Below are positions 1 through 39,409 of a stretch of 39,409 nt of DNA, piece by piece. The stretch's first letter is position 1; each line of letters starts with the position of its first letter. The position numbers were made by a program, and so were the translations under genes. Under the pieces are notes generated by a model. It was not told the origin of the DNA. It did not search any database and saw nothing but the letters and a program-made list of their open reading frames with translations. The stretch is from Promethearchaeota archaeon (GTDB taxonomy: Archaea; Asgardarchaeota; Thorarchaeia; Thorarchaeales; Thorarchaeaceae): contig WJMJ01000028.1 in assembly GCA_014728035.1 (NCBI GenBank), positions 1 to 39,409 of the forward strand. Direction: 5' to 3'.

Positions 1-260
1 CCAGAATAGATATAGATTGAACCAGTGTCTTTTAAAACCCGATGTGCCTGTTTAATCCATTCCATACTGAACTTATAATAATCATCAGGTGCTTCTTGAT
101 AACCACCAACAACAAACTTCGACTTTCGAGCGTAGTTTCCCTTGTTCTTGCCATCGAAGCCCAACCCAAAGGGAGGGTCAGCGATAATGAGGTCTATACT
201 CTCATCATCGATATCTTTCTTCATTCCATTGATACAATCGTCATAATATACCTGTAACAT
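1..260 (-). CDS. DNA N4-cytosine/N6-adenine methyltransferase (beta class), 5' part only, runs off the window edge
   Basis: Not in the ORF track. Manual translation from ATG at 260 (TGATG overlap with the upstream gene): MLQVYYDDCINGMKKDIDDESIDLIIADPPFGLG...WIKQAHRVLKDTGSIYI. It has the DPPF catalytic motif IV and the typical 'RVLK..GSI' segment. Confidence 0.9.
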   Translation of the reverse strand, partial: MLQVYYDDCINGMKKDIDDESIDLIIADPPFGLGFDGKNKGNYARKSKFVVGGYQEAPDDYYKFSMEWIKQAHRVLKDTGSIYIYS

Positions 261-1207
261 CAGTTCTCCTCCAGATCAACATGCACTATTCCATCATGGT
301 CATAGACCACCCTATCAGGACAGTTGTTCTGATACGCACAGAACATACATCGACCTTTGAGTCCTAGTCTGAAGTTTCGATGATTCAGTGTACGAAACTT
401 AGGTTCCTTCAGAATGTCCAATGCTTCTAAAAAAGCTGATGTATCAACCGGATATTTGTATAACTCGTATCCAATCTCGTTGTTTGGTCGTTTGAACAGA
501 CCACTCCAACACTCATGATTGATAGGGTATTTTCCGTTCTCACTAGCCTTATCAAAATTACCAGTGACTTCAGCCATGTGATGATAGGTTGATAATTGCT
601 CTGGGTGGCTGGCCTGTTTTCGAATACTATACTTCCAGTCCATCAGTGTCACAACCCACTGGCTCTTACATTCACAGAGTGGATCATTTGGTACATGATG
701 AGCACATTCATGGAAATAACCATCATCTGCTACCTGTCCCTTCAGCCAGACTCGACCGATAAGATCAGCGGTACCAGCTACAGCCATACCTGTTCCCATG
801 AAATCATCTACGAACATGGTCTGTTCTATCAATATTGGGTCCAGACCTGGGACTCGCTCTTCGTCATTAAAATAGTATAATGAACGATAGAACTGAAGGA
901 ACCCTTCGAATCCTTCATTAGCTGGCATGATAAGTCGTTCTTGAATCTGTCCAGCCTCTTCCCATCTCTTTATGATCTTCTCGGCACTCGGTCCCCAATT
1001 TATTGGTGGTGGTAGAGCATAACCCTTTGCTTCACATAAAAACTTCTCAATCTTCCAATGAACAAGTGAACCTGGTAATGTTATAGCGTTACCAACAAGG
1101 CTCTTCTCTGTTCCATGTCTTATATTCCACGCAACTGCCTCGCACTCACGCCCACCAATGACACCTGTTACCCTATAATAGTCTTTCCCATCTCGTCTAT
1201 ATGCCAT
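260..1207 (-). CDS. PD-(D/E)XK exonuclease (RecB/Cas4-like superfamily, viral recombination nuclease)
   Basis: YYRVTGVIG N-terminal motif, AGTADLIG (D), MDWKYS (D-x-K), QLSTY (QxxxY) and a C-terminal CMFCAYQNNC cysteine cluster. Confidence 0.75.
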   Translation of the reverse strand: MAYRRDGKDYYRVTGVIGGRECEAVAWNIRHGTEKSLVGNAITLPGSLVHWKIEKFLCEAKGYALPPPINWGPSAEKIIKRWEEAGQIQERLIMPANEGFEGFLQFYRSLYYFNDEERVPGLDPILIEQTMFVDDFMGTGMAVAGTADLIGRVWLKGQVADDGYFHECAHHVPNDPLCECKSQWVVTLMDWKYSIRKQASHPEQLSTYHHMAEVTGNFDKASENGKYPINHECWSGLFKRPNNEIGYELYKYPVDTSAFLEALDILKEPKFRTLNHRNFRLGLKGRCMFCAYQNNCPDRVVYDHDGIVHVDLEEN

Positions 1208-1507
1208 CTACTCATTCACCGACCAGAGATATTTACGTCTTCCACGTTGTCCTTCTGGACGTGGTTGCTTTGTCATTGTTATACGTAGATGTTCTGGGCA
1301 TTCATCAGTTGCCATCCAACGTAACTTTGGTTGGATTGTATCATATGATATACTCAATGATTCTGCAATGGTGTTAGTGTCAAATCTTCGTGGTGAACGT
1401 TCGGATAACCAATCATATAGAATCTCTTCATATTCCCGTAAAATAAGATTACCTTTGTCATCCTGAATATATAATCGTCCGCCTTTTCGTATTAATTCTT
1501 GTGTCAT
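1208..1507 (-). CDS. Small winged-helix DNA-binding protein (putative)
   Basis: Helix-turn-helix-like segment 'TNTIAESLSISYDTIQPKLRWM' followed by a wing 'GRRKYLWSV'; stop abuts the next gene. Confidence 0.55.
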   Translation of the reverse strand: MTQELIRKGGRLYIQDDKGNLILREYEEILYDWLSERSPRRFDTNTIAESLSISYDTIQPKLRWMATDECPEHLRITMTKQPRPEGQRGRRKYLWSVNE

Positions 1508-1872
1508 ATTATTCGTCGCCCCATAATTTTCTGATGGTAGAGGGGAGCGCCCTCTAACTCATAGCCAGGACAACCTTCATTCTTTTCCATCGAACGACCG
1601 ACACTACAATTCTCAAAATGTTTCTTCATCCAGAACTTACGTTCTTGTGAGGTAGTTGCTTTACTTGCTCGTTTACAACGACACATATCCCGTGAACTAC
1701 CAGGGATAATCTGATGGTGACGACAATTGTTACCATCACATAATCCCATTGAGGACATCTGTTCATTATAATGTCTGACAAGATCACGAAACTGCCGAAC
1801 AGTCTCTTCTTGTCTAGCAGCCGTTATATCTGGAAGGTTTCGTAATGTTCGTTTATGGCGTCTGGCTGACAT
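1504..1872 (-). CDS. Basic cysteine-rich hypothetical protein
   Basis: 122-aa ORF about 22 nt downstream of a BRE/TATA box; ATGA overlap with the next gene. Confidence 0.6.
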   Translation of the reverse strand: MSARRHKRTLRNLPDITAARQEETVRQFRDLVRHYNEQMSSMGLCDGNNCRHHQIIPGSSRDMCRCKRASKATTSQERKFWMKKHFENCSVGRSMEKNEGCPGYELEGAPLYHQKIMGRRII

Positions 1873-1893
1873 AATATCATTATATATCGAATG

Positions 1894-1910
1894 GTTTAAA
1901 AGTTTTTTGT
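1894..1910 (-). promoter_or_regulatory. Archaeal BRE-TATA promoter
   Basis: Minus strand ACAAAAAACTTTTAAAC, 22 nt upstream of ATG 1872 (leaderless-type spacing). Confidence 0.6.
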
Positions 1911-1920
1911 AAAGCCAATT

Positions 1921-4900
1921 TTAACCAACTACACATACTGATGTACCACAGTCTTTACACGTCATACAACCCTCTTTATGGTCGATATTAACTGAACCAC
2001 AGTTCTCACATGTAACATCCGATAGAAATGCGTCACGGAAACAACCATCTCTAAATATTGTCATCCCCTTACAACCGGTCACAAATCCCTGAATGATGAT
2101 AGACTTTACATCTTCAATCGTGGCCTCGTTTGGCATGTTGATGGTCTTTGATATCGACATTTCAACATGTTCTTGTACAGTTACCTGCATTCGAACATGG
2201 TCTTGCGGTGATATCTCACTGGCTGTGATAAATACATTATATTTCTCTGGTAGTTTGCCCTCTTTAACCAAGGTTCGAGGGGTCTTTCCAGTTGAAATCA
2301 TCTCACTCAATATATCTTCTAATCCATCTTCTTCTAATTGTTTCTTGAAACTCTGAGCAACAACAATCGCTGGTGGTTTACCTTCTCTGTTCATCTGATA
2401 TGCCATACTGAAGAACGGTTCTATACCAGAACTAACACCAGCAATGAATGAGATTGATCCTGTTGGAGCAATAGATGTTATGGTTCCATTTCTTCGTGGT
2501 AATCCATCACCAGTCTGCCATGCTGGGTAAATTCCATCTATATCTTTGAGTCTTATACTCTCGTTCAATCCTGTTGACTGAAGATATGATATTATCTCAC
2601 GGGTTACCTTGATAGCCTCATCACTTCCATATGTGATCCCCATCATCGCTAATACATCAGCGAGTCCCATCATACCAAGACCTATCTTTCTTGTTTCTTT
2701 TGCAGCTCGTTCCATCTGTGGTAATGGATAGTTATTCTTATCGATGATAGAGTTAAGCAGTTGAACTAATGTTCTGATGGTCTTTGATAGTTTCATATAA
2801 TCTATCACCCATCTATCATTCGTTTTCTTTATATGTTCCATCAGGTTTACAGAGGCTAGACAACAACTCTCCCAATAATATAATCCAGTTTCACCACAGT
2901 TTCGTATAATAACACCAGTTTGTCGTGTAGTTGATTCGAGATTTGTCACAACTGCATAATTATTATATCTTGGAACTGTTAAATTGAATACATCTTGTTT
3001 ACCAATATATTCAATTGATAATACTTTACGGTCATCTTGTTCATCAAAATTACAATGCTGTGAAATAATATCACTATCACGATTATAATATTCTGCAATC
3101 ATTTTATGTTCTGGTAACCATCGTTGTTCTCTCTCGTTTGTACTAACTGCCCAATATTTTGTTGATTTTCTTTTTGGTGAATATTCGCAGCGATTAAATG
3201 GCATGAGAGAATCACCTTTGTTTAACTTGTCAACTCTCACATACTCACCAGTTCTAAGCATCATTCTGTGGTTTGCTGTAACATCTAAAGATGAACCATC
3301 ATTAAATGTCACTCTATAGACTTCAATATCATATCCAGTCTTTCTTGGGGCAACAGCCGTTTCAACTACAATTCGTTCGCCATTGAATGAATAGACGGGT
3401 ACTTGTTTACCATCTTCAGCTAACTCTCTTATAGGAACTTGTCCTCTACCATCTGCAACAGCAATAAGTGTATCACCAGTAATACATGGATTTACACCTT
3501 GAATGTTTCCCATCGATGGAGTGGTGTTGCCACGTTGAATAGTATCCCAATATAATACACCTGGTTCTCCATTTGTCCACATCGACTTTGTTATCCTATG
3601 AAATAGATCATTGGCGGACATTGCTGGTCTATCAGCCTCAATCATTGGATCATAAGCCGGAAATGGTCTGCCGTTTCTTGGATTTATGAATACAATCTCA
3701 GCATTACGTTCTAACTTATCAAAGAACTCATCTGTTAATCCAATACTGATATTAAATGTGGATAGTTCTCCATCAACATCCTTTGCATGTAACCAGCGAA
3801 GAACATCGGGATGGTCATATTTTAAGATACCTATATTAGCCGCACGTCGTTTTCCACCCTGTTTTATCACTTGTCCAACCACATCAAACATCCTAAGAAA
3901 ACTAACAGTACCAGAAGAGGTTCCACCGGTCTTTTGAATGATATCTCCAGTTGGTCGTAGTTTAGAGAAGTTCATGCCGGTATTGTGTACAGCAATAAAA
4001 GACGAACTACCAGCAAGATAATTCTCATATTTATCAACAGTGAAGTCATAAAACGATTTTTCTTCTTTGATATGTTCTATCTTCTTTATCTTCGTTTTTC
4101 TACTGATTGTGAACCTTTCACCACGATGTTGTTTTACCGTTGGAAATAACTTTGTCATTGATGTTGGGAATGTAACTTCTGCCCATGTTCCTCTGATTTC
4201 ATTATCGGACTCTAGGTTATTACGTTCTCGTATGGTACTATTCACCCCAATCAACGATAAATGTCTCGATATACATTCAGCCATTTCTCTATTCTTAGTT
4301 GAAATACCACTTTTTCCATTACCGATATACCCGTCTGAATCAATTAATCCAGCAATGAACGCAAACGGATTTGGACATAAGAAACCAAGTGGTGGTATTT
4401 GTTTAGATTGAGTAATATCAGAGTTTAGATTAATTACACGTTTGAAAAATCTTTGTGCTTCAGAATTTGCATTACCATGTTTACTATCTACTACACATGT
4501 AATCTGAACACATGACAGACCTCTATCATCAGTATATAGATTACCAGATGAACCTGTATATCGCATGAAAATAGATTGTACTCGTTCTAACATGTCTTTC
4601 TTTTTATCATAAAATCTCAATCTAACTCCCTGTTTTCCTTCATCGATACTTCCATTTCCAAGAAAATATCCATACAACCACCAGAAATCTGGTTCATCAT
4701 TTATAAATAATCTATCAAATATTGATGGCGTCAAGATATAATCATTCTTACTTAATTCATCTGCTCGTTTTTCTATTATCTTGTTAAACGTTAAACTATT
4801 ATTTTTTCTCCATACTAGAAACTTATGCCAAGGTGTTACTTCTATCATACCATGATTACCAAAATGAACACGATAATATTCATCTTGTTTAAATCTCCAT

Positions 4901-5373
4901 AGGTGTGTTACTGTTCCGTGAGTAAATGTACTAGAATGTTTGTCGAATGAAAATACGGTGAAAGGAGTACATTCGTATGGTTGTTCATCTTCAGGAATAT
5001 CATTAAAAGTAGGTATGTTTTCAATTGGAATGAAACCAAATTCATGTGTTGGTATAATAGTACCAGATGCACAACATCCGCCACCATGTTTTTGAATGAT
5101 TGCGGTTGACTTTACAGCCTCCATTATTCCTTCCAAATCATCAGGAAGAGGAACAAGATTACAGGCTGATAAATAACCCGATTCTAGTCCACTGTTCATC
5201 AGTGTGGGACTATTTGGTAGTCCTCTACAGTTTACTAATACGTCATAATAATCTTTGAACTGTTCAGGTGTGTCAGCATGAAAGTCTGCTACACGACAGC
5301 ACATCTTTTCCCAATCCTCGCCTGGTTGGAAGTATCGTTCTTTTAAGAAATCTTCTGCTATATGATTAACCAT
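1921..5373 (-). CDS. nrdJ: Class II (adenosylcobalamin-dependent) ribonucleotide reductase with two inteins (about 589 aa spliced)
   Basis: PNSPTLMN, LSAC, GGG|TGMNFSKLRP, QGGKRRAAN, GEPG, NP|CGE (thiyl radical Cys), ESCCLASVNL, IAPTGSIS, SISKTINMP and a C-terminal Zn ribbon. Confidence 0.93.
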   Translation of the reverse strand: MVNHIAEDFLKERYFQPGEDWEKMCCRVADFHADTPEQFKDYYDVLVNCRGLPNSPTLMNSGLESGYLSACNLVPLPDDLEGIMEAVKSTAIIQKHGGGCCASGTIIPTHEFGFIPIENIPTFNDIPEDEQPYECTPFTVFSFDKHSSTFTHGTVTHLWRFKQDEYYRVHFGNHGMIEVTPWHKFLVWRKNNSLTFNKIIEKRADELSKNDYILTPSIFDRLFINDEPDFWWLYGYFLGNGSIDEGKQGVRLRFYDKKKDMLERVQSIFMRYTGSSGNLYTDDRGLSCVQITCVVDSKHGNANSEAQRFFKRVINLNSDITQSKQIPPLGFLCPNPFAFIAGLIDSDGYIGNGKSGISTKNREMAECISRHLSLIGVNSTIRERNNLESDNEIRGTWAEVTFPTSMTKLFPTVKQHRGERFTISRKTKIKKIEHIKEEKSFYDFTVDKYENYLAGSSSFIAVHNTGMNFSKLRPTGDIIQKTGGTSSGTVSFLRMFDVVGQVIKQGGKRRAANIGILKYDHPDVLRWLHAKDVDGELSTFNISIGLTDEFFDKLERNAEIVFINPRNGRPFPAYDPMIEADRPAMSANDLFHRITKSMWTNGEPGVLYWDTIQRGNTTPSMGNIQGVNPCITGDTLIAVADGRGQVPIRELAEDGKQVPVYSFNGERIVVETAVAPRKTGYDIEVYRVTFNDGSSLDVTANHRMMLRTGEYVRVDKLNKGDSLMPFNRCEYSPKRKSTKYWAVSTNEREQRWLPEHKMIAEYYNRDSDIISQHCNFDEQDDRKVLSIEYIGKQDVFNLTVPRYNNYAVVTNLESTTRQTGVIIRNCGETGLYYWESCCLASVNLMEHIKKTNDRWVIDYMKLSKTIRTLVQLLNSIIDKNNYPLPQMERAAKETRKIGLGMMGLADVLAMMGITYGSDEAIKVTREIISYLQSTGLNESIRLKDIDGIYPAWQTGDGLPRRNGTITSIAPTGSISFIAGVSSGIEPFFSMAYQMNREGKPPAIVVAQSFKKQLEEDGLEDILSEMISTGKTPRTLVKEGKLPEKYNVFITASEISPQDHVRMQVTVQEHVEMSISKTINMPNEATIEDVKSIIIQGFVTGCKGMTIFRDGCFRDAFLSDVTCENCGSVNIDHKEGCMTCKDCGTSVCVVG
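2899..3486 (-). mobile_element. Intein 2 in RNR at the catalytic NPCGE site (196 aa, mini-intein with an HNH-like remnant)
   Basis: Starts CITGDT after NP, has block B 'VTANHRM' and ends IIRN before Cys+1 (CGE). Confidence 0.9.
3982..5076 (-). mobile_element. Intein 1 in RNR with LAGLIDADG homing endonuclease (365 aa)
   Basis: Starts CCASGT after GGG and ends AVHN before Thr+1. LAGLIDADG-like motifs LYGYFLGNG and FIAGLIDSDG. Confidence 0.92.
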
Positions 5374-5445
5374 TGTAAATTACTCCGTTGTTTCATGTGT
5401 ATGAAAGTGAGTAATTGAAAGCTTACTCACTCACACTAAAAAGTA

Positions 5446-6126
5446 TTATGTATCTACCAAGTCTCGTCTATGTAATAATCGAACAACTGCTAGGTCTTTG
5501 AACAAGAAACCAAATCCCTTATGATATAATATCTTATACATCTGACGTGCCATCTCCTGTATCTCAAAATCTGCATGAGAATGAAGCCTTTGTTCAAAAA
5601 GATTTCGTAGCGACCGCGCGTTTATTGTCATACGTAGTCCTGTACGAAATCCTGATGGAACTATACGACGAGCAACGTCAACAGGATATCCTTTATCCAA
5701 CCATTTATGATAGAGGTTGATTATCGTATTCATATCTTGTTTCCATTCCTTCATGTCTTCAGGATCATTACTGATGTGAGGCGGAATTACCAATGAAGAT
5801 TGAGGATTGAAATCTCGTTCAATCCGCATGGTCTTTTGTGTGTACGAGGCTATCCTATGACGAACCAGTTGATGGGATGTTACCCGTGAAGTACTGATAA
5901 CAAAACTAAATACAAAATGCTCTATCACGCTGGTATGTCCCATACCAATCCATTTTTGTATCTTGCGTTTTGCTTCTCCGAACGTGATATCTGAGGTTTT
6001 ATCCATGTACATATCACTATCAAATCTAGTGTTAAGAACATCATTGACCACTCCTATTGTTATATCACGTACATCAGGATTGAATCCCCTTGCAAGTGCG
6101 ACTGATACATAACTCCTATCTTCCAT
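5446..6126 (-). CDS. thyX: Flavin-dependent thymidylate synthase
   Basis: GHTSVIEH, SRVTSHQLVRHRIASYTQ (RHRx7S-like), ARRIVP, INARSLRNLFEQRL..HA..EI. Probable start is ATG 6126 (MEDRS), not the longer track start. Confidence 0.93.
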   Translation of the reverse strand: MEDRSYVSVALARGFNPDVRDITIGVVNDVLNTRFDSDMYMDKTSDITFGEAKRKIQKWIGMGHTSVIEHFVFSFVISTSRVTSHQLVRHRIASYTQKTMRIERDFNPQSSLVIPPHISNDPEDMKEWKQDMNTIINLYHKWLDKGYPVDVARRIVPSGFRTGLRMTINARSLRNLFEQRLHSHADFEIQEMARQMYKILYHKGFGFLFKDLAVVRLLHRRDLVDT

Positions 6127-6499
6127 AGTATTCACACTCTTCGGTTTCTTGACCACGAATAATAGCAGCACCGCAATTGAAACAGAACATCCCTTCAGTG
6201 TATTTTCTTGGATTACCTATGATTGGTATCCATCGTTCAGTAGCCATTGATATTATCATTGGTACCATTTTCATGAAATATGATTCTACCTCCTTCATCA
6301 CTCTCTTGAGTAATATCTGTTCATTCAATGATGATCGTAGTGAGGTATCTGACTTTTTTACTATCATTGACTCTTCATGAAATATTGTTGGTACTGGCGT
6401 TCTCCATTGGTAACTCTTTTGTGGAAGAGGTATATCACTTGTTGATCCAGAAGCTGGAATATAACTAGGATTGAACGTTACGTAATTATAGCCCGTCAT
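6116..6499 (-). CDS. Hypothetical protein with C-terminal Zn finger
   Basis: CFNCG...CEYY; in series with its neighbours. Confidence 0.55.
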   Translation of the reverse strand: MTGYNYVTFNPSYIPASGSTSDIPLPQKSYQWRTPVPTIFHEESMIVKKSDTSLRSSLNEQILLKRVMKEVESYFMKMVPMIISMATERWIPIIGNPRKYTEGMFCFNCGAAIIRGQETEECEYYGR

Positions 6500-6503
6500 G
6501 ATA

Positions 6504-6722
6504 TCACTTCTTTATGATTGCAAATGTGCCATCTTGTTTGATGATATAGTGTGTCTGTACCTCTTTCAATATAGCACCATATTCTTTTCCTGATACCTCT
6601 GAATACACGGTCATGTGTATTGTATCATCTTCTACATCCACCACAAATCGTCTATATGTACTTCTAGCACCAGCTTGTGCTAACAATAGACCATATGTGT
6701 ATAGTTGTTTTTTGTTTATCAT
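6504..6722 (-). CDS. Hypothetical protein
   Basis: 72-aa ORF tightly packed between genes, GGTGA Shine-Dalgarno upstream. Confidence 0.55.
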   Translation of the reverse strand: MINKKQLYTYGLLLAQAGARSTYRRFVVDVEDDTIHMTVYSEVSGKEYGAILKEVQTHYIIKQDGTFAIIKK

Positions 6723-6728
6723 TTTTTA

Positions 6729-8231
6729 TCACCTTAAATATGGGGTCTGTGATGTATCAACCTCAAACCCATGTTTCATCCATGTCGTCTTTCGACTTAT
6801 AGCATGGTCGGTCAGATATTTTCCTCTGTCCGCAAAGTCAAATATCTTACAGTCAACCTTTCCATCCTCTGGTCGCATGGCACGACCAACTTTTTGTAAT
6901 GTCTGAATAGCACTCTTACCACCATCACCAATGACCAATGCGTCGAGTCCCTTAAAGTCGAATCCTTCGCCGATTATACCCTCAGTACTGATAAGGGTCA
7001 TAAGGTCACGTTGTTTGAAACGTTTTAGGAGTTCATCCCGTTCATCATGAGTACCATGTACAAACTCAACCTCGTGGGTCGCGTCAGAAGAGGCCATATT
7101 TAACAGCTCTTCTCCATGATCTATCCTATCAACGAATATAAGGGTACTCCTTCCCTCTGCAAACATATCATTAGCGATGTTGATTATCTTTCTGTTTCGT
7201 TCACGATTATATACTATACCCATCTGATACATATCTTGCCATCTATCACCACTACTTGATGGTATAGACTTGACAGGAATGAACGTTATACGAGGATCAA
7301 TGAGCCAACCATTCTCTATGAGTGGTGCCTTTTTGATATCATGGATGATATCACCATATGCACCGATTGTTTTGATGTTCTCTCCATCCTCACGCATTAG
7401 AGGGGTTGCTGAGAACCCAATACGATAGTAAGCGTCTATCTTCATACTTGTATTATATGAGGTATTAGTACTACCATGATGACACTCGTCTTCTATCAAC
7501 ATTCCCCATCCATATGAACGATGTATATCCATCAGTTCGTTCCAATCCTTTGGGCGTTTCATAATACTTGCCAAGGATTGGGTGGTGGTGATGGTGATGA
7601 GAGAAGGTTCATATTTTCCATCTCCGATCATTCCGATATCATTTGGATGAATATTGATGGTGTTGGTTATCTCTCTATACATCTGCTTCATCAATACAAT
7701 CCGTGGAACCTTGATGAGGGTGGTGGTCTTCAGGCGACCAATCAATAGAGCAATCATCACTGTCTTACCGCTAGCGGTTGGTGATTTTATGATACCTCTA
7801 CCATTCTTTAGAATGGCTTGAATTGCTTCTTCTTGGTATTCTCGTGCTTCTCGTTTTGGTGACCAGTCAACATCTTGAAGAACAGGTGGTCTTGTACGCT
7901 CATTCTCTATGATTATCTCTTCTCCTCGTACACGTAGTAATGATAGGTAGGTTGATGTACAGCCTGTTGGAATCCACAGACTCTCTCCAAATTTTCTTCC
8001 GATAAACTTCTTCCCATCCCAACGTAACGCACGACACCATTCACAGGAACACGTTGCTGATGATGATTGGCAGACCCGCCTCTCTTTTCTTAGCCTTTCC
8101 ATCCATTTGTTTCGTCTTATCTCCCAATTCTTCATCGTAAAACTTGCGACCTCTTCAGCATAATCTAACATCGAAGGGTCATCTGAGTATATCTTTGTCC
8201 ATATATTTTGAATGATAAGTGTCGTTGTCAT
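6729..8231 (-). CDS. Superfamily 2 helicase (UvsW/XPB-like)
   Basis: Q-motif REYQ, Walker A SPTASGKT, DECHH, GFSATP, GEGFD and QKVGRAMR. Confidence 0.92.
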   Translation of the reverse strand: MTTTLIIQNIWTKIYSDDPSMLDYAEEVASFTMKNWEIRRNKWMERLRKERRVCQSSSATCSCEWCRALRWDGKKFIGRKFGESLWIPTGCTSTYLSLLRVRGEEIIIENERTRPPVLQDVDWSPKREAREYQEEAIQAILKNGRGIIKSPTASGKTVMIALLIGRLKTTTLIKVPRIVLMKQMYREITNTINIHPNDIGMIGDGKYEPSLITITTTQSLASIMKRPKDWNELMDIHRSYGWGMLIEDECHHGSTNTSYNTSMKIDAYYRIGFSATPLMREDGENIKTIGAYGDIIHDIKKAPLIENGWLIDPRITFIPVKSIPSSSGDRWQDMYQMGIVYNRERNRKIINIANDMFAEGRSTLIFVDRIDHGEELLNMASSDATHEVEFVHGTHDERDELLKRFKQRDLMTLISTEGIIGEGFDFKGLDALVIGDGGKSAIQTLQKVGRAMRPEDGKVDCKIFDFADRGKYLTDHAISRKTTWMKHGFEVDTSQTPYLR

Positions 8232-8458
8232 ACTTCTTTTACACTTTCCTTCACAATCTTTATCTCATCGATACGTTCTTTATATTCAATGATATAACCA
8301 TTATCATTCTTTTCTTCATCATATTTATTCAGTTCAAGTAAATCTTGTATCAATTGCAATACCTCTTCAAGTGATAAATCGTTAACATTATCTCTATACG
8401 CACCATATGTAAACGATTCTGGGTTCCAATGAACTGAATATCTCACTACACGTATCAT
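8228..8458 (-). CDS. Hypothetical protein
   Basis: Likely start ATG 8458 (MIRVVRY) after a GGTGTGAG SD and a TTTAAATA box; ATGA overlap with the helicase. Confidence 0.5.
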   Translation of the reverse strand: MIRVVRYSVHWNPESFTYGAYRDNVNDLSLEEVLQLIQDLLELNKYDEEKNDNGYIIEYKERIDEIKIVKESVKEV

Positions 8459-8532
8459 ATTTTTCTCACACCAAAACTTTACATCAAATCTATTTAAACA
8501 TGTTGTTATTACATTACCAAATAACACCCCAA

Positions 8533-8551
8533 AACGACAAACTTTTATATG
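8533..8551 (+). promoter_or_regulatory. BRE-TATA promoter for the actin-terminase run
   Basis: ACGACAAACTTTTATATG upstream of a GAGGT SD and ATG 8592. Confidence 0.5.
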
Positions 8552-8591
8552 TTTAGTACTTGTCAAATACACCTAACTAGAGGTAAAAACA

Positions 8592-9692
8592 ATGTTTGAT
8601 GACCCAGACATACCACATCATCCTAAGATTTTCGGTGTAAAAATCGGTAGTAAGTATACTGTTATCACTGATGGTGAAACAATCAGAAAGGAAGTAACAG
8701 TTATTCGCCGACGCCCCGTTGATCTCAAAGGTAACTATGAATATAATTTTAGTCGTCAGGCTGAGGGATGGAGCGATAGTCTATACCCCCTTAAACAGGG
8801 AGTTCCCCGTAATGACTCATTGATGTCAATTGCGGAGTCTATCAAACTAACATCTGCTTATACAGAATGGTTATTACAAGACATTCCAGACAAAGCAGGT
8901 GTCGTTGTATGCCTTCCACTCATTCGAGACCATGAAGGACTTAGCGCTCTCAAGACGGCAATCAGGCAATCCACTCCAGCTGAAAAAGGACTTCAGTTCT
9001 TTTCTGAAGCATGGGGTGCAGCATTAGGAACACTTCCAATCAGAGAGGCTGTTGGTACAAATGTATTAACAATGAACTTTGGTAGCTCAACTGTTGAGGT
9101 AACAATGCACGCCTCGAAGGTGTTAGTAGAATCAAATGTATATACATTTGGTGGAAGTGAGATTGATCGCAGACTTATCAATGCCATTGAACAATCCCAT
9201 CGAGGAACCAAGGCAACCGAGTCTGACGCACGAGCAATCAAAGAACAATATAGTTGGACAGAGAACAATGACGTTCCAGCAACCCTATCGAAAGAAGGGG
9301 CAAAACATGAACTTGTTATAGCTGGTGATATCATTCGACCAATCGTATCAAATGCTATCGATCATCTTGTTCATCTTATCAGAACTCAGTTCCTGCGTTC
9401 CGCTGAGATGAGTGATCCAGAAGCAGTTGGTTCATTACAAGGTTCTGGTAGAGGATATCTAGTTCTATGTGGTGGTATGGTCAACATGCCAGGTTTCGCA
9501 AAAGAACTATATGATAGACTCATCGAGATTGGAGCCATAAATGAATCAGTGATACTTGCAGTTCCAGAGGATGGTGTTATTGCACCAGCGATTGGAGCAT
9601 GGAAGGTTGGACAGGTTCTTGAAGACGCAAGACAAGAACGAAATGTTGATTCTTGGGACCGTATGGTCGATGAATCAGTAGATACAGAGTGA
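8592..9692 (+). CDS. Actin-fold ATPase, MreB/Salactin-like
   Basis: Phosphate-1 GVKIGSKYT, connect-1 SEAWGAA, phosphate-2 MNFGSSTVE, GGSEIDRRL, ARAIKEQY, adenosine motif LVLCGGMVNMPG and connect-2 APAIGA; 366 aa. Confidence 0.88.
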   Translation: MFDDPDIPHHPKIFGVKIGSKYTVITDGETIRKEVTVIRRRPVDLKGNYEYNFSRQAEGWSDSLYPLKQGVPRNDSLMSIAESIKLTSAYTEWLLQDIPDKAGVVVCLPLIRDHEGLSALKTAIRQSTPAEKGLQFFSEAWGAALGTLPIREAVGTNVLTMNFGSSTVEVTMHASKVLVESNVYTFGGSEIDRRLINAIEQSHRGTKATESDARAIKEQYSWTENNDVPATLSKEGAKHELVIAGDIIRPIVSNAIDHLVHLIRTQFLRSAEMSDPEAVGSLQGSGRGYLVLCGGMVNMPGFAKELYDRLIEIGAINESVILAVPEDGVIAPAIGAWKVGQVLEDARQERNVDSWDRMVDESVDTE

Positions 9693-9982
9693 TTAACATG
9701 ACAGAAACAGAAATACAAAAACTACAGACTGAGATTAAAGAACTGAAACAAGAGATTAGTGAGGCAAAGGGAGACATGTTTTCCTTTACCAAAGAAATCA
9801 CTAAACTACAAAACCAGATTCAAGAGATAACCAAATATCTCAACTTTCATACACATCCATTCATAATGGAATCTGGCATTGGCCGTTATCGAGAAGACTT
9901 ACTCGAAGAAGCCATTAAACAACAACAACAACGACAACAACAACAACGTCCTCAACCTACGCCAGAGAACGCGGAGGAATAA
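9689..9982 (+). CDS. Small coiled-coil protein with Gln-rich tail
   Basis: Heptad pattern IQKLQTEIKELKQEISE...ITKLQNQIQEI; GTGA overlap with the actin gene. Confidence 0.7.
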   Translation: MINMTETEIQKLQTEIKELKQEISEAKGDMFSFTKEITKLQNQIQEITKYLNFHTHPFIMESGIGRYREDLLEEAIKQQQQRQQQQRPQPTPENAEE

Positions 9983-9985
9983 TCA

Positions 9986-10486
9986 ATGAGGACGTTTTTT
10001 GAGGTTATCTCGACTGTTAACCGTTGGTTACGTCAACGATATTCCTCTACGTCCTCAACACCACGTATATTCTGGAATCAGATAATGGTGGTACTTGGTA
10101 TCATCATGTTGAAACAGGAGAACATCGCTCCTACACTAGGGAACCTAGAACGATATACTCCTGTTCCAAAATCATCTATCTATCGAACACTTAAGGTGTT
10201 AGAAGAAGAATCTATCCTGATTCAGAAAGAAGACAAATCATATGGATTCTATGGTGAAGTGCCACAAGATATATTAGAACTTTCCACAAATAGAACACCT
10301 GTAGAACTAGGTGGACTTGTTGAAGAGATTGAATCTGCTATGAAAAAACAGATGAAACAAATGCTTCAAACTCTACCTCTACAACAAGACCAAATCGAAC
10401 AGGTGTCGAAACGCATTGATACCATCAAACCCGAGAAGAAGGAACTTGATGCCTTATCGAGCCTCGTTGGAGATGGTTTCATGTGA
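9986..10486 (+). CDS. Winged-HTH DNA-binding protein with C-terminal helical region
   Basis: TLGNLERYTPVPKSSIYRTLKVLEEESILIQKEDKSY (IclR/TrmB-like wHTH). Confidence 0.75.
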   Translation: MRTFFEVISTVNRWLRQRYSSTSSTPRIFWNQIMVVLGIIMLKQENIAPTLGNLERYTPVPKSSIYRTLKVLEEESILIQKEDKSYGFYGEVPQDILELSTNRTPVELGGLVEEIESAMKKQMKQMLQTLPLQQDQIEQVSKRIDTIKPEKKELDALSSLVGDGFM

Positions 10487-10498
10487 GGCACTACAGTT

Positions 10499-11464
10499 AT
10501 GGAATCACACCACGTGGAATTCATTGGACACGACGGACAGACATACCACTACGACACACGTATCAGAGATGATAGTGTAGCTGGTCATCCAGTTAAGATG
10601 ACCAGTTTTCACTCCGTCGTTGATCCACATTGGAGTACATCATACCTACTTTTAGTACAACAGGCAGAACGAGAGGCTCGACATGAGATATGTGGAGCAG
10701 AGACCCAGAAAGGTTCTCCTTGTAAACAATATCCATTAAAATTAGAAGATGAACCGTATCCAGATGAGATTGGTCGTTGTAGTAGACATAGACCTTCAAT
10801 GAAAAAAGAAGAACCTTCTTCACCACCACCAACTTCTATCGCCTTATCTCCGTCTCGTTCTCCACCACCAGCACCAACTGACTCTCGACTTGCTGACACC
10901 CTGATGGATATAGCAGACGAGCATTTCTTCTTACGTTGTCAGGCATGTATCAACAGGGTACAATGTGATGAGAGGGGAGGAGCCAACGATATATGCATGA
11001 AGGAAAAACGTCTCTTCCAACAGTTGTTGGTGGAGATGATAGAGACATATGACTTGGAAGATGTGGCTGATTATTTCACATCAGTGAGTGTAGTAGACAC
11101 GATGATAAAAATAATCAGAACAAGTGCATATGAGGGTCAGTACGGAATCATTGAGTCCATAAACTCCGGTAATGCGCAATATAACATCCATCTGAAGAAA
11201 CTATTGAACAGCACCCTTAAACTACTTGGTGTTGATAGAAAGACCAGAATCAGTGTGAGACATAAGAGCGGTAAGGTCGAGATGTTCTCAGGTAGTATTG
11301 CAAAGGCTCTAGCCTCAGCAAAGATCACAGACGCTGAGGTTATAGACGCGACCAAACAGATGGAAAAGGATATCAAAATGGAAGAACCAAAGGGAACCAG
11401 AAAGGGCCCAGCTGTTGGTATCCATGGTAAAATTATAAAGGATGATGAACCTATTGAGTCCTAA
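10499..11464 (+). CDS. Putative terminase small subunit / Zn-binding DNA-packaging protein
   Basis: ICGAETQKGSPCKQ...GRCSRH (HGGxSTG-like Zn module), a second CQAC..C..C cluster, and it overlaps the terminase large subunit start. Confidence 0.5.
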   Translation: MESHHVEFIGHDGQTYHYDTRIRDDSVAGHPVKMTSFHSVVDPHWSTSYLLLVQQAEREARHEICGAETQKGSPCKQYPLKLEDEPYPDEIGRCSRHRPSMKKEEPSSPPPTSIALSPSRSPPPAPTDSRLADTLMDIADEHFFLRCQACINRVQCDERGGANDICMKEKRLFQQLLVEMIETYDLEDVADYFTSVSVVDTMIKIIRTSAYEGQYGIIESINSGNAQYNIHLKKLLNSTLKLLGVDRKTRISVRHKSGKVEMFSGSIAKALASAKITDAEVIDATKQMEKDIKMEEPKGTRKGPAVGIHGKIIKDDEPIES

Positions 11465-14165
11465 GAAGAAGAAAAAAAAATTAGAAGAGAATATAGAGCT
11501 GACGGCAGAGCTCATCGCTCGGGTGAAGAGAGACCCTGTTGCGTTTGCTCGTATATTCTGTAAATTTTATCCTCATTGGTACCAAGTCAAGATTCTTCGT
11601 GATATGTCAAAAAATATCGCGATACGGATGGGAAGACAGATGGGTAAGACAGCTGCCACTGCAATCAAGGCACTGTGGTATGCATTCACCCGTCCTGAAG
11701 CTTCAACACCACAGGAACAGGTGACCATTGTAATCATCGCTCCATCCCAACGACAGAGTAAAATCATGTATAATCAAATCAGGTCTTATATTCATGCTAA
11801 CCCTATACTTGAGGCAAGTGTCATCAAGAGTACACAACAGACAATCAAACTTGATAATAATTCTGTGATATACAACTTTCCAGTAGGCGACTCTGCTGAA
11901 AAGGTACGAGGATTCTCAATCAATCTACTCATCGTTGACGAGGCCGCATTTATCAAGCAGAGAATCTTCACTGCTATCCTACCTTCACTAGCTGGAACGA
12001 ATGGAAGTCTTATTCTCATCGGAACGCCTGCCTCGCGAACAGGCCTATTTTACCAAGCGTTCTATCCAGGTAAAGACGGTAGTGGTGTAAAGTTACGATT
12101 CAGTACTCATTGGTATCCATATTCTGACGCTTTAGATGTACAACGTGTTGATAAAAACGGTGTACCATTGTTTGATAAAGATGGTAATCCTATAACACAA
12201 TTATCGCGTGACTGGATTGAATATCAATACACAAGTATGAGTAAGGGAGAGTTTGCCCAAGAGTTCGAGGCAAAGTTTGTTGATGAGAGTCTGGGATACT
12301 TCACACGAGAAGACCTTATTGCTAATGTTGAAGACTATTCAATGGAACATGTACATGATGGTGAGAGTGTATATGCTATGGGTGTTGACTTTGCTAAATA
12401 TCATGACTCCTATGTAGCACTGGTCATCAAACGAGACATAAATGGTATCACTAGGGTTGTATATACTCTAGAGGCACGAAATAGAAACTATTCTGAGACC
12501 GTACCATTGACCATCAAGATTGCAAAACGATTCAGATGTCGTTATGTATTCTGTGATAGTACCGGTGTCGGTGAACCAAATGCTGAAATCATAGAGAAGG
12601 AACTAAAGGGTATATCAATTGTCAAATCAGTCAATATGAGTAGTCTTCAGAAACAGATAGATATGTATTCCAATCTTCAACGAATGTTTGGTGAAGGGGT
12701 ATTGAAGATACCAGCTTCGAATCGTGAACTCATCAGTCAGTTGTCGTTGGTGATGAGAACAATAACACCAAGTGGACGGGTAAAGATTGAAGCAGCAGAA
12801 GGACAACATGACGACTTTTGTTTTGATGGTTCAACAAAGGTTCAAACAACAAACGGATATATAGATATTAGTAAGATCAAAAAAGGTGATATAGTATTAA
12901 CATCGTCTGGTCATAAAAAGGTTATCAATACGTCAGAACGCGAGATTAATGAACTTGTCTATAGAGTGAAAGTAAAGGGAAGACCAACATTTACTTGTAC
13001 AAAAAATCACCCCTTTAAGACAGTTGATGGTGATTTTGATATAATTGATAACCTTCAATACTTGCGAAAGGATTTTATTAAACTTAATGAACGAAGATTC
13101 ATTGATTTGGCTGAAATCCAATATGATGAAGGAAAACACGGGTCAAGCAAGATTATAGTAAATGAAGATACTATCTCTTATATGAATGGTAGATTAACGA
13201 CACTACCAAGATATATACAACTTGACTATGATTTTGGGTTTATCATCGGAGCATATCTAGCAGAAGGAAGCATTGGTGCACATGACATACAATTCACATT
13301 GAATAAAACTGATGACCCCTTAATAGAAATAATAAAAGAAAAATTCAAGAATGTGTTTGGTTGTGAATTGAGCTATATCGAACATGATAATAATTCTTGT
13401 AATCTATACAAGAGTTCATTGATATTAAGAAAATTATTCAAAACATTAATACCAGGAATTTCATCATCAAAGAGGATACACCCACTACTATTCTCAAATA
13501 AGGATTTCCTACGTGGATTAATTGAAGCCTACTATAAGGGCGATGGTTGTATTATTAATAATGGAAGAGGATTTTCTGTTTCAACAAATAGTTTGAATCT
13601 TGCATATCAAATTACTGATATATTGAACCTATTTGGTATTTATGGTAATATTCACACTTCACATAGAAAAGGAAAGTCAATGAATCTTCATGAACATAAA
13701 TATACCCATAATCATAACTTACACCAGATACGTATTTCAGGTTCATGGTATGTCAATAAGTTTATTGATTTATTTTGGAATGAATATGAACATATATCAG
13801 ATAATAAATTTCATTATTGTAAAGAGAAATGGTATGATGATTTCGTACTTATTCCATTCAAGAAGAATGAAATAGAATATATCGGTTCTGTATATAACTT
13901 ATATATTGATGACGTGAATGAATTCTCAATTGGTTCAGCTACTGTACATAATTGTGACGCATTAGCCTTAGCATGTATGATGACTGTAAATAATCCCAAT
14001 CCTCCAAAGACATTAGCTACATCAGTAAAGAGTGTTTTCTCTAAGAAAACACATAGGCATACCGCAACCACACCACAGAGAAGAAGACAACAGACACCAT
14101 ATAGACAAGTAGCAGTGTTCGATGAGAGAGGACGAATAATAGGAACTAGAACAGAACAACGGTGA
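11442..14165 (+). CDS. terL: Terminase large subunit with one intein (about 529 aa spliced)
   Basis: HWYQ adenine motif, Walker A GRQMGKT, Walker B LLIVDEAAF, LIGTP coupling motif, and nuclease motifs GVDFA, DSTGVG and HDDF|CDAL. Confidence 0.95.
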   Translation: MMNLLSPKKKKKKLEENIELTAELIARVKRDPVAFARIFCKFYPHWYQVKILRDMSKNIAIRMGRQMGKTAATAIKALWYAFTRPEASTPQEQVTIVIIAPSQRQSKIMYNQIRSYIHANPILEASVIKSTQQTIKLDNNSVIYNFPVGDSAEKVRGFSINLLIVDEAAFIKQRIFTAILPSLAGTNGSLILIGTPASRTGLFYQAFYPGKDGSGVKLRFSTHWYPYSDALDVQRVDKNGVPLFDKDGNPITQLSRDWIEYQYTSMSKGEFAQEFEAKFVDESLGYFTREDLIANVEDYSMEHVHDGESVYAMGVDFAKYHDSYVALVIKRDINGITRVVYTLEARNRNYSETVPLTIKIAKRFRCRYVFCDSTGVGEPNAEIIEKELKGISIVKSVNMSSLQKQIDMYSNLQRMFGEGVLKIPASNRELISQLSLVMRTITPSGRVKIEAAEGQHDDFCFDGSTKVQTTNGYIDISKIKKGDIVLTSSGHKKVINTSEREINELVYRVKVKGRPTFTCTKNHPFKTVDGDFDIIDNLQYLRKDFIKLNERRFIDLAEIQYDEGKHGSSKIIVNEDTISYMNGRLTTLPRYIQLDYDFGFIIGAYLAEGSIGAHDIQFTLNKTDDPLIEIIKEKFKNVFGCELSYIEHDNNSCNLYKSSLILRKLFKTLIPGISSSKRIHPLLFSNKDFLRGLIEAYYKGDGCIINNGRGFSVSTNSLNLAYQITDILNLFGIYGNIHTSHRKGKSMNLHEHKYTHNHNLHQIRISGSWYVNKFIDLFWNEYEHISDNKFHYCKEKWYDDFVLIPFKKNEIEYIGSVYNLYIDDVNEFSIGSATVHNCDALALACMMTVNNPNPPKTLATSVKSVFSKKTHRHTATTPQRRRQQTPYRQVAVFDERGRIIGTRTEQR
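12819..13952 (+). mobile_element. Intein with LAGLIDADG endonuclease in the TerL nuclease domain (378 aa)
   Basis: CFDGST...TKNHPF...IIGAYLAEGS...LIEAYYKGDG...TVHN|C. Confidence 0.92.
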
Positions 14166-14169
14166 TCGG

Positions 14170-14877
14170 ATGAAAACGTATTCTTCTATAACCGCTAGTA
14201 GAGATACCATGTTATTTCAGCGTATATTACTACGGTTTATGTTATTGATTATGATTATATTAACTATATTGATATGGTTTCATTATACAGAAGTAGGAGA
14301 TATTCCACTTACTATTGTTATCATCACTGTTATTCCACCATCACTCTATAGTTTTGTACGAATTATAAATTATAGTAAACGGGAGATAATCAACTTATTA
14401 TCACCTTCAGGAAGTAGAAAGATATTCAAAACATTATCTACATTCATGTCTCATCCTGTTGAACTGATTATCATTCCTGCCTACATTGCAGCAGTGTTGT
14501 ATCTATACCTATCATCAACAGGAATCGCTTTCTATACAAGTACAACAATCATCGTTGCTGTTATATATGCTACACAGATATTACCACTCATGATTAAAAG
14601 AGAACTTCATATACGAGCCTCAAAACGAGCATTAAATTATGTTCGTGATGAAATAAAGACCACCAGAATCATCTTATTCAATGATACTTTCTCAGAGGAG
14701 GATAAAGATTTAGCATTATCAAGACATATTGCTGCTGAGGAATTGATGAGTGTTCATAGTGATTATCTTATATATTCAACTGGTATAAGCGGAACATTCA
14801 TAATGATTGCACGTCTTATACTACCCGTGTTCACAGGAATAGGTGGTCAGATAATACAACCTATGTTGGGTGGATGA
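14170..14877 (+). CDS. Polytopic membrane protein of unknown function
   Basis: About five long hydrophobic segments; 4 nt after terL. Confidence 0.75.
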   Translation: MKTYSSITASRDTMLFQRILLRFMLLIMIILTILIWFHYTEVGDIPLTIVIITVIPPSLYSFVRIINYSKREIINLLSPSGSRKIFKTLSTFMSHPVELIIIPAYIAAVLYLYLSSTGIAFYTSTTIIVAVIYATQILPLMIKRELHIRASKRALNYVRDEIKTTRIILFNDTFSEEDKDLALSRHIAAEELMSVHSDYLIYSTGISGTFIMIARLILPVFTGIGGQIIQPMLGG

Positions 14878-14880
14878 AAA

Positions 14881-15891
14881 ATGCCCATTCATGTTCTAAC
14901 AAGTTATAAAGGTGGTACCGGTAAAACAAGCATCGCCTTAGCAATCGCAATATATTGTATTGAAAATAACATCAATTTCACACTTATTGATACAAATCCT
15001 CAGAACTCTAACATTGCTGAAGATATATTCTTCTACTTTCATGTTGATCATGTTACGAGTGATGTACCTTGGATTTTCAAACAAAAGACAGTATATACAT
15101 TATCACCAGACAGTAGTTCAATATTTACTATTATCGATGGAACGAACTGTGACCCATATTCGGTCGTAGATTATTTACAACGGAGTTCTGATGATCCTAA
15201 TCACGTCTATGTGATTGACACAAATGTGCATATCAGAAGCTGTCCAGAACAATTATTATCACAAGACGCTATTCACAATACATATGTATGGTTTTTATGG
15301 GGATGGTCAAGTCCTCGTTTAGATCATCAACTTCATTCTATATTAGAGGCATCTAAACGGATAGAACAGACTTGGCCAAAGTCTCAAGTTATCCATGTAT
15401 TTAATCTATATGACTTTTATACATCAGGGTTACAATTATTTGGTTTTAGGAAAGCAAGTACAACATTAAGACCACTCAAGAAGGTATTAAAAAGACTTGA
15501 TAAGAAGGTAAAACGGTTTACTGAGTCTAAATGCAAGCCAACATATATTGATTATGATTTCTTATCTATCATCATGAAAGAATTACATGGTACATTAGTA
15601 CGTTTTGTCTCAGATGATTCATCATTACAAGAGTTACCAATTTTGTGGGGAACTCATCTCATGGATATAATGGAGAGAACCAAACGAGACTATCCTTATA
15701 ATATCTTATTGATTCCTACATTCTTTAGAGAGTTAACTATGTCTGTTGATAGATTAATAATGTCCGCGCCAAGAAGATTTGATACGATACATCAATTGAT
15801 TAAACCGATGGCGGATTATATTAACGTATTTTTATGCAACTTAGCAAGTTGTAGTGATATACGATTTGCAAGAGATCATTATCTATCATAG
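14881..15891 (+). CDS. MinD/ParA-family ATPase (divergent C-terminal half)
   Basis: Deviant Walker A KGGTGKT with signature Lys, switch I LIDTNPQ and Walker B YVIDT. Confidence 0.82.
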   Translation: MPIHVLTSYKGGTGKTSIALAIAIYCIENNINFTLIDTNPQNSNIAEDIFFYFHVDHVTSDVPWIFKQKTVYTLSPDSSSIFTIIDGTNCDPYSVVDYLQRSSDDPNHVYVIDTNVHIRSCPEQLLSQDAIHNTYVWFLWGWSSPRLDHQLHSILEASKRIEQTWPKSQVIHVFNLYDFYTSGLQLFGFRKASTTLRPLKKVLKRLDKKVKRFTESKCKPTYIDYDFLSIIMKELHGTLVRFVSDDSSLQELPILWGTHLMDIMERTKRDYPYNILLIPTFFRELTMSVDRLIMSAPRRFDTIHQLIKPMADYINVFLCNLASCSDIRFARDHYLS

Positions 15892-15976
15892 TTCCGTCGG
15901 TGTATTTAAATTGGATTAGTACGATGTCCTAGTGCAGATGTTCCACTAAACCTGGACATTCGATACACGTCTAGCA

Positions 15977-16663
15977 TTGGAAGGTGACAGTACGACCTAT
16001 AGACTAGCTGTTTTAGAGGGTCAAATGGGTCGAGCAGGTACCGAAATCGGTCTGCGACGTACATACACACTCAATCGACGTGAAGAAGAAGATCAAGAAG
16101 ATGTAGTTGAATCAGAACCAATAGAGGAGCCAGAAGAAGTGGCTGAAGAAACAACTACACCTGTTAAAGAAGAATCAATAACTGAAACCCCTCCTACCGA
16201 ATCAACTCCTACTGAAGAAGTTGTTGCTGAGGAGACCGTCGAGACCCCAAAAGAAGAAGAGGTGAAAACTGAAGAACCTGAACCAGAGCCAGAACCCGAA
16301 CCCGAACCTGAGCCAGAGGTTGAAATGGTTGTAGAAGAACCAAAACCAGAAAAAGAGATTCTGGAACCTTCTCTAAAGTTAACCTTTGACCCAGAACCTC
16401 CAGTCTATGTTGAACAATTTCAACAGGTCATTGGAGAGATACATGGTCTTGAGCCAAGTGGTTCTATTTATATTACTGTTGAGAAAAGTACTTCAGACGA
16501 AAATGGTTGGATTTTATGGACAGAGAGACAAGCGAAGTTCAGCGGTGAAAGAACATCTGCCTACGCTTCAATCTCATCTTCTTGGTCTTCTATCTCTTCC
16601 ATTTCTTCCATATCATCAAATTCGTCCAATAATGAATCTCTGAAAGTATCATCTTCATCATAG
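15977..16663 (+). CDS. Acidic low-complexity protein with Pro-Glu repeats
   Basis: E/T/P-rich coding pattern with varied synonymous codons in (PE)n; TTG start uncertain. Confidence 0.6.
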   Translation: MEGDSTTYRLAVLEGQMGRAGTEIGLRRTYTLNRREEEDQEDVVESEPIEEPEEVAEETTTPVKEESITETPPTESTPTEEVVAEETVETPKEEEVKTEEPEPEPEPEPEPEPEVEMVVEEPKPEKEILEPSLKLTFDPEPPVYVEQFQQVIGEIHGLEPSGSIYITVEKSTSDENGWILWTERQAKFSGERTSAYASISSSWSSISSISSISSNSSNNESLKVSSSS

Positions 16664-17022
16664 ATATCATCTTTATCTAATGAACCATCAAGCTCAACCG
16701 CAATGTCTTGTTCTGCACCAATGAATCGTCTATGCATTTCACCATATTTACATTCACAATGTCTAACACGAGTGATACGTCCTCGTATTGCATCAACTGT
16801 GTAAAAAGTAATGGTTACTGATTTCATGCATTTATTACATATATATCTTGCTTGAAGTCGATGTGGAAGAACCACGATAGCAGGCCTGCCATTTATATCA
16901 GGCCAAAAAATCTCTCGTAGTCCCTCTTGTATCGCTTTCCATGATACTTCTGTTTGTTTTCCTGGTGGTTGGACATCGATTAAGTCTATCCGAGGATAGT
17001 CTATATCATTCCCTTCAGCCAT
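16561..17022 (-). CDS. Hypothetical Zn-finger protein with acidic tail
   Basis: CNKC...HCEC motif; overlaps the end of the upstream ATPase gene. Confidence 0.6.
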   Translation of the reverse strand: MAEGNDIDYPRIDLIDVQPPGKQTEVSWKAIQEGLREIFWPDINGRPAIVVLPHRLQARYICNKCMKSVTITFYTVDAIRGRITRVRHCECKYGEMHRRFIGAEQDIAVELDGSLDKDDIYDEDDTFRDSLLDEFDDMEEMEEIEDQEDEIEA

Positions 17023-17861
17023 GCAACCACCTTTGAAGGAGTTGGGTCTTTAATCACCGGTACATCATTTCTGCCAGACTTATGCTTTGTGATTTTTCCA
17101 TATCTCGCAAGAGCCTTCTTAGGTTGACCAAACTCGTCTAGAACATATGAACGTTGTTCATCCATAACATGCTCTTCACGCTTTGTAAGATAAATAATAC
17201 ACGTGGCCTCAAAGTCTAACATTGACTTCCATTCAGGGTCTTCTTTCCCTTTTACAGCCTTCCAACGGGGTTTACCAGTCTGTGGATCAAGTACCTCTTC
17301 ACCACCTTGTCTTGCACGCCCCAACCAGATGACATCGGTTGGCCACATTGCTGTGTATCGAATGAGCTGTTGAAAGATTCTCTTCGGTTCACTATATGCA
17401 AGCTGAGCCATACGTTTCAATCGTTCATCTGTCTCTCGTGCCTCCATGACTTCCCACATCAATTTTCTGTAGATTTGACTAGCAGTATCCATGATGAAGA
17501 ATGTGTCTTTCAATATATCACGATGATTAAAATGAATATCAATGACCTTATCAACAATATAATAAGCTAGAGCTGCGTCAAGTGCGCTCTTCTTCTCAGT
17601 TGGGTCGAGTTCAAGCGCTTTTGCGGTTATGTCATCCCAATCATCATCAGTGGGAAGAACAGTTGTACGTTCTTCGACCTCTGGAAATCTTTTCAACACT
17701 GAGTACAGATTCGACTTTGGTTCCAGATTGAATACCAATACCTTTTTGTCGGGTTTTAGTTTCGTTGCTGATAACGCAAAGTGGGTCTTACCTGTGCTGC
17801 TAGAACCCCAGACAGCCCATTTGATTAAATCATCCATTTCTGAGTATTTTTGTCCTATCAT
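17001..17861 (-). CDS. P-loop ATPase of the AAA_24/Sak4-like viral recombinase type
   Basis: WAVWGSSSTGKTHFALS, Walker B FIMDT; lies downstream of the putative SSB. Confidence 0.7.
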   Translation of the reverse strand: MIGQKYSEMDDLIKWAVWGSSSTGKTHFALSATKLKPDKKVLVFNLEPKSNLYSVLKRFPEVEERTTVLPTDDDWDDITAKALELDPTEKKSALDAALAYYIVDKVIDIHFNHRDILKDTFFIMDTASQIYRKLMWEVMEARETDERLKRMAQLAYSEPKRIFQQLIRYTAMWPTDVIWLGRARQGGEEVLDPQTGKPRWKAVKGKEDPEWKSMLDFEATCIIYLTKREEHVMDEQRSYVLDEFGQPKKALARYGKITKHKSGRNDVPVIKDPTPSKVVAWLKGMI

Positions 17862-17870
17862 CTTATCTCA

Positions 17871-17902
17871 CTCCCTAGTTGGGAGGGGGAATTAATCCCC
17901 CT
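17871..17902 (-). promoter_or_regulatory. Tandem hairpins between the SSB-like and ATPase genes; one sequesters the SD
   Basis: Two inverted repeats, AGGGGGA/TCCCCCT and CTCCC/GGGAG; the minus-strand GGGAGTGA SD lies in the second stem. Confidence 0.4.
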
Positions 17903-19694
17903 AACATTCATGTGATAATACCTCGTCTTCGGGTAGTACCTTACCACATTTACCACAGGTAACACCAGTAGTAGATGGTGATGGAACAGAGCTTGTTACT
18001 GAAGCAACCTGATCAATCACTTCTTTTGGGGCAGAACCCTTTTGCTTGGCCAGTCCGTCAGTCTGTGACTGTGGACTAGGTTGTGCCTGTGGTTGTGCCT
18101 GTGATGTCTGTGTCGTTGGTGTTTGTGTTACGGTTGTTGTTGGTGCCTGTGGAGTAGACACTTTTCGTCCGCTTCTCTCCTTCTCCATAAACGCCTCAAC
18201 GATTGGTCGTTGATGTGGTTCTTGGAACTGTGGAGGAAGTATTCCCTTGAATGAAGAACTCATCATCGCATCATATGAGGTATCAACACCCATTGCGTCG
18301 AACACAGTATTGATTGCAGATGTCAATTTCCCAAAACCACCATCAGTAGCATCTTGTGGACTAGGCTGAGTGGTAGGTTGTGGCTTCGGTTGACTCTGAG
18401 GTTGGGTCTCGGCCTTAGTAGTTGGAGTTGGAGTTGGAGTTGGAGTTGGAGTTGGAGTCTGAGAGGTATCACTAGCAACAGCACTCTTGGGAGTGTATCC
18501 TTCAGGTGCGTCAGTTGCAGTGACCGTTGGTGATGGTGATGGTGCTTTCTTACCTTCAACACCAGCAGGTACTGAACCAATAAAGGTTGCATCTATTCCG
18601 TACCAAACACTCTCTTCACCTTGGAACTCATTCTCACGAACGCTGATAATAGTACCAGCTACAACAACTTCAAGACCACGCCACATATCTGTTAGCTCGG
18701 CCCATCCATCCTTAGCACCACCAGCTGGTGCTGCGGCTGCATTTCGTAATAAAAGATCAGCATCGGAAATCATGATTTTATGGTCACCGAACTTGGTTCT
18801 CTGCATCTGAACAGATACACGATTTCCGGTGATGTTATCCTCGTTATATAGCGTCAGCTTCAAGACATACTGTTCTGTGTTAGAACCATCAGCCTTTGTC
18901 TGAATAAGAGGTTCACCGATACCATCTGGGGCCTGCTTGTACCGCATTTTAGGGATAGGATGTCCCTGTGCATCTGTTCTGATACTTCCATTCTCATCTA
19001 TCTCATAGACAGGATTCCCATATGAATCAGTCTGAGGAACTAGTTCATCAGTGTCAACCCATCGTTCAACAGGCATTACTGCTCCAATCTTCCCTCGTAA
19101 TAGTACTGGTTCATATTTATCCTCGGGTGTCAACATATCAATATCCACAGCTCTCTCAGCTAAGAATTTTTTGATTTCAGATTCAGGTAATGGTGTAGCA
19201 TTTATAATCATCTTACCATCAAAACTGATTCCCTTCTTACCACTCTTATATGTGAACTCTTTTTCTGCTACCTTTACGGTTACTCTCTGAAAAGAGGGAG
19301 CGGGAATAGCAGAACCACTAGGACCAATATTATGACCCCAACCTGAAAAAGCACGAACCTCGCCTTCATCGGTAACGATAAGATGATTCTGTCCTCTTAC
19401 CTGTTCAATAGGAGTTGTGAACTTTTTGATATCTCTACCACCAACCATTACACCGGTCCAATCATCGAGTGAATCAATCTTCTTTTGTGCTTTGGCTCGA
19501 TTTGCGAAAAACCGTTTTAAGGTTGATAGTTTATATTCTCGTTTCTTAGGATCATGATACACTGGACGTACCAAATCCTCTGTGACGTACTTTGCAAGGT
19601 CTGAAGGAACCATTGATTTAACTATGTTCGTAGCCTCTTCTATGGTATCATAGTCCTTGAGATGTACGGTATGATAAAAGTTGTCTTCTGACAT
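17901..19694 (-). CDS. Putative ssDNA-binding (OB-fold-like) protein with long P/T/Q linkers and C-terminal Zn finger
   Basis: Beta-rich core (GLEVVVAGTIISVRE...WYGIDATFI), disordered PT/QP tracts and CGKCG...HEC; sits between the primase and the Sak4-like ATPase. Function inferred from context. Confidence 0.5.
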   Translation of the reverse strand: MSEDNFYHTVHLKDYDTIEEATNIVKSMVPSDLAKYVTEDLVRPVYHDPKKREYKLSTLKRFFANRAKAQKKIDSLDDWTGVMVGGRDIKKFTTPIEQVRGQNHLIVTDEGEVRAFSGWGHNIGPSGSAIPAPSFQRVTVKVAEKEFTYKSGKKGISFDGKMIINATPLPESEIKKFLAERAVDIDMLTPEDKYEPVLLRGKIGAVMPVERWVDTDELVPQTDSYGNPVYEIDENGSIRTDAQGHPIPKMRYKQAPDGIGEPLIQTKADGSNTEQYVLKLTLYNEDNITGNRVSVQMQRTKFGDHKIMISDADLLLRNAAAAPAGGAKDGWAELTDMWRGLEVVVAGTIISVRENEFQGEESVWYGIDATFIGSVPAGVEGKKAPSPSPTVTATDAPEGYTPKSAVASDTSQTPTPTPTPTPTPTTKAETQPQSQPKPQPTTQPSPQDATDGGFGKLTSAINTVFDAMGVDTSYDAMMSSSFKGILPPQFQEPHQRPIVEAFMEKERSGRKVSTPQAPTTTVTQTPTTQTSQAQPQAQPSPQSQTDGLAKQKGSAPKEVIDQVASVTSSVPSPSTTGVTCGKCGKVLPEDEVLSHEC

Positions 19695-19696
19695 TT

Positions 19697-19744
19697 TTAC
19701 ATCACTTACATTATTACATTATTACACTATTACACTCAACATTA
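19697..19744. repeat. Tandem imperfect 8-mer array (TTACAYTA) in the leader of the SSB-like gene
   Basis: ttacatcac ttacatta ttacatta ttacacta ttacactc aacatta. Confidence 0.8.
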
Positions 19745-19897
19745 GTATGTCAGGTCTAAGTGTATCAATAAATCAGTACCAAATACTTAAAAAGTTTTTT
19801 CTCGGACAAAAAAAGTGGCGGTTTAAATAATGAGTATGACAAAACCCTTAAAACCATAAACCACTAGATAACATACTCAGACAACGGAGTACTGCAT

Positions 19898-22800
19898 ATG
19901 AACATCAACATTTTCTCTACATTCGAAAGCGTAAACTATCAATGGATGAAAGACGCCGATTCATATGCTAATGAACGTAGTGGAAAATGGGGATGGTATG
20001 GAAGTATTCGAGATGTCTCGTATTCACTACCATTTCATCGAACATTAATGGGTGTTGACCATACATATTTTATTCTTGATCTTGATCCTGAGTTGATAAC
20101 ATATGAGGAAGACCCTTCATATCTGAAAAAATATGAACCAACTCGTTATCGAGAGATATTAATCCGTGGAATGATTGAGATTGTACATGAATTTCTTGAG
20201 GATATTAAACCTCATGAGTTCTTTGCGAAATTGAGTGGAACTGGAATACATCTCATTCAACGTGTTGATGAACGGATAGATAAACGCAGGTTCAAAACGG
20301 TTATCAGAGAGATATGTAAACCATGTTCACAACATCTTGTTGAAGACCACGTATGTAATGAACATTGTGACGGATGGAATTTCTCACAACAATATAATAG
20401 AACCCAACATAAATGGATAAAAAATAAAGACCAATGGTCTCGTTATTTTACAACTTCGACAGGTACTGTTATTCAAGTAAATATAGACCTCAGTATATTC
20501 AGTTCACGTAGACACCTCATTCGATGGACATATTCCATTAATAAGAAGATTCCTCAAATGCCTAATTATTCAATCCCGATAGATTTTTGGGACGCTGATT
20601 GGGTATTAGAACACATGACATTACGAGGATTAACAAAACATCCTCCTCATTACTATGAAATTCCATCGTTCAGCTTTGACCATGCATTGATGGATGAAGA
20701 GACATTACATTCTTCATCACCAAAACAAAAAGACTCAAGTTACTATCGACAAGACAGAGACCTCTCATATCATATCGAAGTTCCTGATGTAGACGCCGAG
20801 TTAACACAAGACCAATTACGAAAGATAAAAGACATGAAAGACGTATTAACTGGTGATATAGCAGAAACCGCTCCATGTATTGTAGAGCATTATAATCGTA
20901 GTACCACCTTGGCAGCTCAATTCTGGCCACGGGTAGTACTTGTTAGGTATTTATCATCAAAAGGATATTCTCCTAGTGATATCGCACTGTTCATTCGTTT
21001 TCATATCAATGATGATGATGATAATCTTCCGCATAACCAAGAAAAATTGTTCACCGGTGTGAAAGAAGCATATGGTTCACTTGATGATCCAGACATGGTA
21101 CCTGGGTGTAAGAAAATGCGTGAACATGAATTCTTCGGTGTCATAAATGACCCAAATCTATGTGAATTATGTGGGAGAAGATATCCTACCTCTACTCATC
21201 GTGACCTCCAAGGAGTAAAAGAAGAGAAAGATGATGGATTTAACGAGATTATGCGTCTTGCTAGAAATATTCTATTAGGTGGTGAATCATCGGTCATCAA
21301 AAAGACAACACGAGCTGGTGTTACCACTTCAATCATTGCTATGGCTAAACTAGTAGGCAAACGTCTGTTGGTCGTCACGCCAACAAATCGTATCGGTGAG
21401 ACCACCATTCCCAATGCTCTTAAGATTGCAAAGGAGACCCTTGGTATAGATATCAGAGGAGCGATGTTTGCAGCTAATAAAAAAGCATGTCTGAAACTCG
21501 TACTGATTGATAAGACACTACGTCATCGTCGAAAGGTTGAACCTAATTGGGGAAATAATCCAGATAAACTTGCATATGACCATTTACATTATCAGACACG
21601 TCCGAGGTGCGAAGACTGTATATTCAGTCAAGAATATTTTGACACATTACGATACCATGAAAATGATCCCTCTAGCTTTCCCGTTCCTATCCTTCATTCT
21701 GAAGTATATAATTGGTTTCCAAGTAAAGACGAGAAAGATATTGATGGAAAATGTGCTTATACCACCATAAAGGCATGGTTAAGCGAGATAGATGTGATGT
21801 TCACCACATATTCTAAACTTAATGCTCTCATGGTTAATGATACAGAAGACGCACAGATGTTAAGTGACGCTATTGCCAAACATTTTGATGTTATATTGTT
21901 AGACGAAGTAAGCTATCTCACGAATCAATCACCCCTTATCGTTCCTATCATTCAGAAGCGTGCACATTTTCGACCACACACATCAATCAAAAAGTATAGT
22001 ATCGATATATTCGAAGATATAGAGAACGAGACAGATAGGATGAGTACCATATTACCAACTTCTACCACCACCACCGCCGTTCGAATCCTCTCAGACTTTA
22101 AACGCTCGCAGATACATCTTAGACAACAACCACCCGTTGATAGATACACCAAGATAAAGATAAACAAACCTGGTAGTATCATAGACAAGAGTGACTATGA
22201 TGAGATACAGACCAAGTTCACTGCATTTCATGGTCTCATCGAACATGCAGCCAAGGAACATAACATACATCTTGAAAAATCAGAAGACCTGTTTCATCTG
22301 CTCCATACACCAAGGTGGATTGAGGTCTCATTACCAACAAAGTTTCATCCGATTGATGTGTCTCTCATTGCAGAACCTGACGTGTCATTACTACGTAGAT
22401 TCATTAGACATTTCCATGATGATAGAAGACAGGTACTTGTCACTGACGCCACCCTACCATACGTGGACATATCAAAGTTCCTTGGTATAGACCTCGTAGA
22501 CCAGATGGTTGGTGACCCACGAGGAACGAACGATCATCAGTTGGTGGTGGCGGATAGTAGACGAATATCGGTGCTTGATTTATTCTTCGGTGGCAACGCA
22601 CAACGCTATCAAGAAGAATTAGAAGATTATATCAATATGATATGTAAAGAACACGGAGCAGATAATGTTATCATAGTCACACCTAACAAATGGACCTATT
22701 ATAATATCTATAATCGAATGGTTGATGGAAAGATTCCAACATGTGATATGACATGGTACAGGTCTGATAGAACCGTAGGTGTTGAATGTGATAAACGAGT

Positions 22801-23431
22801 GATGATTTGTATCACTTCTCCTCATCCTCCTCATGGCGCACATGATTGGTTGGCTGCATGGTATCATGAACAAGGATTACTTCGTGAAGAAGAGGTCGAA
22901 GAATTGGGAAAACATCTATCTAACAATTCCGCCAAGGCATCATTTTACCAGACCATTGGTCGTGCTAAAGACCCAGCATGTAAGGATAGAAGTGTTGTAT
23001 ATGCATTTGGAATAAAAGGAAGTCGTGATCTCATTGATTCTACTAACCTAGGAGTTGGTGATCTTATGATGTTTGAACCGGATATATCAATCCCTCATAT
23101 CACCATGACATCAAGAGAATTTGCTCATACTGATATAATACCAAAGATTGGAAGGGCATGGATTGACGCTCGGATAAAATTAAACATAATAGAATTAAGA
23201 CTATTTAGTAAAGTTTATGAATATGGAAGCTTTAATACTACACAGACTAAAAAACTGTTGGCGATATACTCCCGAGAAGAAATCGAGGAGGCTATTGCAA
23301 AGAGAATCCAAGAATCTGGACATGCGGTGTTTAAACAATTCGACATTGAGATAGAACCTGTATTCAACCCGCCTAATGGACCTTGGTCATATAAGTTACG
23401 GAGAATAAACGATGGTCCGATATCTAGTTGA
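19898..23431 (+). CDS. Primase-helicase fusion: AEP (PriS) + PriL-like Fe-S domain + SF2 helicase
   Basis: AEP motifs ILDLD, SGTGIH and IDLSIF...IRWTYSIN. PriL-like APCI...PRVVLVRYL..KG...PGCKKMR...CELC. Helicase motifs TTRAGVTT, LLDEVS, TDATLP and QTIGR. Confidence 0.8.
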   Translation: MNINIFSTFESVNYQWMKDADSYANERSGKWGWYGSIRDVSYSLPFHRTLMGVDHTYFILDLDPELITYEEDPSYLKKYEPTRYREILIRGMIEIVHEFLEDIKPHEFFAKLSGTGIHLIQRVDERIDKRRFKTVIREICKPCSQHLVEDHVCNEHCDGWNFSQQYNRTQHKWIKNKDQWSRYFTTSTGTVIQVNIDLSIFSSRRHLIRWTYSINKKIPQMPNYSIPIDFWDADWVLEHMTLRGLTKHPPHYYEIPSFSFDHALMDEETLHSSSPKQKDSSYYRQDRDLSYHIEVPDVDAELTQDQLRKIKDMKDVLTGDIAETAPCIVEHYNRSTTLAAQFWPRVVLVRYLSSKGYSPSDIALFIRFHINDDDDNLPHNQEKLFTGVKEAYGSLDDPDMVPGCKKMREHEFFGVINDPNLCELCGRRYPTSTHRDLQGVKEEKDDGFNEIMRLARNILLGGESSVIKKTTRAGVTTSIIAMAKLVGKRLLVVTPTNRIGETTIPNALKIAKETLGIDIRGAMFAANKKACLKLVLIDKTLRHRRKVEPNWGNNPDKLAYDHLHYQTRPRCEDCIFSQEYFDTLRYHENDPSSFPVPILHSEVYNWFPSKDEKDIDGKCAYTTIKAWLSEIDVMFTTYSKLNALMVNDTEDAQMLSDAIAKHFDVILLDEVSYLTNQSPLIVPIIQKRAHFRPHTSIKKYSIDIFEDIENETDRMSTILPTSTTTTAVRILSDFKRSQIHLRQQPPVDRYTKIKINKPGSIIDKSDYDEIQTKFTAFHGLIEHAAKEHNIHLEKSEDLFHLLHTPRWIEVSLPTKFHPIDVSLIAEPDVSLLRRFIRHFHDDRRQVLVTDATLPYVDISKFLGIDLVDQMVGDPRGTNDHQLVVADSRRISVLDLFFGGNAQRYQEELEDYINMICKEHGADNVIIVTPNKWTYYNIYNRMVDGKIPTCDMTWYRSDRTVGVECDKRVMICITSPHPPHGAHDWLAAWYHEQGLLREEEVEELGKHLSNNSAKASFYQTIGRAKDPACKDRSVVYAFGIKGSRDLIDSTNLGVGDLMMFEPDISIPHITMTSREFAHTDIIPKIGRAWIDARIKLNIIELRLFSKVYEYGSFNTTQTKKLLAIYSREEIEEAIAKRIQESGHAVFKQFDIEIEPVFNPPNGPWSYKLRRINDGPISS

Positions 23432-26400
23432 TGTCAAATACAATAGAGAAACTGATAATCCAATCTATATATTTTTTGATGAGGAGACCCAGACATTTGA
23501 TGAGTTAGTTATACCGCGTGAAGACTCGTTTTCATATTTCCTCCAGACTGGAATGAGTATTCAAGAGGTTCGTACGATTTTTGAATCAACTGATCCAGAG
23601 GCTATTGAATGTATAGAAAGCCTCGAATATGTGGTTAAGTTCAACCTATTCAAAGAGCGATGGGAACGTGTGGTTAAAGTAAACATGTTAACAGCATGGG
23701 ATGTAAAAAAACATAGATTTGATACATGCCATGAAGGATATATCAGACGTACCACTCGTCACATGCTAGATAAACGCTGGTACATGGGAATGCAGTATGA
23801 TTCGATAAATCAACTAAATGTTCCAAAAATCGAAACAAGATATATAACCAAATTGGTCAATAAAGGATACCCAGAAGATTTAGTCAAACAATTATTGAAT
23901 ATGATGTTCACTCCGACTCCAAGGATTTCAACAATGTCTTTTGATATTGAGACAGAAACACATGGTACTATACATCCGAACCCAATGTATGCTGCAACAC
24001 CAATCATCTCAGCTGCATTCAAGTTTCATGATATTCATGGTAATGAAGAACCAGGTCTCGTATATATACTTCATAACAAACTACGACAATTAGACAGACT
24101 TGATCCTAGTAAACCGCTTAATGAGCTTCTTACGAGTGGAAAAGTGAAAATGGTTGTATTTGAGACTGAATATGAATTAATCAATGCGATATTAGAAAAA
24201 ATCAAAGACCCACAATATCCCATGTTATTAACATATTTTGGTGAGGGATTCGACCTACCATATCTATTCAATCGAGCTATCAACTTAGGAATCAATAAGT
24301 TTCGAATCCCTTATACTGCATGGCGTGGTATTGATAGAGGATACATGGCACAAGGAACACCTTGGCGGGTAAAGATGAAGGAAAAAATGCATATTGATAT
24401 GCAACAATTCTTTGCACAGCCAACGGTTAAAAATTATGTCTTCAAAGGAAAATATAGTAGATTAGGTCTCGGAGATGTAGGTGAAGCACTACTCGGACGA
24501 ACAAAGATAGAATATGATGGTTCAATCAATGATATGTCCATCGGAGAACTAGCATATTATAACTATATAGACGCTGACCTGACATTAGAACTCATGAAGA
24601 TGGGTGGTTTTCTATCACTTCGTATCATATTCATGTTCATGAAGTTAGGAAGACAGGGATATTATGAAGCAGCTCATCGAGCAATCGGACATAAGATTCT
24701 CAACTTCATTCAAGGATACCTAACCGAACGAGGAATATTGATACCAAACAGAGATGATCTTAGTTTGGTCGGAACTGTTCATAGTAAAGCCGATATCAAG
24801 GGAAAAGGATACAAGGGTGCTATTGTTATTGATTATGTAAAGGGTGTACATGATAAGGTCCAGTCTTTGGATTTCAGTTCATTGTACCCGTCTGTAATGA
24901 AATCAGAGAATCTATCATTCGATACGGTTAATTGTAGCCATCCAGAATGTGAGGATAATAAAGTACCCGAGCTACCACATCACGTATGTACAAAGAAAAT
25001 GGGTATCCTTCCGATGTTAATCGGATGTATCAAAGATATAAGATTAACTATGTTTAAACCATGGCGTTCTGATACATCCAGAACAGAAGAAGAACGAGCA
25101 ACATTTAAAGCAGTTGAGCAAGGTATTAAAGTGTATGTTAACGCTTGTCTTCCATATGGTGAAGAAGTTATCACAAAGGATAAAGATGGTATAATAAGAA
25201 AAGAAAAAATAATTGATTTGTTTTCTTCTTGGAGAGAAAAGAAAATATTATCAATCAGGAATGATAGGGATGATGATTCCTTTGGTTCTCCTATATTTAC
25301 AGATATACTTGGTATTATGGATTCAGGTGAATCAGAAATCATCGAAATCCGACTTAGTGATGGAAGGAGTATAAGATGTACTGATAATCATGTGTTCCCG
25401 AAGAGCCTACCAAAACATACTAAGAGAGCGGGTTATCATGAGGCAAAGCAAGAGTTCAGTATAAAAGAGGTAGAGGCTTCAGAGCTTAAAAAAGATGATG
25501 AAATATTTGTCTTAAATAAAACACCATTAACAGAGAAATCACCAGATTATCTCTTCATTCCTGATATCATTCAAGGACATGATATTGGTATAGGAATATC
25601 TCGTCGTGATTTCAAAAAACATGCATATAAAAGACAACAGAGTGGTATATCAGATCAACTCATCAATTTATTCTCAATGAAAGGTACATATTCCAAGACA
25701 ACAAAACGATATAAACTAATTTGGAATGAACTTACTGAACAAGAAAGAGATATCATTAGAGAACATTATAATAGAGTTCAAATTAAAATAAACCCAAGTG
25801 GTCCTGGTTATTGGAGTGATTCATATATAGATATAATAGATGATTTCATTAAATTACTTGGCTGGTATATTGCTGAAGGTGGAATCGGGACTAATTCGAA
25901 TAGAATAACCATAACCCAATATGAAGACACATCAAAAGAAAATGTCGATAGAATAAAACAGGTTCTAAAACACATCGGTATTAAATATTCATACCTTCAA
26001 CATAAACAATTCAACATCTATTCGAAGGTATATGTAGCATTATTCAAAACATTATGTGGGGAGGGTGCTTATAATAAACGTATTCCAATATTCATACTTA
26101 ATAAAGAACGAGCAAAGATATTACTTGATTCATATTGGAGAGGCGATGGAAATACAACAACCAATGGTAGTAGAAGATATTCAACAGTGAGTAAAGACCT
26201 AGCATATGATATTCTAACTCTATTAGGGTCAATAGGTAGAATGGCATCAATACAACATGATGATATATATAGAGTCGTTGAAACAACGGGAAGACATTAT
26301 ACAAGAACCTATAGGGGCAAAGTTGAATTCAATGGTACAGTACCTGTTAGGATCAAATCAATAACAAGAAAAAGAATTGAATCTGTTATTGATATAGAGA

Positions 26401-28400
26401 CAGGAAACGGTTGGTTCGTTACAACAAATGGTATTGTGGTACATAATAGCTATGGTGTTTTTGCTCATCAAGGTTTTGGATTAAGTTGTAAACCGGTGGC
26501 GGAAAGTATAACAGCATTCGCAAGAGATAAGACCACTAGACTCGTTATTGAGGCTGAACGATTACGCGGTACAGACTTACTTGAGATTGCAAGACAATAT
26601 GGTTATTCAAAAGAAGAAGCATTAAAGGTGCTAGAATTCATGGAACCAGTCCACCGTGTTACGTACGGAGGGGATAGTGTTCCACGAGACACACCAGTCA
26701 CGATACGTAGAAATGAAATGGTTGAAATAATTCCAATCGAGGATTTATTTTATGCACGTAAATATGGTGCAAGTAAATCAAGACGAAAAATCAAAGACAT
26801 AGAAATATGGACTGATGATGGTTGGTCAGAAATTGTATATGCTTATAGACATAAAGTAAAGAAATACGGTTATAGAATCTTAACGGATAAGAGCTATGTT
26901 GAAGTCACAGAAGACCATTCATTAGTTATCAATGGTAAAGAAGTTTCACCAACATCATTAAACGTTGGTGATTATATTGAAGAATATAGACCAACATTAT
27001 TAGAAATAATTGATGTTCCATATGAACTCGCTTGGACTCTTGGGTTTTATGCTGCTGATGGAACAATGGGTACTTATGATACAAAGAGTGGTATAAAACG
27101 ACAGTGGAGGCTAGCAAATCAAGAAGAATCGTATCTTATTAGAGCACAAAAAGCATTACAATCTATTGGATTTCAAACAACAATTATTTATGCTTCTGAT
27201 GGGATGAAATATCTATCAGCGAAGGATAATTTTGAACGGTTCATACAATATTTCTCTATATGCCAAAGTAGAGATGGAGATAAGATTGTACCTTCAATTA
27301 TTCTAAATGGTACAAAAGAAACAAAACAAGCCTTCTTAGAAGGATATCTGAGTGGAGATGGACATATAACTAAATCAGGGAAAATCTCATTCGGTTCAAT
27401 TGATTTTTCATTATTGTCTGGACTATGCTTAATTCTTGAAAACCAAAATAAAGACTATACATTATACACATACCCCAACAAACCAAACTTTATTAAAGTT
27501 GAGATAAGAAGTAATCGACCTATAAAAAGAGAACCAATGAAAATAATATCTATAGAAAAATTTCTTATTGATGATGATGTATTTGACCTCGAAACTAAAA
27601 GACATTGTTTTACTGGTGGCATTGGTGGTGTTTGGTTAAAAAACACCGACAGTGGTCATTTTCGCGGATTAACTAAAGAAGAACAAGACTATCTTGTTAA
27701 TTTCTCAGAAGAAGAACTAAAGGTGCCGTTAGAACCTGAAGAAAAGACACCAATCGTGTTGTTTTATAAGAAGAAAAATTATATTAAAGTGACTGAGAAA
27801 GGACGAGTGATAGTCAAAGGAATGTTAGGTAAGAAACGTAATACTCCTAATATTGCAGTGCGTTGTTTTGATGAGTTCAAGGAGTTACTTAAGAAGACTG
27901 CACTTGGTGAGATTCGCCTAGAAGATGTACGTGAGAAGACCATAGACACCATTCGAAGATATTATGATATGATTTGGCACGCAGAAGGAGAAATCGAAGA
28001 TTATGTATTCGAGGTGCGTATGACCAAACCAATCTCTGCATATGGACATGTAACACAACATGTAAAGGCTGCTAAAAAACTCGCTGAGCACATCCGTTCT
28101 CAATCAACTGCATTACGAACAGTTAATGATGACGCTATCGTTCCCGCAGGAAGCTTCATAAAGTATATCAAACATGCGAAGGGAACTCCAAAACGAATGA
28201 AAAAAGGGAAACGTTCATCCGGTGTAAAATGTGAACCCATTCCATTGGAGATGGCAACCCCAAAAGACATCAGTCCTATATACTATCACGACAATCTTTT
28301 GAGTGTCATGGGTCAAGTGATGGAAGCCCTTAATATTGATGAAGAAGAGGTAATCACACCAGACCCGAACCAACCACAGTTAACTGAGTTTATGGAGTAA
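23412..28400 (+). CDS. polB: Family B DNA polymerase (PolB1-like) with two inteins (about 905 aa spliced)
   Basis: Exo I FDIET, Exo II FDLPYL, Exo III YNYIDA, KGYKGA, motif A DFSSLYPS, motif B KVYVNA|SYG, motif C YGGD|TDS, KKNY, KGMLGKKRNTP and a C-terminal PIP box QPQLTEFM. Confidence 0.96.
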   Translation: MVRYLVDVKYNRETDNPIYIFFDEETQTFDELVIPREDSFSYFLQTGMSIQEVRTIFESTDPEAIECIESLEYVVKFNLFKERWERVVKVNMLTAWDVKKHRFDTCHEGYIRRTTRHMLDKRWYMGMQYDSINQLNVPKIETRYITKLVNKGYPEDLVKQLLNMMFTPTPRISTMSFDIETETHGTIHPNPMYAATPIISAAFKFHDIHGNEEPGLVYILHNKLRQLDRLDPSKPLNELLTSGKVKMVVFETEYELINAILEKIKDPQYPMLLTYFGEGFDLPYLFNRAINLGINKFRIPYTAWRGIDRGYMAQGTPWRVKMKEKMHIDMQQFFAQPTVKNYVFKGKYSRLGLGDVGEALLGRTKIEYDGSINDMSIGELAYYNYIDADLTLELMKMGGFLSLRIIFMFMKLGRQGYYEAAHRAIGHKILNFIQGYLTERGILIPNRDDLSLVGTVHSKADIKGKGYKGAIVIDYVKGVHDKVQSLDFSSLYPSVMKSENLSFDTVNCSHPECEDNKVPELPHHVCTKKMGILPMLIGCIKDIRLTMFKPWRSDTSRTEEERATFKAVEQGIKVYVNACLPYGEEVITKDKDGIIRKEKIIDLFSSWREKKILSIRNDRDDDSFGSPIFTDILGIMDSGESEIIEIRLSDGRSIRCTDNHVFPKSLPKHTKRAGYHEAKQEFSIKEVEASELKKDDEIFVLNKTPLTEKSPDYLFIPDIIQGHDIGIGISRRDFKKHAYKRQQSGISDQLINLFSMKGTYSKTTKRYKLIWNELTEQERDIIREHYNRVQIKINPSGPGYWSDSYIDIIDDFIKLLGWYIAEGGIGTNSNRITITQYEDTSKENVDRIKQVLKHIGIKYSYLQHKQFNIYSKVYVALFKTLCGEGAYNKRIPIFILNKERAKILLDSYWRGDGNTTTNGSRRYSTVSKDLAYDILTLLGSIGRMASIQHDDIYRVVETTGRHYTRTYRGKVEFNGTVPVRIKSITRKRIESVIDIETGNGWFVTTNGIVVHNSYGVFAHQGFGLSCKPVAESITAFARDKTTRLVIEAERLRGTDLLEIARQYGYSKEEALKVLEFMEPVHRVTYGGDSVPRDTPVTIRRNEMVEIIPIEDLFYARKYGASKSRRKIKDIEIWTDDGWSEIVYAYRHKVKKYGYRILTDKSYVEVTEDHSLVINGKEVSPTSLNVGDYIEEYRPTLLEIIDVPYELAWTLGFYAADGTMGTYDTKSGIKRQWRLANQEESYLIRAQKALQSIGFQTTIIYASDGMKYLSAKDNFERFIQYFSICQSRDGDKIVPSIILNGTKETKQAFLEGYLSGDGHITKSGKISFGSIDFSLLSGLCLILENQNKDYTLYTYPNKPNFIKVEIRSNRPIKREPMKIISIEKFLIDDDVFDLETKRHCFTGGIGGVWLKNTDSGHFRGLTKEEQDYLVNFSEEELKVPLEPEEKTPIVLFYKKKNYIKVTEKGRVIVKGMLGKKRNTPNIAVRCFDEFKELLKKTALGEIRLEDVREKTIDTIRRYYDMIWHAEGEIEDYVFEVRMTKPISAYGHVTQHVKAAKKLAEHIRSQSTALRTVNDDAIVPAGSFIKYIKHAKGTPKRMKKGKRSSGVKCEPIPLEMATPKDISPIYYHDNLLSVMGQVMEALNIDEEEVITPDPNQPQLTEFME
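25146..26447 (+). mobile_element. PolB intein 1 (motif B site) with LAGLIDADG endonuclease (434 aa)
   Basis: CLPYGE...CTDNHVF...LLGWYIAEG...LLDSYWRGDG...VVHN|S. Confidence 0.93.
26676..27644 (+). mobile_element. PolB intein 2 (motif C site) with LAGLIDADG endonuclease (323 aa)
   Basis: SVPRDT...VTEDHSL...LGFYAADG...FLEGYLSGDG...WLKN|T. Confidence 0.92.
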
Positions 28401-28443
28401 TCTTTATATTATTTATAATAATACAATAGAACAGGTTATAACC

Positions 28444-28752
28444 ATGACAGGTAAACAACTCTACACAGATGATGATACATCTAATAACGTATCAACATGT
28501 AAAGGTACTATTACTACAGGTTCTGATTGGTGGACTATTTATGATTCAAAATCATCTAAAATCACCTTTGGTGAACCATATTATTCAACTGGTGGCTCTT
28601 GCGGTATGTATGTATATTCGAATGATTTTGAGGAACGTGTAGAAAAAATAGAAGTATTGATTAAGTCCTTAGAGAAACGTATCTCAGTGATTGAACAGAA
28701 CATGCTTAGTTTAATCACAAAAATCGATATGTTATCTAAGGTGAAAGAGTAA
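28444..28752 (+). CDS. Hypothetical protein with C-terminal coiled coil
   Basis: ORF after an AT-rich promoter-like region; TAATG overlap with the next gene. Confidence 0.6.
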   Translation: MTGKQLYTDDDTSNNVSTCKGTITTGSDWWTIYDSKSSKITFGEPYYSTGGSCGMYVYSNDFEERVEKIEVLIKSLEKRISVIEQNMLSLITKIDMLSKVKE

Positions 28753-28961
28753 TGTCTTGCAATCATTGTAATGCAACTACTGAAATCAGAAAAATAACTG
28801 TTCCAATCGAACGCAAAGGAAAGATTGTGAACTTTCGAAAAGTACAGGTATGTCCAAGATGTATAGAAAAATATTATCCTGAACATGCTATGGAACCACG
28901 ATCAAAAATGTATAAAGCAATGATTAGAGGAAAAGAAACATATATACGAGGACGAACATGA
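28752..28961 (+). CDS. Small Zn-finger protein
   Basis: CNHC...CPRC. Confidence 0.65.
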   Translation: MSCNHCNATTEIRKITVPIERKGKIVNFRKVQVCPRCIEKYYPEHAMEPRSKMYKAMIRGKETYIRGRT

Positions 28962-29110
28962 TGAATTGCCCAAACTGTGGAACGAAACTACAAAAAGTTG
29001 TTATATTTGAAGAAAAAGTGGTTCAATGTCCTGTCTGTGAATACAAACAGAACGAACCAACACTTCAAGAGTCTGTTGTCATTGATAAGATATTAGAAGA
29101 AACGACCTGA
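28958..29110 (+). CDS. Small Zn-ribbon protein (50 aa; below the ORF-track cutoff)
   Basis: MMNCPNCGTKLQKVVIFEEKVVQCPVCEYKQ...; ATGA overlap with the previous gene. Confidence 0.65.
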   Translation: MMNCPNCGTKLQKVVIFEEKVVQCPVCEYKQNEPTLQESVVIDKILEETT

Positions 29111-29383
29111 AGTCTTTAGAAGGTTCTCAAACGAACCTTCTTTTTCATCAACGTAGTCTGCTACTTCCCCCATTTGTTCTTTAAGAGAGATACGTGATTT
29201 CCGTAGTTCAGGAATAGCTTCATCAAGATATTCTAACACGCCATTAAGTATATTAATACGCTGAGAGTGTGAAGCTTCACGAGCCTCTTTTAGATGAGTT
29301 TTTATCCTGATAAAATCTAATTCTAATGTCTTTCGTAATCGATAGAAATCAACAACAAGTTGAGTATATTGCTGTCGTAACAT
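29093..29383 (-). CDS. Helical/coiled-coil hypothetical protein
   Basis: Probable start ATG 29383 (MLRQQY), just after the dUTPase stop. Confidence 0.55.
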   Translation of the reverse strand: MLRQQYTQLVVDFYRLRKTLELDFIRIKTHLKEAREASHSQRINILNGVLEYLDEAIPELRKSRISLKEQMGEVADYVDEKEGSFENLLKTSGRFF

Positions 29384-29396
29384 CACTAATCTTTTA

Positions 29397-29867
29397 CTAA
29401 TATCCGGTGCTTCCGAATCCTTTTGCTCCTCGTTCTGTTTCGTCAAGTTGTACCACCTCAAAAATTCGTGTGTCATGAACTCGTTCAATCTTCATTTGTG
29501 CTATACGATCACCAACAGATATTGAATACTGTTTACCTGAATGATTGATCAAAATTACTTTGATATTCCCACGATAACCAGCATCGATAGTTCCAGGGGT
29601 GTTAAGAACAGTAATACCATGTCTAACAGCGAGACCACTTCTAGGTCTAATAGTTGCTTCTGTTCCAATTGGAATCTCCATCTGAATACCGGTCTCGATT
29701 CCTATGAACTCTCCTGGCTTCAATACTAATGATTCACATGAATATAAATCAAAACATGCGTCATCTTCATGTTTCTTCTCAGGTAGTTGTGCAGAAGGAT
29801 GTACTCGTTTGAATTTCACTATAATTGAATCATTTTGTTGTACTGTCTGTGTCTTATTCGTCGTCAA
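29397..29867 (-). CDS. dut: Trimeric dUTPase
   Basis: ACFDL, RPRSGLA, PGTIDAGYRG, GDRIAQ and RGAKGFGSTG (motifs I-V). Confidence 0.97.
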   Translation of the reverse strand: MTTNKTQTVQQNDSIIVKFKRVHPSAQLPEKKHEDDACFDLYSCESLVLKPGEFIGIETGIQMEIPIGTEATIRPRSGLAVRHGITVLNTPGTIDAGYRGNIKVILINHSGKQYSISVGDRIAQMKIERVHDTRIFEVVQLDETERGAKGFGSTGY

Positions 29868-30510
29868 TTTGTATGACTCCCTCGATGTATTCCATTACTT
29901 GTAATGGTTTACGAATCGCATATACCCGTGCGACACGCTTCCTATTATGTTTTGTCCTAGAACCAACAGTTCCCCACATCTCTGCGGTTCCTCTTAATTT
30001 CTTCAATCCACGAGGAATCTTTTCAGAATCGATATCTTGAACACCAAAACGTTCACTCATCAATCGTATCAATGCACCCTCCACAGATTTGATACTCTTG
30101 ATATTGCATTCACGAACAATCTGTTTCGATATCGTTCGCAGGTTGATGAGGCAACCATTCTTCCCGCTTAATTTTAGACGATGATGTATGATACGCAGCA
30201 CATGCGCCCATAATAATTCATCATTTATCTCATATTTAATAACTTGTCCCTTTCGGACGATAATCCTTCCTATTATATTATTTCCACTAGAGTCTTGTTC
30301 TAAGACGATGAATGGAAGTTGTGTTACTACATCACTATCATCTTGAAAACTCTCATTATATACTTGTACTTCTTCACGTTGTTCAAATGGAATCTCCGTA
30401 TCATCTGTTGTCTGACAATCATAGTTATCATAGTCTTCGTTTGATACTTCCATTGCTGTCATTTCTTGAATACTCAGGTTTTCATAAAAATTATGTTCTT
30501 TTTTGGGCAC
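29854..30510 (-). CDS. Hypothetical protein, possible C-terminal winged helix
   Basis: Probable GTG start at 30510 after a GGTGGTG SD; acidic N-terminus and basic C-terminus. Confidence 0.5.
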   Translation of the reverse strand: MPKKEHNFYENLSIQEMTAMEVSNEDYDNYDCQTTDDTEIPFEQREEVQVYNESFQDDSDVVTQLPFIVLEQDSSGNNIIGRIIVRKGQVIKYEINDELLWAHVLRIIHHRLKLSGKNGCLINLRTISKQIVRECNIKSIKSVEGALIRLMSERFGVQDIDSEKIPRGLKKLRGTAEMWGTVGSRTKHNRKRVARVYAIRKPLQVMEYIEGVIQIDDE

Positions 30511-30632
30511 GTCAGCACCACCATGATTATAGACACTCCATAATAATTTACTCTTTAGCAATTTATTGACATAAACCAAACTTTTAAATGTTATCACTCG
30601 GTATTATAATAAAATTGTATGAAGGGAAAAAT

Positions 30633-30803
30633 ATGGTTGAAATGTCATCAGACCATCCATTACGGGTAATACATGATACACTTGCGGAGATAAGCACGGA
30701 ACTACACCGATTATCGATAAAATTAATCGAAGTAAGAGAACAGTTACATATCATAGATGAATTACAACGTAGGATAGATGAATATACAGAATCTGAGGAA
30801 TGA
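30633..30803 (+). CDS. Small coiled-coil hypothetical protein
   Basis: Follows the promoter-like AACCAAACTTTTAAATG (~30574-30590); ends in the TGAGGAATGA junction. Confidence 0.5.
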   Translation: MVEMSSDHPLRVIHDTLAEISTELHRLSIKLIEVREQLHIIDELQRRIDEYTESEE

Positions 30804-31237
30804 CTATGAAAGAAGTAGAAAAAAGAAATAAAAAAGAACACGAGTTTAGAGTGGACATAATGCTTCAAGATGAAATGCTGTCAAAAGAAGCACGAGAGCG
30901 ATACAATGACGATAGATTTGATGAAGAAGAACCAGAAGGATATTGGTTCGTAGAAGATATGTATATAGACAGTTTTGATGTTATCGACAAAAAGATACAG
31001 ATATTCTTCTGTAAAAAAGGAGAACAAGACGAATTATCTCCTCTTTTTGTAGCAGTTGAATTCGATATATATATACTGCTCAGATTATTATCAAAAATAA
31101 ATTATGATACTGATAATCTAATAAAAACACTTGTTGAACAAAAATCAGTAGATATGAAACATGAAGACCTCATGAGGGCATTTCAAACGTTAACTTCTGC
31201 TATTAATGGTTTGAAACTCAAGGAGGCTGAGGAATGA
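30800..31237 (+). CDS. Hypothetical protein
   Basis: 145-aa ORF with ATGA overlaps at both ends. Confidence 0.6.
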   Translation: MTMKEVEKRNKKEHEFRVDIMLQDEMLSKEARERYNDDRFDEEEPEGYWFVEDMYIDSFDVIDKKIQIFFCKKGEQDELSPLFVAVEFDIYILLRLLSKINYDTDNLIKTLVEQKSVDMKHEDLMRAFQTLTSAINGLKLKEAEE

Positions 31238-31434
31238 GTTTGTTCAACATTAAGGTGGCGGGCGACTGCAAATATTATCTTCCTGATGCGGTGAGAGAAA
31301 ACACTCTTACGGGCCACTCTGAAATGTTCAGTGGATGCGAAGTGTATAACCCCGTTGCGCTGTGCGGTGTGAATTGTTGTTCTTTACCCCCATCACACTG
31401 CCCTGGATGGAAATTGAATGAGGCTGAGGAATGA
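31234..31434 (+). CDS. Small Cys-rich protein bounded by 16-bp direct repeats
   Basis: 66 aa with six Cys; flanked by GAGGCTGAGGAATGAG at 31223-31238 and 31420-31435. Confidence 0.55.
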   Translation: MSLFNIKVAGDCKYYLPDAVRENTLTGHSEMFSGCEVYNPVALCGVNCCSLPPSHCPGWKLNEAEE

Positions 31435-31583
31435 GCGAGTACACGGACCCTCTACATATGATTGAGTCGGTCTTTGATAACGATTGTCAGGCATGTGAAG
31501 AAAAGATGAGCCGGCCACTAGACACATGCCGAAAATGTAGCTTATGGTATGTTAGGAAAAAACGAATGGATGTTGAGGAATGA
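31431..31583 (+). CDS. Small Zn-finger protein (50 aa; below the ORF-track cutoff)
   Basis: MSEYTDPLHMIESVFDNDCQACEEKMSRPLDTCRKCSLWY...VEE. Confidence 0.55.
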   Translation: MSEYTDPLHMIESVFDNDCQACEEKMSRPLDTCRKCSLWYVRKKRMDVEE

Positions 31584-31617
31584 AAGCCGAATAAAAGTTC
31601 AGAATGGTGTCGAAGAG

Positions 31618-31932
31618 ATGAGTGATATGCAAAGAAAGATTACAGCATTGGTTGAGAACATCATGTTGATGTTACACAGTGGAGAACTTGGTCATCTAGT
31701 TACTAGCACTGATTTTGATAATAGACTTGATATAAAACGTGCATTTGATTATGTTCGTATTATTTTACAAGGAGGTTCACCAGATATGGGATATAGATCA
31801 AAACTCAGAGAATATATTTTCATGATAATTTCAAATGAGATAACAAAGGCTCGTCTGTATCATGATTATTCAACAGAAGACTTATTTACTGCTGTTGGAT
31901 TATTGAAAAAGAAACTTATGTGGTGGGATTAG
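31618..31932 (+). CDS. Hypothetical protein
   Basis: Probable start ATG 31618 (MSDMQRK), within the track ORF 31549..31932. Confidence 0.5.
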   Translation: MSDMQRKITALVENIMLMLHSGELGHLVTSTDFDNRLDIKRAFDYVRIILQGGSPDMGYRSKLREYIFMIISNEITKARLYHDYSTEDLFTAVGLLKKKLMWWD

Positions 31933-31934
31933 AA

Positions 31935-32183
31935 ATGAAAAAATGGAAAAAAGCAAGGAAGAAACCAGTATTAGTAGAGTTCAGAGAAGTGGAATTTGAT
32001 GAGCATGGTGTTGAAACCTTAGAGGGATATAAACCATGCAATAAGGACGAACATTTTATTATTCGTGGAGTTGAAGGAGAAGTCTATCCTATTAAAAAAA
32101 GTATTTTCTTTAAGACTTATATAATTGAAGATGATATTGTTCATATAATTGAAGATGATATTGATGAGGATGAACGAGATTGA
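31935..32183 (+). CDS. Conserved small viral protein (PGDYG-like: KKPV.V...TLEG...IIRGVEGEVYPIK..IF.KTY)
   Basis: Recognisable phage motif pattern; function unknown. Confidence 0.7.
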   Translation: MKKWKKARKKPVLVEFREVEFDEHGVETLEGYKPCNKDEHFIIRGVEGEVYPIKKSIFFKTYIIEDDIVHIIEDDIDEDERD

Positions 32184-33196
32184 ATAAGATACGAATTGGT
32201 GACCTATACTGTGGAATGGGGGGATGGGCAACAGGAACCAAACTGAGTAACCATCATCATTATGAGTCATTAAAAACGATATGGGCCGTGGATGTATGGG
32301 ATAAAGCTATTGATACATACAAAGCTAATCATGATTCTGTTCATACCTATACTACAGATATTCTAGATTTACATCCAAGTGATATGGAACCAGTAGATAT
32401 ATTGGTCGGAAGTCCACCTTGCCCCGAATTCTCAAATGCTAAGCAAGCTCAAGAGAGGGATATAGAGAAAGGTATGGAACTTGTTAATAAATTCTTTGAA
32501 TTTGTAGATTACATCAAACCCAGATTCTGGGCAATGGAGAATGTACGCACCTTTAAACGATATATGAAATATATTAAGTTATTACCTGAAGATACACAGA
32601 TGTTTATCATGCGTGGTAATGATTATTTAACACCACAACGACGATATCGTTGTATATTGACTAATATCAGTAAAATACCTGATAAAAGACCAACAAAAAG
32701 AACACTAGGTGATGTTATATCAACATTACCAGTTCCAGGAAAAACAGAACCTCCGTTTTTTAATCCTATCTATATCGATAGACTCGGAGACTATTATTCA
32801 CCAAAAATTAATGATAGTAAGAATTTAACTCATCATGATCTTTATCCTGTGAAAGAAAAACATCTTGATAAGATATATAGAAAAAAGATGAAGAACCCCA
32901 ATGCTGGATGTGTTCCATGTCCTGACCCATTAGATAGACCAGCAAGAACCATATGCGCAAAACCTTCTACAACTGGTCGAGAAGTCATAATCATAAAAGA
33001 TGAACGATTAGAATATCCATATCGATATTTATCATTACGCGAACAAGCTTGTCTTCAAGGATTTCCTGTAGGATATATACTACCTTTACAAGGAAAAACA
33101 GTTAATCAGATTTTAATTGGTAATGCATTCCCACCACCAATGGCTGCCAGTCTTTTCGAACAGATGAAAGAAGACATGAAGATTGATATGAAATAA
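32180..33196 (+). CDS. dcm: DNA (cytosine-5) methyltransferase
   Basis: Motif I DLYCGMGG, IV GSPPC, VI MENV, VIII PQRRYR, IX LREQACLQGFP and X IGNAFPP. Confidence 0.93.
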   Translation: MNKIRIGDLYCGMGGWATGTKLSNHHHYESLKTIWAVDVWDKAIDTYKANHDSVHTYTTDILDLHPSDMEPVDILVGSPPCPEFSNAKQAQERDIEKGMELVNKFFEFVDYIKPRFWAMENVRTFKRYMKYIKLLPEDTQMFIMRGNDYLTPQRRYRCILTNISKIPDKRPTKRTLGDVISTLPVPGKTEPPFFNPIYIDRLGDYYSPKINDSKNLTHHDLYPVKEKHLDKIYRKKMKNPNAGCVPCPDPLDRPARTICAKPSTTGREVIIIKDERLEYPYRYLSLREQACLQGFPVGYILPLQGKTVNQILIGNAFPPPMAASLFEQMKEDMKIDMK

Positions 33197-33247
33197 TATA
33201 GTATATTCATAATTCGAAACATTAAAAAGGGAATTAGTATTATATAC

Positions 33248-33328
33248 TATTAGTTGAGATTTGATTCATTGGTTTCAGCTCCGTTGTTACCGAACAGGGG
33301 GATTTTTTCCTCTGTTCCCCTACTAATA
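33248..33328 (+). ncRNA. Candidate small structured RNA
   Basis: CGAAACATTAAAAAG promoter-like box about 20-25 nt upstream; closing stem TATTAGT/ACTAATA; internal hairpin GAACAGGGG/CCTCTGTTC, where a G-U pair favours the + strand. Confidence 0.3.
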
Positions 33329-34132
33329 TCATGTGTTCTGCCGTACGGCTATATTTTTCAATCGACTAACAATAAATGGTAACATCCAGACATCGTTCTC
33401 ATTATAAGCAAATACATTAGGATCTAACGGCTCTCGAAATATTGCATGTCGTTCATAATGTTCTGCACATTCCTTACCATCCATATAATCATCACGAGCC
33501 TCTAATGACATGTCATATCCAAGAAACCGTGCCATTGTCTTAAGCTTTCTATTCTTTGTTGGTAGATAATATGATTTACGAAGCTCATAACATATATCTT
33601 GTTCAGGCTGAGTAAATATTGAATGTTCCATCAGACCATTCCTTGCACATGCATTTTGGGTCACCCTTACATCAAACCCGTTACATGAATAATACATGAG
33701 CGGTCTTCCTGGTCTCACTGATAAAAATTCATCGAATCGCTGTAACATATAATATTCATCGTTCCATGAATCAGCAAAGAAACTGTAAAACTTCTTCTCC
33801 TTGGCATCCACAACACCGATAAGCCAAATCTTGCTCCATTTTAAATCAGTCTCAATATCAAACCATAATGGATAACCAGGTAACCATCTCGGGTCTCGAC
33901 GTTTTATGACCAGATGGGAACAGTATTGTGCTGTATGAATGATGTTCACCATCATATCATGTGATATACCAAGCGACCTAGCAATAGCAATAGGATTCTC
34001 TGCTTCAATGATTGATCCAATCGTAGTATAACCTTTATCATGTAGTCGTTGTACTGCGGAACGAGTGATTCCACCTTTATCACTCTCAAGTAGAGTGAAT
34101 ATAGAATCCTCGCACGCCATCTTGATTGTCAT
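33329..34132 (-). CDS. YprB/RNase_H_2-like DEDD 3'-5' exonuclease with N-terminal HhH-like domain
   Basis: WFDIETD (Exo I), YYSCNGFD (Exo II), LKTMARFLGY and YNENDV (Exo III). Confidence 0.8.
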   Translation of the reverse strand: MTIKMACEDSIFTLLESDKGGITRSAVQRLHDKGYTTIGSIIEAENPIAIARSLGISHDMMVNIIHTAQYCSHLVIKRRDPRWLPGYPLWFDIETDLKWSKIWLIGVVDAKEKKFYSFFADSWNDEYYMLQRFDEFLSVRPGRPLMYYSCNGFDVRVTQNACARNGLMEHSIFTQPEQDICYELRKSYYLPTKNRKLKTMARFLGYDMSLEARDDYMDGKECAEHYERHAIFREPLDPNVFAYNENDVWMLPFIVSRLKNIAVRQNT

Positions 34133-34185
34133 GTATTTAAAAATAATATATTATAATATAAATTCTACGTTTTCTTAAAAATGAA

Positions 34186-34204
34186 GGTGTGGCTAAGCCA
34201 CACC
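34186..34204 (-). terminator. Hairpin terminator after the Ro60 gene
   Basis: Perfect GGTGTGGC-N3-GCCACACC stem followed on the minus strand by TTCATTTTT. Confidence 0.6.
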
Positions 34205-34212
34205 AATGTAGA

Positions 34213-35808
34213 TTATTCTTTATTCAAGACATAATCAATATAATCAAGGACAGAATTATTCCATCCAAAGATTTGAATGATATCATATTCTTCTCGAACG
34301 TCTTCAGGAAACGGTTGTGAATCATATGAATCTATTCGGATTAAAATAGCTTTGGCCATCGGGAACTTACGTTTGTAGGTCTTCCACCAACCTAACCATC
34401 CATCACCAAATTCGATGGTATCGGTAATCCAAATCAGTGTATCGAATTGTAATCGGTTCCACCGTTTTGGTCTCTTGGTACCTCGTACTGCCAAACTACG
34501 ATTATATCCATGAGCACTTTGTCCATCTATATGTCCGTTCAACATATATTTTAATGGTAGTTCCATAAATGTTCCACCACCACCAGTTCTCTTCACCGCT
34601 TCAGTCATTGAAATGATTGAATCATTCTTTGGTGGAGCAGTGTATAGTGATGTTGACCATGGAAAGATATCCGATTCTTCAATCCCTTTGTATAGTACGA
34701 CACCAAATAACGCAGCGATGTCGATATATGCTAGTGAACTTTTATTGAAGTTCAGTGTCATTGAACCTGATACGTCTGGACAGACTGCTACTCGCCCCCA
34801 ATTAGTGAAATCATACTTTGGTAGGAATTCTTCCATGACACTCGCAAGACCATTTCGAAATCTTGTGCTAGTGATTTGTTGAAAGGCTTGAAACACCCTG
34901 AAAGGAAATACCTTCGCCTTTAACAGGTTCTCAGCACTGATTCGACCATCTTTTCCTAACAAGAAATCATAGACTTCATCGTCCTTATCAAGATCATGAC
35001 GTTCGAATGTTGCTAGATGTCTTAACAATGCAAATACCCCCATCTGTCTCATCATTATCTTCCATAGTTCGGGAGATTTTGGGAGCATTGATAGTACAGA
35101 ATAATCTAGTCTCCCTTTCTTGATAAGTCGTTCAACATTATCAAGATCAGTAGGATCAATCTGTTTTATCTCTTCAAACGCCTGAAGTTTCTCAAGTTCA
35201 GGTGGAATCTCATATTCTTCATCCTTCCATTTATTATCATACTTACGCATGAGATATTGAATGATTTTGAATGAAGTATCATCAATGTCTTCTTCTGAAG
35301 GTCTTGATACTCTGATACCTCGTACAACCTCGTTACCATACTTAATGGCATAAAACTCACTCAGTTTTACCTTTAACCATTCTTTGATGGCTCGTTTGAT
35401 TCCACGACCAAATCCTCTACCTCGTGCCTGTCTTGCGTCCATAAAATCTGATAAATCGTTACCAGTTCTGATAACATCATTAAAGATACGTTGAGCAGTT
35501 TTAATGTCTTTCTCAGATAGAATAGTTAGTGCAAGGATAGGCATAGTTCGCATGAATCCATCGTTTCGAGCAATGGGAACCCATTTCTCAAGTAAATCAA
35601 CCGGTGCACGTTCTAACAACTCAACGGCTTCTCTAGTCATCTCATGTTTACCTGCATAATAAACCTTCTCTAATCTCCCTGTATGAAGTAATTGAATCAG
35701 TCTATCTTCATCATTCATCTTCCATGCTGGGAAATTTTGCTTGTTCTTAGTATCAGCCGTTGCATAGGTAGCAGGACTGATATCTAGTTCTTTAAATTTC
35801 TTTGGCAT
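34213..35808 (-). CDS. rsr: Ro60/TROVE-vWA RNA-binding protein
   Basis: TROVE helical region (R.MPILAL, GRGFGRGIKRAIKEW, KY, ALLRHLATF, KVFPFR) plus vWA MIDAS DVSGSM, GGGT and ITD; 531 aa. Confidence 0.92.
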   Translation of the reverse strand: MPKKFKELDISPATYATADTKNKQNFPAWKMNDEDRLIQLLHTGRLEKVYYAGKHEMTREAVELLERAPVDLLEKWVPIARNDGFMRTMPILALTILSEKDIKTAQRIFNDVIRTGNDLSDFMDARQARGRGFGRGIKRAIKEWLKVKLSEFYAIKYGNEVVRGIRVSRPSEEDIDDTSFKIIQYLMRKYDNKWKDEEYEIPPELEKLQAFEEIKQIDPTDLDNVERLIKKGRLDYSVLSMLPKSPELWKIMMRQMGVFALLRHLATFERHDLDKDDEVYDFLLGKDGRISAENLLKAKVFPFRVFQAFQQITSTRFRNGLASVMEEFLPKYDFTNWGRVAVCPDVSGSMTLNFNKSSLAYIDIAALFGVVLYKGIEESDIFPWSTSLYTAPPKNDSIISMTEAVKRTGGGGTFMELPLKYMLNGHIDGQSAHGYNRSLAVRGTKRPKRWNRLQFDTLIWITDTIEFGDGWLGWWKTYKRKFPMAKAILIRIDSYDSQPFPEDVREEYDIIQIFGWNNSVLDYIDYVLNKE

Positions 35809-35858
35809 TTATGTCACCTCACGCCCACGTCAAAATAAGTATCTTCTAGGATAGATAT

Positions 35859-35952
35859 ATTGACGGGGATTTAGGGGTTGTATGGTAGTAAATATCGGAT
35901 CTCCCGACGAGTGTTACGTACACGAAGTAACCATACAATGGACCCCGACAAT
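35859..35952 (-). ncRNA. Y-RNA-like element 1 (also the 5' leader of Ro60)
   Basis: Outer stem AUUGUCGGGG/CCCCGUCAAU, inner stem UUGUAUGGU/ACCAUACAA and motif GUAUGGUUACUUCGU; own BRE-TATA box. Confidence 0.7.
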
Positions 35953-35969
35953 TATTATAGTATCTCAAA

Positions 35970-35988
35970 CCCTTATATATTTTTTGTT
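35970..35988 (-). promoter_or_regulatory. BRE-TATA promoter for Y-like element 1 and Ro60
   Basis: Minus strand AACAAAAAATATATAAGGG, about 20 nt before the stem start. Confidence 0.65.
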
Positions 35989-35998
35989 ATAGAAAACT

Positions 35999-36466
35999 TT
36001 ACACCTTGAGGGCGTCTCCAACACTCATAGTGATTTCAAAATTATCAAGTAATTTGACTATCTTATCCACCTTCTTTTGAATACCATTGATTCTCTTCTC
36101 AATCTCACTGAATTTATATTCAAGGGTATCCTTTTTAGCTAACCAATCAGGATGAAGATTACTAAGAAGATCATATATTTCAGTTGGTTGTGGAACATAT
36201 CGCTTAGCGAACTCTTTATCAACGATATCTTTATACAACTCACCAGTATCCCAGATTGATATATTATCAATGGTAATAGAGAAAAAATCGATGAGTTCAC
36301 TTGTCTTACGTCTCTGTACGAACCTTGTTACTGCATCTATGATATCATCTTTCTCTTTTTTCTTTATATCATAACTAACAGATTTAGGCATATCAAGATA
36401 ATCTGCTACCTTTCTCAAAACTTCTTCATGGCTATTAAATTCATATTCAGTCATCTTCGGAATCAC
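35999..36466 (-). CDS. Hypothetical protein with C-terminal coiled coil
   Basis: 155-aa ORF between the Y-like elements. Confidence 0.6.
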   Translation of the reverse strand: MIPKMTEYEFNSHEEVLRKVADYLDMPKSVSYDIKKKEKDDIIDAVTRFVQRRKTSELIDFFSITIDNISIWDTGELYKDIVDKEFAKRYVPQPTEIYDLLSNLHPDWLAKKDTLEYKFSEIEKRINGIQKKVDKIVKLLDNFEITMSVGDALKV

Positions 36467-36541
36467 TTCCTAATCACATCACTGTGATATCTTTATAAGA
36501 ACCAGAATGAATATAATATTTCTGATATGATACAAAAAAGG

Positions 36542-36631
36542 TGAAGAACAGACGATGACAAAAAAATATCTCTCCAGTCGTATTATTATTATCGCCTGAT
36601 ATCTCGAAATAAGTTTTACGTCCGTTCTTCA
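36542..36631 (-). ncRNA. Y-RNA-like element 3 (degenerate)
   Basis: 13-bp stem UGAAGAACGGACG/CGUCUGUUCUUCA and motif CUUAUUUCG, followed by a CUUUUUUG terminator tract. Confidence 0.45.
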
Positions 36632-36637
36632 ATGATG

Positions 36638-36712
36638 ATACAGAGGATTAGATTCGTATGGGCTTATATTCCATTTCATTAGACGAAGTAACCATACGGA
36701 AGACCTCTGTAT
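36638..36712 (-). ncRNA. Y-RNA-like element 2
   Basis: Outer stem AUACAGAGG/CCUCUGUAU, inner stem CGUAUGG/CCAUACG and the same 15-nt motif GUAUGGUUACUUCGU as element 1. Confidence 0.7.
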
Positions 36713-36732
36713 ATAATCATATGTAAACCAAA

Positions 36733-36751
36733 GTCTTATAAAGTTTTTGTT
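36733..36751 (-). promoter_or_regulatory. BRE-TATA promoter for Y-like elements 2 and 3
   Basis: Minus strand AACAAAAACTTTATAAGAC, 23 nt before the stem start; back-to-back with a + strand box for the SLOG gene. Confidence 0.65.
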
Positions 36752-36778
36752 AAACAAAAATATAGATAAGGAGTATAT

Positions 36779-37240
36779 ATGATGAAGATTGGAATTATTG
36801 GAAGTCGAAGATACCGAAATAAAACCTTTGTAAAAAGGGTCATAAACCTATTACCATCTGATACAAGAGTCATATCAGGAGGGTGTGATGGTGTAGATAC
36901 ATGGGCAGTACAATACGCGAAAAAATTAGGTCTCAAGACACATGAATTCATCCCAGAATTTCAGTCCCGTGAGGCGTTTTTCAGCAGAAACAGACTCATC
37001 GCCATCAACACCGATGTTCTTATCGCCTTCATACCGCTTGGACAGATGAGAAGCGGAGCGTGGAATACCATCAACTATCAACGAGAATTCAAGAAACCCT
37101 ATGTTGTCTTTGATGAACATGGTGATACATGGGATAGGGAATGGAAAACAAAGACCTTGATAAAACTCATAAACATCCATGAACAATGGACTCAAATCCA
37201 ACAGAAGATACATAAGGAATCTCGACGTATTACATCATGA
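36779..37240 (+). CDS. SLOG-superfamily (DprA/YspA-like Rossmann) protein
   Basis: IGIIGSR, VISGGCDGVD and RNRLIA..TDVLIAF. Confidence 0.8.
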   Translation: MMKIGIIGSRRYRNKTFVKRVINLLPSDTRVISGGCDGVDTWAVQYAKKLGLKTHEFIPEFQSREAFFSRNRLIAINTDVLIAFIPLGQMRSGAWNTINYQREFKKPYVVFDEHGDTWDREWKTKTLIKLINIHEQWTQIQQKIHKESRRITS

Positions 37241-37687
37241 TTACTTTGTCATACTCATTAGATCATCGTATAATTCTCTAATTTCATTATTCTCAATCAA
37301 CCATCGTTGAGACGCATGACCTACTATCATTCCATTATCCTGCATAAGGTATAAGACGAAATACTCTGAGAAATTCGGTCCGTCTTGAGGGTTTTTCTTT
37401 GGTTCATCTGAGGCTTTTATAAGGAATCTTACATCATATCCCTTATAATCTATGAACCTATCATGACGATTTTCAACTCTAATTTTACTGATTCTTACAC
37501 GCTTTCCATTATTAACATGTTCTTTCAACGTCCTCATAAAATCTCTAACATTTACATATGTATAGACGTTTAGTTCGAAGAACCTATCAACATATGATAT
37601 ACGATTCGTGGGAACGTTGCCTCTGTTTATAACAATAGCAAATGGTGTCATCATATCGATGATTTTTCGGTCGTTTAATTCTGTCAT
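37241..37687 (-). CDS. Hypothetical protein
   Basis: 148-aa ORF with an AT-rich divergent promoter region upstream. Confidence 0.6.
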   Translation of the reverse strand: MTELNDRKIIDMMTPFAIVINRGNVPTNRISYVDRFFELNVYTYVNVRDFMRTLKEHVNNGKRVRISKIRVENRHDRFIDYKGYDVRFLIKASDEPKKNPQDGPNFSEYFVLYLMQDNGMIVGHASQRWLIENNEIRELYDDLMSMTK

Positions 37688-37775
37688 ATGGATAAATTAC
37701 TGTCTAAACATAAAAATATTATTATTAATACTATAGATAGGTATATTTTTATGTATAATATCTCACATATTCTAT

Positions 37776-38219
37776 ATGACATACGACACTGCTAAGACCA
37801 TAACAGGACCACCTGGTCCATGTATCGATTGCCATACAAAAGACTCATACACTGATTATGTTGTTGTTCTTGACAGAATGACTGGTCCCTTCTGTAGAAG
37901 CTGCCTTCCAACAAACAAGATAAACGAAGTGATAACAGAAGCAGCATTACATATGATTGACCAGTTTGATTCATATCGTAACAAACGTGACCGACACAAT
38001 TATTATGGATTTGACACCAGTCAATTAGTACGGATAATGGAGATAGGAGTAAATGGATTTGTTGAAGAGTTCAATAAACAGAGAGACATAACAAGATTCC
38101 CAAATCCTATCAGTATAGATTTTGATAGATTAAAATTAATATCATATGATTTTCCAGTGATAGTCGAACTCATAAATGAAGATGATAGAGATGATGACAA
38201 AGAACGAATTTCTGAATAA
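37776..38219 (+). CDS. Hypothetical protein with N-terminal Zn finger
   Basis: CIDC...CRSC. Confidence 0.6.
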   Translation: MTYDTAKTITGPPGPCIDCHTKDSYTDYVVVLDRMTGPFCRSCLPTNKINEVITEAALHMIDQFDSYRNKRDRHNYYGFDTSQLVRIMEIGVNGFVEEFNKQRDITRFPNPISIDFDRLKLISYDFPVIVELINEDDRDDDKERISE

Positions 38220-38325
38220 TATAGAACAGTTCATGGAAAAATACTTAGATATACCATTATTATCATATCATCATGAGATATTATGGAAGGTCTATTGTGA
38301 TAAAGTAAACGTAAATGAAATAACA

Positions 38326-38400
38326 TGGGGCCGTATGAGAGAATCGAACTCTCAACCAGTGGACCACAACCACTTATTTTCCCATTAAACTAATACGGCC
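38326..38400 (-). tRNA. tRNA-His(GTG)
   Basis: Encoded G-1, acceptor GCCGTAT/ATACGGC, C73 and CCA; anticodon arm AGTGG-TTGTGGT-CCACT; T-loop TTCGATT. Confidence 0.95.
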
Positions 38401-38405
38401 ATGGT

Positions 38406-38490
38406 TGGCGCTACCGGCAAGTCTCGATCTTGCATACCCGAAGGTATCAGCTTAGCAGACTGACGTTTTTGCCAATTCAACCACGGTAGC
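38406..38490 (-). tRNA. tRNA-Ser(GCT)
   Basis: Acceptor GCTACCG/CGGTAGC, G73, CCA; anticodon loop CTGCTAA; long variable arm TACC-TTCG-GGTA; atypical T-loop ATCGAGA. Confidence 0.9.
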
Positions 38491-38871
38491 TTATATTATT
38501 TTACTGCTATCATACTCGCCATAGTGGATTGCACGATGACAGTTAGAGCATACACATGCACACTTATCAATCTCTGCTAATATACGTTCTTTTGAATATC
38601 TGGCTCGTACCATCCCACTCACCGTGAGGTTTTTGTTATGACGTTTGTGTCCATCTTTATGATGGAAATCAAGAACATACCATCTATCCTCTCCACACAG
38701 TTCACAAGATTTTGTTTGTTTCAGATCAACGTACCATTGCATCAATGTGTGTCGTTTCTCTCGTCGTTTAGCTCGTAAGGCCTCAAGCTCCTCCTCTGAG
38801 AGACTTGCTCTCTTTCTCCTAGCCCATAAGCGTTGATATTCTCGTTGTTTCTCTGGATTCTTATATGGAAT
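38491..38871 (-). CDS. HNH endonuclease embedded in the tRNA array (probable ATT start, 126 aa)
   Basis: CELCG...LDFHH...KCACVCSNCHRAIH. The frame extends upstream of the track start to (I/M)PYKNPEKQREYQR at ATT 38871. Confidence 0.82.
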   Translation of the reverse strand: MPYKNPEKQREYQRLWARRKRASLSEEELEALRAKRREKRHTLMQWYVDLKQTKSCELCGEDRWYVLDFHHKDGHKRHNKNLTVSGMVRARYSKERILAEIDKCACVCSNCHRAIHYGEYDSSKII

Positions 38872-38932
38872 GGTTCGACACCCATCAATCCAGAGAGTTG
38901 AACATTATTTAAACACTTCGGCCTATGAAGAA

Positions 38933-39036
38933 TGGCGCCCTCGCGGGGAATCCCGTAAAGGATGAACACATCCTCTATATCGAACCCCGACCATCTGGGT
39001 GACAACCAGATATCGTTACCAATTGACTACGAGGGC
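38933..39036 (-). tRNA. tRNA-Asp(GTC) with a 29-nt BHB intron at 59/60 (intron 38950-38978)
   Basis: Acceptor GCCCTCG/CGAGGGC, G73, CCA; anticodon arm TCTGG-TTGTCAC-CCAGA; removing the intron restores the T-arm CGGGG-TTCGATT-CCCCG. Confidence 0.93.
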
Positions 39037-39039
39037 ATA

Positions 39040-39130
39040 TGGCGCCACCGACACGATTCGAACGTGCATGTCATGTTTCAGACGACGGTTTTCAAGACCG
39101 CTGGGATAGCCAATTCCCCGACACGGTGGC
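39040..39130 (-). tRNA. tRNA-Ser(TGA)
   Basis: Acceptor GCCACCG/CGGTGGC, G73, CCA; anticodon loop CTTGAAA; long variable arm; T-loop TTCGAAT. Confidence 0.9.
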
Positions 39131-39135
39131 ATATA

Positions 39136-39212
39136 TGGAGCAGAGGGTCGGACTCGAACCGACACATCACAGGTCAACAGCCTGTTCGTCTGACCGATTA
39201 GCGTACCTCTGC
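39136..39212 (-). tRNA. tRNA-Asn(GTT)
   Basis: Acceptor GCAGAGG/CCTCTGC, CCA; anticodon arm ACAGG-CTGTTGA-CCTGT; T-loop TTCGAGT. Confidence 0.88.
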
Positions 39213-39213
39213 A

Positions 39214-39289
39214 TGGAACCTCTGGTGGGAGTTGCACCCACTTACTTTTCCTTACAAGGGAAACGCATTTCTCCATATGCTTCAGAGGC
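39214..39289 (-). tRNA. tRNA-Thr(TGT)
   Basis: Acceptor GCCTCTG/CAGAGGT, U73, CCA; anticodon arm TTTCC-CTTGTAA-GGAAA; T-loop TGCAACT. Confidence 0.85.
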
Positions 39290-39290
39290 A

Positions 39291-39366
39291 TGGAGCTGAA
39301 GATGAGACTTGCACTCATTATCCCCACCTTACCAAGGTGGTGCATGTCTATATATGCTCCTTCAGC
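39291..39366 (-). tRNA. tRNA-Thr(GGT)
   Basis: Acceptor GCTGAAG/CTTCAGC, U73, CCA; anticodon arm CCACC-TTGGTAA-GGTGG; T-loop TGCAAGT. Confidence 0.85.
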
Positions 39367-39409
39367 AATGAAAGTCAGTCGCATCATCATCAAACCAATC
39401 TTCTGAGAG

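Follow-up and report, generated by a model that had tools for sequence, protein, structure and literature searches.

Bacterial phages (AlpC, PhuZ) and giant eukaryotic viruses are known to encode filaments of their own. In ParMRC type II partition systems, the gene for an actin ATPase is followed by that of a small ribbon-helix-helix protein that binds DNA and ends in a short, conserved C-terminal tail, and the systems carry parC iterons. The phage actin AlpC and its adaptor AlpA position viral DNA for replication (AlpAC-alpS of the Corynebacterium prophage CGP3; PMC4446434), the PhuZ spindle of nucleus-forming jumbo phages transports capsids (PMC8314001), and salactin of Halobacterium salinarum forms a dynamically unstable filament that has been implicated in DNA distribution (PMC10746226). 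In the searchable literature, with subscription papers outside our coverage, we found no description of an archaeal virus that encodes an actin, nor of any virus-encoded filament from an archaeal virus or in an operon with a terminase.

The operon described here lies on a 39,409-nt contig of a Promethearchaeota metagenome-assembled genome (C161; WJMJ01000028.1), analyzed over its entire length and hereafter called the window. Seven ORFs on the + strand encode an actin (8592-9692), a small coiled-coil protein (9689-9982, with a likely ATG start at 9698), a winged-helix (wHTH) protein (9986-10486), a probable terminase small subunit (TerS-like, 10499-11464), the terminase large subunit (TerL, 11442-14165), a polytopic membrane protein (14170-14877), and a MinD/ParA-type ATPase (ParA, 14881-15891), and the successive gaps are 5 (or a 4-nt overlap), 3, 12, -23, 4, and 3 nt. 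A sequence-only reading of the window had proposed seven co-oriented and tightly packed genes in this order; the ORF coordinates and gaps agree, and the gene identities hold, with the TerS domain matches lying below cut-off. The operon resembles AlpAC-alpS in having a virus-encoded actin-like ATPase next to a putative co-transcribed DNA-binding partner (here predicted), but its actin is of another lineage, it belongs to an archaeal, non-integrating myovirus, no binding-site array was found, and it includes the terminase. With ParMRC it shares the gene order and the C-terminal tail of the second protein, whereas the viral partner is a wHTH protein, parC iterons are absent, and the genes sit inside a packaging operon. 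The likeness to PhuZ is a virus-encoded cytomotive filament that may link DNA position to packaging; PhuZ, however, is a tubulin rather than an actin, the genome here is ~85 kb, and capsid transport, known for PhuZ, is hypothetical here. The operon is real and conserved and appears to be undescribed; it belongs to neither the AlpAC nor the ParMR family and resembles them by analogy.

The 366-aa actin-fold ATPase is related to salactin. It passes the gathering score of the Pfam Salactin model PF25229 (E 6e-27, 95 bits against 27.1) and fails the NCBIfam equivalog NF053533, with 106 bits against a cut-off of 400, where cellular relatives score 404-581. Its AF2 model (pLDDT 90) matches MreB and MamK in Foldseek at a TM of ~0.7, and K17, E139 (the position of the catalytic Glu), and N162 are invariant. 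The protein shares with the salactins of Halobacterium salinarum and the Methanotecta the actin fold, the catalytic Glu, and the phosphate loops with Lys-for-Asp and Asn-for-Asp replacements (GxKxGS and NxGS in the viral protein), while differing in that it is ~22-24% identical to them, is encoded by a virus, is followed by wHTH and terminase genes, and has a probable host outside the Methanotecta. In the actin tree, the viral proteins form a clade (100/100) on a long stem, sister to the true salactins of Methanocella and Natrinema (joint clade 94/90); by this phylogeny, the viral actin is a sister lineage of salactin outside the salactin clade. From homology, it would be a salactin-derived, ATP-dependent filament. 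Searches of INPHARED phages, GTDB genome contigs, and 86 other Thorarchaeia yielded no homologue; among viral structures, identity to the nearest ones does not exceed ~20%. The tree also holds a further salactin-like clade (P0043-P0049), which includes a gene (L131, 511-1500) on a mobile-element-like contig of small genes and a methylase.

All aligned members of the coiled-coil family carry an HxH motif after the coil, a motif also found in metal-binding trimeric phage fibres. The C-terminal half of the wHTH protein is helical and ends in a conserved LxG[DE] tail; the protein gives weak matches to TrmB/IclR/MarR-type models in several family members and is a candidate DNA adaptor or autoregulator. 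The TerS-like protein contains two Cys clusters (C3H and C4) with invariant Cys and is assigned by position and by domain matches that are all below cut-off: its HGGxSTG-like Cys/His finger scores E 0.007, one weak structural neighbour contains Terminase_4, and the sister virus L118 has a homologue next to its terL (E 4e-5). TerL matches phrog_2 (E 2e-40) and Terminase_6N/6C, and its nuclease motif in the window harbors a 378-aa LAGLIDADG intein (12819-13952, +) missing from the relatives, whose TerL proteins are 507-554 aa long with no insert. Among the matches listed in sequenced phages, the best TerL E-value belongs to Halovirus HGTV-1 (Halomagnusviridae; 27% identity), likewise an archaeal tailed virus with Ro60; unlike here, its portal gene closely follows terL, and the sequenced-phage collection holds no actin homologue.

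Hydropathy predicts ~5 hydrophobic segments in the membrane protein, which resembles a bacterial family without a name (0.95). ParA has a deviant Walker A motif, KGGTGKT, with the signature Lys (K10, G11, G12, G14, and K15 are invariant), a SIMIBI fold matching NifH/MinD/ParA, and a basic amphipathic helix at residues 195-213. Its family is sharply delimited, comprising 29 close sequences with the next best no better than E 7e-4, and the gene context was inspected for the members on fetched loci. Beside ParA there is no ParB-type partner by ParB match, the neighbours being the membrane gene and a gene for an acidic protein. Because every locus with ParA also has the membrane gene, a pattern with few events behind it, the two proteins are possibly a membrane landmark and an ATPase that depends on it.

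For the conservation analysis, a protein search yielded 33 sequences including the query, with more distant ones coming from a profile search, giving 13 distinct full-length loci, the window counted, which were mostly ascertained via actin. The actin, wHTH, TerS-like, and TerL genes occur in the same order in 13/13 loci, at identities as low as 34% for actin and 29% for TerL, with the TerS-like gene always directly upstream of terL. The coiled-coil gene is present in 12; in L104, its slot is taken by a Cys-rich 121-aa protein. An order kept in the 12 other full-length loci is not due to chance, and the claim of a single conserved operon joining a viral actin, a wHTH protein, and a terminase is borne out. 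On this comparative evidence, a five-gene core (actin, small partner, wHTH, TerS-like, TerL) dates back to the common ancestor of the family and has been kept from then on. Actin and TerL identities, compared pairwise, correlate with r 0.95, computed over non-independent pairs, and the two trees are broadly congruent. All seven genes occur together in 9/13 loci, spanning both main subclades. The membrane gene is clear in 11/13 loci, weak in L104 (E 0.007), and absent from L012, while ParA is present in 9/13 and absent from L012, L013, L106, and L104, a pattern that corresponds to at least two independent absences on the trees. Gene content thus indicates that ParA and the membrane gene are accessory, optional parts that can be lost. 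The neighbourhood comparison proposed with the earlier reading therefore came out divided: within actin-selected loci, the actin trio never occurs away from terL, whereas ParA and the membrane gene can be absent while terL stays.

No portal or capsid gene lies in the window, as had been noticed before for the genes after terL; a 471-aa ORF first suspected to encode the capsid had no matches, and the capsid gene was located elsewhere. In a near-complete 76-kb relative (IMG/VR 3300029813_000075), an ordinary block of portal, protease, and HK97 capsid genes begins at 49.5 kb, followed by sheath and baseplate genes, and the portal is 42 kb from terL. The sister myovirus L118, found from the terL side (TerL 34%), has a divergent terS/terL pair (6371-8578) beside helicase and baseplate genes, with its portal ~30 kb away. 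No actin was found within 71 kb of this incomplete record, nor were coiled-coil and wHTH homologues found near terS/terL. In both lineages, the terminase lies in the replication/recombination half of the genome. The missing portal had been read as a sign of special coupling between packaging and positioning, and this part does not stand: the separation of terL from the head genes is shared with a lineage without adjacent actin, and hence is no argument for such an apparatus. L118 also implies that the terminase can in principle function independently of actin.

The divergent gap upstream of actin contains a candidate operon promoter (8535-8549, +), in which a TATA box follows a YGACAA element. 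A second TATA box (15904-15911, +) precedes the gene after ParA and marks the probable operon end; it is present in 12/12 loci examined, irrespective of whether the preceding gene is ParA, the membrane gene, or terL. Across nine loci, TATA-like boxes recur at these two places only, and the two internal occurrences are single and not conserved. A single transcript ending at ParA is plausible from the gene spacing. YGACAA-like elements precede actin in 7/15 loci and also the replication operon of the window (at 19837), whereas none was found before the acidic gene (0/12 loci) or at late head or tail starts. Since the actin promoter and the replication operon share the element, expression of the actin operon during replication is favoured, weakly, because the pattern was defined after the fact. 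The operon itself sits amid replication and recombination genes, apart from the head genes. A sigma-70 promoter scan, a model ill-suited to archaea, gave nothing above shuffles, and no centromere-like repeat array upstream of actin is conserved across the loci. Elsewhere in the window, short tandem repeats with 8-nt spacing (19689-19734) lie in the divergent gap between an SSB-like gene and the replication operon. The acidic gene (15938-16663, +) has an apparent start at 15938, with ATG, GTG, or CTG as its first codon within an invariant TGTTCC. At the fourth codon, the window, L008, L098, and L099 read TAA, whereas eight other loci have a sense codon, and the frame is conserved downstream; a leaky stop, editing, or an unusual start are candidate explanations. 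Genome-wide recoding of TAA was rejected, as the other aligned stops fell in antisense shadow frames, and a bulge-helix-bulge intron at the gene start was dismissed after inspection for lack of fit.

The window is a 39-kb piece of a myovirus of ~85 kb; a CheckV estimate of ~150 kb was dropped because overlapping relatives and contigs of 84-90 kb, among them JGI 3300040952, JGI 3300033143, and ENA ERZ25748669, point to the smaller size. The contig is viral by gene content (ribonucleotide reductase (RNR), ThyX, dUTPase, SF2 helicase, Sak4-like annealase, PolB, methylase, Ro60, and five tRNAs), and the set of RNR, ThyX, dUTPase, PolB, and tRNAs looks lytic. The RNR gene (1921-5373) carries two intein stretches, whereas the relatives are intein-free at 585-618 aa, and the Ro60/TROVE gene (34213-35808, -) has a counterpart in Nidhogg viruses. 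TerL in the window, HK97 capsid, portal, sheath, and baseplate genes in the relatives, and a baseplate module on a second contig of the same bin place the virus among the Caudoviricetes of the myovirus type. That module (C159, 1-7899), with identity of up to 80% to the gene of a relative, is a second fragment of the virus; contigs C118 and C54 of the bin also look viral. The publications examined on the described Asgard viruses (Nidhogg, Fenrir, Verdandiviridae, and Chiranvirus) mention no viral actin. The bin encodes its own eukaryote-like actins, and its own actin is 99% identical to that of a Thorarchaeota genome. Viral PolB (23412-28400) has its best named matches in Thorarchaeota and Helarchaeota, and carries two inteins at sites identical to those in the chromosomal PolB of the bin (C44, 190560-195653). 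The second intein is 48-66% identical between virus and bin over most windows of the alignment, compared with ~20-46% for the N-terminal extein; the greater likeness of the intein suggests intein exchange between the virus and Thorarchaeia. From co-binning and the shared PolB inteins, a Thorarchaeia host is likely, short of proof because the bin's two short CRISPR arrays contain no spacer matching the virus.

We give about even odds (~50%) to the reading that the operon encodes an actin-adaptor module, analogous to AlpAC and ParMR, which determines the position of viral DNA during replication and is expressed together with the terminase. By this analogy, the wHTH protein would bind viral DNA and tie it to the actin filament, and the coiled-coil protein would nucleate the filament or serve as a linker; replicating DNA would thereby be moved to, or gathered at, a defined site, and the terminase, made from the common transcript, would start packaging from the gathered DNA. 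The membrane protein and ParA would form an accessory layer. The invariance of the five-gene core, the co-divergence of actin and TerL, the tight junctions, and the lack of a recurrent internal TATA-like box speak for this model, as do the intact actin fold with its catalytic Glu and salactin-type phosphate loops. Against it stand the lack of a conserved centromere-like array, the resemblance of the wHTH protein to ordinary regulators, and the L118 terminase without nearby actin. A closer coupling, in which the wHTH and coiled-coil proteins would join the filament to the TerS-bound genome end, and actin would carry DNA and terminase to proheads at a site marked in most lineages by the membrane protein and ParA, is doubtful, although direct filament-assisted packaging, as with PhuZ, is possible by analogy.

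The earlier reading went further and saw actin, membrane protein, and ParA as one obligatory apparatus, with two positioning NTPases and a membrane anchor, that brings DNA and terminase to membrane-attached proheads. The co-occurrence of all seven genes in most loci, the restriction of ParA to loci with the membrane gene, and the PhuZ precedent of filament-driven capsid delivery from the membrane (PMC8314001) are in its favor. However, four loci have lost ParA, and one of these the membrane gene too, with terL intact, so that an obligatory two-NTPase membrane machine is unsupported, and the long terL-portal distance recurs in the sister virus without adjacent actin, with an ordinary portal block; we consider this version quite improbable. 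It is no more probable that the actin trio acts as a type II partition system in a plasmid-like, extrachromosomal carrier state of the virus, its link to the terminase being only historical or regulatory. The ParMR-like order of actin and DNA-binding partner would fit, as would the lack of an integrase in four related virus records, the lack of a close terL or integrated copy in 399 other Asgard genomes, and the binning of two virus fragments with the host, but centromere repeats are missing, the gene set looks lytic, and partition cassettes are normally mobile, yet the trio co-diverges with terL. The operon might instead be merely co-regulated, with the wHTH protein as a transcription factor, the actin remodeling or inhibiting the host cell (its shape, division, or actin), the membrane protein serving lysis or exclusion, and nothing positioning viral DNA. 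The regulator-like matches of the wHTH protein, the host's eukaryote-like actins as possible targets, and the nameless bacterial family resembling the membrane protein agree with this. Nevertheless, the adjacency of actin, wHTH, TerS-like, and TerL genes is strict even where the coiled-coil gene is replaced (L104), and salactin, the nearest characterized relative, is implicated in DNA distribution (PMC10746226); we consider this explanation unlikely.

Taken at this strength, the operon suggests that these viruses build a filament that organizes their own DNA inside the cell. Because the core proteins are small and soluble, the positioning model is directly testable in vitro. The operon further offers the salactin lineage a set of candidate DNA adaptors, the link between salactin and DNA having been left unprobed (PMC10746226). 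Its conservation in probable Asgard viruses is relevant to the organization of viral factories in the closest relatives of eukaryotes.

What the first reader, a model, noticed from the sequence alone, without database searches (positions are those of the whole stretch)
34213..36751. Ro60 (TROVE) with its own family of Y-RNA-like genes in an archaeal virus
Seen: two intergenic elements on the Ro60 strand (35859-35952 and 36638-36712) share the exact 15-mer GUAUGGUUACUUCGU (+ strand 35922-35936 and 36683-36697). They share one architecture: outer stem, GGUC/CUAA(A)UCC internal loop, GUAUGG/CCAUAC stem and UUACUUCG. The outer stems differ in sequence but still pair, the inner stem shows U-A versus C-G covariation, and each element starts 20-23 nt after an AACAAAAA-TATA box. 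Knowledge: bacterial and some phage rsr genes are flanked by Y/Yrl RNAs; I recall a GUUACUUC-like 5' strand in YrlA, which needs checking. These copies lack the YrlA T-arm (GGUUCGAAUCC). Inference: a minimal, undescribed archaeal-virus Y RNA class forming Ro RNPs, plausibly for tRNA/RNA quality control or against host ribonuclease defences, given the neighbouring tRNA array.
Basis: partly seen in the sequence, partly recalled or inferred. Interest (0 to 1): 0.85.

Follow-up and report, generated by a model that had tools for sequence, protein, structure and literature searches.

The report
Viral Ro60 with two Y-like RNAs
A tailed virus binned with an Asgard archaeon carries a gene for the RNA-surveillance ring protein Ro60 and, just upstream, two small structured RNA genes from a widespread but undescribed family of likely Ro60 partner RNAs, which would be the first Y-type RNAs pinned down for an archaeal virus.

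Summary
Two intergenic elements on the Ro60 strand (el1 35859-35952, el2 36638-36712) share an exact 15-mer, the same two-stem architecture and a near-identical archaeal BRE/TATA promoter. The predicted transcription start falls on the first base of each outer stem.

The ORF is a true Ro60: its model has TM 0.72 to human, frog, Deinococcus and phage Ro60, and the MIDAS motif is intact.

The decisive test used a covariance model built only from elements beside Ro60 homologues in other genomes. It picked el2 (27 bits, E 2e-4) and el1 (17 bits, E 0.05) as the top two hits in the 39-kb window. The family has 47 copies in 23 Ro60 loci plus this window, all on the Ro60 strand, and all 17 base pairs covary.

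Some members carry a tRNA-like T/D-arm module and give sub-threshold hits to Rfam YrlA. The window's copies are minimal, YrlB-like forms and match no Rfam family.

So this is a new variant of a known kind (Ro60/Y RNA). It is not specific to archaeal viruses. Ro60 in Asgard viruses is already published, without the RNAs. Binding, expression and function are untested. el1 is probably co-transcribed with Ro60.

This scan has already noted similar Ro60 'handle' RNAs on other DNA, including Asgard genomes.

The parts
34213..35808 (-). Ro60 gene (531 aa; TROVE HEAT-repeat ring plus vWA domain with MIDAS motif)
   Evidence: PDB sequence search: human Ro60 E 4e-10 over residues 21-421. AlphaFold model: pLDDT 81, pTM 0.75. 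Foldseek: top 12 hits are all Ro60/Rsr/phiLo Ro60, TM 0.72, E 3e-17. D345/S347/S349/T413/D463 are invariant in the homologue alignment. Pfam TROVE and vWA_Ro60 score below their cut-offs.
35814..35820 (-). Shine-Dalgarno-like GAGGUGA, 5 nt before the Ro60 AUG
   Evidence: Read from the sequence.
35859..35952 (-). el1: Y-like RNA, minimal form (outer stem, GGUCC internal loop, inner stem, UUACUUCG, two small apical hairpins). It ends 50 nt before the Ro60 AUG.
   Evidence: Fold. Model R1, built without window sequences: 17.2 bits, E 0.047, full length. Model R2: 23.8 bits.
35972..35988 (-). BRE/TATA-type promoter of el1 (AACAAAAAATATATAAG). The predicted start, about 35949, falls on the start of the outer stem.
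   Evidence: Motif unique to the two elements. Alignment of the upstream regions. The geometry is my inference from the usual archaeal spacing, with the TATA box centred near -26/-27.
35999..36466 (-). ORF of 155 aa (or 150 aa from ATG 36451), unknown function, between the two RNA genes. It has its own TATA-like box and SD.
   Evidence: ORF list. No Pfam hit. No homologue in any other Ro60 locus.
36001..36015 (-). Terminator-like hairpin followed by a T-rich tail, straight after the 155-aa ORF's stop and just before the el1 promoter
36534..36566 (-). T7 (36560-36566) and T6 (36534-36539) runs downstream of el2: candidate archaeal termination signals for the el2 unit
36638..36712 (-). el2: Y-like RNA, minimal form, a stand-alone transcription unit
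   Evidence: Fold z -4.3. Model R1: 27.2 bits, E 1.7e-4, the top hit in the window. Model R2: 52.4 bits.
36735..36751 (-). BRE/TATA-type promoter of el2 (AACAAAAACTTTATAAG). The predicted start, about 36712, is the first base of the outer stem.
33329..34132 (-). Context: RNase H-fold (PF13482) protein directly downstream of Ro60
   Evidence: Pfam E 6e-18. Not conserved beside Ro60 elsewhere.
36779..37240 (+). Context: SLOG/DprA-like protein, transcribed divergently from el2
   Evidence: Pfam PF02481, 34.9 bits. Myxococcus phage Mx1 also has a SLOG protein near its Ro60.
38326..39366 (-). Context: tRNA array (His, Ser, Ser, Asn, Thr, Thr, plus an intron-bearing Asp candidate)

Best explanation
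The two elements are genes for small non-coding RNAs that are the virus's own Y-type partners of its Ro60 protein.

Each RNA starts at an archaeal BRE/TATA promoter. Its 5' and 3' ends pair into a two-part stem, the 'handle': an outer stem ending in GG, an asymmetric internal loop (5' UC.., 3' CUAA(A)U), and an inner stem followed by single-stranded UUACUUCG.

By analogy with metazoan Y RNAs and bacterial Yrn1/YrlA/YrlB, the Ro60 ring binds this handle. The small apical part is then left to gate Ro60's RNA-binding surface or to recruit an effector. In bacteria and in Thermus phage phiLo that effector is the 3'-5' exonuclease PNPase. In an archaeal host, the PNPase-like exosome is the obvious candidate.

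The window's copies are minimal, YrlB-like forms without the tRNA-like module of YrlA. el2 is a stand-alone unit. el1 is most likely made from the same transcript as Ro60, as the leader or processed from it.

Shown here: family membership, conserved structure, and linkage to Ro60. Inferred: binding, transcript ends, the effector and the biological role.
For: 1. Ro60 identity is established.

2. Model R1, built only from five elements beside Ro60 homologues in other genomes, was run over the whole window on both strands with filters off. Its two best hits are el2 (27.2 bits, E 1.7e-4) and el1 (17.2 bits, E 0.047), both full length. The next hit scores 10.8 bits.

3. Model R2 finds 47 copies: 45 in 23 Ro60 loci plus the 2 in this window. 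All are on the Ro60 strand; 37 are upstream and 8 downstream, at a median distance of 167 nt.

4. Covariation is strong. 88% of cells are paired against 41-52% when partners are slid; the score is 0.91 against 0.13-0.17; 17 of 17 pairs show double changes. A MAFFT-only alignment not fitted to the model gives 89.5% against 51-62%, with 12 of 18 pairs showing double changes.

5. Specificity is high. Among 80 IMG/VR loci that all contain the 5' sequence pattern, model hits occur in all 5 loci with a Ro60 homologue and in only 1 of the other 75.

6. The same handle encloses tRNA-like modules that hit Rfam YrlA RF02553 below threshold. L011 2820-2942 scores 35.2 bits, E 2.7e-6, full length. The control, Gordonia phage Neville, scores 44 bits.

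7. The promoter motif is unique to the two elements, with starts predicted at the stem bases. A terminator-like site lies before el1's promoter and T-runs follow el2.

8. Precedent exists. Y RNAs lie within 4 kb of Ro60 on the same strand in more than 250 bacteria and 22 phages (PMC4201824). phiLo Ro60 binds two Yrl RNAs encoded upstream of its gene and forms a complex with host PNPase (PMC12135203).
Against: There are no expression or binding data.

The classical Ro-contact motifs are not present as such. Vertebrates have GGUCCGA and bacteria GNCGAAN0-1G, whereas el1 has GGUCCAU and el2 GGUCUUC.

Neither element hits Rfam Y_RNA or YrlA, even at E<=10.

el1's score with the independent model is modest (E about 0.05, with rough calibration).

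No T-run of 5 or more separates el1 from the Ro60 AUG, so el1 may act in cis. In the full leader context its minimum-energy fold is an alternative one.

The window's two copies contain no G-U pairs, so their strand rests on the promoter, the motif orientation and the model score (27.2 bits against 9.2 on the other strand).

Host assignment rests on binning, archaeal-type signals and homologues. No CRISPR spacer matches the contig.
Confidence: 0.78

Rival explanations
1. el1, and perhaps the family members that abut Ro60, acts mainly in cis. It would be a structured 5' leader or operator of the Ro60 mRNA through which Ro60 controls its own translation or stability, rather than a free Y RNA. This partly overlaps the main reading, because the RNA could do both.
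For: el1 ends 50 nt before the Ro60 AUG, with no T-run of 5 or more and no clear promoter between them. In L002 and L012 the last element lies about 20 nt or less before the Ro60 SD/AUG. The full leader's minimum-energy fold re-pairs the outer-stem 3' strand CCCCGUCAA with UUGACGUGGG near the SD. An earlier scan note, e1-5564176, proposes such a switch.
Against: el2 has the same architecture and promoter. Yet it is separated from Ro60 by another gene with its own TATA/SD, by T6/T7 runs and by a terminator-like hairpin. In 8 of 45 cases the elements lie downstream of Ro60. Loci carry up to 6 tandem copies (L014). In the alternative fold the SD is not sequestered.
Confidence: 0.2
2. The elements are DNA-level signals, such as operators, inverted repeats for a DNA-binding protein, or origin or recombination sites. 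The shared 15-mer would then be a protein-binding site.
For: Each is an imperfect inverted repeat next to a shared promoter. The + strand also folds (z -1.7 and -4.1).
Against: Across 47 copies the sequence is free to vary while the pairing is kept. 59 of 794 paired cells are G-U wobbles, which would be A-C mismatches on the other strand (tallied by hand from the per-pair counts). Orientation relative to Ro60 is invariant. The conserved single-stranded motif is asymmetric. Some members enclose tRNA-like domains.
Confidence: 0.03
3. The RNAs are real but work with a partner other than Ro60, for example the neighbouring 155-aa protein, the SLOG-like protein, or host tRNA-processing enzymes. On this view their proximity to Ro60 reflects only a shared RNA-repair island.
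For: Ro60 loci often sit in islands of tRNA and RNA-metabolism genes. Ro-independent tRNA-like RNAs have been proposed in the literature (cited in 10.1101/312249).
Against: Ro60 is the only gene shared by the loci that carry the family. The window's neighbours have no homologues in any other locus. The Ro60-to-RNA association is 5/5 against 1/75 in the IMG/VR sample.
Confidence: 0.05
4. The two copies are decaying remnants of once tRNA-like YrlA genes and no longer function.
For: They lack the tRNA-like module. The contig has no YrlA-type copy.
Against: Both keep perfect Watson-Crick stems with different sequences, intact promoters and the invariant motif. Minimal forms are common in the family: roughly 60% of the 47 copies carry neither a T-arm nor a D-arm motif. 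They occur in tandem in other viral contigs such as L053.
Confidence: 0.04

Closest known systems
Bacterial and phage Y RNAs: YrlA/YrlB of Salmonella and Mycobacterium, and YrlA of mycobacteriophages (Chen et al. 2014, PMC4201824; Rfam RF02553)
   Same: They are encoded within a few hundred nt of Ro60 on the same strand, often as two or more copies. The 5' and 3' ends form the protein-binding stem. A conserved short motif sits at the junction after the stem, at the position of YrlA's CGAAUGCuu. Family members with the same handle carry T and D arms and hit RF02553 below threshold. YrlB is, like el1 and el2, a form without the tRNA-like domain.
   Different: The handle is two-part (outer stem, internal loop, inner stem), with consensus GAGGUG ... 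UUUCAACG/UUACUUCG ... UUAGU-CCUC. There is no GNCGAAN0-1G motif. The window's copies have no tRNA-like module and give no RF02553 hit. They have archaeal BRE/TATA promoters and sit in an archaeal virus.
Thermus phage phiLo Ro60 with Yrl1 and Yrl2 (PMC12135203; PDB 9KOP, 9L5Y)
   Same: A virus-encoded Ro60 has two small Y-like RNAs encoded upstream of its gene, each a stem, bulge and stem. The window's Ro60 model matches the phiLo structure at TM 0.60-0.63 normalised to the query and 0.68-0.71 normalised to the target.
   Different: phiLo is a bacteriophage and its RNAs are defined by a CGAA motif. Binding and a PNPase complex were shown there, whereas nothing has been tested here. Sequence identity is about 18-19%.
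Metazoan Y RNAs and Deinococcus Yrn1 (Rfam RF00019; PDB 1YVP)
   Same: A long bulged stem is made by the two ends, with a GGUC-type 5' strand (el1 GGUCC, el2 GGUCU, against vertebrate GGUCCGA), a large apical loop and a length of 75-130 nt.
   Different: There is no RF00019 hit. The 3' strand lacks UUGACU. The transcription machinery differs.
Ro60 of Nidhogg viruses of Helarchaeota (Rambo et al., bioRxiv 10.1101/2021.07.29.454249)
   Same: It is a TROVE+vWA Ro60 encoded by a tailed virus of Asgard archaea.
   Different: That paper only suggests that Ro60 'may' bind a Y RNA and identifies no RNA. I could not test how that virus relates to this contig.

Membership tests
Ro60 / Rsr (TROVE ring plus vWA) | Full-length fold: HEAT-repeat ring closed by a C-terminal vWA domain | tested here: met
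   AlphaFold model with pLDDT 81. The top 12 Foldseek PDB hits are all Ro60 proteins, TM 0.72, E down to 3e-17. phmmer to human Ro60 gives E 4e-10.
Ro60 / Rsr (TROVE ring plus vWA) | MIDAS motif DxSxS...T...D in the vWA domain | tested here: met
   D345, S347, S349, T413 and D463 are invariant in 14 homologues.
Ro60 / Rsr (TROVE ring plus vWA) | Pfam PF05731 TROVE and PF25045 vWA_Ro60 at the gathering score | tested here: not met
   19.1 bits against a cut-off of 23, and 21 bits against 27.7. Most homologues at 30-40% identity carry one or both domains precomputed. The protein is a divergent member.
Y RNA in the broad sense (Ro60-bound ncRNA) | Encoded close to Ro60 on the same strand (bacterial and phage rule: within 4 kb) | tested here: met
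   el1 lies 50 nt and el2 829 nt upstream of the Ro60 AUG, on the same strand.
Y RNA in the broad sense (Ro60-bound ncRNA) | The 5' and 3' ends pair into a conserved stem carrying the protein-binding site, with a variable apical module | tested here: met
   Folds. Covariation of both helices in 47 homologues. Predicted transcription starts fall at the stem bases.
Y RNA in the broad sense (Ro60-bound ncRNA) | Ro-contact motif GGUCCGA (metazoa) or GNCGAAN0-1G (bacteria) in the 5' strand | tested here: inconclusive
   el1 has GGUCCAU, el2 has GGUCUUC, and the family consensus is GAGGUG(C). These occupy the same position but are not the published motifs (PMC4201824).
Y RNA in the broad sense (Ro60-bound ncRNA) | Physical binding by Ro60 and existence as a discrete small RNA | not testable with these tools
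   This needs EMSA or co-purification and small-RNA sequencing.
YrlA (Rfam RF02553) | Score at or above the gathering threshold of 69 bits | tested here: not met
   No hit at E<=10 in 35780-36800 and none at E<=1 in the whole window. The model does detect relatives: Neville 44 bits, L011 35.2 bits.
YrlA (Rfam RF02553) | tRNA-like effector module (T arm GGUUCGAnUCC and D arm) | tested here: not met
   Absent from el1 and el2. Present in other members sharing the same handle.
Metazoan-type Y RNA (Rfam RF00019) | Match to the covariance model | tested here: not met
   No hit.
Ro60-linked 'handle' RNA family defined here (models R1 and R2) | Significant full-length match to a model built without the window's sequences | tested here: met
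   el2 scores 27.2 bits, E 1.7e-4, and el1 scores 17.2 bits, E 0.047. They rank 1 and 2 in the window; the next hit scores 10.8 bits.
Ro60-linked 'handle' RNA family defined here (models R1 and R2) | GRGGY, about 11 nt, then UU(U/A)C(A/U)(A/U)CG, closed by an outer stem ending in ..CCYC | tested here: met
   The spacing is 11 nt in el1 and el2, as in L002, L012, L019, L033 and L036.

The most novel reading that the evidence does not exclude
The two-part-handle RNAs would be the Y RNAs of Asgard archaea and their viruses. The virus would use its own Ro60-Y RNP to dock onto the host's PNPase-like exosome, or another 3'-5' nuclease, to remodel host or viral RNA pools or to blunt RNA-targeting defences. 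The long bulged terminal stem with a GGUC-type strand would then make this lineage architecturally closer to eukaryotic Y RNAs than bacterial YrlA is, which bears on where the eukaryotic Ro/Y particle came from.
Probability: 0.12. Interest if true: 0.85.

Novelty: new variant of a known kind. Interest (0 to 1): 0.6.

Why it matters
Ro60/Y RNA particles are well studied in animals and a few bacteria and phages. For archaea and their viruses only the protein has been noticed.

Pinning down the partner RNAs gives testable reagents for an archaeal-type Ro RNP: a 531-aa protein and two RNAs of 75-95 nt with clear promoters. The RNAs' shared handle is not in Rfam and joins minimal forms and tRNA-like forms in one family.

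It also shows that viruses carry the complete protein-plus-RNA module between domains. This fits the patchy presence of Ro60 in Asgard genomes, found in 5 of 400 searched.

Tried and rejected
The contigs of the two closest Ro60 homologues, P0002 (47% identity) and P0003 (43%, on a 108-kb contig), could therefore not be fetched.
- Single-protein scans of IMG/VR with the window's Ro60, P0002, P0003 and the RNase H-like neighbour found nothing.
- The genome-contig scan gave only one truncated Jordarchaeum locus.
- Rfam gave no family for el1 or el2.
- The genome search with model R2 on the window's own genome returned nothing, even for the window itself, so it is uninformative. A regex scan of the genome found no further copies outside C161.
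- None of the 14 CRISPR spacers of the MAG matches the contig.
- No gene neighbouring Ro60 in the window is conserved in the other Ro60 loci. I therefore dropped the idea of a fixed multi-gene module that includes the RNase H-fold or SLOG protein.
- A first brute-force folding script timed out.
- MAFFT alone misaligned the 3' halves of the longer elements, so the alignments were bootstrapped through the covariance model.
Full report
**Setting**

The window is a whole 39.4-kb contig (C161) of a 4.3-Mb metagenome-assembled genome. Another member of that genome's phylum (G118) carries the same sequence as a record named Candidatus Jordarchaeum. The bin is therefore Asgardarchaeota.

The contig encodes a large terminase, a ribonucleotide reductase, a helicase and a tRNA array. 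The terminase's best match in the phage collection by E-value and bit score is the archaeal virus HGTV-1 (27% identity, E 4e-33).

GC content is 37.8% against 39.5% for the bin. The tetranucleotide correlation is 0.89 against a median of 0.99. That pattern fits a virus of this or a similar host.

Archaeal signals on the contig include the BRE/TATA promoters below. They also include a tRNA-Asp candidate with a bulge-helix-bulge intron in its T-loop at 38933-39036.

No CRISPR spacer links host and contig.

**The protein**

ORF 34213-35808(-) encodes 531 aa.

- Pfam TROVE and vWA_Ro60 match only below their cut-offs.
- phmmer finds human and Xenopus Ro60, E 4e-10 over residues 21-421.
- An AlphaFold model (pLDDT 81, pTM 0.75) has Ro60 proteins as its 12 best PDB matches: human, Xenopus, Deinococcus Rsr and Thermus phage phiLo. 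TM is 0.72 and E is 3e-17.
- The MIDAS residues D345, S347, S349, T413 and D463 are invariant among homologues.
- The nearest relatives are 40-47% identical. The named ones are Asgard MAGs: Freyarchaeota, Promethearchaeota, Sigynarchaeota and Lokiarchaeota.
- Only 5 of 400 genomes of the phylum have a match, and none of the 85 other genomes of the bin's own family does.

Ro60 here is a sporadic gene that is probably carried by mobile elements.

**The observation**

- The exact 15-mer occurs only at 35922-35936 and 36683-36697.
- Both elements fold into outer stem, internal loop, inner stem, UUACUUCG and an apical part.
- The outer stems are unrelated in sequence yet fully Watson-Crick. The inner stem's closing pair is U-A in el1 and C-G in el2.
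- The roughly 50 nt upstream are about three-quarters identical. They contain AACAAAAANTNTATAAG, which occurs nowhere else in the window.
- I placed the TATA centre at the usual archaeal distance of -26/-27. This predicts starts near 35949 and 36712, at the first bases of the outer stems (inference from geometry).

**Is it a family?**

Upstream or downstream of Ro60 homologues in other genomes I found elements with the same plan. These genomes were one IMG/VR contig, 34 metagenome loci and some Asgard genomes. Examples are two elements in L002, one in L012, and several in L011 (a 342-kb Freyarchaeota contig), L014 and L019.

The spacing from GRGGY to UU(U/A)C(A/U)(A/U)CG is about 11 nt throughout.

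Model R1 was built from five of these elements and none from the window. I ran it with filters off over the whole window on both strands. Its two best hits were el2 (27.2 bits, E 1.7e-4) and el1 (17.2 bits, E 0.047), both full length. The next hit scored 10.8 bits. This is the independent membership test.

A second model, R2, finds 47 copies: 45 in 23 Ro60 loci plus the 2 in the window.

- All lie on the Ro60 strand.
- In the 23 loci, 37 copies are upstream and 8 downstream, at a median of 167 nt from the gene.

On that alignment the covariation figures are as follows:

- 88.4% of cells pair, against 41-52% when partners are slid.
- The covariation score is 0.91, against 0.13-0.17.
- All 17 pairs show changes on both sides.

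The alignment is fitted to the model. The MAFFT-only alignment of five sequences gives the same picture: 89.5% against 51-62%, with 12 of 18 pairs showing double changes.

By my hand tally of the per-pair counts, about 7% of paired cells are G-U. This favours RNA on the Ro60 strand.

**Specificity**

An IMG/VR scan with the 5' sequence pattern returned 80 loci, mostly chance matches. R2 hits occurred only in L053, L067, L082, L122, L062 and L049. Ro60 homologues are present in exactly the first five of these and in none of the other 75 loci.

**Relation to known Y RNAs**

Rfam does contain YrlA (RF02553). It detects the control beside the Ro60 of Gordonia phage Neville at 44 bits.

It also detects, below threshold, those family members that carry T and D arms inside the same handle. 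L011 2820-2942 scores 35.2 bits, E 2.7e-6, over the full model. Two L014 copies score 27-33 bits.

In that alignment the family's inner stem corresponds to YrlA's terminal stem. UUACUUCG lies where YrlA has AUGCuu, directly after the published GNCGAAN0-1G motif (PMC4201824). The family has an additional outer stem and internal loop that the Rfam model lacks.

el1 and el2 have no tRNA-like module and no Rfam match. In that respect they resemble YrlB or the phiLo Yrl RNAs. Roughly 60% of the 47 copies are such minimal forms. Other viral contigs carry three or four of them in tandem after Ro60, for example L053.

**Transcription units**

A terminator-like hairpin with a T tail (36015-36001) follows the 155-aa ORF and precedes el1's promoter. 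After el2 come T7 and T6 runs (36566-36534), then a separate TATA/SD for the 155-aa ORF. el2 therefore looks like a stand-alone unit.

Between el1 and the Ro60 AUG there is no T-run of 5 or more, only UUAUUUU, and then the SD GAGGUGA. el1 is therefore probably co-transcribed with Ro60. Relatives show the same pattern: their last element lies about 20 nt or less before the Ro60 SD/AUG (L002, L012).

In the full leader the minimum-energy fold is an alternative one. GGGGU pairs with ACCCC, and CCCCGUCAA pairs with UUGACGUGGG. A cis role for el1 therefore cannot be excluded. It is compatible with the main reading.

**Mechanism**

Shown: a real Ro60; two RNA genes of a conserved, covarying, Ro60-linked family; and promoter architecture.

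Inferred from the Ro60/Y RNA paradigm (PMC4201824, 10.1101/312249, PMC12135203):
- Ro60 binds the handle.
- The apical part gates Ro60 or tethers it to an effector nuclease.
- In an archaeal host the PNPase-like exosome is the natural candidate.

Ro60 homologues recur beside tRNA arrays. This fits a role in tRNA/RNA surveillance or repair during infection, but it proves nothing.

**Novelty**

Ro60 in Asgard viruses is published, for the Nidhogg viruses. That paper says only that Ro60 'may' bind a Y RNA (10.1101/2021.07.29.454249). Phage Ro60 with Y-like RNAs is known (PMC4201824, PMC12135203).

I found no paper in the held library on archaeal or archaeal-virus Y RNAs, and no Rfam family for this handle.

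Earlier notes of this scan report similar Ro60-linked handle RNAs on other DNA, including Asgard genomes. These are unchecked AI notes and do not count as independent evidence.

Verdict: a new variant of a known kind, of moderate to high interest.

Noticed in passing
window 38933-39036 (-): A tRNA-Asp(GUC) candidate with encoded CCA and a 29-nt insertion in the T-loop that forms a bulge-helix-bulge motif (UUCG/CGGG helix, bulges AUA and AUU). ARAGORN and Rfam both miss it. By eye, the cloverleaf and the BHB hold. It supports an archaeal host.
   Followed up: partly
window 35795-35955 (-): In the full Ro60 leader, el1's minimum-energy fold is an alternative one. GGGGU pairs with ACCCC of the 3' loop, and the outer-stem strand CCCCGUCAA pairs with UUGACGUGGG just before the SD. 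This could be a switch, or it could be chance.
   Followed up: partly
window 35832-35840 and 36606-36614 (-): Both elements are followed 18-23 nt downstream by the same word ACUUAUUU(U/C). It may be a 3'-end or termination signal.
   Followed up: no
window 35814-35820 (-): The Ro60 Shine-Dalgarno GAGGUGA is the same word as the family's handle 5' consensus GAGGUG.
   Followed up: no
L047 1680-1820 (Halogranum tailed virus 1, upstream of its TROVE gene): The intergenic region holds a long hairpin with a GUCCGAG 5' strand, resembling metazoan GGUCCGA, and an AAUUUCAACCG word. It is a possible Y-like RNA of a cultured archaeal virus. Model R2 does not hit it.
   Followed up: no
L022 2674-2744: An Rfam int-alpA RNA (RF02996, 48.6 bits, above its gathering score) lies directly downstream of a Ro60 homologue that also has a handle RNA upstream.
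   Followed up: no
L006, L024, L028, L029, L034, L038/L040, L042, L045: Ro60 homologues are repeatedly embedded in or next to tRNA arrays; L034 also has a tmRNA. The same holds in the window.
   Followed up: partly
L011 2729-2956 (Freyarchaeota, 342-kb contig): A cellular Asgard Ro60 is preceded by one minimal handle RNA and one handle RNA enclosing T and D arms, with a TTTAAATA box upstream. Both forms therefore coexist in one archaeal locus.
   Followed up: partly
window 11442-14165 (+): The large terminase ORF is 907 aa. Its terminase matches cover only about residues 18-460, and weak matches to other families follow. It may carry an intein or a fused domain.
   Followed up: no
window 36779-37240 (+) and L046 1083-1841: A SLOG/DprA-like protein lies next to the Ro60 region both here and in Myxococcus phage Mx1, where it is annotated as a YspA-like SLOG protein. 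I detected no sequence similarity between the two loci.
   Followed up: partly
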